Under the pieces are notes generated by a model. That model worked only from the letters and a program-made list of their open reading frames with translations, did not search any database and was not told the origin of the DNA. From IMG/VR virus record IMGVR_UViG_3300030376_006003, positions 32,001 to 96,000 of that record: DNA of 64,000 bases; one strand, given 5' to 3'. The DNA comes from a virus (lineage: Duplodnaviria; Caudoviricetes). Below are positions 1-64,000 of this stretch, piece after piece. Positions within the stretch are counted from its first letter, which is position 1. Each line of letters begins with the position of its first letter. A program made the position numbers and the translations under genes.

Positions 1-2800
1 AAAAACCCATAACTGGTTTTTCTAACATATCTATATTATCTGAATTAAAAATACCAAAAGGATTAGCGGAGCCTGATTCATATGTCATTATAAGTTCAGA
101 ATCTACATCTGTAATATCCTTTGAGCTTAATATAGTTTCTCTAACTTTCATGATAGATTCATCTACCATATCACCTTTAGTTCTGCTTTTAATATCATAC
201 TTCTCTATATTATCAGGATCAGTAAGAGTTGCAAAATATTCTTGAAGGTTGGTTAGTCTTTCTTTCTTTTTATCATAAATAAGTTTATCTTCTCCAGATA
301 AAGTAATCTTCTCTTCACCGGTTGGAGATTTCATATTCTTTAACTCAATCTTCAATAATCTTATTTCTGATATTAACTGTCGTGTATCAGCAAGAACTCC
401 AATATCATTAGCTGCCATTTTACTAATAACAGGATTTTCAGAAAGTTCAGTATATATTTTATTAGATCTTTCTAATGCTCTTTCAAATGTGTTTCTTGTA
501 AACAAAGCCAACATCTTAGCATGGTCAAATGCTTTTGCAGAAATCACTTCATCTAAATGTTCTTTAGTTCCTTTTTTATATTGAGCTGGAGAATAAGGAT
601 TTATAATCTTATCATTAAGATCTTCATATGCTTTTTCAACATCATTCATTCTATTAAGCATACTTTGTAATCTATCTCTTGTTTTGCCTGATTTGATTTC
701 TTCTGGAGTTGCTTGCTCAAATGCTTCAGCTAAACCTTGATCATCTAACTTAAGGTAGTCTTCCATCTGACCTTTAAACTCATGCATCTTTCCTGCATGT
801 AATACTGTGTAAAGATGATGAAACTTACCTGCATCTTTTTTATCCATAAAAGACATAGCATCTTCTGCAAAAGATGAAGTAAAGAGTGACTCGTTTATTT
901 CTTTTTGAGTTAGTGCATGAATTTTATTAGGGTTAAAATATTCTTCTGGATTCTCATAAACTTCATTTAATATATCAACAGTCTCTTTAATGTATGTTTC
1001 TTTATTCTTTTTATATTCTTCAAACTTTTTAGGATCTGCCATTCTTTGATATAGTTCAGGTCCTTTTTCAAATACCATTTTTTGTGGTCCTCTTACTAAA
1101 CCACCCATTAAAAATCCTGACATAAATACCTCAAAGCCCTCATGAGACATTTGAGATCTTGTTCCTGCTAATGTAGATGCCCAAGCAGCATCCATACCGG
1201 AAGCCATTGGATCTTGATATAAATTATAATAATAGTCTTTTGCTCCTACTGCTATACCTTCTTGTGTTATTTCTTGAAAACCTTCTACAAGATTAAATCT
1301 TCCGTAGTTTAAAGCTGCACCAGCAAAAGTTTTTAAATTACCACTAAAACCTTTATTAACAAATCTTCTAAACATTGTGCTACCACCATCATAAAAAGCT
1401 TTAGCTCCATCTTTTTTCATTTGGTTGGCAGAACTTTTTAGTATTCTGCTACCAATACCCTTTTTAGTAGCTGCTAACAAAGCACCTGTTCCTTTAAATC
1501 CTCTTAACATAGTATCAAATACAAATGCATTTGAAAAATATATTACAGGAAAGTTTAACATTATTGTTTTAAAAGCTGCCTGGTCTGCTGCATTAGATAT
1601 TTCAGTTAGCTCTTCTCCTATAGGGGCACGTCCATGCTTATCTACAAACTCTGCATAGAGCTGATCTACAAGATCATTTTTAACCATTCCTCCCTCTAGC
1701 TTAGATTCAGCCATAGCAAGATTGATCATTCTCAGATCTCTATAGAATGCGCCAAATGTTTTAGCTGTTTTTGCTGCTGCTGACAAAGACTTAGCTGTAC
1801 CTTGTACTGAGCGTATTGACTTAAGAGCCTTGTAAGTATTTGGTGTTAGAGCATTACCTGCCCATCTTCCACCTTTCATCCAAAAATCTTTAGCCCAATC
1901 TAGATTTTTCATGTTAGTAAGCATCTGTCTACTTTTTTCTGCATATGCTCCTACATCAAACATTTTATCTATAGCTTTTACACCTCTTTGAGCATTGTAT
2001 GCTGATCTACTTGCAACCAAAGGAGTGGCTCCTCCAAATGTTGCCGTATTAAGAAGACCTAATGCAAGTTCTTCTACTGCTATATTAGACATTATACCTA
2101 CAGTATATCCTGAGTTTAACATAAGATTGTTAAAGAATGCACCAGTACCTTCTTGTGTTGAATTACCAATTCTCATTGCATCAGCAAATGCTTCTGCTGA
2201 TTCTGTATCTGGTCTCATATAGTCACCACTCATAAGATCACCTATAGCATTATAAGTACTTAGAAAACCTGTTCTAAATATTTTACCATACTGAGTCCAC
2301 ATTCTAGCATTTTCATCCCACCATGTTGATTGTTCATTATAAGCTAACTCATTGTTAGCATATGGATGAAATCCTATTTGATTGAATTTTGGATGATTAT
2401 AGTATCTATCAAAGTTACTACCTTTTATACTAAATCTAATTGGTTGAGCTTCATTAGGTAAATTATTACCCAGCTTATACATTACATCATCTATAACAGA
2501 TCCAAAGGCTTCCTCTCTTGCGTCATCATCTCCGGGTTTTAATCTTGGTTCAGTGCTTACAGGAAACTTTGCTACCATATTATGTAATGCTGTAGCTCTA
2601 TCTAAACCCTCAATATCAAAATTACCAAGGGGTTCTGTTCCATCTACAAGTTCGTCTTTGATTAAATCCCAATCAGCTGCTGCATCTACAGGTGTTCCCT
2701 CCATTACATCTCTTGACATAATTTGAGAATGGGGGTTTTGTTGAATATTGTCTTCTGGCATAGACATTGATTCTGTCAGATTCTGGTTTTCTTCAGCCAT
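1..2800 (-). CDS. Giant virion cargo/ejection protein, 5' part only (>933 aa, runs off the window); candidate virion RNA polymerase-region protein
   Basis: Absent from the ORF track because it is truncated. ATG at 2800 gives MAEENQNLTESMSMPEDNIQQNPH. The same frame was open wherever spot-checked (SGYTVGIMSNIAVEELALG ~2110, RFNLVEGFQEITQE ~1300, FGIFNSDNIDMLEKPVMGF at the edge). Its position after the cargo genes matches crAss-like giant genes. Confidence 0.75.
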   Translation of the reverse strand, partial: MAEENQNLTESMSMPEDNIQQNPHSQIMSRDVMEGTPVDAAADWDLIKDELVDGTEPLGNFDIEGLDRATALHNMVAKFPVSTEPRLKPGDDDAREEAFGSVIDDVMYKLGNNLPNEAQPIRFSIKGSNFDRYYNHPKFNQIGFHPYANNELAYNEQSTWWDENARMWTQYGKIFRTGFLSTYNAIGDLMSGDYMRPDTESAEAFADAMRIGNSTQEGTGAFFNNLMLNSGYTVGIMSNIAVEELALGLLNTATFGGATPLVASRSAYNAQRGVKAIDKMFDVGAYAEKSRQMLTNMKNLDWAKDFWMKGGRWAGNALTPNTYKALKSIRSVQGTAKSLSAAAKTAKTFGAFYRDLRMINLAMAESKLEGGMVKNDLVDQLYAEFVDKHGRAPIGEELTEISNAADQAAFKTIMLNFPVIYFSNAFVFDTMLRGFKGTGALLAATKKGIGSRILKSSANQMKKDGAKAFYDGGSTMFRRFVNKGFSGNLKTFAGAALNYGRFNLVEGFQEITQEGIAVGAKDYYYNLYQDPMASGMDAAWASTLAGTRSQMSHEGFEVFMSGFLMGGLVRGPQKMVFEKGPELYQRMADPKKFEEYKKNKETYIKETVDILNEVYENPEEYFNPNKIHALTQKEINESLFTSSFAEDAMSFMDKKDAGKFHHLYTVLHAGKMHEFKGQMEDYLKLDDQGLAEAFEQATPEEIKSGKTRDRLQSMLNRMNDVEKAYEDLNDKIINPYSPAQYKKGTKEHLDEVISAKAFDHAKMLALFTRNTFERALERSNKIYTELSENPVISKMAANDIGVLADTRQLISEIRLLKIELKNMKSPTGEEKITLSGEDKLIYDKKKERLTNLQEYFATLTDPDNIEKYDIKSRTKGDMVDESIMKVRETILSSKDITDVDSELIMTYESGSANPFGIFNSDNIDMLEKPVMGF

Positions 2801-2808
2801 ATTATTTG

Positions 2809-5800
2809 TTATTGAGAATTATCACTCTTATCTTCAGTCTGCTCTGCTTTATGAGCATTAGCTGCATCAGTATTAGTTTTTATGTTTGCCCTTAGTCTTC
2901 TATCATATTCATTATATATTTCATCAATAGCAAGTCCTGATGGTGGTAATATTTTTGGTTCTGAGTATGGGCCTTTTACTAAAGATCCTCCATTAACATT
3001 CTTATCATAGTATATTTTAGATTCTTTAACCATCATCTGACCGTTGCTATCTTTAAAAAATATTACTCTTCCTCCTTCATTATCAATAGTTCTTACTTTA
3101 TTGAGATTAATAAAGAATTCTGTTTCTGATACATAAGTATTTTGTACACTATTAGGGTTTTGTGATGCCAGGTCTCTAGGTGCAAAAATTGTTATAGCAT
3201 TACCCGGTAGAGCACTAGCTGGAACAAGCTTGTTGTTTTTAGTGTCGCTTGATGATTTTTTTGTAGAAGCATAATCACTATTTAAAGTGATAACCCAACC
3301 TCCATGTTTACCTCCTCCTTCTTCACCACCTATAACTTCAGCCCATCTTATGTTTATATTTGGTTCTTTACCTTTACCGAATGACTTAGGGTCTCTCTTA
3401 AGATCTTTAAATATTTCTTTTAGTACAATCATAGCATCTGGATTAGTTACTGCATCATATGAAGCAGATGCATCACCAGCAACTACTGAATAGTTCATTG
3501 AAGGAGTTGTTAATAATTGATTAATTAAAGCTAATTGAGCATTGGCTTTTTCATTTACTTGACCAGTTATATAGTCTGAATCATAAAAATTAAACAATGT
3601 TCCTCCTGCTCCTGTTTGTTGTTGATTTGTTATATAAGATGCAAAGTTAAAGTTCAGTGTACCAGCTGGTGCATTTGCTCCTCCCATCACTTTATTCATC
3701 TTATCTTTTACTTTTACAAATACAGATTGAGCATCATCTTTACCTATAAATTCATCATAGATGTTTTTAAAATGTCTTTTAGCTACAAAGTTAATATCAG
3801 ATTGTCTCCCTGTTTTATCTCCTGGTGCATTGGCAAGCCTATGATCTCCATAAGTACCATTCCAAGGATATATTGCATCAAATAATGCGTCTACATCTTG
3901 AAACCCAAAATTATCAGCTATTTCTTGATATTTATTTTTAACATCATTACCTGCTTGTTCTTTATAAAAAGGTAAGTCATTCATTGCTTCAGTATACCAA
4001 TTTACAAAATCAGTATTCATTTTACCTACTATTGCATCAGGATCTTGAATTACACCTCTAGTGTTAAATAAAGGATATGCTTCCATCATTTTATATTCAA
4101 CAGTATTTATATCTCCTTTAGAAAGCAAGAGATCCACCACATTCCTATATACATCTCTTTGTTTTTCCCAACCTGCTAATAACTTAACAGATTCACCATC
4201 TATCTTTCTTTTATTATTATGTAAAATTTCATAAAGAGCAGGGTTATCTTTTTGTAGACTAGGTCCAGTATCTATACCTTGATAGATAGCATCTACTTTA
4301 TCAAACTGAGCTTTTAATTCTAGTTTATTTTCAGGATTTGTATAATATTCTTTTGCTTCCGCCCATGTCATAAACTCTCCATTAACTTTCATTCCCTCTG
4401 TAGAGTATGTATTATCATCATCACTTAGATCTTGAGCTTTCACCTGATAATATCTTTCAATAGAGTTCCATCTCAAATCTCTTATCTCATTTATTTTATT
4501 GTTTGATGTTGTTGCATTTTCAGCTATAATATCTATTATTTCATCATCATCTGGATAAGAACCTGAAGTTGAATTTGCATCTCCTGCCACTACCTGTTGA
4601 GATCCACCAGCTCCTCCAAATATTTGCTGTTGGTTAGTGTTAGAAGGATTTCCGCCAGTTTCTGCCCAAGGCATTGGTATCAACTGACCATCTTCACCAA
4701 TCATGTAACCTTTCTCAAATGCTGTTTGTATTCTTTTATTAGCAGCTTCTTGCTCTTCCATTCTCTGGTTTAGTATATGCTGATGATTTTGTAATGCAAA
4801 CTTATCAGCTTCAATAGTTCTTTCTGAATTTATGTCTGCATAAAACTTAGCTGCTTCTCTTGTGTCTGCATCAATATTATATTGCATAAAAGCATTTGTA
4901 GCTTTCATACGTAGATCATTAAGATCACCTTTTGATTCTGCTGTAATTACACTATGTTTCTTATCAAAAAGTTTTCTACCATTTGCTAGAGCAATATATT
5001 CATTGTATGCTTGTGCATATTTTTTATGTTCTTCTGATCCTAACACAGGTGTGCCGTGTTTTGCTTTATATGCTTCCCAATTATTTTTTGCTTCTAGTGC
5101 TGATGTTAACTCAGCTTCTTTTTTATCATTTTCTTCACTGTGTTTTACATTATAGTCTGACAACATCTGCTCATAGAATACTCTTTCAGCTGCATCCTTA
5201 CCTCCATACTTTTCTGCATTTTCTTCATAAAACTGCCTAGCTTTAACATAAAACTTAGTTTGATAAAATCTTTGAACTCTAGGATCATCTAGTGTAGTTT
5301 GTAATATGTATTCTTGTGCAGGATTTGTGTAGATGATATTATCATCTTTATCTTTACCCACAGCTCTTCTAGTTAATAAAGTACCATTTCTTTGTGTTAT
5401 CTGATAATGCCCATCTTTAGACATTGATACATCAGTAACATCCATACCTAAATCTTTTAATTTTGCAATACCAATTTCAACAAGATTTACATGTTCTACA
5501 GCTTCTGGTAATTGTACTTGCATTGATCCTTCTCTAGTTGCATTTTGAAAATCTGCCATGCTATAGTTAAGAGCTTGTACACCACCGTCCCAATATTTTT
5601 TTCTAGTTTCTTCATCTTCACTACCCTTCCAACCTTGAAACCTTTGTTGTTCTGTTTTAAATCTTTTAGTAAATACAATATCTCTAACTATTTTTTCATC
5701 TTCAAAGAATGGTGTAAATAATGCCTTTGCAGAATCTACATTTTGTGCTAATGAAAAATCTACACCAGATATTTGCTGCAGTTTTGGAGCAAGTTCTTGA

Positions 5801-6003
5801 GCATATACATCTCTGATGTTCATATTATCTTCTCTGCTTAAATCTGCATGGACAACACTACCATATAGATTATTCATCTTCTTATAGTTAGTATCATATC
5901 TATCTTGCCTTTTTGCTAAGGCATCAGATAAAAACTTAAAGTCAGGAGTAAAGGACTCTGTCTTTGATACATATTTATTTACATTTGGTAGGTACGTTGC
6001 CAT
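2809..6003 (-). CDS. Large virion cargo/ejection protein (1064 aa)
   Basis: Long helical, hydrophilic ORF in the cargo cluster, downstream of the muzzle gene and upstream of the giant ORF. Confidence 0.6.
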   Translation of the reverse strand: MATYLPNVNKYVSKTESFTPDFKFLSDALAKRQDRYDTNYKKMNNLYGSVVHADLSREDNMNIRDVYAQELAPKLQQISGVDFSLAQNVDSAKALFTPFFEDEKIVRDIVFTKRFKTEQQRFQGWKGSEDEETRKKYWDGGVQALNYSMADFQNATREGSMQVQLPEAVEHVNLVEIGIAKLKDLGMDVTDVSMSKDGHYQITQRNGTLLTRRAVGKDKDDNIIYTNPAQEYILQTTLDDPRVQRFYQTKFYVKARQFYEENAEKYGGKDAAERVFYEQMLSDYNVKHSEENDKKEAELTSALEAKNNWEAYKAKHGTPVLGSEEHKKYAQAYNEYIALANGRKLFDKKHSVITAESKGDLNDLRMKATNAFMQYNIDADTREAAKFYADINSERTIEADKFALQNHQHILNQRMEEQEAANKRIQTAFEKGYMIGEDGQLIPMPWAETGGNPSNTNQQQIFGGAGGSQQVVAGDANSTSGSYPDDDEIIDIIAENATTSNNKINEIRDLRWNSIERYYQVKAQDLSDDDNTYSTEGMKVNGEFMTWAEAKEYYTNPENKLELKAQFDKVDAIYQGIDTGPSLQKDNPALYEILHNNKRKIDGESVKLLAGWEKQRDVYRNVVDLLLSKGDINTVEYKMMEAYPLFNTRGVIQDPDAIVGKMNTDFVNWYTEAMNDLPFYKEQAGNDVKNKYQEIADNFGFQDVDALFDAIYPWNGTYGDHRLANAPGDKTGRQSDINFVAKRHFKNIYDEFIGKDDAQSVFVKVKDKMNKVMGGANAPAGTLNFNFASYITNQQQTGAGGTLFNFYDSDYITGQVNEKANAQLALINQLLTTPSMNYSVVAGDASASYDAVTNPDAMIVLKEIFKDLKRDPKSFGKGKEPNINIRWAEVIGGEEGGGKHGGWVITLNSDYASTKKSSSDTKNNKLVPASALPGNAITIFAPRDLASQNPNSVQNTYVSETEFFINLNKVRTIDNEGGRVIFFKDSNGQMMVKESKIYYDKNVNGGSLVKGPYSEPKILPPSGLAIDEIYNEYDRRLRANIKTNTDAANAHKAEQTEDKSDNSQ

Positions 6004-6007
6004 ATTA

Positions 6008-6015
6008 CAAAAATA
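6008..6015 (-). promoter_or_regulatory. Bacteroidota-type -7 promoter element TAnnTTTG (TATTTTTG)
   Basis: Minus strand reads TATTTTTG-TAAT-ATG, directly before the 6003 start. Confidence 0.5.
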
Positions 6016-6062
6016 CTAAATTTTATTTATTTATTAGGTTATTATATCTAAACTTTTAGAGT

Positions 6063-9000
6063 TTATGAATAACCTAATATCCATTTTCTTAATTTACTTT
6101 TACTTCTTAAAAGATCTGTTTGTCTTTTTTTCATACGTTTTGTTTCTAATCCATGTCTTGCAGTATCATCTTTATTTTTATCTGAAGGTCTACTAACATC
6201 TACACCACTGCTTGTTCCTGGATCATTTTTCTTTCCGTACATTTTTTCATAGTAGATCTTAGCAAAATCTGGGTTTTGAGCATGTAAATACTCATAGTTA
6301 GCTAACTCTTGATCTAAAGGATTAGTAGATGAAACTTTACCATCAAAATCTCTAGCATTATAATATTCAATATTATGTGCTTGCGGACTATACCAGAACT
6401 GTGGATTTTCTAAGTTTCTTATATATAGTTCATCCGCATTAGTCATTTGATCATTAAAAGCATTTACTAAGTTATCTGTTAGTTCCATTTTTGCTACATT
6501 ATAGTTTTCTTTGGCTGCATTGCTGTCATCCATGTATGTTTTAAAGTTGTTAGCAGCCTGTTCACCAGCCTCATTAATAAGAGGGATGTTAATATTTTGA
6601 GCGTTATTATATATCTTAGTATTAAGAGCTTCATGTTTATTAATAATTTTTTCACTTGCATCTTGCACTGCTCCCATAATTGAACTTGCTTGATCAGGAT
6701 TTGCTCTCATTGCTGCAGCTGCTGATGCTTCTACAGATGCCAGCTCTTGTCTAGGATCCACATACATAGGGTTTACTAACACAGGATCAAGTGTAGGTTC
6801 CATAACTGGATTTATTTGTTCTAGTCCTGCTAATTGTGCAGATTTAGTTGCAACAAGAAGATCATCTTGAGGGAATGTTTCATACTCAGGATACTTAGGT
6901 GTTGTCCAATCTCCTGTTACTGGTGCACAATCACAACTTGCCTGATCAAATCTTTGTCCTTTTTCTAAACACTCTTTCATTTTTTCATTTCTCACTTCTT
7001 CAGGGCAAGGAATGTCTTGATCTATTGTTGTTGTAGATGTATTTGTTTTATTGTCTGCTCTGTAGAATTGTCCACCCGTTGTGTGACCTAACTTTCCATC
7101 TACAAATGATACAGGGTTTCCTTCTGCATCTACCATTTTATTATCACCTACTTTCTCATCAGTCCATGTTTTGTTCTTTTTCATGGCTGCAATATCCTTC
7201 TTGGTATAAACATGATGTCCTCCCATTGGTGTTGTTACAATTTGGTCAAGTAGTCCTGATTCATCTTCTAATTTAGCATTATTTAATGAAGTATACATTC
7301 CTTGGAATATTTTAACTTCCTCTTCAGTAGGTGCTGTATCACCCCAACCATATTTTTTTGCTGCAGCATCATCTGGTGCACCATTAGCATCAAACTTATG
7401 ACCAGCACTATGTGCTGTAGATAAAAATTGATTCATTTTGTTAAAGATCATAAATAACTCAGCGTCACTTTTACCTTGAATCCAATTATTTTTACCATCT
7501 TTATTTTTTGCAGCTGCTTCTCTATATTTTTGTATCCAAAGTTTTCTTGGTGGATCAAAATCTTTACTAGCCATTACATCAAATGCGTCTGCATGAGAAC
7601 TTTGACCAGAGCTAAAATCAGGATTATATGTTTCAAAAGCAGGCTCACTAGATCCAATAATAGGCATTCCATATTCGTCAGTACCTTGATACCCCCAGGC
7701 CTCTGATCCTTGTAACGTAGAGGGATCAAACTCACCTGTATCTTGAAATCTTGGTAGTTCTTTTCCGTATTTTGCTACTGAAGGATTTTGTGGTGCTCCT
7801 TGTGGTGGCATTGATGGATCAGCAAAAGGATCAATTTGTAAACTATCTTGTATCATTTTTGCTTCTATAGATTGAGTTTGTATATCAATCTCATTTAGCT
7901 GTTGTTCCATTACCTGAATAGATGCTTGAATCTCATAAGCTTTTTCAGGATCTTCAAGAATGTTTGGATTCTCAGAAATAAAAGATTTAGTTTGTTCATA
8001 CTCTGTTATTAACTGTTTTCTGTACTTCAATATATTCTGAAGTGCTATCTGTGAATCACTTAACCGTCCTTGTTGTGCTGCTTGGTTTATTGCTAAACTT
8101 CCACCATCAGTAAATTGTTTAAGAGAGTCTGCTTTGAAAGGAGATATTGGTCCTGATCCCAATGACATACTTTCACCATAAGATTTAGGGTTTAATGGTA
8201 TTGATGTGGTCATTCCTGATTTAGGATCATAAATTACCTTGTTTGGATTTATATCTTTTTCATCTGATCTAAATATATTACCTATTCTTGTCCCAATATT
8301 TCCAAGAAAATTTCTATTATTAACTTTTGCAGACTCTTGACAATCACATATAGCTTCATTAAATTGTAACCCTTTAGTAACACATTCTTTCATTTTTTCT
8401 CGTGCATTAGGACACTCAATTCCTGGACCTGATTCTGCTGCCATTATTTCTCCTTTAATTTGGTACCCTGGTAATCCAAGAGGATTTTGATCTCTTACAT
8501 ATCCTTCAGGAACTCCCATTTTAGGGACCATTGGTTGACCAGTCATAGGGGATGTTTCCGCACCATATTGAGCTCCAGGTCTAAAAAGAGCTGTTGGTCT
8601 TGGTGGATTATTCAATACATTATCTCTCCAACTAGGAGAACCTGGTATTTGAGACTCGTCAACTAATTCTGGTATTATTTGCTCTAATGAAGGATTTGGT
8701 TGCTCTTTTCTTTTTTCATGCTCTATTTCTCCTTTAGTTTGATAACTTGGTAACTCAATACCATGTTGAGCTCCAGCAAACATTTTACCCATGCTCATCA
8801 TATTACCTACATCTTCTTTTAGCTTTTCATCTTTGTTTTTCATGAAAGGGTTTGCATATTTTAATCCTGCCATACCAAACATTGCTTGTGGTAACTCAGT
8901 ACCATATTTACCCATTGGAGGCATACCTCCTTGCGGTGGTCCTGTAAATTCTTGCAGTCCCCCTTGATTTTGCATAGCCATATATTCTTCATGCGTTGCT

Positions 9001-9641
9001 CCAGGATGAACTGTACCATCAGGCATAGTATGTGTTGGTCCTTGTTGATTGTTTTGTTCTTGTATTTTAGCTTCTAACTCCTGTGGATTAACACCACTTT
9101 CTATAAGAAAAGGATAAGCTGCTAATGGTAATCCATCAGAGAAATTCTTCTTACTCTCTTGTATAAATGCAAGTTGAGATAACTTGATCTTATTTTTGTT
9201 AATCATATCTTCAGCAGTTGCTATAGATATTTTGTCTGAAGTCTCATCTTCTATTATTTCAATATACTTATTTAAAGGGAAATTTTTAGATGCTTTTGCA
9301 GGAGTCATCTTCTTCTTAGATGTTATACCTAATAATTTAAGCTCATCTAAAGTAAGATTCATTTTTCTTGTATCAGAGTATATAAAACTTTGTTCAGGTA
9401 AATTTAAAGGAGTACCGCCATTACTGTGTCTATTACCTCCTATATTATATAGCTCAAATGAACCATCATTAGTAAGATCAGTTAATGCTGTCTCACCTTT
9501 TTCTGCTTCTAGATTAGCTTCATCTCTATTCATTGGTCCTAATGTATTATTTATAGCACCTCCTGCTTTCATTGTTTTTACAATAGTACCATTTACATAT
9601 TTAAAACCTTCTGGTAACTTTCCGTTTATTTTTATTTTCAT
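6063..9641 (-). CDS. Virion cargo protein (1192 aa) with repeated di-glycine-type motifs, an HTMPDG motif and two Cys-rich repeats
   Basis: N-terminal domain with EAEKGE...GNRHSNGG, low-complexity Q/P/G/M linkers, eight motif copies; located in the cargo cluster. Confidence 0.6.
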   Translation of the reverse strand: MKIKINGKLPEGFKYVNGTIVKTMKAGGAINNTLGPMNRDEANLEAEKGETALTDLTNDGSFELYNIGGNRHSNGGTPLNLPEQSFIYSDTRKMNLTLDELKLLGITSKKKMTPAKASKNFPLNKYIEIIEDETSDKISIATAEDMINKNKIKLSQLAFIQESKKNFSDGLPLAAYPFLIESGVNPQELEAKIQEQNNQQGPTHTMPDGTVHPGATHEEYMAMQNQGGLQEFTGPPQGGMPPMGKYGTELPQAMFGMAGLKYANPFMKNKDEKLKEDVGNMMSMGKMFAGAQHGIELPSYQTKGEIEHEKRKEQPNPSLEQIIPELVDESQIPGSPSWRDNVLNNPPRPTALFRPGAQYGAETSPMTGQPMVPKMGVPEGYVRDQNPLGLPGYQIKGEIMAAESGPGIECPNAREKMKECVTKGLQFNEAICDCQESAKVNNRNFLGNIGTRIGNIFRSDEKDINPNKVIYDPKSGMTTSIPLNPKSYGESMSLGSGPISPFKADSLKQFTDGGSLAINQAAQQGRLSDSQIALQNILKYRKQLITEYEQTKSFISENPNILEDPEKAYEIQASIQVMEQQLNEIDIQTQSIEAKMIQDSLQIDPFADPSMPPQGAPQNPSVAKYGKELPRFQDTGEFDPSTLQGSEAWGYQGTDEYGMPIIGSSEPAFETYNPDFSSGQSSHADAFDVMASKDFDPPRKLWIQKYREAAAKNKDGKNNWIQGKSDAELFMIFNKMNQFLSTAHSAGHKFDANGAPDDAAAKKYGWGDTAPTEEEVKIFQGMYTSLNNAKLEDESGLLDQIVTTPMGGHHVYTKKDIAAMKKNKTWTDEKVGDNKMVDAEGNPVSFVDGKLGHTTGGQFYRADNKTNTSTTTIDQDIPCPEEVRNEKMKECLEKGQRFDQASCDCAPVTGDWTTPKYPEYETFPQDDLLVATKSAQLAGLEQINPVMEPTLDPVLVNPMYVDPRQELASVEASAAAAMRANPDQASSIMGAVQDASEKIINKHEALNTKIYNNAQNINIPLINEAGEQAANNFKTYMDDSNAAKENYNVAKMELTDNLVNAFNDQMTNADELYIRNLENPQFWYSPQAHNIEYYNARDFDGKVSSTNPLDQELANYEYLHAQNPDFAKIYYEKMYGKKNDPGTSSGVDVSRPSDKNKDDTARHGLETKRMKKRQTDLLRSKSKLRKWILGYS

Positions 9642-9645
9642 AATA

Positions 9646-12600
9646 TCAACCTGTTATTTGTATATTAGCTCCTGCCTTCATTAACTCATAATATAAATCC
9701 ATATCTATTTCAGCTTCTTGTTCTCCTCCATACTTAGCAGTAGTTCCAACTTTTTTAGTACTACTCATATTTTCTGTAACTAGAGGTGCTTTCTTATCTG
9801 TAACAGCATCTGCAACTTGTGTACCAACACTTTTAGTAGTATCCATAACACCAGCATATCCTGCTGTATCTTTTGCTAATGAAGTAGTTGCTGATGCTAA
9901 ACCATATCCAGGTATTGCAGATGTTGCATTTAATACAGCATTTTCTGTATGTACTTTTCTTTGTTCTGATCCTTCTGGTGCTGCATATGCTCTAGTTCCA
10001 GATATAGCTGAATTAAGAAGATCTGCTCCTGCTGCAATAGGTCCTGAATAATCTTGCATGCCTGCTACAGTTAACCCTGTCTGTGTATAATCTAAAGCTT
10101 TATTAACTGATTCATTTTCAGAAATAGTTTTTTTAGTAGATTCTCCTTTATAGTCAGGAATAAATCCTTGCTCTCCTTTTAACCATCCTTTTAAATTCCA
10201 ATTACCTCCATCATTCATTGTTGGTAATTGACCTCCCCATTTCATACCTGGACATGTTCCTGGTATTGCACATTCTGGTCCTGTTCCTTTTCCATCAGGA
10301 TCATCATAAGGTAAAACTGGAGCACTATAATCTGCTTTAGAGTTTTCTTCATTTGTTGGTCCTACAGGTCTATCGTATGCGTCACATAAAACAGCTCCTT
10401 CTGATCCTGTGTTTCCTCCTCTTAGAAATTTACGTAACTCACCACCTTTTGTATATATACCATAGTCTATAGAATCTTTTGTTTTAAGATATATATCATC
10501 TTCACTTTTATAACCAGTCTTTATTTTTCCGTCTCTAAGATCTTTTTCATACAAGAGTACATCATCATAACCAGCCTCTGTTGCTGCCTTTTTTAAGAGT
10601 TCCTTCTTTTTTGCTTCTTCATTCCTTAAACCATCTGTACTAGATAATCCCCAGTAAGTTAATGCTCCTAGTGTCAGGGGAATTCCTGCGTATTGTAATT
10701 TATTATGTTTTTTTCCATCTCCTATACGTAGACCAGGTCCACTGAATCCGCTTTTAATACCTCTCCATGTTGGAGAATGAATATCCCAATCACCTCCTAC
10801 TCTATCAATTGTGTAATTAAATATGCTTGAATTTTCTTTACCTAATTCTGTATAAAATCTATTTGTTTCATCAACCTTCTCTCTTCCTATTGCATTTAAA
10901 CCTCTTAGTTTAACTCTAGTATTAAAGTTATAATCTGGTTCAAGTATAGATTCAGGTTTAAAGTCTGGATCATTTTTAAACTTATTGGTTCTTAAACCAC
11001 CTTCATTTACATCAAAGTCATAATGTTTCCATATATTTACAGTAGCTTCAGGATTATCTAATGTTTCTCCACTAATAACCCCTGGATATTTCTCTCCAAA
11101 ACCTCTTGTTGATCTTATAGCTGCATCATATAGAGAAGTACCTATACCTGTCTTTCTATATTCGTCTAACACACTCACCATTTCAACTGAAGAGGGTGCA
11201 TTTCTTTTATTTTTAAGATTTAAAAATCCTATAGTGTTAGATTTATCACTACCTATTGGTGTTTCATTAAAATTTATTTTAGTGAAACTAGGTGTTCTTT
11301 TTGCACTAAATAGTACATTATCTCCATAGTCAAATGCTAAAGGATTAATAGGTCTTAAACCTTCCCAAACATACTTAAAACCATTCCACACCCATTGCCC
11401 ACCTTTTTTAATTTTACCTGGTTGTGTAAGTCCCACCTGAGCTTTTGGTAATTCAGCACCATTTTTCATTTTACCTAAATACGTTTTTTGTTTATCTAGA
11501 TATTCATCTTTATATTTAAGAAAATCAACTTCAGGATTCATATAATTAACTACTCCTGATAGATCTGATTGTTGTTCCATTAATTCTTGACCTTGTTGAG
11601 CTTGACCAAATACTTTACCTGTTCCATATAAGCTATCTCCGTACCCTCCTTTATTTACATCATAGAATCCTTTTGATCCTGTTCCTGCAGTTTCTTCCAT
11701 TACTGGAGCTATATCTTCAGCAGATACAGATCTTTTAAACATTTCATTCTGCTTCTGAACATTTCTGTTATATATATCTTCTAAAAACGGAGCTGCTTTA
11801 TCTACAATAAATTCTGATGCCTTTCCATATATATCTGTTACAGCTCCTACAGCTCCAGTGTTAAAAAACTCTTTACCTTTATTCCAAGTGCTTTGTATAG
11901 GGCCATCACCATAACTAACATCAACACCCATATCTTGAGGATCATTCCAAACTCCTCCATTTCCTTCACACTGCTCTCTAGTTGTTGATACACCATCGCT
12001 ACATGAAAAACCTTTTGCAGCACCTTCCATGTCAGTACGGTTAGCAGGGTCTAATACTCTTGGGTTATTAGCATGTGCTTCATTCTTTTCTGCTATACTA
12101 GCATCAAACTCAGCATTATTATCATAGTCAGGACCTGGATCTTTATTTAAATGTGAATCACCTTTAAACCAATTTTTAAGTTTATTTATATTACTTGGTT
12201 CTTCCCAATTAGATTTTGGTTCTGGTTGAAGATCTATTTCTTTATTAGGGTCACCAAAAGATCCTGGTTGTGCCCAAGGCATATTCATAGCAGAAGTAGG
12301 ATCATTATACTCCTTATTAAAATTAGCTACAGGATTATCAAAATACATCTCTGATTGTGATGGAGGTAATTGTAATAAAGATTCTTTGTACATTCTTTCT
12401 TCTTTCTCATCAATAGTTTCTTCAGTTTCTTCACCATCTTGAAATTTACGCAGTGCTCCACCGTATCTATAATCAGTTTTAAAATTATTTTCAAATACAT
12501 CAAAGTTAGTTTCAAAGTCAGCAGTACGTCCACCTGATGCTTGATCATCTTGAGTAGCTCCTCCTCCTACTTGAAATCTTCTGAGCTCTCTACCATATCT

Positions 12601-13797
12601 AGCATCATCCTCTGATTTTTCTTTAGCCTCTCTATTTATTCTTTGTTGTTCTGTTTCTCCTTCAGTAACTATTGTTTCTGAATGCGGTCCATATATTTTA
12701 TCAGGATCATATTTATTCTGCTGAAGTTGTACATTAGTTGTTGGAGTACCTTCTGTCCAAACTGCACTATTAGCCTCACATTGTTCTCTTGTTGTAGATG
12801 TACCATCAGAACAAGAACTTGTAGTTTCTGTTACCTCATCAAAAGATGTAAATCCTGCTAATTTATTGTCTCCTTCTTTGTCAAAATCAAACAGCATTGT
12901 CTGAGCATTAACATCTCCAAGACCACCTTCACCTTTACCTTCCTCTATTATATCATACTGAGTTTGTGTTGACTTATCATAATCTACAGTACCATCTTCA
13001 TTGAAATAAGTATATGTACCATCTTCATTTTTTGTCTTTATACCAAATAAAGCATCTCCGGTCCAAACACCTCCGTTAGCTTCACAGTCAGCTCCGTTAG
13101 TATATTGAGGATCTGAACAACTTCCTTGATCAGGATTCCTATAATGCTCACTTCTTTTCTGACTAACTCTATAGTTAACACCATCAAACTTAGCTGTACC
13201 ATCTTCATTACGGTCCATCCAATTCCATTTACCGTGTGTTAACTCATCAGGTGTCCACCATAAATCTGAATTCCTCATGTCTCCTGATTCTATAAGCCTC
13301 TTTCTTTCTTTATTACTCATTCCAAGATACTTGGCAAAATTTTCTCCGTGTAATAAAGCATTCTCATCTCTAGTGTTTGTTAAATTTACTCTACCGTATT
13401 TCAATGCACCATCAGCATCAAACTTGGAATACTTACCTCCTGGAGTATAGTTATCTTTATCAAAAGCTCCTACAACATTACCAAAAAGATCTCCTGCTCC
13501 TTTAAACATATTCGCCATTAATCCCATAGGACCTAATCCTCCTAAACTATTATACTTGTCTCTGTCTCCTTGATTACCTACATTATTTTTCCACTCTTCT
13601 CTTACTCCATCAAAAGTACGGTCATACTGGTATTTATTGGTTGGTTTGATTTTACGTACAACATCATTAATATTAACTTGACCCGTTTCTTCATATTCAG
13701 GTAAAGTACCTCCACCTTTCATAAAGTGTTGATAACCACCTAAATATGGATAAACGTTAAAAGTTTGTTCTTTTTTCTTTCTCTTCTTTCCTGCCAT
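9646..13797 (-). CDS. Polyvalent virion cargo protein (1383 aa) with a GNAT-like module, Cys micro-repeats and a hydrophobic segment
   Basis: VSVLDEYRKTGIGTSLY matches GNAT motif A; three CSD..C..N..VW repeats; eight di-glycine-type motifs. Confidence 0.6.
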   Translation of the reverse strand: MAGKKRKKKEQTFNVYPYLGGYQHFMKGGGTLPEYEETGQVNINDVVRKIKPTNKYQYDRTFDGVREEWKNNVGNQGDRDKYNSLGGLGPMGLMANMFKGAGDLFGNVVGAFDKDNYTPGGKYSKFDADGALKYGRVNLTNTRDENALLHGENFAKYLGMSNKERKRLIESGDMRNSDLWWTPDELTHGKWNWMDRNEDGTAKFDGVNYRVSQKRSEHYRNPDQGSCSDPQYTNGADCEANGGVWTGDALFGIKTKNEDGTYTYFNEDGTVDYDKSTQTQYDIIEEGKGEGGLGDVNAQTMLFDFDKEGDNKLAGFTSFDEVTETTSSCSDGTSTTREQCEANSAVWTEGTPTTNVQLQQNKYDPDKIYGPHSETIVTEGETEQQRINREAKEKSEDDARYGRELRRFQVGGGATQDDQASGGRTADFETNFDVFENNFKTDYRYGGALRKFQDGEETEETIDEKEERMYKESLLQLPPSQSEMYFDNPVANFNKEYNDPTSAMNMPWAQPGSFGDPNKEIDLQPEPKSNWEEPSNINKLKNWFKGDSHLNKDPGPDYDNNAEFDASIAEKNEAHANNPRVLDPANRTDMEGAAKGFSCSDGVSTTREQCEGNGGVWNDPQDMGVDVSYGDGPIQSTWNKGKEFFNTGAVGAVTDIYGKASEFIVDKAAPFLEDIYNRNVQKQNEMFKRSVSAEDIAPVMEETAGTGSKGFYDVNKGGYGDSLYGTGKVFGQAQQGQELMEQQSDLSGVVNYMNPEVDFLKYKDEYLDKQKTYLGKMKNGAELPKAQVGLTQPGKIKKGGQWVWNGFKYVWEGLRPINPLAFDYGDNVLFSAKRTPSFTKINFNETPIGSDKSNTIGFLNLKNKRNAPSSVEMVSVLDEYRKTGIGTSLYDAAIRSTRGFGEKYPGVISGETLDNPEATVNIWKHYDFDVNEGGLRTNKFKNDPDFKPESILEPDYNFNTRVKLRGLNAIGREKVDETNRFYTELGKENSSIFNYTIDRVGGDWDIHSPTWRGIKSGFSGPGLRIGDGKKHNKLQYAGIPLTLGALTYWGLSSTDGLRNEEAKKKELLKKAATEAGYDDVLLYEKDLRDGKIKTGYKSEDDIYLKTKDSIDYGIYTKGGELRKFLRGGNTGSEGAVLCDAYDRPVGPTNEENSKADYSAPVLPYDDPDGKGTGPECAIPGTCPGMKWGGQLPTMNDGGNWNLKGWLKGEQGFIPDYKGESTKKTISENESVNKALDYTQTGLTVAGMQDYSGPIAAGADLLNSAISGTRAYAAPEGSEQRKVHTENAVLNATSAIPGYGLASATTSLAKDTAGYAGVMDTTKSVGTQVADAVTDKKAPLVTENMSSTKKVGTTAKYGGEQEAEIDMDLYYELMKAGANIQITG

Positions 13798-13825
13798 ACT
13801 ATTGATTCAGTTATAAAGTTACATT

Positions 13826-13835
13826 TATAATATAC
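13826..13835 (-). promoter_or_regulatory. Putative late promoter motif GTATATTATA
   Basis: Intergenic and upstream of the 13797 start; the same motif recurs at six other minus-strand intergenic sites. Confidence 0.5.
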
Positions 13836-13854
13836 TAAAAATCAAGCATATTAT

Positions 13855-16800
13855 CTAATTATTTAATGATTTCATATAATCAAGAACTGTCATTTTGCTA
13901 GCCTTAGCCTCATTATAATAGATGGTATTTAACCTATTATATATACTTTTTAGTTTGTTAAACTTTTTATCTTTATCTAAAATACCATTTACTCTAGTTT
14001 CATATAATAATATTTGGGAAGCTAATGATAAGCCATAATTATTACCATCTGTTTTATTAAACAAGTCTTTACTAACATTAATGTCACTTAAAGGCATACT
14101 TGCTCCACCATACTTCATAGGAGCAACTCTGTCTTTTACTTTTACTTCTGCTTTAGGTTTATTATCTAATAATCCAAAATTTTCCATTTCATTCTTTTCT
14201 GCTTGAGTTATAGTTTCACCTTTATTATATCTTGTTACTATATCTTTCATTCTTGAAAAGAATCTTTTCTGTTCCTGTTTTTGTTTAGTTATATCAACTA
14301 TATCATTATTATCATAATAAATTTTATTATCTTCAATATTTTCTGTTTGAACATTATATTCTATATAAGGTAATTGTACGTCATCATCATATCCTTTTTT
14401 GATTTTATATTTACCTAACATCCCTTCTATACTTTTTTCTGATCCCATCTTAAACTTAGGTAAAAAAGCTCCGTTTTCTAACATGTCTCCTATAACCTCA
14501 TCCTTTACATTAATGGAACCTCCAAACTTATAAGTAGGTATATTTTTAAAAGGTTCTCTTAGATCATGACTCTCCATAAAGAAAGGTGATTTACTTACAT
14601 CTAAATCAGGATTTAAATACCTATTAACCCTTTCTGTATATCCTCCTACAGAAATATCACCTTTGACTGACTCTTTAGAAAACTCACCTTTAGATAACTG
14701 ATCTCTCAGCTCAGGTTGACCTGCTCTATGTAATGCTGCTATTAATTGAAAATCTGAATATTGAGATGAAGCTTCTGGATAACTATGTCTAATTTGAAGA
14801 ATCTCCTGTGGATATACATCTGTAATAAGATATTGCATTAACTTTCTTTGATCATCTTTATTGTTAAGATAATTAGCTTTCCAATCTTGCTCTTCTTTAT
14901 ATCCTAAAACATCTTTACCGTACTTATTTAAATGTTCTATCTTTATTCCAAATCTACCTAATGCATCAGCACTGCTGACATGTGAATAAGCATCATCCAT
15001 ACCACTTTCATACTGTCCTAGGAATGGGTGATTATCTAAATCATATTGTCCTCCTGGTATAGTATTTCCAAACTCATCTAAATCTTTTCCTGTAACATAA
15101 ACTCTTCCTTCAGGTTTTTTATATTTAACTAGACTTCCTGTTTCAAGATGACCTATTGCTGATATTGTAGACCATAATTCATCTTCAGATATATTTTTAA
15201 AAGAATCTTTATACTTCTTTCTAGCCGTAGAGTATTCTACATGCTTATCAAAATCTGGACCACCTACTAATATTTGATCCCCTACCCACATTCTATTAAT
15301 ATTTTTTGCATAATTAGGTTGATCTTTAATATCAGAAAAATTACTATTTACAGAATTTAAAATACCTTGCTCATTCCACAAGTTATATTTTTCACTAATA
15401 TCTGACTTAGTGTCACCAGATTTAACTTTATATCTGTAATATGTTTTACCATTAATGGTTACTTCTTCTGTATCAGAATAATCTACAGCTCCTCCATTTT
15501 CATAGGCTTTGATTTGTCCACCAAGCTGAAAAGCTTTTATTGGACCACTTCCTATTTTATAGTCATGTGGTATTTCAAATTCATACCAGATATTACCTTG
15601 GTCATCACGGATCTCTTTATAATTATACTCTTTACCAAAAGTACCCTTCATTAATTTATTAAACTCTTTTTCTGTATACTTCTTTAATATTGTTTGATAA
15701 CTTTTACCGTATGAACTTATATCAAAAGGTTTTTTCTCATAAGGTTTTTCAATATGTTTAATTTCTCTTATATCATTTATATACTTCTTAGTATTAGGAT
15801 CATTATGTTCTCCAATAAATTTCCAAGAACCATCGTCTTGTATATGATATGTACCAGCTTGTAAATTTTTTGCAGTCTCTACTGGTATTTCCAAATGCTC
15901 CATTGTTTCATCATCCCCAGTTCTAACACTAGAGCGTGTATTTATAGTATACCTACCATCATTATCAAGAGCTATGTGATTATTTTTCCAGTGACCTATG
16001 TTTGCCGTATAAGCATCTATTTCTGCATCACTCCATCCACTTTTATAAAGTGATTCTCTATATGATGCATCATCTGCATAAACATCCCTCCTAGGCTTTG
16101 TTGTCTTTTTTGGAGCCCAGCCTTTTTCTTCATGTGTTATTCTTGGACTGTTATCCAGAGAGTATACTGAATTAACTTCTTTAGGTATACTTACAAAAGG
16201 ACCATGTCTTTTGGCTACTGTAGTATGACCATAAGTATTACCTGTATTCATACTATTTATTGCTTTTTCATATTCAGCAATATTTTCTAATGTCCATGGA
16301 TTTTCAAGTCTATCTGCCAATGATGCCTGACCGCCACCAAATCCTTCAATAGTTGCTACAGTACTAGCATGTGGAAATCTTACAGTTTGATAATTATTAT
16401 CTAATGCGTATCCAATAGTCTCTGAAAATAATCTTCTAGAATGATTTTTTTCTAAATTTTTTAATTGTGCAGTTTGAACATCACTTCTACTTTGTAGTAA
16501 GGCTTGAATTTTATCTCTATTAGATTCTGCATCTTTTAAACTACTTTTAAGATATTTTATTTCTTCTCTTGCTTGTGAAGTATAATTTTGCCATTGTTGG
16601 TTATCAGGCATTATACTATTTTGATCAGGTACAAAATTATCTATTTTATATTGTTTTGCATCTATTTTATTTTGAGCTTCAATAACATATTCATTAGATT
16701 TTTTAAGTTTAGCTAACAGAGGTCTTTGAAATTCATCTGATTGTATTTCCAGTATGTTAAAAGTTTTTCCATCTATAGAGAAAAATCTTGTATGTCCATA

Positions 16801-17706
16801 AGTTGGTCCAAGATCTTGTGTAGGAAAATGATTATCAGATACTGGATTACCTATTTTATCATTTTGCCAAAGTATTGTTTTGTTTTGAATACTATTATAT
16901 GCAAGTTCTGCTGCATCATATTCTTCTTGTGAAGGAGCAAGAGTACCACTCAGTTCATTTCTTTTATCAAAACCTAATTCTTTCATTCCTACATCAGCAT
17001 ACTTATCTACTTGTTTAGGAGTAAACTGAATTAAATTATTTTGAACTTGTTCTTCAAAAACTTTATAAGGTATTTTATACTTGTTTACATCGTCTACATT
17101 AGCAGGCACTGTTGCTATTACATCATCTATTGATTTTTTTAATACTGCTTTATCTGCTAAATTATCTACGTTATTTGAGAATTGTATTAAAGTATTAATA
17201 TTAACATTTCCACGCTTGTCAGTATTACGTAATATGCTGTTATCTCCCATTAAGGAGTTTATTTGTAATCCTCCTTTATTTTGTATACCATGTTTATTTA
17301 TATACCAATCCCATTCTTCAAAAGTTTTTGGTCTAACGCTAAGATCTGGCACGTTAAAAAGGTTTGGTTTATCTAAAATAGATGGAGGAGGAGTTCCAAA
17401 TATACTTGGAAATGTATTTTGTCCCCAATTTATAATTGGTCTTATTACATTTTTAGCATCTTTTACTTTTCTTACTTTATCAACTCCACCAAGCATTTGA
17501 TACTTGGGTAAAGGTATCTCATATACATCATTACCTGGAAACTTATATTCACCACCTGGCATCATTATCTGTTGGTTACCTTCATCGTCTATACCCAAAA
17601 CAGGATAATTAACTCCTTTCATAGTTATATTTCCATCTGCATCTGGAATTAAAGTATTTTTCCCAGGATGAGCCCACTGTCCATTTTTGTCTTTTATAAA
17701 TGTCAT
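13855..17706 (-). CDS. Polyvalent virion cargo protein (1283 aa) with a LysM domain and a lysozyme/transglycosylase-like domain
   Basis: YKVKSGDTKSDISEKY...INRMWVGDQIL is LysM-like. It is followed by AIGHLETG...SADALGRFGI, resembling the lysozyme-fold catalytic Glu and the AxGxxQ-like motif. An HTR...EIQSD motif lies in the N-terminal half. Confidence 0.65.
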   Translation of the reverse strand: MTFIKDKNGQWAHPGKNTLIPDADGNITMKGVNYPVLGIDDEGNQQIMMPGGEYKFPGNDVYEIPLPKYQMLGGVDKVRKVKDAKNVIRPIINWGQNTFPSIFGTPPPSILDKPNLFNVPDLSVRPKTFEEWDWYINKHGIQNKGGLQINSLMGDNSILRNTDKRGNVNINTLIQFSNNVDNLADKAVLKKSIDDVIATVPANVDDVNKYKIPYKVFEEQVQNNLIQFTPKQVDKYADVGMKELGFDKRNELSGTLAPSQEEYDAAELAYNSIQNKTILWQNDKIGNPVSDNHFPTQDLGPTYGHTRFFSIDGKTFNILEIQSDEFQRPLLAKLKKSNEYVIEAQNKIDAKQYKIDNFVPDQNSIMPDNQQWQNYTSQAREEIKYLKSSLKDAESNRDKIQALLQSRSDVQTAQLKNLEKNHSRRLFSETIGYALDNNYQTVRFPHASTVATIEGFGGGQASLADRLENPWTLENIAEYEKAINSMNTGNTYGHTTVAKRHGPFVSIPKEVNSVYSLDNSPRITHEEKGWAPKKTTKPRRDVYADDASYRESLYKSGWSDAEIDAYTANIGHWKNNHIALDNDGRYTINTRSSVRTGDDETMEHLEIPVETAKNLQAGTYHIQDDGSWKFIGEHNDPNTKKYINDIREIKHIEKPYEKKPFDISSYGKSYQTILKKYTEKEFNKLMKGTFGKEYNYKEIRDDQGNIWYEFEIPHDYKIGSGPIKAFQLGGQIKAYENGGAVDYSDTEEVTINGKTYYRYKVKSGDTKSDISEKYNLWNEQGILNSVNSNFSDIKDQPNYAKNINRMWVGDQILVGGPDFDKHVEYSTARKKYKDSFKNISEDELWSTISAIGHLETGSLVKYKKPEGRVYVTGKDLDEFGNTIPGGQYDLDNHPFLGQYESGMDDAYSHVSSADALGRFGIKIEHLNKYGKDVLGYKEEQDWKANYLNNKDDQRKLMQYLITDVYPQEILQIRHSYPEASSQYSDFQLIAALHRAGQPELRDQLSKGEFSKESVKGDISVGGYTERVNRYLNPDLDVSKSPFFMESHDLREPFKNIPTYKFGGSINVKDEVIGDMLENGAFLPKFKMGSEKSIEGMLGKYKIKKGYDDDVQLPYIEYNVQTENIEDNKIYYDNNDIVDITKQKQEQKRFFSRMKDIVTRYNKGETITQAEKNEMENFGLLDNKPKAEVKVKDRVAPMKYGGASMPLSDINVSKDLFNKTDGNNYGLSLASQILLYETRVNGILDKDKKFNKLKSIYNRLNTIYYNEAKASKMTVLDYMKSLNN

Positions 17707-20700
17707 TATCTACTTGATGCGTTTAGTTTTGTATTATTTAATCTTAATAACATCTTCTTATCTCCTGAAACTAATCTTCTTAGTACAACATGATTATAAT
17801 AGTGTCTAAACTTCTTTCTTTCAAATGAAGATTTCAAAAGATTTATATTAGCCATATTTAAATCTCTTATATAACCATTTAATCTTGTTAGGTATATAGT
17901 ATTTTCTACTCCTGTAAATTCTCCTCTATCATTAGTAACATCCCAGAATTGGTTGAATCTATATTTCTGTTCTTCCTTACTGTATAATATATTTATATCA
18001 TTAGCATTGATTATAGGATAAGTAGTTATTAAAGGTGCATTATTTTTTGGAGATAAATCTAGTTTTAATAAACCGGATGTCTGTTCTGAATTATAAATCT
18101 CTGCTTCATCAAAGTTAAAATCTAATACATGGAATCTATCTCTACTGTCATTTTTATATACAAATGATTCTAATGAATATTCAACGCTTCTAAGAGTAGT
18201 TACTGTTTGACCTGAAGTTTCAAGTAAGTCAATTTCCCAAGGATAATCTACATCATAGAAATTAGCAAACTTATCTGTTCTTGCATTATGTCTCCATATT
18301 CCAGCTATATCATAATTAGGTGGTATACTATCTGAAAAGTCATAGTTGCATATTAAAGGATTACTTTGATCATTACATACTCCAGTTTCCCAATTCATGT
18401 TTGTACCATACCCTGGAGTACCTTCACAACTACATATTTGTCTTTCACAGGTAGGCCATAGGCCGGCACCACATGTACCAACTAATGAATAAGGAGGAGA
18501 AGCTGTTGGACATTCACAATCTCCCTTAATACATAGAGGTGTTTCAGTTTCACTACAATTACCAACTTTTTGATATGTATTATCAGGACATTCACATACT
18601 ATTGGTGGAGTACATGATTGAGCTACTATTACATCAGCTATATCCTGTGCATCTTGAGGATCATCAAATGTAGCTTGATAAGTATTAACACCTTCACCAT
18701 TACTTGGATTATAATTAGGTCCTGTACTGTCGTAATTTGCTCCATAATCTAACAGCTGTTGTGTAGTAGGACTACCGCTTGGATCTAAAATTACAGAATA
18801 TACTTCTAAATCAGAGTAAGCAGGATTATTAAGAACATTATTTATAAACCACTGTTCATTAGATCCAATTGTCCAGGATCCTAAACCTCCTTCATTTAAG
18901 GTTACAGTTGGCGTTACTACATCTAGGTCTGCTGGAGTCCATCCAAATGGTAAATCAGTATTAGAATTAAAGGTTTGATCAAAACCAGGACCAGCACAGT
19001 GACCATCAGCACCATCAGCTGCAAGAAATAGTTTCTTAGGTACACCTGGTCTTGAATTTGGTCCATATAATATAGCTAATGCATGCCAAAGACCACCAAC
19101 CGTATCTGTACCACAAGGTGTATCTGGTGTGTAACCAGGGTCATATGTATTTGCTCCAGTACCAATATGATAACCTGTTCCAGCAACAGTGCCATTACCT
19201 GGTGCATGAGGACCTGTATTATTTATACGGTCTGTCAACTCTTGTTCAACACTTGTTAAATCTTGAAGTTCGTTATCATTAAAACCAGTAAATGAACCTC
19301 CACCATTTTGTAGACCACCACCAAATCTTACAAATCCCATCCTGGTATTACCAAGAGCAAGTGAAGCTGAGAAACTGTTTACTATACCTGTACCAAAGGC
19401 TCTCATATTATCTACATTATCATTATTAGCCACACTGTTTGATGCATCTAAACATAGTACAGCATCAAATTCACATTGAACAGCACCGGTATAGCTATTA
19501 CTTGCACTAATTGAAACAGAGGTATTAGTTGCTACTATTATATCATCAATAAGGTTTGCTGGTTGAGAACCTACAGCACTTATCTCACACATATCTGTAA
19601 CTCCATTGTATGTATATCCTGGAGGACATATTGGTGTTGCTGATATACTTTTCTTAGTTGTTAAGAAATGATTTATACTATTAAATGCTAGTTCAGGATG
19701 CCAGTCATGGAATGAGATCCAAGCTTTAGCTTTAGGATCAAAACTAACTGTCCAAGAAATATCCTCAAAATAATCTGTGTCAGTTAAATCAACTGGTACC
19801 ACAGTCCATCCATCATTATATTGAAACTGCCCATTTTGATAAGACATATCAGCAGCTTTACTTGCAAGTGGTTTATAATCTCTTTTTGAGAAATATACAA
19901 TATCATTATTAGGATCATATATTGCTTGTACTCCTGCACCAATTACAGGATTGTCTACATATCTTGGATGTTCTTCTATTTCTGGAAAAGCTTTTAATAA
20001 TTGAGATGGTAGATATTTATTGAACCACCACTTCATACCTAGATCAGATATAGCCTCTATACCTTTACCTGAATATTTAAATATTTTACCTTGAGCTTGT
20101 GATACAAAGAACATACCTGCTGGTGTTTGTACAACACTTCTTGAACTCTCACATGATCCATATTCATGAGATACATTAGAGTTTGATACTTGTTGGAAAG
20201 TTTGACTAAATAAACCACCATCACCAATAGTTAATTTATTACCTGACTTAGCCATTTCTATTTGATCTGTTCCTTGAAATAATTGTGGAGATAATGTAGG
20301 GAATAATATTAAAGCTCCTGTTTGATTAGTAGGTACTATTGTATTAACTGTAGATTTAAAGTCTCTAAAATTCTCTGGTAAGAATGTTCTCCAATGGTCT
20401 GATCTTTCATCATTCTTGAATTGTTTTAATGATTTTGTATGAACTCCTACTGAAGGTAATGAGTATAATAATCTTTTAGGGTATTTAGTAAAGCAAGTTT
20501 CTGAAACTATTGGATCATACCATCTAGGTTGTATATTACCAAATGATGCTGTCCAGAATCTACGTATATTAAGAGACTGATCATATTTATAGAAGTTATC
20601 TCCTGATATATGATCTTTATGGAATAGTTCATGATAATCTGTATATCCTAGATGATCATAATGTTTTTTTCTTTTTACATCTTCCCAATCTCTAAAGCTA

Positions 20701-23700
20701 AGATTCATATCTGATTCAACAAAGAAATCTTGTATACCACTATTATGTGTATACATATAACCTAAGTTCTCTATAAATAAACCTCCTGTTCTTTTAACTC
20801 CGTCATCTGGTCCACCTGGATCATTAACTGTGGCACTATAATTATCTCTATCTGAACCTATATCACTAGTTCTAGGGGGAGCCCCACCTTTAGTTAATAA
20901 ATAATGATTAGTATTTCTATAACAACCATCTGGATCTAAACCATTAGCTCTATCTTCTGATCCTGGACGACAGAATTTATAACCACTACCAACACAATCT
21001 GTCCAACTACCAGGGTTACTGGTCCCATTAGCATCTGAACCACCACCATTTACATTAAGTGATCCTCTTTCAAAATCAACCCAACCTGCCCATCCTGACT
21101 CATTTACTGTATAGAATTCATTATAATATATAAAGTCTCTTGGATCATCTTCTGGCCAACAACTATCTACCCAACTTCCTCCACCTAAAGTACAACTTCT
21201 TTTATCTTTAATTGTATCACTTATAACTCCTGCTATAGTACATTCACCATTGTGGTTACATGATCCTCCAGGAAAACCTGGATATGCTGGAGTATTATAG
21301 GCAGGATTTCCAATAACTCCTGTATCAACACTATTAGCTACAGGATATAAAAATTCACCCGCATTCCAATCATATAAAGCTTTAAATGTTCTAACTACAC
21401 CTGAAAAATCAAAAGTCTTTGGAATAGAAGGTTGATGCATATCACCTTCAGGACGTACTAAATCTAACCAGTGGTCACTAGTACTTGATATACAATCATC
21501 ACCTTCCCAATTTATTAATGGAGTATCAAATTGATGACTTCTATGTCTAGCTTGTATACCAATTGCTACTTCTCTTTTTCTTGCAGGTTCAAGAGCTGAT
21601 GAAGGTGCTGTATACCCTGCAGCAACATACCAAGCTGCAGTTTCTCCAGGATGACTAATCCATTGAGTTTTACCTACACCATTTATCTCCCATGATTTAT
21701 CATCTAAATAATTAAAGACTGTTGCCATAATTTTACTTGATGAAGGAATCTTTACAACTTGTAAATGGAAGTTTGCCTCTTCAAAGTAGTTTGCAACTTC
21801 ACCACCAGAATTGTCTCCAAAAGCATTATATCCCATAAGATCACAGTCAATGGCTGTTGGTTGATCTAAATGATACATGTCAGATGGAAACGCCTCATCA
21901 AACTTAAAACTTAAATTTGTTATTGGTCTAACAAACTCTTCCATGCGGTACTTCTCTGTATTCATCCAGTATCTAGGAAAAGGTATGTTAGAGTAATATC
22001 TATAATCAAAAGGCATTCCGTCAGGGCCTTCTTTCATAAAATCAAACCAGAATGGCATTGTAACTTTTTCTGTATATCTTGATATATAAGTATCTCCTCC
22101 AAATAATGGTCCTGTATTAAATCTAGTATTAGTAGTTATATCATTTGTCATATCCTTAAATCTGAAAGGTTGTGACATTGGTGTAAATAAGACACTGTCT
22201 AATTGACCATATTGATTATCATTATCTACTTTTAATCCTACATAATGTGCAGCAATATTAGATTTAACTAAACCTGTAGGAGTCCACCAACTTACTGTAC
22301 TATTAGTTCCGTCTGCTGCACATTGTGCACCACCAATAACAAATTTTGAATCATCTAAGTTATTCCAGTTTCCTGGTGTATCTACACTGGTGTTAGTATT
22401 AATAACAACAGTAGAAGGTCTATGTAAATTATTTACAGCAACATCATCTATATATTGGATACCTTGTTTAATATACCTAGCTTTATTTATTTGATGTCTA
22501 TATGTAGAAGTACATTCTCCTGGTAATAAACCTTGACCTCCTATACACGTTCCTGCAGCAAATGGTCCATAATCACTATAGAATCCATGTGAGTTATATT
22601 TAAAAGCATAGTCTTGATAATCCACCATTTTAAGAATAAGATCTATAATCTTATCTCCACCTATAGCAACATAATTTAAGAAAGTTAATACACCTGTAAT
22701 CATTGAAAATAATGTAGGAGTACTTGTGAAATCACTCCCTACATATTCAATACTTTTATTAGGTCCAATATGACCAGCCATAAGTCCTGTAGTTCCTGTC
22801 TCAATCATTTGATAAATAGGAGTACCAATTTGTCTTGCTAATTTACCAGCACCAAATACAGAGGCTACATCTACAACAGTATTAAATGCTATATCTGCTA
22901 TAGCTCCAACAACTACTCCTGGAATATTTAATAGTACGTTTACTGCTGCTGCTGCTGTACCAGTACCTGGCATAGGAGTCATACCTGATCCTACTGCCAT
23001 TGTTTCCCCTGATGATTGAGATCTTGCTGTATTAATTTTTACATTTCTTTTACCTCTCATGTGGTTAAGTGCATAACCTACACCAATAATTGCTGCAATT
23101 AATACAGCTTTATTTTTAAGAAGTTTAGCTCCTGGGTGATCTTCTGACTTTTTAAAGTTTCCTTCTGCTCTACCTGTTAAAGTTTTATATACTACCATTT
23201 CAGATGGAGCAAGATACATCTGTGTAAAGTTAAGATCAGGAGAATGGAATGTATGATAATCTCTTGTAAATTCATTCAACGCTCTATTGTCATCTACCAT
23301 ATGAATTGTTGCATCATCCGTTGGTCCAAAAAGACTTCCTCTTCCTGTTATCCAATTACTTTCTACAGGATCACCACCAAATAAACTTGCCAACCAAGGG
23401 CTATCTGTAGTGCTAGCATCACCGTTTCCTCTATGTATTAAATATGGATCAAATGCTGTATCATTATATGGATAGTTTGCAAATAAACCCCATTTAATAT
23501 CACTACCTGTAGCTAAACTTGTTGCATTTGCTAAAGCTTCTCTAGGACCTTCTGTATCATCTAATGCAGAATTTTCTCCTGCAGATTGACCTGGTTCTAA
23601 AAGACTTCTTGTATGTTCATATCTTTCATAGGTCATCATATTTCTTATAATACCTTTTGCTATGATAGATTTATTACCATCCCTGTTTCCTACAAGTATT

Positions 23701-25367
23701 TCATATCCTGCAATATTAGGTATTATAGTTCCGTCATTATATCTTGGTGCAGCAATGTTAGAAAATTGAGCACCTAATATATTTATGTGTGTTGCACAAT
23801 TTTCAACACATGGTGTTGTTACAGTAGAGTTAGTTGCTAGTCTAGTTGATACATCTGTATTTTCATCAGGCATTTTATGATGTCTGATAGGTTTACCACA
23901 TAGATCAGGAGCACCTACAGCAAAAGTATCATTATATCTTTCAGGATCTGTAGCAGGATATTTTTCACTAGCAGCTTCCCAATAACCCATATTACCATAA
24001 GCAGTTAATACTCCACCATCATCTAAAGTTCCTGTTAAAGCTCCTGTATATGATGCTGTATTTATTACTTTAAAGTTTTTAGCTACCCCATCCCAAGTAT
24101 TAGTACCAACATAAGGGTCAGTTTCATTTCCTACTGGTGCTCTACCAGGTATGTGATATGCTTTAGATTTTTCTCCTGTATTATAAAAGAAACGTATAAA
24201 GAATGTATATACTTCATCTCTTAAGAAAGTTGGTTTGTTACCCCCATCTTTATAGTAATTTGAAGGATAGCTAGCAGAAACCCATTCCGTTATAATATCA
24301 TTAGCTAATGGTTGATAATTAAAATCAAATTGCTCTGTAGGTTGAGATCTTATTAAGTAATCATTAACTTCATACATTCCTGATGATTTTTCATATGCAG
24401 GATTTCTCAATAATAATCTTGATGATTTAACTTTTTCTAAATCAGGATCTAAATAATCAATATTTAATGTTGTAGTTTCAGTGCTATAGTAACCTAGTAT
24501 ATATGATACGTAACCATTATGAACTCTTGTTCTTACAACAACCTGCATGAATTCAAACTCCTTATCAATACCTGAGAATTTAACATCTAATGATCCTCCA
24601 TTATTTTCATGAGACCATAAGGATTGTAGATTAGACTGACCAAGGTAGTCTCCTATAATTTGATCATTAATAGAATATGCCACAAATACCTGATACATAC
24701 CATTAGGTAATTGACCGCCTTCATTAGCTTTTGTTAACTTTATAGTAGGAGTATCCAACAGCGGTGCTAATCTTATCTTTTCACAATCTAACTGTAAAGG
24801 TTCAAAGTTTACGTAAATTGCACAATCCTCTCCAGGAGTTGAATTATATGTTAAATAAGGAATATCATTAAGATTAATTGTTCTTGAAGGATTATACCCA
24901 TCATCCCAATATATTTGCCATGAGCAATCAAAGTTTTCTTTTGAAACTCCTATTATAAGATTATCTTTATGGAAATTTAAACAAGTATCATTTATGAGTG
25001 TTGTATATGTACATGTGCTGTCATCAAATTCACCTATCTCAGAAGCTTTATCATTTACAGGATTTCCATTAGCAGGATTTCTTTCTTCATTGTCTGTAGA
25101 AAATATAATCCACTTGTCTCCATAAAGATGTATCCCTCCTATAACAGTGTATGGAATTTCAGCACATAGTAGGTTTGCAGGCTCATTACCAATAACACCT
25201 GTATCACCGTCTATTGAGTTATTTATTGCATTTCTAGCATGTGACCAATTCTTCTTATCTAAATAAGTAGCGTGTGTATCTTTGATCATACCCTTCATTG
25301 GTAGATTAGTATCTACACTAGATGTTGAAGGATTTTTCTTAGCAGGTTGATTCTTTTTCTTTGCCAT
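17706..25367 (-). CDS. Tail muzzle / stabilisation protein (crAss Tstab-like), 2553 aa, with an inserted vWA domain
   Basis: Follows two ring-protein genes. It has a beta-rich N-terminus (ARNAIN, IYWDDGYNPSRTIN), FGGDTYISRY and WTVSFDP..KAWISFHDW segments typical of crAss-like stabilisation proteins, and a MIDAS-like DASNS. Confidence 0.75.
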   Translation of the reverse strand: MAKKKNQPAKKNPSTSSVDTNLPMKGMIKDTHATYLDKKNWSHARNAINNSIDGDTGVIGNEPANLLCAEIPYTVIGGIHLYGDKWIIFSTDNEERNPANGNPVNDKASEIGEFDDSTCTYTTLINDTCLNFHKDNLIIGVSKENFDCSWQIYWDDGYNPSRTINLNDIPYLTYNSTPGEDCAIYVNFEPLQLDCEKIRLAPLLDTPTIKLTKANEGGQLPNGMYQVFVAYSINDQIIGDYLGQSNLQSLWSHENNGGSLDVKFSGIDKEFEFMQVVVRTRVHNGYVSYILGYYSTETTTLNIDYLDPDLEKVKSSRLLLRNPAYEKSSGMYEVNDYLIRSQPTEQFDFNYQPLANDIITEWVSASYPSNYYKDGGNKPTFLRDEVYTFFIRFFYNTGEKSKAYHIPGRAPVGNETDPYVGTNTWDGVAKNFKVINTASYTGALTGTLDDGGVLTAYGNMGYWEAASEKYPATDPERYNDTFAVGAPDLCGKPIRHHKMPDENTDVSTRLATNSTVTTPCVENCATHINILGAQFSNIAAPRYNDGTIIPNIAGYEILVGNRDGNKSIIAKGIIRNMMTYERYEHTRSLLEPGQSAGENSALDDTEGPREALANATSLATGSDIKWGLFANYPYNDTAFDPYLIHRGNGDASTTDSPWLASLFGGDPVESNWITGRGSLFGPTDDATIHMVDDNRALNEFTRDYHTFHSPDLNFTQMYLAPSEMVVYKTLTGRAEGNFKKSEDHPGAKLLKNKAVLIAAIIGVGYALNHMRGKRNVKINTARSQSSGETMAVGSGMTPMPGTGTAAAAVNVLLNIPGVVVGAIADIAFNTVVDVASVFGAGKLARQIGTPIYQMIETGTTGLMAGHIGPNKSIEYVGSDFTSTPTLFSMITGVLTFLNYVAIGGDKIIDLILKMVDYQDYAFKYNSHGFYSDYGPFAAGTCIGGQGLLPGECTSTYRHQINKARYIKQGIQYIDDVAVNNLHRPSTVVINTNTSVDTPGNWNNLDDSKFVIGGAQCAADGTNSTVSWWTPTGLVKSNIAAHYVGLKVDNDNQYGQLDSVLFTPMSQPFRFKDMTNDITTNTRFNTGPLFGGDTYISRYTEKVTMPFWFDFMKEGPDGMPFDYRYYSNIPFPRYWMNTEKYRMEEFVRPITNLSFKFDEAFPSDMYHLDQPTAIDCDLMGYNAFGDNSGGEVANYFEEANFHLQVVKIPSSSKIMATVFNYLDDKSWEINGVGKTQWISHPGETAAWYVAAGYTAPSSALEPARKREVAIGIQARHRSHQFDTPLINWEGDDCISSTSDHWLDLVRPEGDMHQPSIPKTFDFSGVVRTFKALYDWNAGEFLYPVANSVDTGVIGNPAYNTPAYPGFPGGSCNHNGECTIAGVISDTIKDKRSCTLGGGSWVDSCWPEDDPRDFIYYNEFYTVNESGWAGWVDFERGSLNVNGGGSDANGTSNPGSWTDCVGSGYKFCRPGSEDRANGLDPDGCYRNTNHYLLTKGGAPPRTSDIGSDRDNYSATVNDPGGPDDGVKRTGGLFIENLGYMYTHNSGIQDFFVESDMNLSFRDWEDVKRKKHYDHLGYTDYHELFHKDHISGDNFYKYDQSLNIRRFWTASFGNIQPRWYDPIVSETCFTKYPKRLLYSLPSVGVHTKSLKQFKNDERSDHWRTFLPENFRDFKSTVNTIVPTNQTGALILFPTLSPQLFQGTDQIEMAKSGNKLTIGDGGLFSQTFQQVSNSNVSHEYGSCESSRSVVQTPAGMFFVSQAQGKIFKYSGKGIEAISDLGMKWWFNKYLPSQLLKAFPEIEEHPRYVDNPVIGAGVQAIYDPNNDIVYFSKRDYKPLASKAADMSYQNGQFQYNDGWTVVPVDLTDTDYFEDISWTVSFDPKAKAWISFHDWHPELAFNSINHFLTTKKSISATPICPPGYTYNGVTDMCEISAVGSQPANLIDDIIVATNTSVSISASNSYTGAVQCEFDAVLCLDASNSVANNDNVDNMRAFGTGIVNSFSASLALGNTRMGFVRFGGGLQNGGGSFTGFNDNELQDLTSVEQELTDRINNTGPHAPGNGTVAGTGYHIGTGANTYDPGYTPDTPCGTDTVGGLWHALAILYGPNSRPGVPKKLFLAADGADGHCAGPGFDQTFNSNTDLPFGWTPADLDVVTPTVTLNEGGLGSWTIGSNEQWFINNVLNNPAYSDLEVYSVILDPSGSPTTQQLLDYGANYDSTGPNYNPSNGEGVNTYQATFDDPQDAQDIADVIVAQSCTPPIVCECPDNTYQKVGNCSETETPLCIKGDCECPTASPPYSLVGTCGAGLWPTCERQICSCEGTPGYGTNMNWETGVCNDQSNPLICNYDFSDSIPPNYDIAGIWRHNARTDKFANFYDVDYPWEIDLLETSGQTVTTLRSVEYSLESFVYKNDSRDRFHVLDFNFDEAEIYNSEQTSGLLKLDLSPKNNAPLITTYPIINANDINILYSKEEQKYRFNQFWDVTNDRGEFTGVENTIYLTRLNGYIRDLNMANINLLKSSFERKKFRHYYNHVVLRRLVSGDKKMLLRLNNTKLNASSR

Positions 25368-25370
25368 TTT

Positions 25371-26258
25371 TTACACGTTTGTAGGTGTGCTCTTAAACAT
25401 ATTATAATAATTATGATATTGAGCTTTTCTATTTTTTTCCCATAGTGTTTTTAATTGTGCAAAATCTGGAGTATTCACAAATGATAATGCATTATTTCTT
25501 GCAGCTCTAAGTTTATTCTGCATAAAAGATAATTGATTAACAACATTCTCACCAGCAAACATCATGTTTTCTAGGATTCTTTCTTTCAATGCATACTCAT
25601 AATATTCATTACAATATGGATGATCTAATACTAACAGATCTCCATTTTCATCTTCCATTGCCCCTTGATAACTTATATATATTTTTCCTGATTTAAAGTT
25701 TGTTATAAGAAATCCATCTCTAATTTCAACATCATCTGCTCCTTGATATACAGGACATTCGTCACAACTGTCTCCCTGATTATCTTTAATGTTAATAGGA
25801 ATCATGTAGTTATAAATTCTATATATATCAGGATTTACTTTTTGAACTAACATTAATTCATTACCATCACAATCTTTTTCAATAACACATACGTTATCAC
25901 ATTTTGCTGTAGGATCATCACATGGTCCTGTATAACCTGGTTCTAATTTATAAGTTGCTTTATTTACAGCCTCTGTATTTGTCCCACTTGGCATTACAGT
26001 TTTTGTCTTATATGTACCACAGAGAGATCCATAGTTCAATACGTTAAAATCAGAAGGTAGTTTACCCTTACTATTTTCTATATCAACTATAGCATTTTTT
26101 GTTCTTTGTATCTTAAGACCTAAATCATAATTGCATCTTACAGCAACTTTAATTAATTGTTGAGGTTCTATCATTCCTTCTAGAGCATATGTTCTAAAAT
26201 CTACAGTAACATCTTCTAGTAGTTGATTAAAAGTTCTATATTTATGTGATACACTCAT
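25371..26258 (-). CDS. Tail ring/tubular protein
   Basis: 295 aa, immediately upstream of the muzzle gene; GFLITNFKSGKIYISYQG..DENG motif as in crAss-like tail tubular proteins. Confidence 0.65.
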   Translation of the reverse strand: MSVSHKYRTFNQLLEDVTVDFRTYALEGMIEPQQLIKVAVRCNYDLGLKIQRTKNAIVDIENSKGKLPSDFNVLNYGSLCGTYKTKTVMPSGTNTEAVNKATYKLEPGYTGPCDDPTAKCDNVCVIEKDCDGNELMLVQKVNPDIYRIYNYMIPINIKDNQGDSCDECPVYQGADDVEIRDGFLITNFKSGKIYISYQGAMEDENGDLLVLDHPYCNEYYEYALKERILENMMFAGENVVNQLSFMQNKLRAARNNALSFVNTPDFAQLKTLWEKNRKAQYHNYYNMFKSTPTNV

Positions 26259-26932
26259 TATTGTCTATTTATATTTATTTTATTATGTGAATCCTCCGGT
26301 GTAACTTTTAGTGAATTAAACTGTACATTTAGTATTTGATTCTCTATTTCTGCAAATAAGAATTCAGGTACGTATAGTTTCTGTAAATATCTTGGAACAC
26401 AGTCATCCTCTTCTGCACATGTCCAAGTTGATGTATCACCTTCAAAGACTCCTTCTAATTTAATACCGTCCCAGTCTATATTAGGAAAGTATAAATAACC
26501 ATCAACAAACCAATAGTATTTAGTATTGTTATATTTGAACGTTGTAGTCTTTGCCATAGAAACATAAGATCCTGGACTTGTAGGTTGTATCTCAACACTA
26601 CCGTCTAATGATGATACGGTTCTAACTAGTGGTCCCCAATAACCTTGCATAAAGGTTGGAAGCTTATGTTTACTTCTTTTTATAGTATGTCCTGAAGTTA
26701 AACCAGTACAACCAGCTTCTAGTTTATCAACCTCTATTAGCTCTACATGAGGTAATGTCTGCCAAATTGCGCTAAACTTCATTAGTTTATTGGCATGATC
26801 TTGCCTTCTCATTAACATCTGAGCATACTTTAGGATAAGACTATATAAGTATCTATCAGTAATAAAAGCGTCTTGTGACGTTGCTTTAAGGGATCCTCTG
26901 AGTCTTGATATTGCTTCTCCTATTGTTGTCAT
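26258..26932 (-). CDS. Tail ring protein
   Basis: 224 aa; N-terminal helix followed by a beta core (YWFVDGYLYF..IKLEGVFE); consistent synteny. Confidence 0.6.
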   Translation of the reverse strand: MTTIGEAISRLRGSLKATSQDAFITDRYLYSLILKYAQMLMRRQDHANKLMKFSAIWQTLPHVELIEVDKLEAGCTGLTSGHTIKRSKHKLPTFMQGYWGPLVRTVSSLDGSVEIQPTSPGSYVSMAKTTTFKYNNTKYYWFVDGYLYFPNIDWDGIKLEGVFEGDTSTWTCAEEDDCVPRYLQKLYVPEFLFAEIENQILNVQFNSLKVTPEDSHNKININRQ

Positions 26933-26933
26933 A

Positions 26934-27458
26934 TTACTTCTTTTTGTTTTTATACATATCTGTAACTCTAATTTTTGTTCTCATAGTGACAAATTTTTTC
27001 CAATTCTTAGGATAAAATTTTGCTACAGCTCTTTTAAATTGCCTTACTGCTGTAAACTGCCATAACTCTCTAGTTTTAAACTTATACCTAGGAGAATAAT
27101 TTGTATAAAATATTTTACCTACATGACCATCTGTATCCCAGTTCTTGTTTTGTATAAGCTTTCCATACTTTTTTGATAAGGCATAATCAACATTAACCTT
27201 TTTAGCAGCAGGACAGCTTCCTATAAACAAGTAACCTAGAAACTCTGGAAGTTCAACTCCATTTCTATTATTTAGAACCATGTCCCAGATTTTACCATTA
27301 AAGCTTGATATAACTTTTTTTAGTTTATTATTATCAACACTTGAATACATAGGATTCTTATCCTTAAATTTATCTAATGTATCAGAGTTTAACAAGTTCA
27401 AAACCTTTTCTTTATATCTGGGTTTATTTAAATCTGGTCCTTTATAATTACCTATCAT
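26934..27458 (-). CDS. IHF/HU-like basic DNA-binding protein
   Basis: Very basic; GVELPEFLGYLFI resembles the HU/IHF beta-arm entry. crAss-like phages carry an IHF-like gene beside the tail genes. Confidence 0.55.
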   Translation of the reverse strand: MIGNYKGPDLNKPRYKEKVLNLLNSDTLDKFKDKNPMYSSVDNNKLKKVISSFNGKIWDMVLNNRNGVELPEFLGYLFIGSCPAAKKVNVDYALSKKYGKLIQNKNWDTDGHVGKIFYTNYSPRYKFKTRELWQFTAVRQFKRAVAKFYPKNWKKFVTMRTKIRVTDMYKNKKK

Positions 27459-27469
27459 ATTTCATACAT

Positions 27470-27479
27470 TATAATTTAC
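27470..27479 (-). promoter_or_regulatory. Putative late promoter motif GTAAATTATA
   Basis: Preceded by a T-tract; 11 nt upstream of the 27458 start. Confidence 0.45.
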
Positions 27480-27503
27480 AAAAAAAAGAGGAGTTATTCA
27501 AAC

Positions 27504-28685
27504 TTATTCAGGAGAATATGATAACTCACAAATTTCCCCTTTTATAGGGCTATGCAAAGACAATACACCAGATCTTCTGGATCCTACAAATTTATTATGA
27601 TAATGGTAATAATCTGTACGTGAAAGACTTGGTAGAATTTTTAACATAAAACCTGTCTTTTCATGTTCAGTTATATATTCTATTTTCTTTTTATGGTGAT
27701 AATGTCCTGTATATAATGTTCTATATAAAGTTTTACCCCACTCTCTAGGATACTCCATGGAATATACCATTAATGAATTCTTAGTATTAACATCTCCATG
27801 TTCAAAAGCAAAGAAGTTATCTCCATATACAAACACTTTTCTTTCAAGATATACAACATCCCATATTATTTTTGGATCATCAAAACATTTAGATAATGCG
27901 TGTGCTAAATGAAATGAAGATAATCTATCATGATTACCAGGTATATAAACTACTTGTAATTCATCACAAAATTGTTTAATGTAATTAATACTCCATTGTA
28001 TAGCATTAAAAGCTTGCATATATGCCTCTGTAGCTGTTTTACAGTTATCTAATGGTGTTCCACTAGTGGTACTACCATTCCATGTATCCATGTTGATTAA
28101 ATCTCCTCCTACTACATAATATATTTTTTCTAGATGATGTGATCCAGATGCTCTTGCTACTAAATCTACTATTGTTTCTTCAAAATCTTTATCTATAGTT
28201 TCATTACCTTCTTTACCAAAATGTATATCTTGTAAAGACAAAACTCCAGCTGTTTTTATTTTACCTGGAGTTTCTAGTCTTTTTACTTCTTTATATTTTT
28301 TTGGTTTAAAACCTTTTAATAATTCAGCAACATTATCTACCTCATTATCTTTTAATTTAGTAACCATTGCTGATACACGCCAATGATCACCCATTTGTTT
28401 ATTCCAATAACTTGATAACTTCCATTGAGTTGTATCTATATTTAATATATCAATTATTTCTTCAGGTGATTTAGGTTCTGAAGCACTCATTGTCTCCATT
28501 TTTGCTTCACCTTTTTCTAGATTATATTCATATGAGGTTGCTGTATTCTCTAGTAAATCCTGTGATTTTACATAATCTTTTAGTTTGTCATAATCTTCTA
28601 CTGAAATTTCTAGTCTTTCTGCACAATATTCAGATGTTTTTTTCCACTTAAATGATGTTCTAATCTTGTCAAATAATGATTCCAT
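27504..28685 (-). CDS. Calcineurin-like metallophosphoesterase with an N-terminal extension
   Basis: All five motifs are present: DIH, GDLIN, GNHD, EHGD, GHYH. Confidence 0.85.
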   Translation of the reverse strand: MESLFDKIRTSFKWKKTSEYCAERLEISVEDYDKLKDYVKSQDLLENTATSYEYNLEKGEAKMETMSASEPKSPEEIIDILNIDTTQWKLSSYWNKQMGDHWRVSAMVTKLKDNEVDNVAELLKGFKPKKYKEVKRLETPGKIKTAGVLSLQDIHFGKEGNETIDKDFEETIVDLVARASGSHHLEKIYYVVGGDLINMDTWNGSTTSGTPLDNCKTATEAYMQAFNAIQWSINYIKQFCDELQVVYIPGNHDRLSSFHLAHALSKCFDDPKIIWDVVYLERKVFVYGDNFFAFEHGDVNTKNSLMVYSMEYPREWGKTLYRTLYTGHYHHKKKIEYITEHEKTGFMLKILPSLSRTDYYHYHNKFVGSRRSGVLSLHSPIKGEICELSYSPE

Positions 28686-28701
28686 TTATTTTATTTTGGT
28701 T

Positions 28702-28718
28702 AATAATTTACAAATATA
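28702..28718 (-). promoter_or_regulatory. Overlapping TATATTTG (-7 type) and GTAAATTATT (late-type) elements
   Basis: Minus strand reads TATATTTGTAAATTATT upstream of the 28685 start. Confidence 0.45.
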
Positions 28719-28730
28719 TAAAAAATATTT

Positions 28731-28766
28731 AAAAAAAAAGGTCCAGTGTTAACCCCGGACCTTTTC
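28731..28766 (-). terminator. Intrinsic terminator
   Basis: AAAAGGTCC...GGACCTTTT stem followed by a long T-tract on the minus strand. Confidence 0.7.
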
Positions 28767-28816
28767 ACAATTAAGTTTTGGAAAACCAATTAAACCATCA
28801 CTTTCTTGTTTTATCT

Positions 28817-29341
28817 TTATAATGTTGAAGCATATATTATAACAGATGGACATAAAGCACTAGAAGAATATACTCTAAATTCATATGCTGTTCCAGTAGC
28901 AAGGCAAGTTATATCATAATTTGTTGCTGTTAAACCTGTTACTGCATCAGTCCAAATACTTGTACCAGCTTGTCTATATTGAACTGTATATGTTCCTGCT
29001 ACTAATGCAGCACTCCATATAAGATTAATACTGGTAGTTGTTATACCTGAACTCATTAAACCTACTGGAGCTTTTGTAAAACAATCTCCTCCAGCTGTTG
29101 CAATTATCATTCTCTGTAATGTAGATAATAATCTTTCACCATTTTCTACAATAATATCATTAGAACCATTTATAGTATAACTAAATTTATCATAACAATG
29201 AGATAAACAGTTTGTACAAGTTAATGACTCACATCTTTCTATAGGTTTATTGCAATTTGATAACTCACACGTATGTGTATAAGCTGTTTGATCACAACCA
29301 CAAGGTAATTTATTACATGGATCTGTTGTACAGTCGCTCAT
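28817..29341 (-). CDS. Cys-rich protein with a C-terminal fibronectin type III domain (probable virion decoration)
   Basis: ITTTSINLIW...YTVQYRQAG...W...YDITCLATGTAYEFRV is the FN3 signature; Cys-rich N-terminus. Confidence 0.75.
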   Translation of the reverse strand: MSDCTTDPCNKLPCGCDQTAYTHTCELSNCNKPIERCESLTCTNCLSHCYDKFSYTINGSNDIIVENGERLLSTLQRMIIATAGGDCFTKAPVGLMSSGITTTSINLIWSAALVAGTYTVQYRQAGTSIWTDAVTGLTATNYDITCLATGTAYEFRVYSSSALCPSVIIYASTL

Positions 29342-30387
29342 TATACTTCTAATTTAGTTGGGTTAGTATATTCTTTTTGAGGTGCTGGACAAGCAGAAGA
29401 AACATCTGTCCAAAAAGGAGCTGTTCTACTATACCTAGCAATTGTGTTACCGCCCTTTGAACCTGCTACTGCATACCAAGCTCCATTTAAGCATTCTGAA
29501 GAAGCTGAAGGTACCCCACTTGAAAAAGCTGGTAACGCTGGATCAAATAAAACTCCATTCTCATTCCAAAGATCTCTAGCACCATGTTGTGCTCCATCTG
29601 TAACAGAAGCATTTTTCAGCACTGTCTCACATTTATTACCGTGTAAAAAGAATGTATATATACCTCCCATTCTTGTAATAGTTAACTTATCTGCTGTTTC
29701 ATCTAGTAAGATTCTAACTGTACTTCTAAGATCTCCAATTACAGCCCACATGTTTTTAACTGTGTCTGATAAAGTTTGTGTATTATGTTCAAGAGGTTGT
29801 GTATATTCTGTCAGTGGTTGATTAATATCTCCAATTTGTGCTGATATACCCTTTGCTATTTGTGATGTATTTCCTACAAGTTTACCTGTAGTTACTACTT
29901 CTTTTTCTGTAGCTCTTACAATTTTTTCTATTGGATGTAGTTTATTTTGTTCAACTGTTCCGCTTGAATAAAGTAAAGGATTTTTCTCTCCTTGTTCTCT
30001 TCTATTAGCTTCATCTAACTTTTTTTGTAAACCTTGTGCAACCTTCTTTTGAACTGATAGATCTTTATGTAGTATTGCTACACCATTTGTTAATGCTTCT
30101 ATTAGATTAGGTAAAGTTACTTTATCACTTGTCGTATTAGCATACCTTTTAAAAGACTCTGATACACTGAATATCAGATCATTAACATCTATCTTACCAT
30201 CATTATTTGAATCAGGTGTACCTGCTGGCACTTCCATTTTAGCAACATTATCAATTATAAGTTGTAAAAGTTGTTCATCTGTTGCCGCCCTTTCTCCTTT
30301 TAAACTATTTTGATTGATATTAGAAATATCAAGACGTATTGTACGTCCATTATTTAGACCTGATTTGTTTGAAGTTTCAAAAGCCAT
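29341..30387 (-). CDS. Probable virion structural protein with coiled coils and an EF-hand/dockerin-like loop
   Basis: DSNNDGKIDVNDL loop; heptad segments; sits within the structural block. Confidence 0.45.
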   Translation of the reverse strand: MAFETSNKSGLNNGRTIRLDISNINQNSLKGERAATDEQLLQLIIDNVAKMEVPAGTPDSNNDGKIDVNDLIFSVSESFKRYANTTSDKVTLPNLIEALTNGVAILHKDLSVQKKVAQGLQKKLDEANRREQGEKNPLLYSSGTVEQNKLHPIEKIVRATEKEVVTTGKLVGNTSQIAKGISAQIGDINQPLTEYTQPLEHNTQTLSDTVKNMWAVIGDLRSTVRILLDETADKLTITRMGGIYTFFLHGNKCETVLKNASVTDGAQHGARDLWNENGVLFDPALPAFSSGVPSASSECLNGAWYAVAGSKGGNTIARYSRTAPFWTDVSSACPAPQKEYTNPTKLEV

Positions 30388-30411
30388 ATTCTATTTTCTT
30401 TTCTTATATAT

Positions 30412-30421
30412 TATAATATAC
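30412..30421 (-). promoter_or_regulatory. Putative late promoter motif GTATATTATA
   Basis: Exact match to the 13826 copy; upstream of the 30387 start. Confidence 0.5.
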
Positions 30422-30458
30422 AAATATTATGTGTTATATACAAATGATTCATCATTCT

Positions 30459-33116
30459 TTATACTACAGTAACTGTATTGTTAAATAAGTCAATTTCAAC
30501 TGAAGTACCATCACCTGCTGATATTGCTTGTCCATTTGTTCCAATACCTACTTCTATGTGTGAACCTGGATTACTAGGATCTTCTCTAAATATTCTCATA
30601 ATACTAGCATCTCCGTGAGCATTAGCAACCCATGTATTATCACCATCAAATTCTATTTGATCACCTACCTGATAATTCTCACCTGGTTGTTGTACAGTTG
30701 GTACTATTGAAGTATCTGTATGTGCAGAAAGTACATTTCCAGCTGATTTATCAGCTCTAATAAAAGCACCTGAACCTGAACCTGTAATAGCTTTTATATA
30801 ATACGCAGTATTATTTTGAGAGCTATTATTAGTTATATAATTTGAACCACCTGCAGTAAAAGCACCTAATGTAATAATTCCACCATTAGCGTCAACTGAT
30901 GCTACGGTTGCAAGAGCTCCTGAACCTGAACATTTATTCCATTGATCTCCAATTAGTCTTGCTGTTATTACACCATTTGCAGACTGAGAAGACAGGTCAT
31001 TAATAATAGAATCTGTTAATTTAAATAATCCTGAATTTCTACCACTGTAACCCCAGGTATAACCTACTGGAAAATAACCCCAAATATTTTCATTTTGTGT
31101 CTGTCTTGCATCATTTATTATTCCAGAATCCGTTTGATCTGTGTCATTAGTGTGTATGGACCATGAGTTTGGGTAGTTCCTTGACCACGTTGGGTCAGTG
31201 TTAGAAGCTCTAGTCCAACCTGCTGGTGGGTCAAAACTTTCATTACTCCATCTTCTTGCATATACACTATTCCAGTTGTCTTGTTTATCGCTGCTGCTAT
31301 TATTTGTATTTATTTTTCTAGATTTTCTATATATTGTTTCACCTGCTTGATTTACACAAGAAAGTTGTAACCTAAATCCACCATCAGCACAACCATGGGT
31401 ATTGTTAGATTCTGCTACTAAAGGTATTGATACAGTAGAATTAGGAGCATACATTATATCTTCTTCTACAATTGTAAATTCCATAGGACCTGTAAAATTT
31501 AAATCGTTTGTAGCAAATGCTGCATTTAAAGTAGCAACATCAAATTCAATTGTTTGACCTACAGCTACATTGCCAGGATTAGAACAGGATTCTAAACTTG
31601 CTCCTATCTCATTACCTTTTCTAAAAAGCGTGAATGTAGTTCCTCCACCTAAACCTCCATATGTTCCACCTGATGCCGTTATTCCATTATAAGAATTATT
31701 AGTAGAACTACCTCCTATTGAAAATACGGGAAGTATACTTCTATTCCAAAGAGGAGGTCCGGGTAAAGTTAAACCAGCATGACTCTGAGGTGCTGTATAT
31801 GTATTAAGGCCTGTTGTAGCAGGCATCGTATGTACTATACTATTTCCTGCAGTAGTTGTACCACCAGTATATCCTATTTGGAACTGCATGTTTTGTATTA
31901 TTTGATAAGCAGCACTTACAGTAACTATTTGTTCAGCAAATAAAGCACCCGGATCTTCAACTCTTAATTTGAATAATGTTTGACCTGCTGCTACAGGTCC
32001 TGTAAGTGTAAATTGATTATTTCCTGCTGCTCCACCTGCAAGATCTTTTTGTAATGTCCATCCTGCTGGTAAACCTGGTGTATAGGTTGTACCACCATCT
32101 GTTGAATATTCAGATGTTAATGTTAATTGATCATAAGTATGATCTTCATCACAATAATGTCCATTATATATATATGTACCACCTACAGCTCCAGTAAAAG
32201 TAGGTGGAACTGAATCAGCACCACAAGTACCTTGACTTACATTTGTTTTAAATACGGGTGGTTCAGGATTAGGATATGTACAAGAACCATCATCTGCACA
32301 AGCAGTAGGGTCATAATTATTAGCAGTAGCATCTGTACAACCATCACCAGTAATAGTAAGATTTAATGTTTCAGTATGATTACAGCCTGAAGCGTTAGTA
32401 GTTACACTAGTGTAGGTTCCTGAAGTAGTATAAGTATTACCGTTTCCTTGAGGTCCTGACCATGTGTAAGTGAGACAACCTGTATCATTAAGAATGCCTG
32501 TAGTTGCCTGATCTATTGTTAGATTTAATGTTTCAGTATGATCACAAGTTCCACTTGAATCTATATCTGTATAAGTACCGCTAGCAGTATAAGTTTGTCC
32601 ATTTACACTCCATGTATATGATCCACAATCTTGAGCTGTAGTACTATTTGATGTTGGGTAAGAGCATGAACCATCATCCACTGTAGCTGAAGGATTATAA
32701 TTACATGCCAAATTATCTGTACAACCAGGATAAGTACAAGTACCATCGTCTACACATGCTGATGAATTATAGTTAGATGCGGCTGGATCCATACATCCAG
32801 CAGTCTCACAACAGCAAGAAGTATCACCATAAGTTCCTGCTGCTATATAGGCAGCTGAACCAGGTAAATTACCAGCACAATCAGCATTATAACAAGTACT
32901 ATAACCATAAGTAGCGCTTGGATTCATACAACCTGGGTTCTTATCTATACAAGATCCATCATCACAATTTGCTAAACTATTATAATTAGAAGCCAAAGGG
33001 TCTGTACAACCTAATACAATATCCTGTAAAGTCCCATCAGCATTCTCTATTGGAATACAGTTGCAGTCTTCTGCTGCTTTTCTTTTGTCACAATCTATAC
33101 AATCATCTATACTCAT
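30459..33116 (-). CDS. Cys-repeat surface/fibre-like protein (885 aa)
   Basis: Five GCTDP-type repeats, two C.YTW..NG.TYT.SGTYT..C.HTETLNLTI repeats, and a Thr/Gly/Ser-rich beta C-terminal region. Confidence 0.6.
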   Translation of the reverse strand: MSIDDCIDCDKRKAAEDCNCIPIENADGTLQDIVLGCTDPLASNYNSLANCDDGSCIDKNPGCMNPSATYGYSTCYNADCAGNLPGSAAYIAAGTYGDTSCCCETAGCMDPAASNYNSSACVDDGTCTYPGCTDNLACNYNPSATVDDGSCSYPTSNSTTAQDCGSYTWSVNGQTYTASGTYTDIDSSGTCDHTETLNLTIDQATTGILNDTGCLTYTWSGPQGNGNTYTTSGTYTSVTTNASGCNHTETLNLTITGDGCTDATANNYDPTACADDGSCTYPNPEPPVFKTNVSQGTCGADSVPPTFTGAVGGTYIYNGHYCDEDHTYDQLTLTSEYSTDGGTTYTPGLPAGWTLQKDLAGGAAGNNQFTLTGPVAAGQTLFKLRVEDPGALFAEQIVTVSAAYQIIQNMQFQIGYTGGTTTAGNSIVHTMPATTGLNTYTAPQSHAGLTLPGPPLWNRSILPVFSIGGSSTNNSYNGITASGGTYGGLGGGTTFTLFRKGNEIGASLESCSNPGNVAVGQTIEFDVATLNAAFATNDLNFTGPMEFTIVEEDIMYAPNSTVSIPLVAESNNTHGCADGGFRLQLSCVNQAGETIYRKSRKINTNNSSSDKQDNWNSVYARRWSNESFDPPAGWTRASNTDPTWSRNYPNSWSIHTNDTDQTDSGIINDARQTQNENIWGYFPVGYTWGYSGRNSGLFKLTDSIINDLSSQSANGVITARLIGDQWNKCSGSGALATVASVDANGGIITLGAFTAGGSNYITNNSSQNNTAYYIKAITGSGSGAFIRADKSAGNVLSAHTDTSIVPTVQQPGENYQVGDQIEFDGDNTWVANAHGDASIMRIFREDPSNPGSHIEVGIGTNGQAISAGDGTSVEIDLFNNTVTVV

Positions 33117-33118
33117 TA

Positions 33119-36100
33119 TTAAAACATTTTTATATTACCACAATCATCACAGTCTAAACCATCTACTGTTATTGTTATTTTTTGTGAATTACAATTTCCT
33201 GTTGTTGTAAAACAGTGACAAAGATTAATTTTATGTTCAGTATCTTCTGCTGCATTAGGTATAGATAATCTTAATACTCCTAATGAATCTGTTTTACCAG
33301 CATATAAACCATCAAGTACTATTTCATAATCTGGTATTCTATCACCATCTTTATTTTCAACTATTATAACTATACACTCTGACCCATCACATGTTCTTTT
33401 TGTGGTTCCACAATCAGTTGCGTCTACCCAATCAGGTTTTGGTGTAGCTCCGTTTATATGTTTTATTTTAGTAAAAGTCTCTGCACCATAATCTGGTAAT
33501 AATCTATCTACCCAATCAGATGAATATTTCTTAGAAGCACGTCCATCCATATTATATAAACATCCTGGATCTAAACCATATCTTTTATTCTTATAAAGAT
33601 TATAGACATCAGTTGCAAAATTACATTCTGTATCAATTTTAAGTAACTCACATCTTGACATTGAATCTCTTGGATCTTCCTCAAGAGGGAACATGCAAGT
33701 ACCATCATCTACTCCTGCTAACGGATTATAATTCCAAGATAAAGGATCAGTACATCCTAATATACAGTTTAGTTGTGATGTAATTTGTGCTTCACTTATT
33801 GTTATTGTTATTAATGATTGTATACAGGAACCAGCAGCTGTAAATGTATAACAGTCGTTTATTACTGCTGTACCTGCAGCCGATAATGTATGACTCACTG
33901 TACCGTTGGCATTTGTATTCCCAATAGCTATTCCATCAACTTTTATAGGATAATTCATTACAGGACTTCCATTAACATCTACAGCCTTTATTATAAGACA
34001 TTGAGAACCATCACATATTGTTGTTGTTGATCCTGATCCTAAGAACACAGTAAGATCATTAACAAATGTCTGTGCTTGGAAAGGTACTTCAGCTATATTT
34101 ACTCCCCAACCGTGTTGATCTAGACCTCCGTATGTAGGAACAGTACCTGTCCAATAAGGATTTGTAGTTTCTAAATCAGTAATAGTAACAAGAGAATTTG
34201 TAGGAATAGTTCCAACTTGCCAAGTACCATCAAGAGTACCAGTACCACCAGCTTCATCTTGATTACCGCTATGAATTGTTGCTAGAGCGTGCATAGGAAA
34301 AGCAGTATGGCTACTACCAGCACTTCCAGGTTTAGAAGGATAAAGAAATGCTTTAAAACTTTTTCCATTTGCGTTAATAAATGCAGTTCTTTGTGCAATA
34401 TATTCAGAATGATCAGCTTGCCAATGTACAGTAGGTTGTCCTGATTGTATATTAGACCAATCTACACCACCCCCACTGTATGTTGAATCATTATCAAAAG
34501 AGTTACCCATACCATGGTATGAAAATGTTGCCTCATCTGCAAAACATATAACTAAAACATCATCAGTTGTAGAAGCAGCTGGAGCGGAACCAATAAATAG
34601 TTGATTCCCATTATTATTTCCAGCATTATCACCATCAGGCATAGGAGCTCCTGTTCTTCCAAGACCTGTACCATTTGGATCTACTTCAGAAGTATCATAA
34701 AATGTATCTATAGTCCATGTATGACCACCTGCCGTCCATGTTGCTGTATCATATGACCAGTTACATATTTTATGTGCTCTGGAAGCATGACTAGCAATCC
34801 CATAAGGACTAGGTCCATATAAATTTGTAGTTGGATCTCTTCTAGCGAAACAACTACTACCAGGGTTACACCATTCTGATTGTACACTAAAAACAGTACC
34901 ACTATTAGCACCACCTCCAGTCCACTTATGATCTAAAGTAACTTGAGCATTATTATTATTAAACTTCCCTGTTATTGCAGATGTTGCCCAATCTAACCAT
35001 CTTTCATTAGCAATAGCTGTATGAAATACATTTTGAGTGCTAGAACCATGAACTGTATCTACAGTAAAGTCAGGAAGATCTAATAACCATACCATAACAG
35101 CCTCATAAGCAGCTTTAACTTCATCTACCCCTAAAGATGTTCCATCATAATACAGGTATACTTTTGTTTCATTACCAACTAATTGTTCTGACTCACCACA
35201 TACAGGAATTGCCCAGTTAGGTTCAGGTCCTTTATTTGCACGATCATAGTCCTCTTTTTGATAAGAGCATTCACCTACTACTTTTATTGTTTGACCTTCT
35301 GTTAATCCTGTTACAGGAATTGTTGCTGGAGGAGTAGCACATCCTGTTGATGTTCCATAAGGTGCACCGTCTACTGTTGTTATTATATTACTTAAACCTG
35401 CTCCTGTACTTAAATCTATATCTATAGTTGAAGTTCCGTCAGGTTGACAGACTTCAGTCCCAAATAAAATATCACATCCTCCTGAATTTTGACTTACTAC
35501 AATACAACTACCATCATCACATGTAGCATTTGGATCATAGTTACCAGCTAACGGATCTGTACAGCCGTATGTGCAATAAGTACATGAACCATCATCATAA
35601 GTAGCTGTTGGGCTATAATTTGTTGCAGCAGGGTCAGTACATCCATAGGTATAAGTACAAGAACCATCATCTACCGTAGCATTAGGATCATAATTTGTTG
35701 CACTTGGATCTGTACATCCATTTACTGGAGGAGTTAAGCAGTCTGTACAAGGAGATGAACTACCATTAGGATATGTTATATATGCACCTATAGTTATAAC
35801 ATCTGTTCCAGCTTCAGCTGTCGCACTGTCTCCCATATACTCATAACACATATCAGCATTAGTTCCTGATGGATCCATGTTTATTACATCACCTTGATTA
35901 GGGCTACCTACACTCTGATAGAAAGCTACACTACTTGGACTGTCATCTGGTACACCAGGTCCAACTATATTTAGTACTGTAGAATTTGTACATTTTTTCC
36001 ACTTATGAAAAAGTGTGTTAGCATTTGCAGCTTGACAACCTGCACAAGTACCATAAACTGCTGGGACAGCATCCCAAGGAACAGTGTTTGAATAAAAATA

Positions 36101-36652
36101 CCATTGACCATAATCTAAAGCAGGGTCACCTATTGGATATTCACCCATATATTCCCAACACTGAACATTATATGAAGTTACAGTTCCAATAACAGTTGGA
36201 GATCCTAGACCTACATATACTGCATTATTAGAAGCTGTTGTTAAAGTGCTATCTATATCTCCATCTATAACATGACGTACATTGTTACCTGGATCAAAAC
36301 AACCTCTAAAAGCATGATAATTTACTGTTGCTGGTATTTGTGAAACACATCCAGCACATGTAGTACCTGTAGGAGTTAATGATCCTGATGGTGAAGTTAC
36401 ACCCCATTCATATAATCCTGTATTTGATGGATCAGAACTATAGTCTATAAATTCCCAACATATACCGTTGTGTACTGTAAACTCTCCAGCACTAGGTTGC
36501 CCTAAATGACTCCAAAAATTCCAACTACCCTGTCTTTGATCAGAAATAGTATCACTTTGAGATGCTTCAGTTACTGATTTTTCAAACGGAGTTTGATCAC
36601 AAGCTGTGTATTGTTTAAAGTGGTAAAAATGTTGATCGTTTAAATTTGGCAT
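33119..36652 (-). CDS. Cys-repeat surface/fibre-like protein (1177 aa)
   Basis: Three N-terminal C(W/Y)E(F/Y)...CxxC repeats, four GCTDP repeats, a vWA-like core and a duplicated C-terminal beta domain. Confidence 0.6.
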   Translation of the reverse strand: MPNLNDQHFYHFKQYTACDQTPFEKSVTEASQSDTISDQRQGSWNFWSHLGQPSAGEFTVHNGICWEFIDYSSDPSNTGLYEWGVTSPSGSLTPTGTTCAGCVSQIPATVNYHAFRGCFDPGNNVRHVIDGDIDSTLTTASNNAVYVGLGSPTVIGTVTSYNVQCWEYMGEYPIGDPALDYGQWYFYSNTVPWDAVPAVYGTCAGCQAANANTLFHKWKKCTNSTVLNIVGPGVPDDSPSSVAFYQSVGSPNQGDVINMDPSGTNADMCYEYMGDSATAEAGTDVITIGAYITYPNGSSSPCTDCLTPPVNGCTDPSATNYDPNATVDDGSCTYTYGCTDPAATNYSPTATYDDGSCTYCTYGCTDPLAGNYDPNATCDDGSCIVVSQNSGGCDILFGTEVCQPDGTSTIDIDLSTGAGLSNIITTVDGAPYGTSTGCATPPATIPVTGLTEGQTIKVVGECSYQKEDYDRANKGPEPNWAIPVCGESEQLVGNETKVYLYYDGTSLGVDEVKAAYEAVMVWLLDLPDFTVDTVHGSSTQNVFHTAIANERWLDWATSAITGKFNNNNAQVTLDHKWTGGGANSGTVFSVQSEWCNPGSSCFARRDPTTNLYGPSPYGIASHASRAHKICNWSYDTATWTAGGHTWTIDTFYDTSEVDPNGTGLGRTGAPMPDGDNAGNNNGNQLFIGSAPAASTTDDVLVICFADEATFSYHGMGNSFDNDSTYSGGGVDWSNIQSGQPTVHWQADHSEYIAQRTAFINANGKSFKAFLYPSKPGSAGSSHTAFPMHALATIHSGNQDEAGGTGTLDGTWQVGTIPTNSLVTITDLETTNPYWTGTVPTYGGLDQHGWGVNIAEVPFQAQTFVNDLTVFLGSGSTTTICDGSQCLIIKAVDVNGSPVMNYPIKVDGIAIGNTNANGTVSHTLSAAGTAVINDCYTFTAAGSCIQSLITITISEAQITSQLNCILGCTDPLSWNYNPLAGVDDGTCMFPLEEDPRDSMSRCELLKIDTECNFATDVYNLYKNKRYGLDPGCLYNMDGRASKKYSSDWVDRLLPDYGAETFTKIKHINGATPKPDWVDATDCGTTKRTCDGSECIVIIVENKDGDRIPDYEIVLDGLYAGKTDSLGVLRLSIPNAAEDTEHKINLCHCFTTTGNCNSQKITITVDGLDCDDCGNIKMF

Positions 36653-36655
36653 TAT

Positions 36656-36817
36656 CTATACGTTTTGTTCTCTTGCTTTTCTATCTCTAATTATTGTATT
36701 GGCTTTATTAACACAGCTTTTATGTACTGTATTTCCATCATCATCTTTAGTTTTTTGACATCCACAAGAAAATCTCCCTTTGCAGTATGCGCAGTTTACT
36801 CCGTTTATTACTCCCAT
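36656..36817 (-). CDS. Small Cys/His protein (53 aa), likely Zn-binding
   Basis: Not in the ORF track. MGVINGVNCAYCKGRFSCGCQKTKDDDGNTVHKSCVNKANTIIRDRKAREQNV fills the gap between neighbours and has an A-rich leader. Confidence 0.65.
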   Translation of the reverse strand: MGVINGVNCAYCKGRFSCGCQKTKDDDGNTVHKSCVNKANTIIRDRKAREQNV

Positions 36818-36840
36818 TTTTTTGGTTTTTAATTATTGGT

Positions 36841-37425
36841 TTATCTATTTATCTTAGTTAATCCGTCACATTGTTGACAAACTATTCTTTCTAATTTTTT
36901 CTTTGCATAGTTGAATAACTCCATACCTGCATCTGGTTGAGAGCAGTATTCAACTTTTGATTTAGCTCCATCTATTAACATTTTAATAGTATTCATTTCC
37001 ATCAATAACTTCTTTCTAACAGAATCAGGCTCACATGCAGCCATATCTAAAGCACATAACTTCTCATAATACATTTTCATTAAACCTGTGGTTCTTAAGA
37101 AGTTATATTCTACATATGTTTTATCATGAGGAGATAATTGGTATCTTATAGTATATACTCCATCTGGTATATCTACTCTAATGCTATTACAGCTCATTAA
37201 CTGAATGTTTAATGCGCAAGCTGTTATGTTTAAATCAAAGCCAGGTTTAACTTCAATTATAGATGTTTTTTTTGTGTTAGTTCCAGCTGGAGCTGGTGGA
37301 GTTATTAATAGTTCAGCACAATCTGTACCTAAACCATCTGCGTATTTGCTTGTATCTTTTATGGATAAGTATTTTGTATTAGAAACATTAAGAACTTCTA
37401 AACTTAGTATGTGTTTGGCAGCCAT
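36841..37425 (-). CDS. Putative virion structural protein (194 aa)
   Basis: IPDGVYTIRY beta motif followed by a helical C-terminus; located in the structural block. Confidence 0.5.
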   Translation of the reverse strand: MAAKHILSLEVLNVSNTKYLSIKDTSKYADGLGTDCAELLITPPAPAGTNTKKTSIIEVKPGFDLNITACALNIQLMSCNSIRVDIPDGVYTIRYQLSPHDKTYVEYNFLRTTGLMKMYYEKLCALDMAACEPDSVRKKLLMEMNTIKMLIDGAKSKVEYCSQPDAGMELFNYAKKKLERIVCQQCDGLTKINR

Positions 37426-37462
37426 TTATGTAAGATTATATTTAAAATATTTAGTATCTATT

Positions 37463-37472
37463 AATAATATAC
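37463..37472 (-). promoter_or_regulatory. Putative late promoter motif GTATATTATT
   Basis: Lies between a terminator and the 37425 start; preceded by a T-tract. Confidence 0.5.
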
Positions 37473-37495
37473 AAAAAATCATAGAGATATAAAAC

Positions 37496-37525
37496 AAAAA
37501 AGGGTGAGAACTTAATCCCACCCTT
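37496..37525 (-). terminator. Intrinsic terminator
   Basis: AAGGGTG(A)GA...TC(C)CACCCTT stem plus T-tract after the 37550 stop. Confidence 0.7.
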
Positions 37526-37549
37526 CTTAATAATTATTACTATCTATTA

Positions 37550-38683
37550 CTAGAAAGTTTCTACACTAAGACCTGTTGCAGTTGATATAGCAGTAAGTAT
37601 AGCAAGTGCAGCAGTATTATCAGCAGCTACATCTGACTTAGCAGCTAAACATATAACATATTGATCATTGTCAAATACTCCAGTTGGATTATTATAACGT
37701 GGAACACTATGTTGTATATAATACATAGAATATAAAGCAGATCTATCTACAGCAGCTAATAACTTGTCAGTTTTCTGAATCTCTCTGAATCTTGAAGAAT
37801 CTCTATTTCCTTGATTCCATCCACCGTCTTGTCTGTATCTACCGTCCATAATAAGATCTCTAAGTACTGTCTCACCACTAGTATGACTTTGTACGTCAAC
37901 AATTGTTATACCTTCAACAGGCATAGTATCAGTAGTATCAGCACCTAACAGTACACAACCAGTAGCACAAGCATCACCTTCAGAATCAACTTCAGTAATA
38001 GTCATTGTTAATGGTTGAGTGTTGTACCAGTCTCTTGTATCTAGTGAACAGTCACCAAACTCAGTCTCATTATCAGCTAACATCGTAATAGTAAGTTGTG
38101 CAGCACCAGCTTGAGAAGCTACAATAAATTGACTTAAGATAGGGTGCTCATTAATTGCTAGCATCCAAGCATCAGCAACTTCATCATTAGTAAGAGCTGT
38201 ATTATCTGTACAACATTTGTTAGCATCAACTACATGATAGAAGTTTCTGTTTAAAGCTCTCATTACTCTTTCACCTTTTAGGTCAATACGTAATTGAGCG
38301 TGGTTATTACAAGTAAAACAAGAAGCTTTAATGTTAATTGTAGTAGATGGTGGAGTTTGTGCAACCGCAACATCTTTCCATAATCTTGTAACATAATTTT
38401 TCTTGATTAACTTTGATTTAACTGATGCAGCATAACCACCATGTAATTTATTACCACCAATGGTATCCATAGCGCTTGTTACTGAAGCTGCAGTTTTGTT
38501 GTAGTTTCCTTGAATAACAAGAAAATTACCATCAGATGGAACTGTTGCTGTACCTGTATAGCTATCTGCTGAAAAGATACCAATTTCACCTGCTGTCAAT
38601 GCTGAAGCGTTACCGCTGGTAACTACAGTACCACCGCCACTCACAAGCATTGTTTTTTTGTAAGCATGATTAAAATAACTCAT
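37550..38683 (-). CDS. Putative auxiliary capsid/decoration protein (377 aa)
   Basis: Ala/Thr-rich and beta-rich, with high-expression codons, its own promoter motif and terminator, downstream of the MCP cluster as in crAss-like phages. Confidence 0.55.
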   Translation of the reverse strand: MSYFNHAYKKTMLVSGGGTVVTSGNASALTAGEIGIFSADSYTGTATVPSDGNFLVIQGNYNKTAASVTSAMDTIGGNKLHGGYAASVKSKLIKKNYVTRLWKDVAVAQTPPSTTINIKASCFTCNNHAQLRIDLKGERVMRALNRNFYHVVDANKCCTDNTALTNDEVADAWMLAINEHPILSQFIVASQAGAAQLTITMLADNETEFGDCSLDTRDWYNTQPLTMTITEVDSEGDACATGCVLLGADTTDTMPVEGITIVDVQSHTSGETVLRDLIMDGRYRQDGGWNQGNRDSSRFREIQKTDKLLAAVDRSALYSMYYIQHSVPRYNNPTGVFDNDQYVICLAAKSDVAADNTAALAILTAISTATGLSVETF

Positions 38684-38790
38684 TTTTTTAGTGCCTAGTT
38701 TTGGCTAGGTCTTTTATTTATTAATAACACGAATGGCTTTACATCACCAGAATAAAGGAAGCCAAACCTGAACCCTTATCCTTGTATATC

Positions 38791-38800
38791 TATAATATAA
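38791..38800 (-). promoter_or_regulatory. Putative late promoter motif TTATATTATA
   Basis: About 107 nt upstream of the 38683 start. Confidence 0.4.
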
Positions 38801-38806
38801 TAAATA

Positions 38807-38917
38807 TTATCTTCTTTTAACAGCTTTTCTTCCTTTTTTTTTAACAGAACCACCTTTTTTATAGGTAGTTGTGTTTTTTGTCTTTTTTAAGGTTGCTTGT
38901 TTTTTCTTTGCGGGCAT
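38807..38917 (-). CDS. Small highly basic peptide (36 aa) carrying YKKGGSV
   Basis: Not in the ORF track. Translates to MPAKKKQATLKKTKNTTTYKKGGSVKKKGRKAVKRR, with an A-rich leader, 17 nt after the 38935 stop. Confidence 0.7.
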   Translation of the reverse strand: MPAKKKQATLKKTKNTTTYKKGGSVKKKGRKAVKRR

Positions 38918-38934
38918 GATTTATAATTTTTATA

Positions 38935-39642
38935 TTAGTTATTTTTTTCTGCAGACTGTGTACCTCTCATAGCTTGACTTACAGCTTCAATATCTCCTGC
39001 AATAATTGAAACAGCTTCATCTATAATTAATTCTACAACATCATCTTTAAACTCACATGTTACATCTGATCCAGATGTTTGCTGAGTATAAGGATCAACA
39101 CAGTTTGCTATTTCTATCATCCTAGGTCTTCTATAATATGTAAGTGTTGGGCTAACAATATTAAAATCCCTATGATATACTCTAATTGTATTTTGTTGCA
39201 TTGTACAAAAAGTTTCTCCCCATTCAAAATCAGGTCTCTTTAGAGGATCTCTCATTATCAAGTCTACATTAGCTTCTTCAGCTAAGTAAACTGTCATTGA
39301 TCTTTCAGTTGTACAACAATCATTTGTAGCATTTATACTAACTCTCTTATATTCAAGATAGTCAACAGGAAAATTATTACCTTCAAAATGATCTGCATTA
39401 TTTACTCCTGTTAATATCTGTCTTACTAGTAAAGGTTGGAGGTCATCTATTCTACGCTTAGATGCCTCATCCCCTTCCTTAAATACATTACTTCCATGCA
39501 ATTGTCTTCTACACCATTCAATCTGAGCTTTATTAAAGGCTTCTATAATCTGCCAACATTCTATATTATCATAGTCATTGCTAGCTAGTTTATTTAACCT
39601 TTGCTTAAACTTTATCTGTAATGTAGTATTATTAATTGCCAT
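38935..39642 (-). CDS. Head-tail ring protein
   Basis: 235 aa; FNKAQ...KRRIDDLQPL...LTYYRRP...CEF...ELIIDEAV pattern; two genes downstream of the MCP as in crAss-like phages. Confidence 0.65.
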   Translation of the reverse strand: MAINNTTLQIKFKQRLNKLASNDYDNIECWQIIEAFNKAQIEWCRRQLHGSNVFKEGDEASKRRIDDLQPLLVRQILTGVNNADHFEGNNFPVDYLEYKRVSINATNDCCTTERSMTVYLAEEANVDLIMRDPLKRPDFEWGETFCTMQQNTIRVYHRDFNIVSPTLTYYRRPRMIEIANCVDPYTQQTSGSDVTCEFKDDVVELIIDEAVSIIAGDIEAVSQAMRGTQSAEKNN

Positions 39643-39648
39643 TTTTTA

Positions 39649-40662
39649 TTATGCATTATTCCATAATTCTTCCATCTCCTCTATATAACGTTGTAGTAAC
39701 TCATCATTTTTAGGATCTTTTAAATGCTCTAAAACTTCTATAGGTCTAACGCCTAACTTAGCTCCAGAAAATTTATCATATATATAACCATCTGATTTAG
39801 TGGTCATTATGTTATATGTCATAGCATCTTTTATCATTGCTCTTATTTTAAGATCTTCCATTGATTCATTAGCTGCTTCTATAAACGCCTTAGCAGATTT
39901 CTTTATGTTTGTATCTAATCCTTTTCCATTTATATAAATATCCATGTTTTCATATAATACATCTACAGGTGTTGCTTTTGTATATTGAGTACTATTAGCG
40001 TCTACAATTTTACATACATAAAGTAGCTTTGTTGTATCTCCATCATACAGATTTTGTAATTGAGATAAAGCTTTATTTTTAATTTTAGATACATTAGTTC
40101 TTGTACTTGCTGTTTCTCTCACTTTATCTAAATAAAATTTAGCTTTAGTTGCTTTACAAGTCTCTAGACTGCTTGCCACCATTGAAAAACCTCCAGCTTC
40201 AATAGCATAGAGCTTTATAAGATCATAAGGATCTACGGCAGGATCTAAATATATAGGTTCATTACCTACTTTTAAATTTATTTTTTCCCAGAAATTATGA
40301 TTATCTGGTCTCAAAACCTGAACTTTATTCCAGAAATCTTTATCTTCTGGATCAATAACATTAGCTGCTAATTCTTTTTCAAGTTGAACTACTGCTGTTC
40401 TAATTTCTTTTACTTTTGCTTTTCTTGCTTTTGGATCTAGTTGCTTTACCTCTGGAGCAAACTCATTTAATCCAGTAATATATCTAACTATTCCATTTCT
40501 TTCCATACATGCTATAGTTTCAGAATGATATACATTATCAAACAATGTCATGTTATATTTTTCTAGTCCCATATTCTCCTTACTATTATCAAAATAAGGT
40601 TTTATAGATATAGTTCTATTTTTAGTTTGTTGATACTTTTCAATAATTGTTATATTGTCCAT
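39649..40662 (-). CDS. Conserved crAss-like protein encoded directly after the MCP (337 aa)
   Basis: Synteny; charged, helical protein; function not assignable. Confidence 0.5.
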   Translation of the reverse strand: MDNITIIEKYQQTKNRTISIKPYFDNSKENMGLEKYNMTLFDNVYHSETIACMERNGIVRYITGLNEFAPEVKQLDPKARKAKVKEIRTAVVQLEKELAANVIDPEDKDFWNKVQVLRPDNHNFWEKINLKVGNEPIYLDPAVDPYDLIKLYAIEAGGFSMVASSLETCKATKAKFYLDKVRETASTRTNVSKIKNKALSQLQNLYDGDTTKLLYVCKIVDANSTQYTKATPVDVLYENMDIYINGKGLDTNIKKSAKAFIEAANESMEDLKIRAMIKDAMTYNIMTTKSDGYIYDKFSGAKLGVRPIEVLEHLKDPKNDELLQRYIEEMEELWNNA

Positions 40663-40706
40663 TTTCAGTTTTTTTTTGGTTAATTTTTGTTTTTATTGGT
40701 TTAAGA

Positions 40707-40734
40707 AAATGGGAGGAGCTATTAACTCCTCCCT
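40707..40734 (-). terminator. Terminator/attenuator hairpin after the MCP gene
   Basis: GGGAGGAG...CTCCTCCC stem followed by ATTTT on the minus strand. Confidence 0.65.
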
Positions 40735-40754
40735 TCTTCCATGTTAATTAAATA

Positions 40755-42389
40755 TTAGAATGATCCTAAAGTAATAGGATTCTTCATTACAATCTTAAGA
40801 ACTTTAGTTGGATCTTCAACCCAAATAGCAGGCATTGTTTGAGTCATCATAACTCTATACCCGTTAAAGTGTCCTGAAGAAGCAAACCCTTGAGTTCTTC
40901 CCATATAATCCATAGTACCATTTTGGTAGAACCATTTTAATTGGTTATCCCAAGATAGTTTTAATAAATGGATGTTATCACTTCCTGAATCAGTTACATC
41001 AAAAATGATGAAGCTGAAAGAAGATAATGGATGACCATCTATTAATGGGTTCTCAATGTCATTAGTATGTAAGTTATCAAACGCTGGGTTTAATACAAAC
41101 TTAACATTAGCTAAGAAAGGAATGATGAAACTAGTGTACGCAAATCCGTATCCTAAGTCCATTCCTTTTCCAGTAATTGCACCAATGTCAGAAAGACTAG
41201 TCTGTACACCTGCACCAGTAGCACCTCCTGCTTCATTAGCAATTGCTTTGTTGATCATTTGCATACCACCAATACCAGTTTGTACAACTAGTTGACGTTT
41301 TGGATCTGGACCATCAAACTCAACTTTACCAGCATAGAAGTTGTATAGTTCATTTTTGAACATATCCAAGTTAAATCCTGATTTGTTGTATACTCTTTTG
41401 AAAGAGTTGTCTAATTGCTTCCAAAGACCTACAGATAATCTTAAGTCATCCGGACCGTCTTGCTTAATTCTACCTCCATTACCCCACATTAAGTAAGTTT
41501 CAATGTCATTAGCAATTTTTGATAGGTGAGCTGCTTCCATAGAAGTTAAGAACGTTCTAGAAAGAGTTCCGTTATCAAATGCTTTTTTAACATATCCTTT
41601 ACCCATTGCAGCAGCAATATCCTCAATAGAAGATAATGATGGATCAACTGACTTATCAAAGTTTCTCCAAATTTCAGTTACAGGTACAGAACCATCAGCA
41701 TTCATACCACCTTTGATCATAAGATCAGCACGTGATGAAATAGAATAGTGTACGTGTGCCTCAGCTCCTCCAACAAAGTTGTAGAATTCTCTGAAGCCTG
41801 CTCCTGTAGTGATGTCAGAGAATCTTTCTCCGTATTCACCTCTTGCAGAACCTTTTCTGAAGTATTTAGTTCCAGCTGCTAAATATTTATCTGCTAAACC
41901 TTCTGCAGAATTTTTATTTACTAGTTCAACTGTATAAATCCATCCATCACCTACTTGTATAATATCATCAGCAGTGATGTAAAGTTCAAGACCATTATAC
42001 TTGTCATAAGTAATAATGTCTCCGTGTCCAAACTCTCTTTTTGAAAGTTTAATTTTAAATGCCTGTCCGTCAATACCTCTTGCAGTACCAGCTGTATCTG
42101 AAGCGTCAATGTGACCTAAAGATACTGGTAATTCTTGAGCTACTGGCGTTTGCCATTTATACTCTCCCCTAGCGTTGTCCACCATAATTGTATTCTTTCC
42201 ACCGAATGAAGCCATTTGGTATAAAGGCATTTCTACCTTCTGAGTCATAGCCCATAAGTCCACAGGACCCATGTCAGTTGGCTCAGCATTACCTAACATA
42301 GCAGTTAAGTGATAAGAATCAATATGAGAACTAGCTTTGTAATTAGTGTCTCTTAAAAAGAGACCGTTGTTTAAAACTGTTGTTGCCAT
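40755..42389 (-). CDS. Major capsid protein (crAss-like, 544 aa)
   Basis: Size, high-expression codon bias, the EYKW early motif, GLWKQL and a PAIWVEDP C-terminus; order is terminase-portal-scaffold-MCP. Confidence 0.85.
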   Translation of the reverse strand: MATTVLNNGLFLRDTNYKASSHIDSYHLTAMLGNAEPTDMGPVDLWAMTQKVEMPLYQMASFGGKNTIMVDNARGEYKWQTPVAQELPVSLGHIDASDTAGTARGIDGQAFKIKLSKREFGHGDIITYDKYNGLELYITADDIIQVGDGWIYTVELVNKNSAEGLADKYLAAGTKYFRKGSARGEYGERFSDITTGAGFREFYNFVGGAEAHVHYSISSRADLMIKGGMNADGSVPVTEIWRNFDKSVDPSLSSIEDIAAAMGKGYVKKAFDNGTLSRTFLTSMEAAHLSKIANDIETYLMWGNGGRIKQDGPDDLRLSVGLWKQLDNSFKRVYNKSGFNLDMFKNELYNFYAGKVEFDGPDPKRQLVVQTGIGGMQMINKAIANEAGGATGAGVQTSLSDIGAITGKGMDLGYGFAYTSFIIPFLANVKFVLNPAFDNLHTNDIENPLIDGHPLSSFSFIIFDVTDSGSDNIHLLKLSWDNQLKWFYQNGTMDYMGRTQGFASSGHFNGYRVMMTQTMPAIWVEDPTKVLKIVMKNPITLGSF

Positions 42390-42442
42390 AATTTCTGTTG
42401 TTGTTTTTGTTAATTAATAATTATTGTTGTTGTTCTATTTTT

Positions 42443-43768
42443 TTAAAATCTTTTAAATATATTGTTATCTCTTGATAAAGTTTTTCTTGGACTTCTCTTT
42501 TTACTAGTTGTATCTGATAATGAATTACTAGATGCATTTTTACTTGCTTGAGCTGTCTTTAGTTTTCTAACTGTTTGTTCTACTGCAGCATTAGTACCTT
42601 GATTTTTTAACTGATTTTTATATCCTGTTGGATCAGCCAATAACCATAATGCTTCTGATACTAAAGAATAATTTGGTTCAACAAATTGATACTTCTCTAG
42701 TAAGTGTCCTAACAAATTAGTATTTTCTCCAGATATAGAAGGATATGAAGGAGACACTAATCCGTTATATAACATTGATTGTGTTTTTTTATTAACCTTC
42801 ATTTCTCCTAATTTACCATCTTTTAGAGTATGATATACATTTGCCATATAGTTTTCAGATGCTTTTTGTTGTTGTGCCTTCTTCATTTCTTGTTCTTTCA
42901 ACTTCTTTGCAACAACTGCTTCTGACATTTTATCTAACTTTGGTTTAAACTTATTTGCTTGTTTTTCTAACTTGCCTAAGTCTTTCCAAATTTCTATTTC
43001 TTCATTTACTTCTTCTACAGTACCATATCCTGTAGCTGTTAAATATTCTCTTACAATGTGCTCCTGTCCTTTTTCACTAGACATATCTAAGTCTCTTGTC
43101 TCTTCAACTTGAGCTAGAGTTCCAAATAAACCTTTTAGGTCTTGTCCTCCATCTGCAACATACTTTGCTGCAATCTGTAATTCTTGAGGTAAACTATCAA
43201 AGAACTGTTTAGGTGTTTCTCTTCTTACTTTGTTTCCTCTTTCATCCATGTTAGCTTGGATAAGCTCTTTCCAATCTTTTGCAGTATAATCATCTAACTC
43301 TTTATCATCATCAAAAGGAATTATTTGCTCATCTGCAATCATCTTTTTAAATACATCAGCCATTCCTTCAATTCTTCTTCTCCCTTTAGCTGTAGATTTT
43401 TCTTCTTCTCCTTCTGCTACTTCTAATCCTTCATTAAGTATCTCGTCTATTTCATCTTTAGATACTTCAGATTCAACTTCCTTCTTTACTTCTTCTTTTA
43501 CAGGTTCTTCTATTACAGTCTCTTTTTTAGCTTCTGTAGTTTCTTCTGTTTTAACTTCCTCTTTAGTTTCTTCAACTTCAGGAGTTGGTTCAGCATCTAA
43601 AAATGTTAAATCTACATTATCAGCTCTTGAAAACATATTTGGTTTTTTAGGAGTATCTTCCTCCTTTGGTAAAGTTATAGAGCTTGCACCTGGAGCTCCA
43701 TTAAAGATCTCATCTAGGTTAACATCTACTTCCTCTACATTTGTTGTCTCATTCATTTTTTCTGACAT
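42443..43768 (-). CDS. Scaffolding-like protein
   Basis: Very acidic N-terminus, helical core and basic C-terminal tail; lies between portal and MCP. Confidence 0.6.
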   Translation of the reverse strand: MSEKMNETTNVEEVDVNLDEIFNGAPGASSITLPKEEDTPKKPNMFSRADNVDLTFLDAEPTPEVEETKEEVKTEETTEAKKETVIEEPVKEEVKKEVESEVSKDEIDEILNEGLEVAEGEEEKSTAKGRRRIEGMADVFKKMIADEQIIPFDDDKELDDYTAKDWKELIQANMDERGNKVRRETPKQFFDSLPQELQIAAKYVADGGQDLKGLFGTLAQVEETRDLDMSSEKGQEHIVREYLTATGYGTVEEVNEEIEIWKDLGKLEKQANKFKPKLDKMSEAVVAKKLKEQEMKKAQQQKASENYMANVYHTLKDGKLGEMKVNKKTQSMLYNGLVSPSYPSISGENTNLLGHLLEKYQFVEPNYSLVSEALWLLADPTGYKNQLKNQGTNAAVEQTVRKLKTAQASKNASSNSLSDTTSKKRSPRKTLSRDNNIFKRF

Positions 43769-43819
43769 AATATTTTGGTTTTTTGGTTAATTAAGTTATT
43801 GGTTTCTACTATTTACATA

Positions 43820-43829
43820 TATAATATAA
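43820..43829 (-). promoter_or_regulatory. Putative late promoter motif TTATATTATA
   Basis: In the portal-scaffold intergenic region. Confidence 0.4.
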
Positions 43830-43909
43830 GAAATGTTTTAAGATCTTTTTAGAAATAAACCTAAAAAGTTATATAAGATTATGTTTTTTTTTGCAGTATA
43901 TAGCTATAG

Positions 43910-46666
43910 TTACTTTTTCTTATCCTTTTTACTTGCTTTTACATCATATTTGTTTTTGTTTTCACGTGCTATTTGAAGATTTTTATTAGCAATTTCTCTT
44001 TGTGTTGATAATTTTTCTCTTTCAATATCCATTTTAGCACGCTTATTAGAGTTATCTAAAGAAGCCTGTTCCTTTTTAAAGTTCATTTGCTCTCTATATT
44101 CATCTCTTTTACGCATATCTTGCATAGCATCTTGGAAATCACTTTGCTGATTTTGATCAATATCAGTTTGTGCACCATAACCAGCAGCTCTAATTTCTGC
44201 AACAGTAATATCTTTTTGTCTTTCAGCTTCAGCTTGTGATGCTTCAAACTGCTGCTGAGCTTGTTGCTGTTCTTGCTGAGCTTGTATTTGTTGTTCTTGC
44301 ATTTTTTGCTGTTGTTGCATTTCTTGCTCTTTTTGCTGTTGTGTTTTTGTTTCAGCTTCTTTAAGTATATTAGAAACTTCAGCAATAGAGTTAGATTTAA
44401 TAACATTACCTAGATCATAAATAGATGCTCCGGTTGTATTATTTTGAAGAGCCATTTGTTTAAGTTGCTCTAAAGTCTCTCTATGATTTGTTTTTGTTGT
44501 TGCAAATACATTAAAATCTCTTAACAATAATTTCTTACCATTAATTGTAAAGTTAACATTTTCAGCTTCTGTTGTAATATAAGAAAGTCTAACTGAAGGT
44601 TTAGTACTATGATAATATTGTGCAAGGTCTGTTCTCATTTGATGTACTCTAGGCATAAGATGATCTGAATGCTGTGTAAAGTATTGTTCTGTTTGAGAAT
44701 GTGATTGATTCATAGCTTGAGTGACTCCTGTAGCAGTTTGTTGTGCAATAGGTGTACCCATTCTTTGTTGATTAATACCTATAGACTCAAAAGCTTGTTG
44801 TTTAAAATGATTAGCTAATTGAATTCTAGACATTAATCTATTAGTTTGTTCTAGGTTTAATGTTTGATAATGATTAAAGTTTACAGCATTCTCAGTATTA
44901 GTAATAGATGTATCTAAAGGCATCATACCAAAATCCTTCATTGCTACATAAGCTTTTTCTAAATTGTTTTTACCCCAGTCTTCTCCCATTGAGTGACGTG
45001 GTAATGCATTTTGATCAAACATTATAACAGTACCTAGTTCATCTACTAGTATATCTGCTATTTGATTATTTACCATATTATATCCAATCTGATATGGTTT
45101 CATTAAATCAATTAATGAAGTTGATTTAGTATTTCTATCAGAGAATATTCTTCCCTCTATTGGAAGTTTACAATTGTATAAGGTATCTTCACCTTTAAAT
45201 TGATATTTTAGTTTACCTGGCTTTTTACAATTAATACCTAAATACATTGGATCAACATCATTATCTTCTGTTCTCCAGTGTTGAGGTGCATTAGGTCCTA
45301 TTTTAACTCCACCCCATACTTCATTAATCCAAAACCAATCAATATGTTCACCTTCAATAAGATTATCTCTTGTTTTATCTTTAAATAATCTGGTATTATA
45401 AACAGGTTTATCATTAACGTTATAACTCTCATCTATTATTTCTTGAACTAGTTCTCCTGTATGATCAATTCTTGTTAGATGTCCTATCTTTCTTTGAGTC
45501 TTCCAATATACTGTTGTAACACGCATCATATCAGCATCACCCCATTGAGCTATGTCATTACCTTCATTTAATATCCAATTTACAACATCATTTTCTGCTG
45601 CAGGGTTTGCACCATAATTACTCATTAACCTTCTGTAATCAATACCAGGAGGAGTTTCAGTATTCCATTTATGAGATCTACTTGCATCATAATAAGATCC
45701 ATCATTCTGCATTCCGTTTAATAAATACTTTGAGTTTGTTGCAGGATGTATATTCTGCATTGATCTTAACTGATCTTCGTCCATAAGATAACCATATTTA
45801 TCAATAACATCTGCAACAGTCATCATATCACATTTTCCTGCAAAATTAGAATCTGATATATATCTTGAATCAGGAGATTTTTGATAGAATGTTAATACAG
45901 GATTCCAAAGTTCAACATCATAGTCATCCTCATTCATCTTAAAGTGCCAGAATTCTCTATCACATATAAGCATATCTCTAAATGCTCTCTCTTCTAATTC
46001 GGCCATCTTAAATCTTTCCTCATCTACATTTAATTGATGACCTGCCCATTCTTCAATTAAACTCCTATAACTTTTACTAAAGAAGTTTTCTATTTCAGGA
46101 AGAGATTTTAAATTTTCAGTTGATAATTGTTGCTGAACTTCTTCTGATTCTGGATCAGCGCCTTGTTCAATCATCTTTATCATAAGTTTATTATGAGCGT
46201 CAGTTAAAAGATTTTCTTCTATCATTGCTCTTTTTTGTTCTAACATCTCATTATAAGATGTATCATCAACAGCTCTAAATTGTACTTTTGTATATCTTTT
46301 ACTGAACTCACCAACTAAAACGTTAACTACATTTGGGATTATTGGATAAAATTTAAGTTCTAATGCAGACTCATCTTCTTTTGTAAGAACATCCATAAGG
46401 TCTGCATAATCATTATCTTCTTCAACAATGTAATCCGTTTTATCAATTATACCTTTTGCAAGTTTATAATTTTTAAGTAATCTTCTAGAGTTTTTTTTAA
46501 GTTGATCTAAACCTCTTAATTCTAACCAATCTAAGTTCCATGCCGCCCAATCATGATCTTTTTCTTTTGATGGTATAAATTGTAAAGGTTGTGTTAATGA
46601 TGCATTAACAGGTCCCTTATCAACTTTTGCTCCTTTTTTTAGTTGTAATGCGTTATATACTTTCAT
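43910..46666 (-). CDS. Portal protein (918 aa)
   Basis: YPIIPNVVNVLVGE, SLIDLMKPYQ..YN, GINQQRMG...TATG and a Gln-rich C-terminal coiled-coil barrel; follows the terminase gene. Confidence 0.85.
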   Translation of the reverse strand: MKVYNALQLKKGAKVDKGPVNASLTQPLQFIPSKEKDHDWAAWNLDWLELRGLDQLKKNSRRLLKNYKLAKGIIDKTDYIVEEDNDYADLMDVLTKEDESALELKFYPIIPNVVNVLVGEFSKRYTKVQFRAVDDTSYNEMLEQKRAMIEENLLTDAHNKLMIKMIEQGADPESEEVQQQLSTENLKSLPEIENFFSKSYRSLIEEWAGHQLNVDEERFKMAELEERAFRDMLICDREFWHFKMNEDDYDVELWNPVLTFYQKSPDSRYISDSNFAGKCDMMTVADVIDKYGYLMDEDQLRSMQNIHPATNSKYLLNGMQNDGSYYDASRSHKWNTETPPGIDYRRLMSNYGANPAAENDVVNWILNEGNDIAQWGDADMMRVTTVYWKTQRKIGHLTRIDHTGELVQEIIDESYNVNDKPVYNTRLFKDKTRDNLIEGEHIDWFWINEVWGGVKIGPNAPQHWRTEDNDVDPMYLGINCKKPGKLKYQFKGEDTLYNCKLPIEGRIFSDRNTKSTSLIDLMKPYQIGYNMVNNQIADILVDELGTVIMFDQNALPRHSMGEDWGKNNLEKAYVAMKDFGMMPLDTSITNTENAVNFNHYQTLNLEQTNRLMSRIQLANHFKQQAFESIGINQQRMGTPIAQQTATGVTQAMNQSHSQTEQYFTQHSDHLMPRVHQMRTDLAQYYHSTKPSVRLSYITTEAENVNFTINGKKLLLRDFNVFATTKTNHRETLEQLKQMALQNNTTGASIYDLGNVIKSNSIAEVSNILKEAETKTQQQKEQEMQQQQKMQEQQIQAQQEQQQAQQQFEASQAEAERQKDITVAEIRAAGYGAQTDIDQNQQSDFQDAMQDMRKRDEYREQMNFKKEQASLDNSNKRAKMDIEREKLSTQREIANKNLQIARENKNKYDVKASKKDKKK

Positions 46667-46763
46667 AGTATTCTATATGTGTTATTTCTTTGCAGTCCTC
46701 TGTATAGATATATACAACATTAATAATACTAGGATCTGAGCATGTGAGTGTGTATTCAAACAT
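46653..46763 (-). CDS. Possible 36-aa ORF between terminase and portal
   Basis: MFEYTLTCSDPSIINVVYIYTEDCKEITHIEYYESI. Its start overlaps the terL stop (TAATG) and its end overlaps the portal start. Confidence 0.35.
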   Translation of the reverse strand: MFEYTLTCSDPSIINVVYIYTEDCKEITHIEYYESI

Positions 46764-48958
46764 TATCTTATATTTTTAAAAGGGTTTTTTCTTATTTTAT
46801 TTACACCTATCTTTTTATTCCTTCCTATATTCCTAAAAGGGTTCTTATTTAATTTACCAAAATTCTGTGAAATATCCAAAGGTTCTAGTGATTTATCTCT
46901 TTCTTTACGTTTTACATAACCCCTATTTGCTTGCTGCATTTTAGCAAAGGCAACAAGAGCTGAAAATGCAACTAATCTATCCACGTTTAATCCAGGAAAA
47001 TATTGTAACATCTCTGTTATTAACATTTTATCAGGTATTCTCTCTACCCCATGTGTTCTTTTATACACATTTCCTTCTTCATCAGTTTCCTCATCTATAA
47101 CTTCTCTTATAAATTCAATTGCATATGATACCAAATGACTTTTGAATAATGTTCCTGTATTTTTCCAACCATATTCTTGAAAGACATTCCTATTAGATCC
47201 TAGGTCCTTTAAGAATACAATCTGTGACTTTGGAACTAAATACTTTTGTTTTCTTTCTGCAATCATATATTGAATAAACAAAGATATGTTATTTTCCACT
47301 AATGTCCACGCATTATACCATTCTATAATTAACTTTAAATGTTCATGGGTATCATTAATATCATCATATCTACCACACCAAGAAGCAACAATCTTATCTC
47401 CTTCAACAAAAGTTTCTAGACCTTCAGGAGTTTCTTTTGTAACTTCAACAGGATTTTTATAAACAAATATGCTGCACAATGAATCTGACGTAGTTGTTTT
47501 ACCTTCTGACACAGGGTCAATAGATGCATAATAAGTTCCAAACGCAGGATCTTTAATTGGTCTCTCCCAAACAACTAACACTCCAGTTTTATCTTCTGCT
47601 TTCTTACTTAAAGGAAATGTACTTATTGGTAATTTTTTAGTTCTGCTTGCTTTTATCTTATTACCATCATATTCTAATTTCATTAGTTCATATGAATATT
47701 CTTTATCTTCTATCCTCTTCATTTGTTTAGATAAAAATCCTTGTGGAAATATTGACTCTTGCCTATATGCAAATGCCTCAGCAATATCAATAGGTTTCTG
47801 TGATACTCTTAACTGAAAAGCTTCTGCCTCAAGATCCCTTTTCCATTCTTCTCTTTCAGTTCTAATTGATATAAGAGCACCTTCAATATTAGAATTACCA
47901 TATTGATCTATAAAAGGAGGCATTGACCATTGTTCTGGTATAAATAAACCAGCTATACCAATAGTACCTTTATCATCCATTAAGTCTGTTTGAACACCTT
48001 GGATACCATTAGCTTCAGGATTAAGTATAAATGTCTTTAATGGTTTACAGTGATCAAGATCACCAACAGATCCAGCAGCAATGAATTGACCTGTTGTCAT
48101 CATTCCTGAAGACATTGCAGGACGTAAGTATTCATACGTTTGATCCATTTTAGGAGCAATACCTGCCTCCTCATGAAAGAAGTAAGTACATGGGCCCCCT
48201 ACCCCTGCAGTAGCGTTTTTCTCAAAGGAGGCCCCTTGTATTTTAGATCTGAGACCTTTTTGTGTCTTTCTATTGTTTATTCTTACCTCAATCTTCTGTT
48301 CCCACAAAAGGACCTTGCCAGGATTAGATGGTCTGTACCATGCTGTATGCTCATTTAAAAAAGTTTGATATTCATCTAAAAACTTCCATGAACCTTTATC
48401 ATTAATATAGTCTTTTAGTGCTGCACCTATTTTTAATACTGCTCCTTCTTCAAACCAGTACATGTTTATAAGTTTACCCATATGAAAATAAGAAGATGCT
48501 ATCTGTCTTTTTTTAAGTATTGCAACATGCTTATAATTAATCTCAGCCATTATCTCATATAGAGCCATGTGATATTGAGCATCTCTTACTTTTGCAAAAC
48601 CATACTTCTTTTCTTCTTTATCAAAGATTGGTAAAAAGTTTAACCACATATAATAATCTCTAGTGAGATACCAAGTTTTACCTTTATTTTTGTATATTAC
48701 ACCCTGTCTGCATTTATTCTTTTGATCTTCCCAATAAGTCATAAAGTCTTTTGACCTCATTGGTTTGTCACAATAAAAACCTTGGGTGTTAAATTTTGTA
48801 GCCTCCTCATTAAATATAAATGCTGTTTCATCAAATTCATATTTACCAGGCTCTATAAATATTTCATCTATAAATACTCTGAAGTCATCTATGGTTTGGA
48901 ATTCTGTTTCTTCCCAAACGCCTTCATTCCATGTGGGTATTGTTTTATAGTTGGTCAT
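46763..48958 (-). CDS. terL: Terminase large subunit
   Basis: Walker A-like LKKRQIASSY, Walker B FFHEEAG, coupling AGSVG, and RNase H-like nuclease YASIDPV...ENN...DRLVA. Confidence 0.9.
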   Translation of the reverse strand: MTNYKTIPTWNEGVWEETEFQTIDDFRVFIDEIFIEPGKYEFDETAFIFNEEATKFNTQGFYCDKPMRSKDFMTYWEDQKNKCRQGVIYKNKGKTWYLTRDYYMWLNFLPIFDKEEKKYGFAKVRDAQYHMALYEIMAEINYKHVAILKKRQIASSYFHMGKLINMYWFEEGAVLKIGAALKDYINDKGSWKFLDEYQTFLNEHTAWYRPSNPGKVLLWEQKIEVRINNRKTQKGLRSKIQGASFEKNATAGVGGPCTYFFHEEAGIAPKMDQTYEYLRPAMSSGMMTTGQFIAAGSVGDLDHCKPLKTFILNPEANGIQGVQTDLMDDKGTIGIAGLFIPEQWSMPPFIDQYGNSNIEGALISIRTEREEWKRDLEAEAFQLRVSQKPIDIAEAFAYRQESIFPQGFLSKQMKRIEDKEYSYELMKLEYDGNKIKASRTKKLPISTFPLSKKAEDKTGVLVVWERPIKDPAFGTYYASIDPVSEGKTTTSDSLCSIFVYKNPVEVTKETPEGLETFVEGDKIVASWCGRYDDINDTHEHLKLIIEWYNAWTLVENNISLFIQYMIAERKQKYLVPKSQIVFLKDLGSNRNVFQEYGWKNTGTLFKSHLVSYAIEFIREVIDEETDEEGNVYKRTHGVERIPDKMLITEMLQYFPGLNVDRLVAFSALVAFAKMQQANRGYVKRKERDKSLEPLDISQNFGKLNKNPFRNIGRNKKIGVNKIRKNPFKNIR

Positions 48959-49463
48959 AAGCTAATCCTTGACCTCCACGTACTGAACTTTTTTGTTCTT
49001 CCTTCATATCATTATATGCTCCTTTAAATGATTGTCTTATTGCGTCAAAGTTTTTAGCTGCACTAACTAATGAGTTTATGTTACCGTCTCTACCATGTTC
49101 AATTGATGTACTTTCCATATAATTTGCTAACTTATCAATCATAGACTTAATACCTTTATAAGCTCTAAACGTAGGGGTTTCATATAGTTCAGCACATTTA
49201 TCTAGAGCATATCTTATTTTAGAACATTCTAAAGATTCTTCCATGTTTATTTCATCTAATATTATTTCTTCTTTATCTACTTCAGGTACATTAAAGAAAG
49301 GGTTTAGATCTGGATCAGGGCATGTCATATAAAATAAATACATGTAGACATCTAAATGTGTGTCAGGATATTTATCCATAATTGCCTTTAAAAATTTTAA
49401 AGTGTAACAGTGTTCTGTAGGAACTACTTTTCCGTTTGATATGTCAAATAATTTTACTAACAT
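48945..49463 (-). CDS. Conserved protein upstream of terL, candidate small terminase subunit
   Basis: 172 aa, helical, overlaps the terL start, ends in VRGGQGLAYD. Confidence 0.45.
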   Translation of the reverse strand: MLVKLFDISNGKVVPTEHCYTLKFLKAIMDKYPDTHLDVYMYLFYMTCPDPDLNPFFNVPEVDKEEIILDEINMEESLECSKIRYALDKCAELYETPTFRAYKGIKSMIDKLANYMESTSIEHGRDGNINSLVSAAKNFDAIRQSFKGAYNDMKEEQKSSVRGGQGLAYDQL

Positions 49464-49464
49464 A

Positions 49465-49896
49465 TTATTCTGGTACTTCTACTGCCATTATACCCATAAA
49501 GTCTTCTAAACTTTTTTGAATAGTATATGAACCTTTCTCTGTTACAACGTGAGTATATCCGCTCAAAACAGTTCCTGTAAGTTTATCAAATTGCGCTTCA
49601 AACTTCATTACTTTTTCTAAATCTATATGTACTACTTCACTTATTGAGAAGTCATTGTATCTATTACCAATCCAACTATATATTGTTGTAGGAGTACCTG
49701 ATGTATTTAAAGCAACGCATGTAGCTTTATTATAGGTTGTCCATGTACCACCAGCTGCTGTACATGTGGATGAATCTTGATAAGCGGTACCTAATGAACA
49801 ACCAACCTTCATTCCATCATCATCATAACAATTACCTAGTGTTGAGCTAGACTTAGATCTTACTTTTACTTGTGTAAACTGTTTAAACTTAGGCAT
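49465..49896 (-). CDS. Hypothetical protein with a Cys micro-repeat insertion
   Basis: CSLGTAYQDSSTCTAAGGTW resembles the repeats in 9646..13797. Confidence 0.5.
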   Translation of the reverse strand: MPKFKQFTQVKVRSKSSSTLGNCYDDDGMKVGCSLGTAYQDSSTCTAAGGTWTTYNKATCVALNTSGTPTTIYSWIGNRYNDFSISEVVHIDLEKVMKFEAQFDKLTGTVLSGYTHVVTEKGSYTIQKSLEDFMGIMAVEVPE

Positions 49897-49899
49897 AAT

Positions 49900-50724
49900 T
49901 TATTTATTTTTTAACCACATTATTAATGATCTAACTTCTTCTTTCATATAAGATAGATCATACATTTTAATATCTTTTATTATAGGTTCTCCTTGATCAT
50001 CATATTTTGTTATAGGATAACCGTGAGCATTTTCACCTTCCTTTTCAAAGGAAACATGTTGAATTATAAGTTTCCCAGGTTTTAATTTAGGGTTATGCTT
50101 CAATATAATATACATATAAATACTCAATTGTAAGTTATAATGATTAAGATTACAGTCATCTAAGTGTGATAAAGGTTTATACATCTTTGATGTTATACCT
50201 TCCCAATTAGTAAAACCTTTTGACTTTATTTCTTTATTAGTCTTATAATCTGTAATATTAACCTTACCATTAACAATAGTAACTAAATCAGCCTGACCAC
50301 ATATTGCAGCTGATTTTAAATATGCAAAATGTTCTGGATATACTCCATCTTGTAATTTTTGTTCTGGTGCTATCTTAATACCGTTAGCATCTACAATAGG
50401 TTTTATAATAGGTACTTCTACACCTTCACGTTCTATAGTATTACAATCAAGTATACGTTCTTCTATTTGATTATGATACCAATTACCTAACTTGATTGCT
50501 CTTTGTGTTTCTGAATCCCAGGCATCTAATATTTCTTTTTGAGTCATACCATACCATTTGGATCTTTTGTTCTTACAGGATTTCTTAGCCTGAGCCTTTG
50601 CATCAAACTTAGGTTTAAACTTTCCTATAAATGATGTAACGCTAGTCCAAGTAATATTATCTTTTTCTAGGTTCTCATCTATACTCTCATAGATATGGTC
50701 TTTTTCTTTAAATATAATTGCCAT
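49900..50724 (-). CDS. PD-(D/E)XK superfamily exonuclease
   Basis: SVTS, GNWYH, GQADLV, ITDYKT and YNLQLSIY motifs. Confidence 0.85.
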   Translation of the reverse strand: MAIIFKEKDHIYESIDENLEKDNITWTSVTSFIGKFKPKFDAKAQAKKSCKNKRSKWYGMTQKEILDAWDSETQRAIKLGNWYHNQIEERILDCNTIEREGVEVPIIKPIVDANGIKIAPEQKLQDGVYPEHFAYLKSAAICGQADLVTIVNGKVNITDYKTNKEIKSKGFTNWEGITSKMYKPLSHLDDCNLNHYNLQLSIYMYIILKHNPKLKPGKLIIQHVSFEKEGENAHGYPITKYDDQGEPIIKDIKMYDLSYMKEEVRSLIMWLKNK

Positions 50725-50727
50725 AAT

Positions 50728-51111
50728 TTATATATTTGGTGGAGGATTATTTTCATCATGTAAACTCTGGTCACTTATTCCTCTAGCTTTTTCCTCATTT
50801 TTAACTATTTGTTCATGAAGCATGTCTTCTTCTTTTGCGCTCATTAATTCTTCCCATTTACCTTTAGGGCAAGATGAAGATAATGCTCTTGTTTTAAATG
50901 CTAAACTGCAACCACAATCAGCGCAACATGGTTGAGTTCCTGGTGCAGCACATTTATGACCTTTTGTATCAAGATGTTCACATTCTTTACATATTCTCCA
51001 TCTATGATCTGCTATCTTCTCAACATATTCTCTTTTAAACATACTGTTTTTAACACCTTCATATACTTCACTGATATTTTTTACTCCGTTTAATAGTTTA
51101 CTTATGTTCAT
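50728..51111 (-). CDS. Cys-rich putative Zn-binding protein
   Basis: R..ICKEC...C...CCADCGC...K......CPKGKW pattern. Confidence 0.6.
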   Translation of the reverse strand: MNISKLLNGVKNISEVYEGVKNSMFKREYVEKIADHRWRICKECEHLDTKGHKCAAPGTQPCCADCGCSLAFKTRALSSSCPKGKWEELMSAKEEDMLHEQIVKNEEKARGISDQSLHDENNPPPNI

Positions 51112-51484
51112 TTTTCCAATCTTTTTTTATTTTTACTTCTTTACTTATTCTTTCAGCAGCCTTTTCCATTAATTGTAATTTTTCTTTTATAGGTAAGTGT
51201 TTATTATAACCTTTAAAGGTTCTCTTCTCAAGATTACCTAACATATCCTTATGTCTTTTAATTGCTCTGTCTAGTCTACCTTTTCTTGTTATAAACATTC
51301 CTAGATTTGGAAGTCTTATTCTTGTATGATCAAGATCTTCCATATGCTTTCTAATTTCACTATAGAAGAATCTAACAAACGTGTCTACAAGATTAGGGTG
51401 AACTTCACATTCTTCTGCAACTTCTTCAAAAAACTCTTTATAGCTTTTAGGATTTAAATGTATATCTTTAGTTTCTATATTCAT
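51098..51484 (-). CDS. HU/IHF-like DNA-binding protein
   Basis: Two N-terminal helices followed by RIRLPNLGMF. Confidence 0.6.
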   Translation of the reverse strand: MNIETKDIHLNPKSYKEFFEEVAEECEVHPNLVDTFVRFFYSEIRKHMEDLDHTRIRLPNLGMFITRKGRLDRAIKRHKDMLGNLEKRTFKGYNKHLPIKEKLQLMEKAAERISKEVKIKKDWKNEHK

Positions 51485-51834
51485 TAATCTACTCCTAATA
51501 TTTTAAAGTCTAGAAATATATCACCTGAAGTTTGCACTTTCATATCAGGATTTAGCTGTATAATCTTATTATTTTTTACTACTAGATTTTTTCTTTTTGC
51601 TTTTTGTATTGCATTTCTACACGATTGAGGACTTTTGAAAATCTTCATTTCAGATATACTTGAACAAAAAGCAGTTAAATCTATAGAACCTGCTTTAGCT
51701 AACTCCGTAAGACAATTTAAATCAGAAGGACTGATCTGAGTATTATTCATAAAACAATGAGTAATAATTTGATATTTTATTACATCATTTTTATTTACTT
51801 TAACTCTCTTTTCTACTTTATTTACTATAGCCAT
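51484..51834 (-). CDS. Putative winged-helix DNA-binding protein
   Basis: SPQSCRNAIQKAKRKNLVVK...IQLNP matches a recognition-helix plus wing pattern. Confidence 0.5.
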   Translation of the reverse strand: MAIVNKVEKRVKVNKNDVIKYQIITHCFMNNTQISPSDLNCLTELAKAGSIDLTAFCSSISEMKIFKSPQSCRNAIQKAKRKNLVVKNNKIIQLNPDMKVQTSGDIFLDFKILGVD

Positions 51835-51863
51835 TGTATTTTTTTTAATAATTGTATAATCTC

Positions 51864-51883
51864 CTAGTGTATTTCTACACTAG
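51864..51883. repeat. Intergenic inverted repeat
   Basis: CTAGTGTA-TTTC-TACACTAG forms a perfect 8-bp stem. Confidence 0.6.
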
Positions 51884-51904
51884 AAGACTATATTAATTAT
51901 ATTA

Positions 51905-52243
51905 TTACTCAACTGACTTTAGTTGACGTACTGGAGGTGCATTATCACTGCTTGCGTCCCAGTCAGATCCTGCTTTAGATGCAGGAGCTTTTGGAGCTGC
52001 TTTTGCTGTCTCATTTGCTTCTTGTTGCTGAGCCATTGCATTAGCTATAAACGACTGAGCTTGAATTCTTTCAGCTCTTGCAGCTTCAATATCCTTTAAA
52101 AGTACCTCATAATCTAATTGAACTTTAAGATGTTTAATGCTATCTTTGTAATAAGCTGTAATTTCAGCTCTTTTTGCTTCCATTTCAGTCTTAGAATTTT
52201 CTGCAGCAAGTTCTTCTGCAGTTTTAACGGTTTTCTTTGCCAT
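51905..52243 (-). CDS. Hypothetical coiled-coil protein (112 aa)
   Basis: Ala/Glu/Lys-rich ORF with its own promoter element. Confidence 0.6.
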   Translation of the reverse strand: MAKKTVKTAEELAAENSKTEMEAKRAEITAYYKDSIKHLKVQLDYEVLLKDIEAARAERIQAQSFIANAMAQQQEANETAKAAPKAPASKAGSDWDASSDNAPPVRQLKSVE

Positions 52244-52273
52244 TACATATTGGTTTTAATGATTAATATAATA

Positions 52274-52281
52274 CAAAGATA
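52274..52281 (-). promoter_or_regulatory. Bacteroidota-type -7 element TATCTTTG
   Basis: Matches TAnnTTTG, upstream of the 52243 start. Confidence 0.5.
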
Positions 52282-52319
52282 CAAAAAAAGTTTAAATAAA
52301 AAAAGTTTATAAGGTTTTT

Positions 52320-52979
52320 TTAATATCCTGTCAATAATTTAAGGACATCAGCTATAGCCTTATGTCTATGATTATCTTTCAGTACTATCTTACAGACATA
52401 GTTTGATTCTTTAATCTTTGCTACTTCATGAATAGCAGAATAATTCTCATCTTTTATGTCAATTTGTTGGTAGTCTCCACAAAATATCATCATAGATCCT
52501 TTACCTAAACGTCCTAAAGCCATGCTAAATTGAGACTTAGTGAGGTTTTGGAACTCATCTATGATAATTATGCTGTCATCAAAGGTACGCCCTCTAAAAT
52601 GCGCCAGAGATACTAATTCTATCTCTTCTTCATCCTCCATCTTTTGTAATTTATCAGGTTTGTTGTAAACTTTTCTCATATTTGACTTAATAGGAACTAA
52701 CCACGGTTCTAACTTTTCTTTTTCAGATCCCGGTAGAAACCCATTATCTTCCGTAGAAACAGTTGGTCTTGTAATAATGATTTTATTAAACTGACGTTTA
52801 AAAAATTGATCAAGAGCTACTTGAACTGCAAGTAAAGTCTTTCCAGATCCGGCTTTGCCAACCAAAAAAGTAAAAGGATGATCAAGAATCTTTGTTTTTG
52901 CTTGTTTTTGTTCCTCTGACAGACTTATTGAAAATTGCACTGAGTTCTTTGGCGGGGTCTTTCTTTTGTTTTCTTGCAT
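52320..52979 (-). CDS. phoH: PhoH-family ATPase
   Basis: GKAGSGKT, ITRP, GFLPG, RGRTF, IIDEFQN, GDYQQID and the C-terminal HRH. Confidence 0.92.
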   Translation of the reverse strand: MQENKRKTPPKNSVQFSISLSEEQKQAKTKILDHPFTFLVGKAGSGKTLLAVQVALDQFFKRQFNKIIITRPTVSTEDNGFLPGSEKEKLEPWLVPIKSNMRKVYNKPDKLQKMEDEEEIELVSLAHFRGRTFDDSIIIIDEFQNLTKSQFSMALGRLGKGSMMIFCGDYQQIDIKDENYSAIHEVAKIKESNYVCKIVLKDNHRHKAIADVLKLLTGY

Positions 52980-53265
52980 TTTTGGCTTTTATTTTCTTTA
53001 CTAAATCTCTAACTTCTGCACACTTCTCATAATCCTCTATTTCTATGAAATAATCCATCATATTTACTAGATCTTTTGGTGTAAGATCTTTATATGGATC
53101 ATGAGACAAAAGTAATCCTCCACTTTCTTTAACTATATCTCTCATTGTCTTTCTTTTTGTAAGAATCTCAAATGAATTAAGAAATGCTCTGTTTAACAGT
53201 TCATATTCTAGTAGAGATTGTTGATGTTCACTTAGATCATCATAGTTTTCTAAAGGATCAGTCAT
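52882..53265 (-). CDS. Hypothetical protein with a UvrB/UvrC-like helical hairpin motif
   Basis: FIEIEDYEKCAEVRD. Confidence 0.55.
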   Translation of the reverse strand: MTDPLENYDDLSEHQQSLLEYELLNRAFLNSFEILTKRKTMRDIVKESGGLLLSHDPYKDLTPKDLVNMMDYFIEIEDYEKCAEVRDLVKKIKAKNARKQKKDPAKELSAIFNKSVRGTKTSKNKDS

Positions 53266-53283
53266 ATACTATCTTTTTGGTTA

Positions 53284-53291
53284 CAAAGTTA
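53284..53291 (-). promoter_or_regulatory. Bacteroidota-type -7 element TAACTTTG
   Basis: Matches TAnnTTTG, upstream of the 53265 start. Confidence 0.5.
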
Positions 53292-53316
53292 TAAACTTTT
53301 TTATTTAAGTTCCAAA

Positions 53317-55701
53317 TTATTTTGGATTATATTTTAATAAAGTTTGTTCCATGCCTGTTTTTTTATTTAAGTCATGGTACTTTAATGTTGCTTTACTGAA
53401 GTCATCCATCCACTGTGCTTGAGTATAGTCATGAGGTTTAAATATTTTTGGGAATCTTTTACTTAAACCTGTTTTTGCATAAAGAGGATTTGTAATAAAA
53501 GAATGTGGTAAATTTCTAGCTTGGTTAAATAAATCTGCAGCACCAGGCTTAAATGGTATATAACCACCTGCAGTATTTATTCCTGTAGCACCTGTAAAAT
53601 CCGGTACAGCTTTATAATTTGATTTAAATCTCATATAAGGAGCATAAGCATTCATTAATGTGAATCCTGTATTAAGTCCTCCCCATAAGTACTCCCCGTC
53701 TTGAAAATTCTTTACAGCAGCATCTCCTGATTCATAAGTAAAGTATGCATTAGCTATTGTATTTCCACTTGCTAAACCATATGTGCCAGGTATTGCTGGA
53801 CTCATTATGTTTTTATTTATCCAAGATTTTTGATATGCGTTACTACCAGCTTTAAATGGTTGATAAGCTGTTGCACCTAAATTCTTAGTAAATTGCCATG
53901 CACCATCTTTAAATGTTCTAAAACCTCCAGCCGTTTTAAATGGATGACGAGCACCTGTCCAAAGATTTTTAACTGCGTTTCCTCCTCTAATGGCAGAACT
54001 ACCTAAATAACCTTTAAGAGCTTTACCTCCCCAACCTATTAGCTTAGTACCAGTAACACTTGTAAAAACATTTTCTAAACTAATTATTGATTGTAAACCT
54101 TTTTGGGTAGGTAAAGAAGAGCTATAAAATGGATTTGTTACTTTTTTTCCATCTATTTTATACGTAGGTTGTCCTGTTCCATAGCTTCTACCTGGTGTAT
54201 CATATCCATCTTGATGATAAGAACCAACAAATCCATCCTCAGCATGAGTCTTTACAGCGTCTTCAAAGTTACTTGAAGTTACTTTTTGATAATTTGGTTG
54301 ATATGATGAATGATCTAAATTATTACGCCATTTTGTTTCTGCTTCTTCACTATTCCCATCAACCATAGGTAAGAACTCTACATATTTACCTCCTGTACCG
54401 GTATAACTAGTTTTCCAATTATACAGTTTACCGTTTGGATCAACTCTATTTAACCAACTTACAGCATCTTGATAATCCATCATCACTGGTCCAGTTCCAT
54501 TTCCTCTAAGTTGAGAAAGATCTCCACCAATTGATGCTGTTTTGTTATGTAACTCTTGACTAGCATCTAAAGTAGAAGCTCTATGCCAGTTATTCTCCAA
54601 CAGTTGTCCGTAAGCTGCCAAATTAGCATCAAAATAAGTCCCAGAAAGATCATTTGATTGATACCTTCCTTCAATAGAACCGGGATAATTATTAAAGTCC
54701 TGCATTAAGATGTTTTTACCATTTACTGTAACAAATCCACCTATATGATGAGCACCTTTATTATTTAAAAATTCTAAAGCATCTTCTTCATTATCAAAGT
54801 TAGCATCAACATACTTTAACATTTTAGGATTATTACGCTGTACATACGCTATAGTCTCATCACTAAGTTCAGATATATCCATACGATCATAGGCATACAT
54901 ATCATCATGATCATCATATCTATTTTCATTTAAATGTTGACTTTTAGACCATTTATTATATTGTTCTGAAGGATTAGTACTATGATAATCATACCACTTT
55001 TCTTGTGCTATTCTATCAGCTTCCTCTTGCTCCTCGTCCATTTTGGTCAGTTGGTCAGGGGTAAATCCGTGATAAGGTTCTCCGTCATAAAAGAAAAAAG
55101 GCATATCCATATCATGAGCTAAAGCAAATGCGTCTTTCATACTAGTAGGATACCACGAAGCATCAGAATCACCATTTTTAGATTTTTGAATCCACTCATT
55201 ATGATCATCTTCATTATACTCATGATAAATTGGATAACCATCTATATCTAACATAGGAGCACCATCATCTTCAAATTTTACTCTTCTAAACTTCCCATAG
55301 TTTTGTCCTTGCCAAGTACTACCATCTGCATGGTTACTATGAGCTATTTGAGGAACTGCTAACTGAGTACTTATATACCATTGTATAATTTCTCGTGTTG
55401 ATAAACCACGATGCTTACTTCTCCATTTATCTACTTCTGGATCAAGTTTTCCATTTTTTACCCATTCTGGTCTAAATTCTAACTTAGGAGAACCATCTTC
55501 ATTTACAAATTGAAAAAAGTGATGTATAGTTAAATCTTTTAAAGGACCATCGTATACTTCCTTTTCCCCGTTAGAATCCGTTTCACCACCACGCTTATAT
55601 TTATTCATATTTTTAGAATAACGCTTCTTATCAAATAAAGATAAGTCATAATTTGCAGCAGGATGATGATTACCCCCGTGTTTGTACTTTTCTGATCTCA
55701 T
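53317..55701 (-). CDS. Orphan cargo-like protein (about 794 aa) with two N-terminal YKxGG motifs; start re-assigned to 55701
   Basis: MRSEKYKHGG...YKRGGE. The 55785 start in the ORF track lies in the GC-rich junction and would span a TATATTTG element. Confidence 0.6.
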   Translation of the reverse strand: MRSEKYKHGGNHHPAANYDLSLFDKKRYSKNMNKYKRGGETDSNGEKEVYDGPLKDLTIHHFFQFVNEDGSPKLEFRPEWVKNGKLDPEVDKWRSKHRGLSTREIIQWYISTQLAVPQIAHSNHADGSTWQGQNYGKFRRVKFEDDGAPMLDIDGYPIYHEYNEDDHNEWIQKSKNGDSDASWYPTSMKDAFALAHDMDMPFFFYDGEPYHGFTPDQLTKMDEEQEEADRIAQEKWYDYHSTNPSEQYNKWSKSQHLNENRYDDHDDMYAYDRMDISELSDETIAYVQRNNPKMLKYVDANFDNEEDALEFLNNKGAHHIGGFVTVNGKNILMQDFNNYPGSIEGRYQSNDLSGTYFDANLAAYGQLLENNWHRASTLDASQELHNKTASIGGDLSQLRGNGTGPVMMDYQDAVSWLNRVDPNGKLYNWKTSYTGTGGKYVEFLPMVDGNSEEAETKWRNNLDHSSYQPNYQKVTSSNFEDAVKTHAEDGFVGSYHQDGYDTPGRSYGTGQPTYKIDGKKVTNPFYSSSLPTQKGLQSIISLENVFTSVTGTKLIGWGGKALKGYLGSSAIRGGNAVKNLWTGARHPFKTAGGFRTFKDGAWQFTKNLGATAYQPFKAGSNAYQKSWINKNIMSPAIPGTYGLASGNTIANAYFTYESGDAAVKNFQDGEYLWGGLNTGFTLMNAYAPYMRFKSNYKAVPDFTGATGINTAGGYIPFKPGAADLFNQARNLPHSFITNPLYAKTGLSKRFPKIFKPHDYTQAQWMDDFSKATLKYHDLNKKTGMEQTLLKYNPK

Positions 55702-55705
55702 ATAA

Positions 55706-55713
55706 CAAATATA
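55706..55713 (-). promoter_or_regulatory. Bacteroidota-type -7 element TATATTTG
   Basis: Minus strand reads TATATTTG-TTAT-ATG. Confidence 0.5.
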
Positions 55714-55753
55714 CGGAAAAACCAAAACATAGACAAGATAATTAATGTCTAAT

Positions 55754-55880
55754 CCGGGGTACACCCTTTCATACATGGCCCCCACCCATGTCCGTAGGGG
55801 AAAAAGTTGTATGTATGGGGGTGTGGTTGGGTCCTACATTTAAACTCCCCAACAAAATTTTGGACTGGGGTTACCCCCCA
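55754..55880. other. GC-rich divergent junction between the late (minus) and early/middle (plus) modules
   Basis: G- and C-runs (GGGGTACACCC, GGCCCCCACCC, GGGGGTGTGG, GGGGTTACCCCCC) in an AT-rich genome; the coding strand flips here. Confidence 0.65.
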
Positions 55881-55912
55881 AAGAAATGAATTATTAATTA
55901 AAAAGTAAAAAA

Positions 55913-56281
55913 ATGTTAAAAAAAGAAATGTTTTTTATGGAGACTTATAAATCTCCTAAGTCTGGTAAGACTATGTTAGTCTTTTCTGACAACCAAGTGT
56001 CTCAAGAAGAGGTAGAGAGTGTAAAACAACACAATGAAACTGTTAGAAATGGTTCTATTGTAACCAAGTTTGGAGGTATTTCCGTGAACACTTACGGTTC
56101 ATTCAAACAAGTTGAATCTGGTAATCAAGTTATTGTTCCACTAAACGGAGAATACAACTTCTCTCCTGAGAAACTAGACCAGATGAGACAAAGAACTCAC
56201 AAGGTCATTCAGGGAGAACCTGTTACTTACTCAAGTGGTAACAAGTCAACGTTCCGTTACCTTGGTAAACTTGATGTGTAA
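55913..56281 (+). CDS. Hypothetical protein, first gene of the plus-strand module
   Basis: 122-aa ORF with an A-rich leader and a downstream terminator. Confidence 0.7.
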   Translation: MLKKEMFFMETYKSPKSGKTMLVFSDNQVSQEEVESVKQHNETVRNGSIVTKFGGISVNTYGSFKQVESGNQVIVPLNGEYNFSPEKLDQMRQRTHKVIQGEPVTYSSGNKSTFRYLGKLDV

Positions 56282-56290
56282 GTCTTAAAT

Positions 56291-56327
56291 GTGATAAGAT
56301 TGGGTCTCTGACCCTTTCTTTCACTTT
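56291..56327 (+). terminator. Intrinsic terminator
   Basis: GGGTC-TCT-GACCC followed by TTTCTTT, with outer GTGA/TCAC pairing. Confidence 0.55.
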
Positions 56328-56403
56328 AATTCACTATCATCACGTATAGTTACCTATAATCACGGTAAAGTTTTGTTAATTGTGTGTGTTGAAGTGTGTG
56401 TAG

Positions 56404-56458
56404 GTGGTAACATCTACCACATTTCTCCACATATTACCACATGTAAGTTATTGTGGTA
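56404..56458. repeat. CCACAT direct repeats at 10-bp spacing, flanked by inverted GTGGTA copies
   Basis: CCACAT at 56417, 56427 and 56437; GTGGTA at 56404 and 56453. Confidence 0.6.
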
Positions 56459-56613
56459 TATATAAAGGATATAGCTATCATAAGAGTATCTGTGGCAGTT
56501 TCATGGTAGATCTGTCTCTATGGTACTCTTATGTATAGTCTATAGTGTAATTAGTATACTCTCTCTATGTAGAATGAGAGTATTAGTAACCCAAATCTTA
56601 AAAATAATCAGTT

Positions 56614-57027
56614 ATGGCAAATGTATTAGAAGAAATCAAATCAGTATTAAATAACAATGGTCTACAGTTAGATGACATCAAGTGTTTCACCATTAGTTTT
56701 TGGGTTGGCACTGAGTTAGTTGATTATGGTCCATATTCTCATGAAGAGCCAAAGTATGAGACTATTAATCTTCCTACTTATGAAGGTGATGATAAGCCAG
56801 CTATGTATGATGAGTATCGTGAAGCTAAGCTTGAGGATATTGCAGAGATTGGTAGCATAGAAGGTTTTGGCACTGTTTGGTTAAACAATGGTGATTGGTT
56901 ATATAGACCACAACCACAATTGGAAGAAGTTTATCCTTCTGGTTGGGGATATGAAACAGTTCCTGTAATTCCTAAGAGTTTAATCTTGGATAAGTTTGGT
57001 AATAAAATAGCAAAGTTAAATGGATAG
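56614..57027 (+). CDS. Hypothetical acidic phage protein (137 aa)
   Basis: ORF with GFGTVWLNNGDWLYR motif; followed by a terminator. Confidence 0.65.
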   Translation: MANVLEEIKSVLNNNGLQLDDIKCFTISFWVGTELVDYGPYSHEEPKYETINLPTYEGDDKPAMYDEYREAKLEDIAEIGSIEGFGTVWLNNGDWLYRPQPQLEEVYPSGWGYETVPVIPKSLILDKFGNKIAKLNG

Positions 57028-57044
57028 GAACGTAACCTCATCCA

Positions 57045-57076
57045 GGCGGGTAGGGTTGATCTCCTACCTGTTCTTT
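57045..57076 (+). terminator. Intrinsic terminator
   Basis: GCGGGTAGG...CCTACCTGT stem followed by TCTTT. Confidence 0.6.
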
Positions 57077-57117
57077 GCATACTTAATAATAATAATCAGC
57101 AGCATAAATAAAATCCT

Positions 57118-57756
57118 GTGGATAATACAGGTACACACAGTATGGCAAGAAATATAAATCAGAATTATAAGTACAAGGATGTAATGAAACAGGATACATT
57201 TAGTTATTCTATTCAACCAAAGCATTCACAGTTCAGAGGTAACATGTCTGAGTTAGGACACAGAAGAGATGAGAAGGGTAATGAGTCTATCTATCTATTT
57301 AATAGTTATTACACAGGTTTCTCTCGTCAAGAATATAATATGCTTAATCATACTACTGAGACTACTCTCTACTATGGTATATTGTTACCAAAGTATCTTC
57401 AGTTGAAGATGGAAGAGATGGAGAAGTATATGTTAGAGAGAACAAGACAAAGAAAGAATAGAATAGATCAGTTTTATATAAAGTATAATGATCTAATGAT
57501 AACTATGAATGGTCATGCATTTAATATTGAATCGTCATCTAAACGTTATGGTTTTAGATGGATGAACAATCAACATAGTATTCAAGAAATCAAAGGACTT
57601 CAAGAGTTAATGAAACAAGTAAAGAAAGTATTTAAGTATAATAGTTGTAAAGATATATTCAGAGCTTATGATAAGTCAGAGTATATGCATGAACACAATG
57701 AGAATAAAGTATACTTAGACTTTAAACAATTTTTTAAACTAAAACAAGAGAAATGA
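57118..57756 (+). CDS. Hypothetical protein
   Basis: Open frame, ATGA-coupled to the next gene; true start uncertain (GTG 57118 or a later ATG). Confidence 0.6.
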   Translation: MDNTGTHSMARNINQNYKYKDVMKQDTFSYSIQPKHSQFRGNMSELGHRRDEKGNESIYLFNSYYTGFSRQEYNMLNHTTETTLYYGILLPKYLQLKMEEMEKYMLERTRQRKNRIDQFYIKYNDLMITMNGHAFNIESSSKRYGFRWMNNQHSIQEIKGLQELMKQVKKVFKYNSCKDIFRAYDKSEYMHEHNENKVYLDFKQFFKLKQEK

Positions 57757-58139
57757 CAGATTATAATGAAGACTTTCCTTTAATTGATGATCCTAAAACA
57801 CCAAAGGTTATTAAACCTATGACTGTTTTACATGATAAATTAGTTAAAGGATACAGAGATGAGAGAGATCTCAGAGTAGATAAACTTATTGTTAATATGC
57901 AGAAAAGTATATCTAAACAAATATCAGAATTAGTAGAAATAGAAGACGTACATCGTCATAGCATGTTAGTTCTAGTTCAATGTTTACAGCATCTTCGTGA
58001 TGTTGTTGATCATAAGAAGAGCACAAATGATACGCTTGAGTTTATTAATAAGCAGTGTGATGAACTAGTTAAACTATCAGGTAAGCAAACAAATGACGGT
58101 GGTATTGATTGGGATAACATAACCTTGGCAAGATCATGA
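57753..58139 (+). CDS. Hypothetical protein
   Basis: ATGA overlaps on both sides. Confidence 0.65.
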   Translation: MTDYNEDFPLIDDPKTPKVIKPMTVLHDKLVKGYRDERDLRVDKLIVNMQKSISKQISELVEIEDVHRHSMLVLVQCLQHLRDVVDHKKSTNDTLEFINKQCDELVKLSGKQTNDGGIDWDNITLARS

Positions 58140-58591
58140 GTGTCAAGGTTAGCATGAAGGTAGTTAGATCTATTATAGGTGGGCATATTAATGAATCAAT
58201 TAATAAGCCTGCAATAATAGATTGTCTTGTTAAAACTTTTGATTCACATGCATTAGAGATGTTAGTAGACATATGTGTATCAGAAGAAGAGTATCAGCCA
58301 TTTAATATCAATGATGTAGTTATGTTTCAGCATGTATGGAATATAAATCATCTTGATCATGGTTTGACTGATGGTATTGACAGCAGGTATGGTATTATTA
58401 TAGGATCAGATAACTATGGTGATGAATTTAATCCTTATTATTATAAAATGAACATGCAAATGTTTGATTTGAATGAAGATAATGAGCTTATAATTACTCC
58501 AATAGACAAGTATTCTAATGAGATTACACGTGTTATACCTGAAAAAGCAAAGGATTTACTTCAAATGTATACATCTATAAAGCAAGCATAG
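58136..58591 (+). CDS. Hypothetical protein
   Basis: Translationally coupled ORF. Confidence 0.65.
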   Translation: MSVKVSMKVVRSIIGGHINESINKPAIIDCLVKTFDSHALEMLVDICVSEEEYQPFNINDVVMFQHVWNINHLDHGLTDGIDSRYGIIIGSDNYGDEFNPYYYKMNMQMFDLNEDNELIITPIDKYSNEITRVIPEKAKDLLQMYTSIKQA

Positions 58592-58697
58592 CTATATATC
58601 TGCTATTTATTTTGACTCAGTTCAATTAATATTAAGAAATTAGCTATTAAATAAATATAATATTATTTAATTTTGTGGTTTAAACACACAGAATAAT

Positions 58698-58955
58698 ATG
58701 TTATATCAATTAGCTAGCGGAAGAACAATAGAAATATCTATGGAGCAGTATTTAGATATGACTGATGAAGAACTACAGGACTTAGAATGTCTTGGTAATG
58801 CTAACACAATGGAGATTAATAATCCATGGCATGGTAAGTATAGTAAAGGAGATCGTGTTCATTATAAAGAATTAAATGATGAACATAATCTAATAGATTT
58901 ACCTACTGAAGTCAAGTTAGCAGACAAATACTTCCAGAATAATGATGATGAGTAG
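58698..58955 (+). CDS. Hypothetical acidic protein (85 aa)
   Basis: MLYQLASGRTIEISMEQYLDMTDEELQ; A-rich leader. Confidence 0.65.
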   Translation: MLYQLASGRTIEISMEQYLDMTDEELQDLECLGNANTMEINNPWHGKYSKGDRVHYKELNDEHNLIDLPTEVKLADKYFQNNDDE

Positions 58956-58979
58956 ATAACTACTCACAATTTACTTAAG

Positions 58980-59042
58980 ATAAGACTTACTTATAGAGAT
59001 TAGGTTGTTATATACCTTTGCCACTCTATAGGTAGGTCTTAT
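58980..59042 (+). other. Long intergenic RNA hairpin (19-bp stem with two G-U pairs)
   Basis: ATAAGACTTACTTATAGAG ... CTCTATAGGTAGGTCTTAT. Confidence 0.65.
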
Positions 59043-59071
59043 TATTTTATTAACCCTTTATTAAATAAGAA

Positions 59072-59830
59072 ATGAATAAAGAAAACACTAAAGTTACAAT
59101 TGTACCTAATAAGATGGGTGCTAAGATTAGAGTCTCAGCTAATAATGCTGAATATGCTCATGTGCTATTAAAGCAAGAAAAAACTATTATAAGTACAACA
59201 GGTTGGGTAAAGCCATCAAGAGTACATGCATTATTACATGGTAAACTAGAAGATATACAGAATATAGGCATTGCTGACACAGATACATTACCTGGACAAA
59301 TAGTTGTTAAAGAATCATTAACTCCATTTAATACTAATAATCCTGAAAGAGATTATAAATATGCAGGTACTACTGGTATAGTATGTTGTAAGCATGGTGA
59401 ACCAATATATAGACAATGCTTTTATGATCCTACAATGCTTGAGACAGATGAATTAATATCTCATACTAATGGTGATGATATTAGAATAGCTAATACATCT
59501 GATGAGGATACTAAGATGGCATTGAAAGCAGAGCAATCATTCCTTAAAGAATATTTTCCTGGTGATCAAGTAGACTTAGAAGATTCTATTGCTGAGGTTG
59601 AAGCTGAGGCTGAAGCTGAAGAGGATACTGTTGAGGATAATATAGATGCTTTACAAGATGCTCAAGATAAACAGCTTGAGGATTTAGATAATACTGAGGA
59701 AGAGGAAGATGAAACACCAAGAGAGTATGAGGAAGAGAATACTATAGGTGCTAGCAATCCTTTTGATGAAGTAGAGGATGAAGAGTTAGTTGAAGTAGAA
59801 GAAGAAGATGATACTACATTTGATTTATAA
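59072..59830 (+). CDS. Putative single-stranded DNA-binding protein
   Basis: Beta-rich N-terminal domain plus a very long acidic tail ending in DDTTFDL, the usual SSB architecture. Confidence 0.5.
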   Translation: MNKENTKVTIVPNKMGAKIRVSANNAEYAHVLLKQEKTIISTTGWVKPSRVHALLHGKLEDIQNIGIADTDTLPGQIVVKESLTPFNTNNPERDYKYAGTTGIVCCKHGEPIYRQCFYDPTMLETDELISHTNGDDIRIANTSDEDTKMALKAEQSFLKEYFPGDQVDLEDSIAEVEAEAEAEEDTVEDNIDALQDAQDKQLEDLDNTEEEEDETPREYEEENTIGASNPFDEVEDEELVEVEEEDDTTFDL

Positions 59831-59842
59831 TTAGATGTATAT

Positions 59843-59887
59843 AAGTGGAGAGTGGTTGGCCGTCATAACCTGACCACTCTCCCACTT
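59843..59887 (+). terminator. Strong hairpin (terminator or processing site)
   Basis: AAGTGGAGAGTGGTT ... GACCACTCTCCCACTT with one bulge; weak U tail. Confidence 0.55.
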
Positions 59888-59935
59888 GTCGTTAAGAGTA
59901 ATTAATTAAGTAATAAATAAATTAAAATTAAAAAG

Positions 59936-60439
59936 ATGGAAATTACACACACACAGTTAAAGAAGTTAAAACAACAAAGAGAAATAAATAGATATAAATA
60001 CTTAGGTATGTTATCTGATTATCAAACAGTTAAGAATAAACTAGTACAAGATATAGTTTATACACAATTAAACACACAACAAATATTCTTATTTAAAAGA
60101 GTATTACATGGATTAAATGCTTATAAATCTGATGAACTAGTAGGTATGCATTGGGATAAGAAGAGAAGAGTGAAGAAAGTATGGAGAAAAGCCCAAAGAG
60201 TTATAAATAGATTCAAGCAGACTATAGCTAACAAAAGATCTAATGAGATCTTATCAATGTTTGATCATAGTCCATTAGCAAAGAACATCATGAGTGTTCC
60301 TGTTGAGGAGGTAGATGATCAATTCATTAACAAAATGACTCTTAAAGAGTTAGGTATTAAGTATGAGGATCTAATCATAAAGTTTTATAGTGAAGGATTG
60401 TTGCCTAGAAATTATTTTCAATTAAAAGAAAATGTTTAA
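59936..60439 (+). CDS. Hypothetical basic protein (167 aa)
   Basis: ORF with an A-rich leader; ends TLKELGI...EGLLPRNYF. Confidence 0.65.
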   Translation: MEITHTQLKKLKQQREINRYKYLGMLSDYQTVKNKLVQDIVYTQLNTQQIFLFKRVLHGLNAYKSDELVGMHWDKKRRVKKVWRKAQRVINRFKQTIANKRSNEILSMFDHSPLAKNIMSVPVEEVDDQFINKMTLKELGIKYEDLIIKFYSEGLLPRNYFQLKENV

Positions 60440-60506
60440 TTTAGCAATTATAATACTATGGATCTTAGTGTTAGTAACATTAGGATGGTATAGATCAAAA
60501 CAATAA
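60432..60506 (+). CDS. Putative 24-aa membrane micropeptide
   Basis: MFNLAIIILWILVLVTLGWYRSKQ fills the gap between flanking genes. Confidence 0.45.
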   Translation: MFNLAIIILWILVLVTLGWYRSKQ

Positions 60507-60509
60507 CAT

Positions 60510-60926
60510 ATGAAAGCTAAACGCAAACTGTGTGTTGGCTGTGGTAAAGAGCAGTTCATCTGGAAGAGTGAAGGTAGGTATAAGTATTGTAAGTCTTGTT
60601 GGCTAACTAAGGTCCCAACAAAACCACTCAAACGTACACCAATCAAACCATCTCAAAAACCAATGAAGAAGAAGTCATCTAAGATGTCTGCTCTTGACAC
60701 AGTTTATACAGCACTAAGAAAAGTATACTTAGAGAAGTATCCATTGTGTAATGCTAAACTACCAGGTTGTTCACTATCATCAGCCGACATACACCATAAG
60801 AAAGGTCGTGGTAAATACCATAATGATCCAACTACATGGTTATCAGTATGCAGAACATGTCATACATGGATAGAAGAACATCCAAAAGAAGCTATAGAAC
60901 TAGGATTTTCAGAAAAAAGAGATTAA
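60510..60926 (+). CDS. HNH endonuclease-family protein with an N-terminal Zn finger
   Basis: CVGC..CKSC, then C....GC...DIHHKKGR...VCRTCHTWIEEH. Confidence 0.75.
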   Translation: MKAKRKLCVGCGKEQFIWKSEGRYKYCKSCWLTKVPTKPLKRTPIKPSQKPMKKKSSKMSALDTVYTALRKVYLEKYPLCNAKLPGCSLSSADIHHKKGRGKYHNDPTTWLSVCRTCHTWIEEHPKEAIELGFSEKRD

Positions 60927-60927
60927 T

Positions 60928-61779
60928 ATGAATAAAATAGTAAATACAGGTAAAGTATATAAGTTTGATGAAGAGGGTTATATAATAAATCAAGCTAAAG
61001 TGTCAAAAATACAAGATAAATGGTTAGACGCATTAAATAGTATAATTGATATATACAATAACCATGATTTCTTTACAGATAATATTCATAGTATATATGT
61101 TAGAGGTTCAGCAGCTGTTGGTCAAGCTTATGATAATATATCTGATTTAGATATAATAATTATTCTTAAAGGTCGTGTTAAAAGATCTAAAGGTCAATTA
61201 GATATACTATTACAAGCAAAAGCAATGGATTTTTTTGATTCATTAGAGAAGTATAGGAAGGATAATTATCCTTTTATAACTAAAATAGATAATGGACCTG
61301 CTATATATCTTAATAAACTTTTAAGTAGTGATGATCATTTATATGTTTTATATAGATTTTATATTAAATATACAGCTACACATGTTTATGGTGAAAATAT
61401 ACATGACTCTTTACCAGCAGTACCTAAACATAAAGTACCTATGTATCATCCTGCATTACCTTTACATTTAGGTCATATTGATGCTCAACCTGTTGATATA
61501 AGAATACATGGTAATCTTATGCAGTATACAGCAAGGAGAATAATAAGATCTTCATTTGAGTTAACATATAATAGATCAAATGTATGGACTAGATGTTTAG
61601 TTCCTTGTTATGATATATTTAGTGAATATTATCCTGATAAAAAAGAGGAAATGAGAAATGTATTAGAAATAGCAATCTTTGGTATGAAAGATAAGACTAG
61701 AGATGATTATAATAAAATGATGGAAGTGGGTAAATGGTTAATAAAACAAATAGAACAAGACTATGACAGAAAAGAATAA
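60928..61779 (+). CDS. Pol-beta superfamily nucleotidyltransferase with a helical C-terminal domain
   Basis: SIYVRGSAAVG.....SDLDIII matches the hG[GS]x9-13DhD motif; third Asp in ITKID. Confidence 0.8.
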   Translation: MNKIVNTGKVYKFDEEGYIINQAKVSKIQDKWLDALNSIIDIYNNHDFFTDNIHSIYVRGSAAVGQAYDNISDLDIIIILKGRVKRSKGQLDILLQAKAMDFFDSLEKYRKDNYPFITKIDNGPAIYLNKLLSSDDHLYVLYRFYIKYTATHVYGENIHDSLPAVPKHKVPMYHPALPLHLGHIDAQPVDIRIHGNLMQYTARRIIRSSFELTYNRSNVWTRCLVPCYDIFSEYYPDKKEEMRNVLEIAIFGMKDKTRDDYNKMMEVGKWLIKQIEQDYDRKE

Positions 61780-61963
61780 AGCATTAGAAATAGCTAGAAA
61801 TTTAAATAGAACACTTAGTAATTTAATAGAAACAGTTGGTAGAGGAGACAGCGCATTAAGAGATAATGCTATATGGGCTCAAACTAAACCATCAAAAGCA
61901 ATATTAAAAGAAAAGTTAAATAAAATATGTAAGAAGCATAATATTAAAGAAGAAGAATTATAA
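61763..61963 (+). CDS. Hypothetical protein
   Basis: Coupled small ORF. Confidence 0.55.
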   Translation: MTEKNKALEIARNLNRTLSNLIETVGRGDSALRDNAIWAQTKPSKAILKEKLNKICKKHNIKEEEL

Positions 61964-62280
61964 TGGAAATACCTAAACACATATTAGATAAATTAAAGCT
62001 CCGTAAGGAGGAAGATATACAGACAGAAGCTGAAGAGTTAGAACAACTCAGAGCTGAAGAGAATACCAAGAAGTTCGTAACATCACTAGAAGTAGTAGAT
62101 AAGATTGGTAAAGAGATAGGAGAAATGAGAAAATGGGAATCATATTGTAGTGATCCTAAGTTTTACAATCCTTTCCCTATAGATATATTGTCATGTAATA
62201 AAGAGCAGCTGTTACAATTGCTTATACATGCATATGGTACTGCTAAACATCTAAAAGATAAGTTAGATGGGAAGAAATGA
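61963..62280 (+). CDS. Hypothetical protein
   Basis: TAATG-coupled ORF. Confidence 0.6.
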   Translation: MEIPKHILDKLKLRKEEDIQTEAEELEQLRAEENTKKFVTSLEVVDKIGKEIGEMRKWESYCSDPKFYNPFPIDILSCNKEQLLQLLIHAYGTAKHLKDKLDGKK

Positions 62281-63364
62281 AGTACAAGAGAAAGCATTAG
62301 AGATTGCTATTAGTAATAATAGATGTGGATTAGGTATATCAATGGGTGTTGGTAAAACCAGAGTAGGTTTACAACATATGATAAAGAACTATAATCCATT
62401 ATCTAGTTACTTAGTAGTAGCACCTAAGAAATCTATATTTAATTCATGGAATCAGGAGATGGTTAAGACTGAGACTGAGGATATGCGTAAACATATTACG
62501 TATACTACCTATCTCAGCCTTAATAAGCATAATCCTAATGACTATGATATAGTATACTTAGATGAATGCCATAGTTTATTATTAAGTCATGAAGAATTCT
62601 TGGCTCCTTTTAAAGGTAAGATCCTTGGTTTAACAGGGACACCACCTAAAAGAAGAGGGTCAGATAAATACTTTATGGTTAATAAGTATTGTCCTATGAA
62701 ATATAAGTTCAGTGTAGATGATGCCTCTGATAATAAGATACTTAATCAGTATCAGATTATTATACATCATTTACAGCTGTCTAAAGTATCCAATTTAAAG
62801 AAGAGTACTAAAGATGGTAGGACATGGTATACTAGTGAACAGAAAGATTATGAATATACATGTGGTAGAGTCAATGAGTCTGCTACACATAAACAAAGAC
62901 AGTTCAATAGTATAATGAGAATGAGATCTATGATGGATTACACCACTAAAGAAGCCTATGCTAAAGGAATGCTTAAGCATATGGGTGAAAAGTGTATTAT
63001 ATTTGCTAACACACAGAAACAAGCAGATAGAATATGTAGTCATAGTTATCATTCAGGTAATAAAAACTCAGAAGATAACCTAGAGTTATTTAGTGATGGT
63101 AGAATTGATAAATTATCATGTGTATTACAATTGAGCGAAGGTGTTAGTATACCTGGACTTAAGCAAGGTATTATCTTGCATGCATATGGTAACAATAGAA
63201 AATCATCACAACGTATAGGTAGACTGCTACGCCTTAATCCAACAGAGACTGCAACATGTCATATCTTATGTTATAAAGATACTGTTGATGAAGGATGGGT
63301 CAAGTCAGCATTACAAGAGTTTGATCAAAATAAAATTAAATATTATAACCCTTTAGATAATTAA
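62267..63364 (+). CDS. Superfamily 2 (DExH) helicase
   Basis: MGVGKT, VVAP, DECH, LTGT, IIFA, LSEGVSIP and QRIGRLLR motifs. Confidence 0.92.
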   Translation: MGRNEVQEKALEIAISNNRCGLGISMGVGKTRVGLQHMIKNYNPLSSYLVVAPKKSIFNSWNQEMVKTETEDMRKHITYTTYLSLNKHNPNDYDIVYLDECHSLLLSHEEFLAPFKGKILGLTGTPPKRRGSDKYFMVNKYCPMKYKFSVDDASDNKILNQYQIIIHHLQLSKVSNLKKSTKDGRTWYTSEQKDYEYTCGRVNESATHKQRQFNSIMRMRSMMDYTTKEAYAKGMLKHMGEKCIIFANTQKQADRICSHSYHSGNKNSEDNLELFSDGRIDKLSCVLQLSEGVSIPGLKQGIILHAYGNNRKSSQRIGRLLRLNPTETATCHILCYKDTVDEGWVKSALQEFDQNKIKYYNPLDN

Positions 63365-63366
63365 AT

Positions 63367-63549
63367 ATGGAAAATAAAAAGAAAATATTTTTTACAATAA
63401 TATGTATATATCTTCTTGCTGTAACAACAGCAGTTGCATTCCTTGTATTCTTAGTTACAGGAGAATTCATGAGAGCAGCTGTAGTATTACTTATTGAGTT
63501 AGCTTTATTATATATAGGTAAAACATTAAGAAGACAATGGTTTTTATAA
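63367..63549 (+). CDS. Small membrane protein with two TM helices
   Basis: Two hydrophobic stretches with basic ends. Confidence 0.55.
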   Translation: MENKKKIFFTIICIYLLAVTTAVAFLVFLVTGEFMRAAVVLLIELALLYIGKTLRRQWFL

Positions 63550-63621
63550 CAATAATAACAGGAATATTAGCATGCTGGGCATCTATATATTCACATTCAT
63601 ATTCAAAAATAAAATATAATT

Positions 63622-63840
63622 ATGGGAAAGATGAAAGAAATATACATGGAAATGTTACAAAAAGAAATGGACAATGTTCAACTTCACGTACCTCTTCAAA
63701 AAGAGCCTACGCAGATAGACATACTGTGTCCAAACTGCATGAAGAAAAAGCTAATGTTTCATACTATAACTGATATAAACTGCACTAATTGTGGACATGA
63801 TTTTGTTCTTGTTGATGCTCAAACAGTTAGATTCAAATGA
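63622..63840 (+). CDS. Zn-ribbon protein
   Basis: CPNC...CTNCGHDF. Confidence 0.65.
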   Translation: MGKMKEIYMEMLQKEMDNVQLHVPLQKEPTQIDILCPNCMKKKLMFHTITDINCTNCGHDFVLVDAQTVRFK

Positions 63841-63947
63841 GCATAATAGCAAACATAGCAGTGCATGCTGCAGGATTAATTATATCAATTATTATTATAT
63901 GTATAATACATGATGTATTTTATATAATAAAAAATAAAGATAAATGA
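63837..63947 (+). CDS. Putative 36-aa membrane micropeptide
   Basis: MSIIANIAVHAAGLIISIIIICIIHDVFYIIKNKDK, with ATGA overlaps at both ends. Confidence 0.5.
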   Translation: MSIIANIAVHAAGLIISIIIICIIHDVFYIIKNKDK

Positions 63948-64000
63948 AAAGGATTGCAATAGTTGGTGCTGGTAATGCTGGTTGTATAACCGCATTAGAA
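63944..64000 (+). CDS. FAD-dependent oxidoreductase, possibly tryptophan-halogenase-like (5' fragment)
   Basis: MKRIAIVGAGNAGCITALE contains the Rossmann GxGxxG; truncated by the window. Confidence 0.55.
   Translation, partial: MKRIAIVGAGNAGCITALE

Follow-up and report, generated by a model that had tools for sequence, protein, structure and literature searches.

A repeated glycine-rich motif at module junctions of putative cargo proteins in an uncultured marine crAss-like phage

Three large proteins behind the muzzle gene

The window analysed here is a stretch of 64,000 nt from IMGVR_UViG_3300030376_006003, the record of an uncultured marine crAss-like phage with a genome of 129 kb in all; the features described below are all coded on the minus strand of this window. 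The gene of the muzzle protein (17706..25367, 2553 aa, Pfam crAss_MUZ) is followed immediately on its 3' side by three large open reading frames. The first one, P0003 (13855..17706, 1283 aa), carries at residues 742-833 a transglycosylase-like module matched by a PHROG transglycosylase, and its orthologues have SLT domains in Pfam; the original prediction had placed LysM plus lysozyme here, of which the lysozyme-like part is borne out while LysM is unconfirmed by Pfam. The second one, P0002 (9646..13797, 1383 aa), has a folded domain at residues 103-394 in the AF2 model, a Gly-rich C-terminal part and, at about 850-930, a GNAT-like cassette, so that the GNAT module proposed earlier does find a Pfam match, though a weak and sub-threshold one. 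P0001 (6063..9641, 1192 aa) is the third. A conserved protein of 1064 aa (2809..6003) then separates these genes from an RNAP giant of 5068 aa, whose C-terminal 933 aa lie in the window (2..2800), while its HEAFH at residue 2104 and DFDID at residue 3799 are both outside. Moreover, Crass_capsid and CrAss_Ring_1/2 are found in the genome by Pfam, a SET-domain gene is the last gene of the cargo operon, and SprB repeats together with a T9SS sorting domain, coded in other parts of the genome, point to a host among the Bacteroidota.

The genes of P0001-P0003 have the muzzle gene on one side and the virion-RNAP block on the other, which is the place of post-muzzle (ejectosome) cargo in a crAss-like genome. 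The stretch that separates muzzle gene and RNAP-associated giants in PhiCrAss001 codes for gp45 and gp46 (C1/C2), large proteins believed to fill capsid and tail barrel, to be ejected first and to build the channel (PMC10172136). P0001-P0003 resemble them in large size and gene position, although they are longer, have enzyme cassettes and bear the motif described below, of which gp45 and gp46 have no copy. By this synteny, and by what proteomics has shown for the virions of PhiCrAss001 and phi14:2, P0001-P0003 are probably packed in the virion and injected, and we refer to them as cargo proteins. Against Pfam at E <= 0.01 they match nothing beyond weak GNAT, so that no crAss cargo family (such as the Pfam model of crAss cargo protein 1) is detected in them, and a tblastn search of GenBank phages with P0002 gave no match.

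A 15-residue motif and its copies

The three cargo proteins share a motif with the 15-residue consensus [MYF]-[KR]-[YN]-G-G-x-L-P-K-[YF]-Q-x-G-G-E, of which only 10-11 copies in the three together are full or reach profile level; about 8 further ones are conserved half-copies, the remaining sites given below being half-sites. All 21 strings first reported for these proteins are indeed present at their places in the translations. A composite regular expression has 7 matches, all of them in P0001-P0003, where shuffles give 0.045. The half-site [AMYF][KRQ]xGx[EASQ] occurs 18 times in these proteins against 2.2 +/- 1.5 in 500 composition-preserving shuffles (maximum 7), which confirms that it is commoner than composition predicts; in the remaining proteome it occurs 21 times against 12.9 +/- 3.5. 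In addition, a profile trained on other phages only (46 instances from 22 proteins) finds 10 matches of at least 3 bits in the genome against 0.125 in shuffles, and all 10 as well as the 11 best scores belong to P0001-P0003. Elsewhere in the 129-kb genome the motif is absent from every protein, with zero copies in the capsid, portal, ring 1/2 and muzzle proteins, the 1064-aa protein (likewise in its relatives) and the RNAP giant; the predicted restriction to cargo genes therefore holds. To sum up, the motif is real, specific to these cargo proteins and conserved, and seemingly it is new to description, as none was found in the literature searched or in the PDB.

In the position table, the conserved contiguous core shows G at 99%, G at 79%, L at 90%, P at 84%, K at 69% and Y/F at 82%, and across phages K, Y/F and Q are conserved at 58-82%. 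Conservation runs 6-9 residues past G-G and peaks at L-P-K-[YF] between both G-G pairs, and Glu follows the G-G pair in 20% of 150 instances. Two lysines are conserved, an LRGG variant is seen in several copies, and the flavour of the motif is alike from phage to phage. RTX nonapeptide repeats, which are tandem units of G-G-x-G-x-D-x-U-x with Asp as calcium ligand and share only the 9-residue G-G spacing, were rejected as a counterpart, there being no conserved Asp and no arrays.

P0002 has six full copies. The one at residues 26-40 (MKGGGTLPEYEETGQ, 13678..13722) is preceded by an invariant N-terminal peptide; the next, at 399-413 (ARYGRELRRFQVGGG, 12559..12603), begins 5 aa past the folded domain; that at 443-457 (YRYGGALRKFQDGEE, 12427..12471) is a similarity breakpoint recurrent among relatives. 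The GNAT cassette has its left border at 777-791 (MKNGAELPKAQVGLT, 11425..11469) and its right border at 1115-1129 (YTKGGELRKFLRGGN, 10411..10455), where a 37-aa insert splits the halves in relatives; the copy at 1185-1199 (MKWGGQLPTMNDGGN, 10201..10245) is split in relatives by an insert of about 150 aa and is a breakpoint in 7 of them. A half-site AKYGGE at 1354-1359 (9721..9738), with G1357 and E1359 invariant, is followed by a conserved C-terminal peptide, while the half-site AQQGQE at 733-738 (11584..11601) is doubtful, since it lies within a strongly conserved block and may belong to a folded part.

In P0001, full copies are found at 291-305 (AQHGIELPSYQTKGE, 8727..8771; by regular expression and profile) and at 623-637 (AKYGKELPRFQDTGE, 7731..7775; kept in four orthologues), besides the copy at 244-258 (GKYGTELPQAMFGMA, 8868..8912) to which we return below. 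Its half-sites are AQYGAE at 357-362 (8556..8573); LPGYQIKGE at 390-398 (8448..8474), where the relative L012 has a full copy at the aligned place; LKQFTDGGS at 507-515 (8097..8123), kept by orthologues as LR[KM]FTxGG; and ARHGLE at 1161-1166 (6144..6161), 31 aa away from the C-terminus and seen as AR[YF]GxE in 2/4 relatives. MKAGGA at 24-29 (9555..9572) is doubtful, being within a conserved N-terminal domain and perhaps belonging to a folded part. In P0003, a full copy at 726-740 (FQLGGQIKAYENGGA, 15487..15531) stands directly ahead of the transglycosylase-like module, and a strongly conserved copy is found at 1076-1090 (LENGAFLPKFKMGSE, 14437..14481). There are also the half-sites LPKYQMLGG at 66-74 (17485..17511), where relatives have insertions of 150-900 aa directly ahead of the aligned full copy, and YKFGGS at 1059-1064 (14515..14532), kept by orthologues as K[FV]GG[SE]; MKYGGA at 1197-1202 (14101..14118) is doubtful, as orthologues do not keep it. 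Altogether, orthologues keep most half-sites (P0001 390, 507 and 1161; P0002 1354; P0003 66, 1059 and 1076).

Each protein has copies about 25-30 aa from its N- and C-termini, beside very conserved terminal peptides. Some copies overlap or adjoin with no domain between them, for example in P0033 (GGELPKAQEGGELPTF), in P0036 and at 399 and 443 of P0002. Copies fall in low-confidence linkers of the AF2 model adjoining its confident domain and are predicted to occupy disordered linkers, though the poor quality of the AF2 modelling (mean pLDDT 38 and 52) leaves disorder weakly grounded outside residues 1-780.

Conservation and cassette exchange

The copies are kept in orthologues at 37-65% identity, while their flanks are unalignable. 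Copies of one genome share the same codon 99 times against 95 expected; with no such excess of codon identity, selection acts on the peptide and conservation is at the protein rather than the DNA level. The motif is under purifying selection. Among phages it is confined to a single large clade of crAss-like phages, all uncultured and for the most part marine, with two or three ejectosome-type cargo proteins each, and wherever a relative has enough flank, the motif-bearing proteins are directly behind the muzzle gene. In another phage a cargo protein with the motif also contains a SET domain as a fusion. The motif was not found in PhiCrAss001, phi14:2 or phi17:2, in cultured crassviruses whose virions have been solved or analysed by proteomics, or in gut Bacteroides crassviruses.

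The motif is a site of cassette exchange. In fact, among mosaic relatives similarity breakpoints recur at four copies: the GNAT cassette is missing or moved, with breakpoints at copies 777 and 1115 of P0002, and the C-terminal module from copy 1185 onwards has 79-81% identity between otherwise divergent proteins. Moreover, the relative L006 has a 106-aa cassette between two motif copies that are 19/21 nt identical, and P0001 244-258 of the present phage is the exact in-register recombinant joint of these two copies. Since the GNAT cassette is absent or moved and the 106-aa cassette is bounded by the motif with an exact recombinant joint, the "plug-and-play" character supposed by the original prediction finds evolutionary support. 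The placing of copies at domain boundaries stands in part, for several clear cassettes and for the one confident AF2 domain; however, indels generally are not enriched at motif copies in the orthologue alignments, and most of them lie elsewhere.

Such an arrangement is familiar from polymorphic toxins, where short peptides (VENN in CdiA, PxxxxDPxGL in Rhs/Tc) border the exchangeable modules of a delivered protein and serve as recombination points, the Rhs junction motif being additionally a cleavage site. The present motif is likewise a short conserved peptide at the borders of exchangeable modules and is used as a recombination point, but it has no sequence similarity to those peptides, it occurs in many copies per protein instead of one, its carrier is a phage virion, and the modules seen (GNAT-like here; SLT, SET and DUF5872 in relatives) do not appear to be toxin/immunity pairs.

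Possible roles of the motif

The reading we tentatively prefer, while holding it short of probable, is that the motif is a multivalent binding handle at the module junctions of the cargo proteins, where we infer both the binding and the identity of the partner. The core G-G-x-L-P-K-[YF]-Q would be recognised within a linear peptide of about 15 residues, at both protein ends and between modules, and each copy would dock in extended form on a conserved partner surface, possibly one lining the inside of tail barrel, portal or muzzle, or on a partner met during formation of the trans-envelope channel. Docking would keep the long bead-on-a-string chains ordered until ejection, and in-register recombination between motif-coding stretches could gain or lose whole cassettes with the protein left intact, because each junction has the same peptide. 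The enrichment, the restriction to P0001-P0003, the protein-level conservation, the linker location, the post-muzzle position and the cassette exchange at the motif all argue for it; moreover, the core exceeds most protease sites in length, as is typical of peptides that bind in a groove, the overlapping or closely spaced copies fit avidity, a uniform flavour is expected if the partner is conserved, and no protease family besides M15_3 was found. In PhiCrAss001, short gp45 segments, and with them an unassigned one of 14 residues, take an ordered form on the surfaces of portal, ring and muzzle (PMC10172136); as the cultured crassviruses of solved or analysed virions have no motif, this precedent is only an analogy.

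On the other side, the RNAP giant, the 1064-aa protein and a 1798-aa protein, presumably packaged too, have no motif, so that it cannot be a general packaging tag; nor is it a general polyprotein site, since the fused RNAP polyprotein, necessarily packaged as well, has no copy. In addition, polyprotein processing predicts the junction and near-terminal copies equally well. The nearest working analogy to docking is provided by the cargo-loading peptides of encapsulins, which are short, conserved, located in disordered cargo tails and bound to the inner face of an HK97-fold shell, though the present motif has another consensus and many internal copies and its RNAP cargo goes without.

It is also possible, if rather doubtful, that the copies make up an address-label system, in which one conserved partner, either a surface in the virion lumen or a protease packaged along with the cargo, reads the tag at all junctions of the proteins ejected first. 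Packaging and threading, and then release or positioning in the host, would be open to any tag-flanked cassette (GNAT, SET, SLT, DUF5872 and others), and in-register recombination between tag-coding repeats would bring new ones.

We consider it unlikely that the motif is a proteolytic site and P0001-P0003 are polyproteins cut at or near G-G or after Q, so that terminal targeting peptides and modules such as the GNAT-like enzyme would be freed, either at maturation or post-ejection by a co-packaged zincin-like domain or a host protease. G-G itself, and the LRGG of several copies, are reminiscent of protease sites of the di-glycine kind, such as those of adenovirus protease ((M/I/L)xGG-x) and ASFV pS273R (GG-x) in virion precursor proteins, and the G-G pair does follow a hydrophobic residue. 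The register, however, is off by one residue, with M/Y/F at P5 and K/R at P4 where adenain takes a hydrophobic residue, and no clan-CE protease is detected, so the adenovirus/ASFV analogy of the original prediction does not hold. The peak at L-P-K-[YF] would be superfluous for a G-G cutter. Short peptides also guide the packaging and mark the cleavage of internal or ejected virion proteins in T4 (capsid-targeting sequence and gp21 cleavage, L/I-x-E) and in phiKZ-type inner-body processing (S/A/G-x-E), and the copies about 25 aa from the N-termini, beside very conserved end peptides, look like such a targeting sequence with its cleavage site; the additional copies at cassette junctions suit a cut there too, as in Rhs, whose DPxGL motifs are both recombination borders and cleavage sites. 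In contrast to T4 and phiKZ, copies are internal and C-terminal as well, no gp21-type prohead protease is found, and the would-be P1 Glu is conserved in 20% only, so the motif is not an x-x-E site of that type.

As for the enzyme, none of the ORFs matches a prohead, clan-CE, C39 or chymotrypsin-like protease in Pfam, and there is no S77, S78, S49 or ClpP family in the genome; M15_3 is the sole peptidase family in these scans, which covered almost every ORF of 60 aa or more and which remote homologues could escape. The earlier statement that no protease is recognisable thus stands by Pfam for window and whole genome, but it missed a candidate, the zincin-like HEAFH of the partly windowed giant. 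For phi14:2 gp65, the counterpart of this giant, a zincin-like protease has been proposed, as has cleavage of the fused giants of crAss-like phages (10.1101/2020.03.07.982082). The zincin-like domain, however, is reported throughout crAss-like phages (10.1101/2020.03.07.982082) while the motif occurs in one clade only, the presumed junctions inside the fused giant are without a copy, and the relative L004 has its P0001 orthologue divided between two genes, with the break at a motif-free place.

It is improbable that the motif has no specific partner and acts as a junction or hinge, a G-G / L-P turn of some flexibility whose benefit is evolvability and not recognition, kept since it would let the modules unfold and thread the tail independently and since cassettes can be exchanged safely between identical junctions. 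The exact recombinant joint, the breakpoints recurring at four copies, the inserts between motif halves and the copies in predicted disorder would suit such a turn; yet conserved K, Y/F and Q amid unalignable flanks are more than a passive hinge requires, the codon comparison puts selection on the peptide, and most orthologue indels lie away from the motif. Quite improbable, finally, and circumstantial throughout is that something else reads the motif, either as a site of lysine modification by phage SET/GNAT-type enzymes (two conserved lysines, a SET gene at the operon end or fused to cargo, a GNAT-like cassette in P0002) or as a peptide binding a conserved host-envelope component during channel formation, like the epitopes of colicin translocation domains (the uniform motif, the indicated Bacteroidota host), the gut Bacteroides crassviruses being without it.

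How podoviruses, and crassviruses especially, order megadaltons of internal cargo and drive it out by way of the tail has yet to be explained, and to our knowledge crassvirus structures so far show fragments of one cargo protein only. A cargo-specific multi-copy peptide offers a concrete handle on it, amenable to synthesis, modelling against ring, portal and muzzle, mutation and reporter fusion. Moreover, as the motif flags natural cassette exchange, it can lead to a catalogue of what abundant marine phages inject. If it proved to be cut, this phage order would have its first evidence of polyprotein processing; if the address-label system were true, it would be a natural modular platform for effector delivery in a podovirus.

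Identity and distribution of the motif

The genome carrying the motif is a single phage contig of 128,949 bp, of which the window covers bases 32001-96000, and by Pfam it encodes a crassvirus major capsid protein, tail ring proteins 1 and 2, a P22-like portal, and the muzzle protein as a 2553-aa ORF (17706-25367, minus strand). The phage is uncultured and a distant member of the crAss-like group, its portal being just 34% identical to that of Leptolyngbya phage Lbo-JY46 and 27% to that of Cellulophaga phage phi17:2, and the SprB repeats in a 2602-aa protein together with a T9SS sorting domain, both detected by Pfam, point to a Bacteroidota host. On the minus strand, 3' of the muzzle gene, lie the motif-bearing ORFs P0003 (1283 aa, 13855-17706), P0002 (1383 aa, 9646-13797) and P0001 (1192 aa, 6063-9641), followed by a 1064-aa protein, a 5068-aa giant, a 1798-aa protein and a small SET-domain gene. 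The three ORFs and the giants thus occupy the place of the cargo proteins gp45 and gp46 and the RNAP-associated giants in PhiCrAss001 (PMC10172136).

All the strings listed in the original prediction are present in the translated ORFs, and most of its copies hold, but those at P0003 1197, P0002 733 and P0001 24 are doubtful. Among 150 non-identical instances the consensus (subscripted here in per cent) reads [M45 Y16 F13]-[K55 R25]-[Y38 N24]-G99-G79-x- in the N-terminal half and L90-P84-K69-[Y42 F40 A12]-Q58-x-[G48]-G75-[E30] in the C-terminal half. Composition does not account for it: the loose half-site occurs 18 times in the three proteins, where 2.2 +/- 1.5 would be expected, as compared with 21 against 12.9 in the remaining 37,215 aa of the proteome, and a composite regular expression has 7 matches, all within the three ORFs, against 0.045 in shuffles. 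Moreover, a profile trained on 46 instances from 22 proteins, all taken from other phages to avoid circularity, found 10 places of at least 3 bits in the genome, every one in the three ORFs, against a mean of 0.125 in shuffled proteomes. As predicted, the regular expression and the profile leave the capsid, portal, rings and muzzle without a copy, and likewise the 1064-aa protein and the RNAP giant. Two weak half-sites, KYKHGGN at 30 and YKRGGE at 60, stand close to the N-terminus of an 822-aa protein (53317-55785), scoring too low to be trusted. Likenesses to RTX, sortase LPxTG, Tat, prepilin and double-glycine leaders were dismissed for wrong register or missing key residues.

The same confinement to cargo genes is seen in related loci, where only two or three post-muzzle proteins score and where, wherever the flank sufficed, ring 2, ring 1 and muzzle immediately precede the carrier and a giant ORF follows it. 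A search of 1.84 billion representative proteins with the profile gave 44 matches at E <= 0.001, about 33 of them being long unannotated proteins (440-2400 aa) that hold 2-7 copies and the rest low-complexity false positives; SLT, SET and DUF5872 domains occur among the carriers. A strict DNA pattern for the motif retrieved only 5 IMG/VR contigs, and a 42-aa motif alignment, used as the query of a word-based search, recovered only the close family. No copy is found in PhiCrAss001 gp45/gp46, phi14:2, phi17:2 or Lbo-JY46, tblastn of P0002 and of a 38-aa double motif gave no true match in GenBank phages, and the profile met only chance matches to a lipase among PDB sequences. A literature search on the motif strings and on crAss cargo, linkers and proteolysis found nothing.

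Several other genes deserve mention. Between the motif-bearing genes and the RNAP giant, every relative has a conserved protein of about 1040-1100 aa that begins MATY(L/I)P... and is free of the motif (2809-6003 in the window; also in the relatives' loci L004, L006, L008 and L012); it is a candidate for the partner or for a separate cargo. The cargo/RNAP operon ends, outside the window on the minus strand (whole contig G000:C1:13863-14204; window -18137 to -17796), in a gene for a SET-domain protein of 113 aa (Pfam SET, 31 bits), possibly a lysine methyltransferase that is injected; the motif-bearing cargo protein P0043 of another phage has a SET domain fused at its N-terminus (L011:5992-9990). 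Beyond the window, on the plus strand (L016/L017), are genes for a GroEL-type chaperonin (Cpn60_TCP1, 1.7e-73), which phi14:2 has as well, for a radical SAM protein resembling spore-photoproduct lyase, and for a sulfotransferase.

Conservation and cassette exchange

P0002 has 28 metagenomic relatives, and in an alignment of 18 sequences (40-63% identity to P0002) its copies 26, 399, 777, 1115, 1185 and 1354, named by residue number, are retained amid variable or unalignable flanking sequence; most half-sites are retained in the P0001 and P0003 orthologues too. Same-codon pairs among the nine full copies of the window number 99, against 95.1 predicted from codon usage, which rules out DNA-level homogenisation among the copies of this genome; because identical residues show no excess of codon sharing, the repeat is maintained at the protein level. 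Lineage-specific co-evolution of the motif flavour was not detected (p = 0.23). In the related locus L008 (5264-16626), gene order, terminal peptides and an 81%-identical P0002 module are retained and the motif copies are almost gone. A conserved element EGAVLCDAYD(K/R)P (window 10350-10410, P0002 about 1130-1147) follows the xFLRGGG copy in many lineages and in various protein backbones (P0031, P0032, P0038, P0045 and locus L012), and the otherwise Cys-poor P0001 (6063-9641) has a Cys-rich element, CP..(R/E).EKMKEC..KG..F....CDC, in two copies at about 410-435 and 880-905.

That the copies mark module borders, as originally proposed, is true of some cassette junctions, namely the recurrent ones, but not of every change in length. 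Of the 33 local-alignment endpoints in mosaic relatives, 19 lie no more than 3 aa from a copy, against a coverage of 9.5%; after collapsing, 4 of 15 endpoint clusters lie at the motif (p = 0.048), and these four recur in 4, 5, 2 and 7 relatives, while 10 of the 11 others are singletons. P0007, P0026 and P0036 lack the GNAT-like cassette that stands between P0002 copies 777 and 1115, and P0031, P0032 and P0045 have it in a backbone of the P0001 type; the module past copy 1185 keeps 79-81% identity within otherwise divergent proteins; and in relatives copies 1115 and 1185 have inserts between their halves. The clearest case is the P0001 relative in L006, where a 106-aa cassette lies between GKYGTELPSYQ... 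and QKYGSELPQAMFG..., two copies whose coding DNA has 19 of 21 nt in common, and the window P0001 has a single copy, which at the DNA level joins the left half of the first to the right half of the second. In the orthologue alignment, indels of 15-100 aa show no enrichment at copies, nor do those of at least 30 aa in pairwise alignments (13 of 56 boundaries, 9.6 expected), and in L004 (14076-16872) the P0001 orthologue is split into ORFs of 167 and 754 aa at a site having no copy.

The AlphaFold2 model of P0002 1-780 has one confident domain, residues 103-394 (pLDDT 60-85), and copies 26, 399, 443 and 777 lie in segments with pLDDT below 50, copy 399 beginning five residues past the end of the domain. 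The model of 760-1383 is too poor for use (mean pLDDT 38), and Foldseek gave no match in the PDB.

Possible roles of the junction peptide

The original prediction took the motif for either a cleavage site or a prohead-docking tag. We tentatively prefer a binding handle, which would be consistent with a contiguous conserved core between two G-G pairs, with copies that overlap or lie closely spaced, with the uniformity across lineages, and with the disorder predicted around the copies; by analogy, crassviruses offer a precedent in short cargo segments docked on lumen surfaces, and the apparent lack of a protease would also suit a handle. The prediction stated that the window has no recognisable cognate protease; Pfam scans that covered almost every ORF of 60 aa or more gave no protease family other than an M15 peptidase, probably the lysin.

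A cleavage site, on the other hand, is rather unlikely. Copies lie about 25-30 aa from both termini, adjoining very conserved terminal peptides, and one copy stands at each cassette junction, which would suit cleavage, but the junction rule arises automatically from recombination at the motif, whatever the functional model. The only candidate protease would also suit cleavage: it is the zincin-like HEAFH segment (residue 2104) of the 5068-aa giant, corresponding to the zincin-like gp65 of phi14:2; fused giants have been proposed to be cleaved (10.1101/2020.03.07.982082). The giant has no copy of the motif, which therefore cannot be its junction site. As for PhiCrAss001, its structure paper makes no mention of proteolysis, and one cargo chain was traced from tail barrel to capsid (PMC10172136). 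The giant (G000:C1:19594-34800; window 2-2800 plus upstream, minus strand) has HEAFH and the RNAP DFDID (residue 3799) on the same chain, which contains a single cysteine and has no Pfam match.

A hinge having no partner, or a recombination junction, is improbable as the role of the motif, and a modification or host-binding site very improbable; a small remainder of the odds falls to none of these readings.

Altogether, the junction peptide is real, conserved and cargo-specific, and apparently undescribed so far; it can be likened to targeting, docking or processing peptides and to polymorphic-toxin-style junction motifs. Cassette exchange at its copies is demonstrated at the sequence level. 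Because the RNAP block is devoid of the motif, the role of a general tag for packaging does not fit, nor does that of a general polyprotein site, and the reader of the tag would therefore be specific to the first-ejected, channel-forming, effector-carrying proteins.
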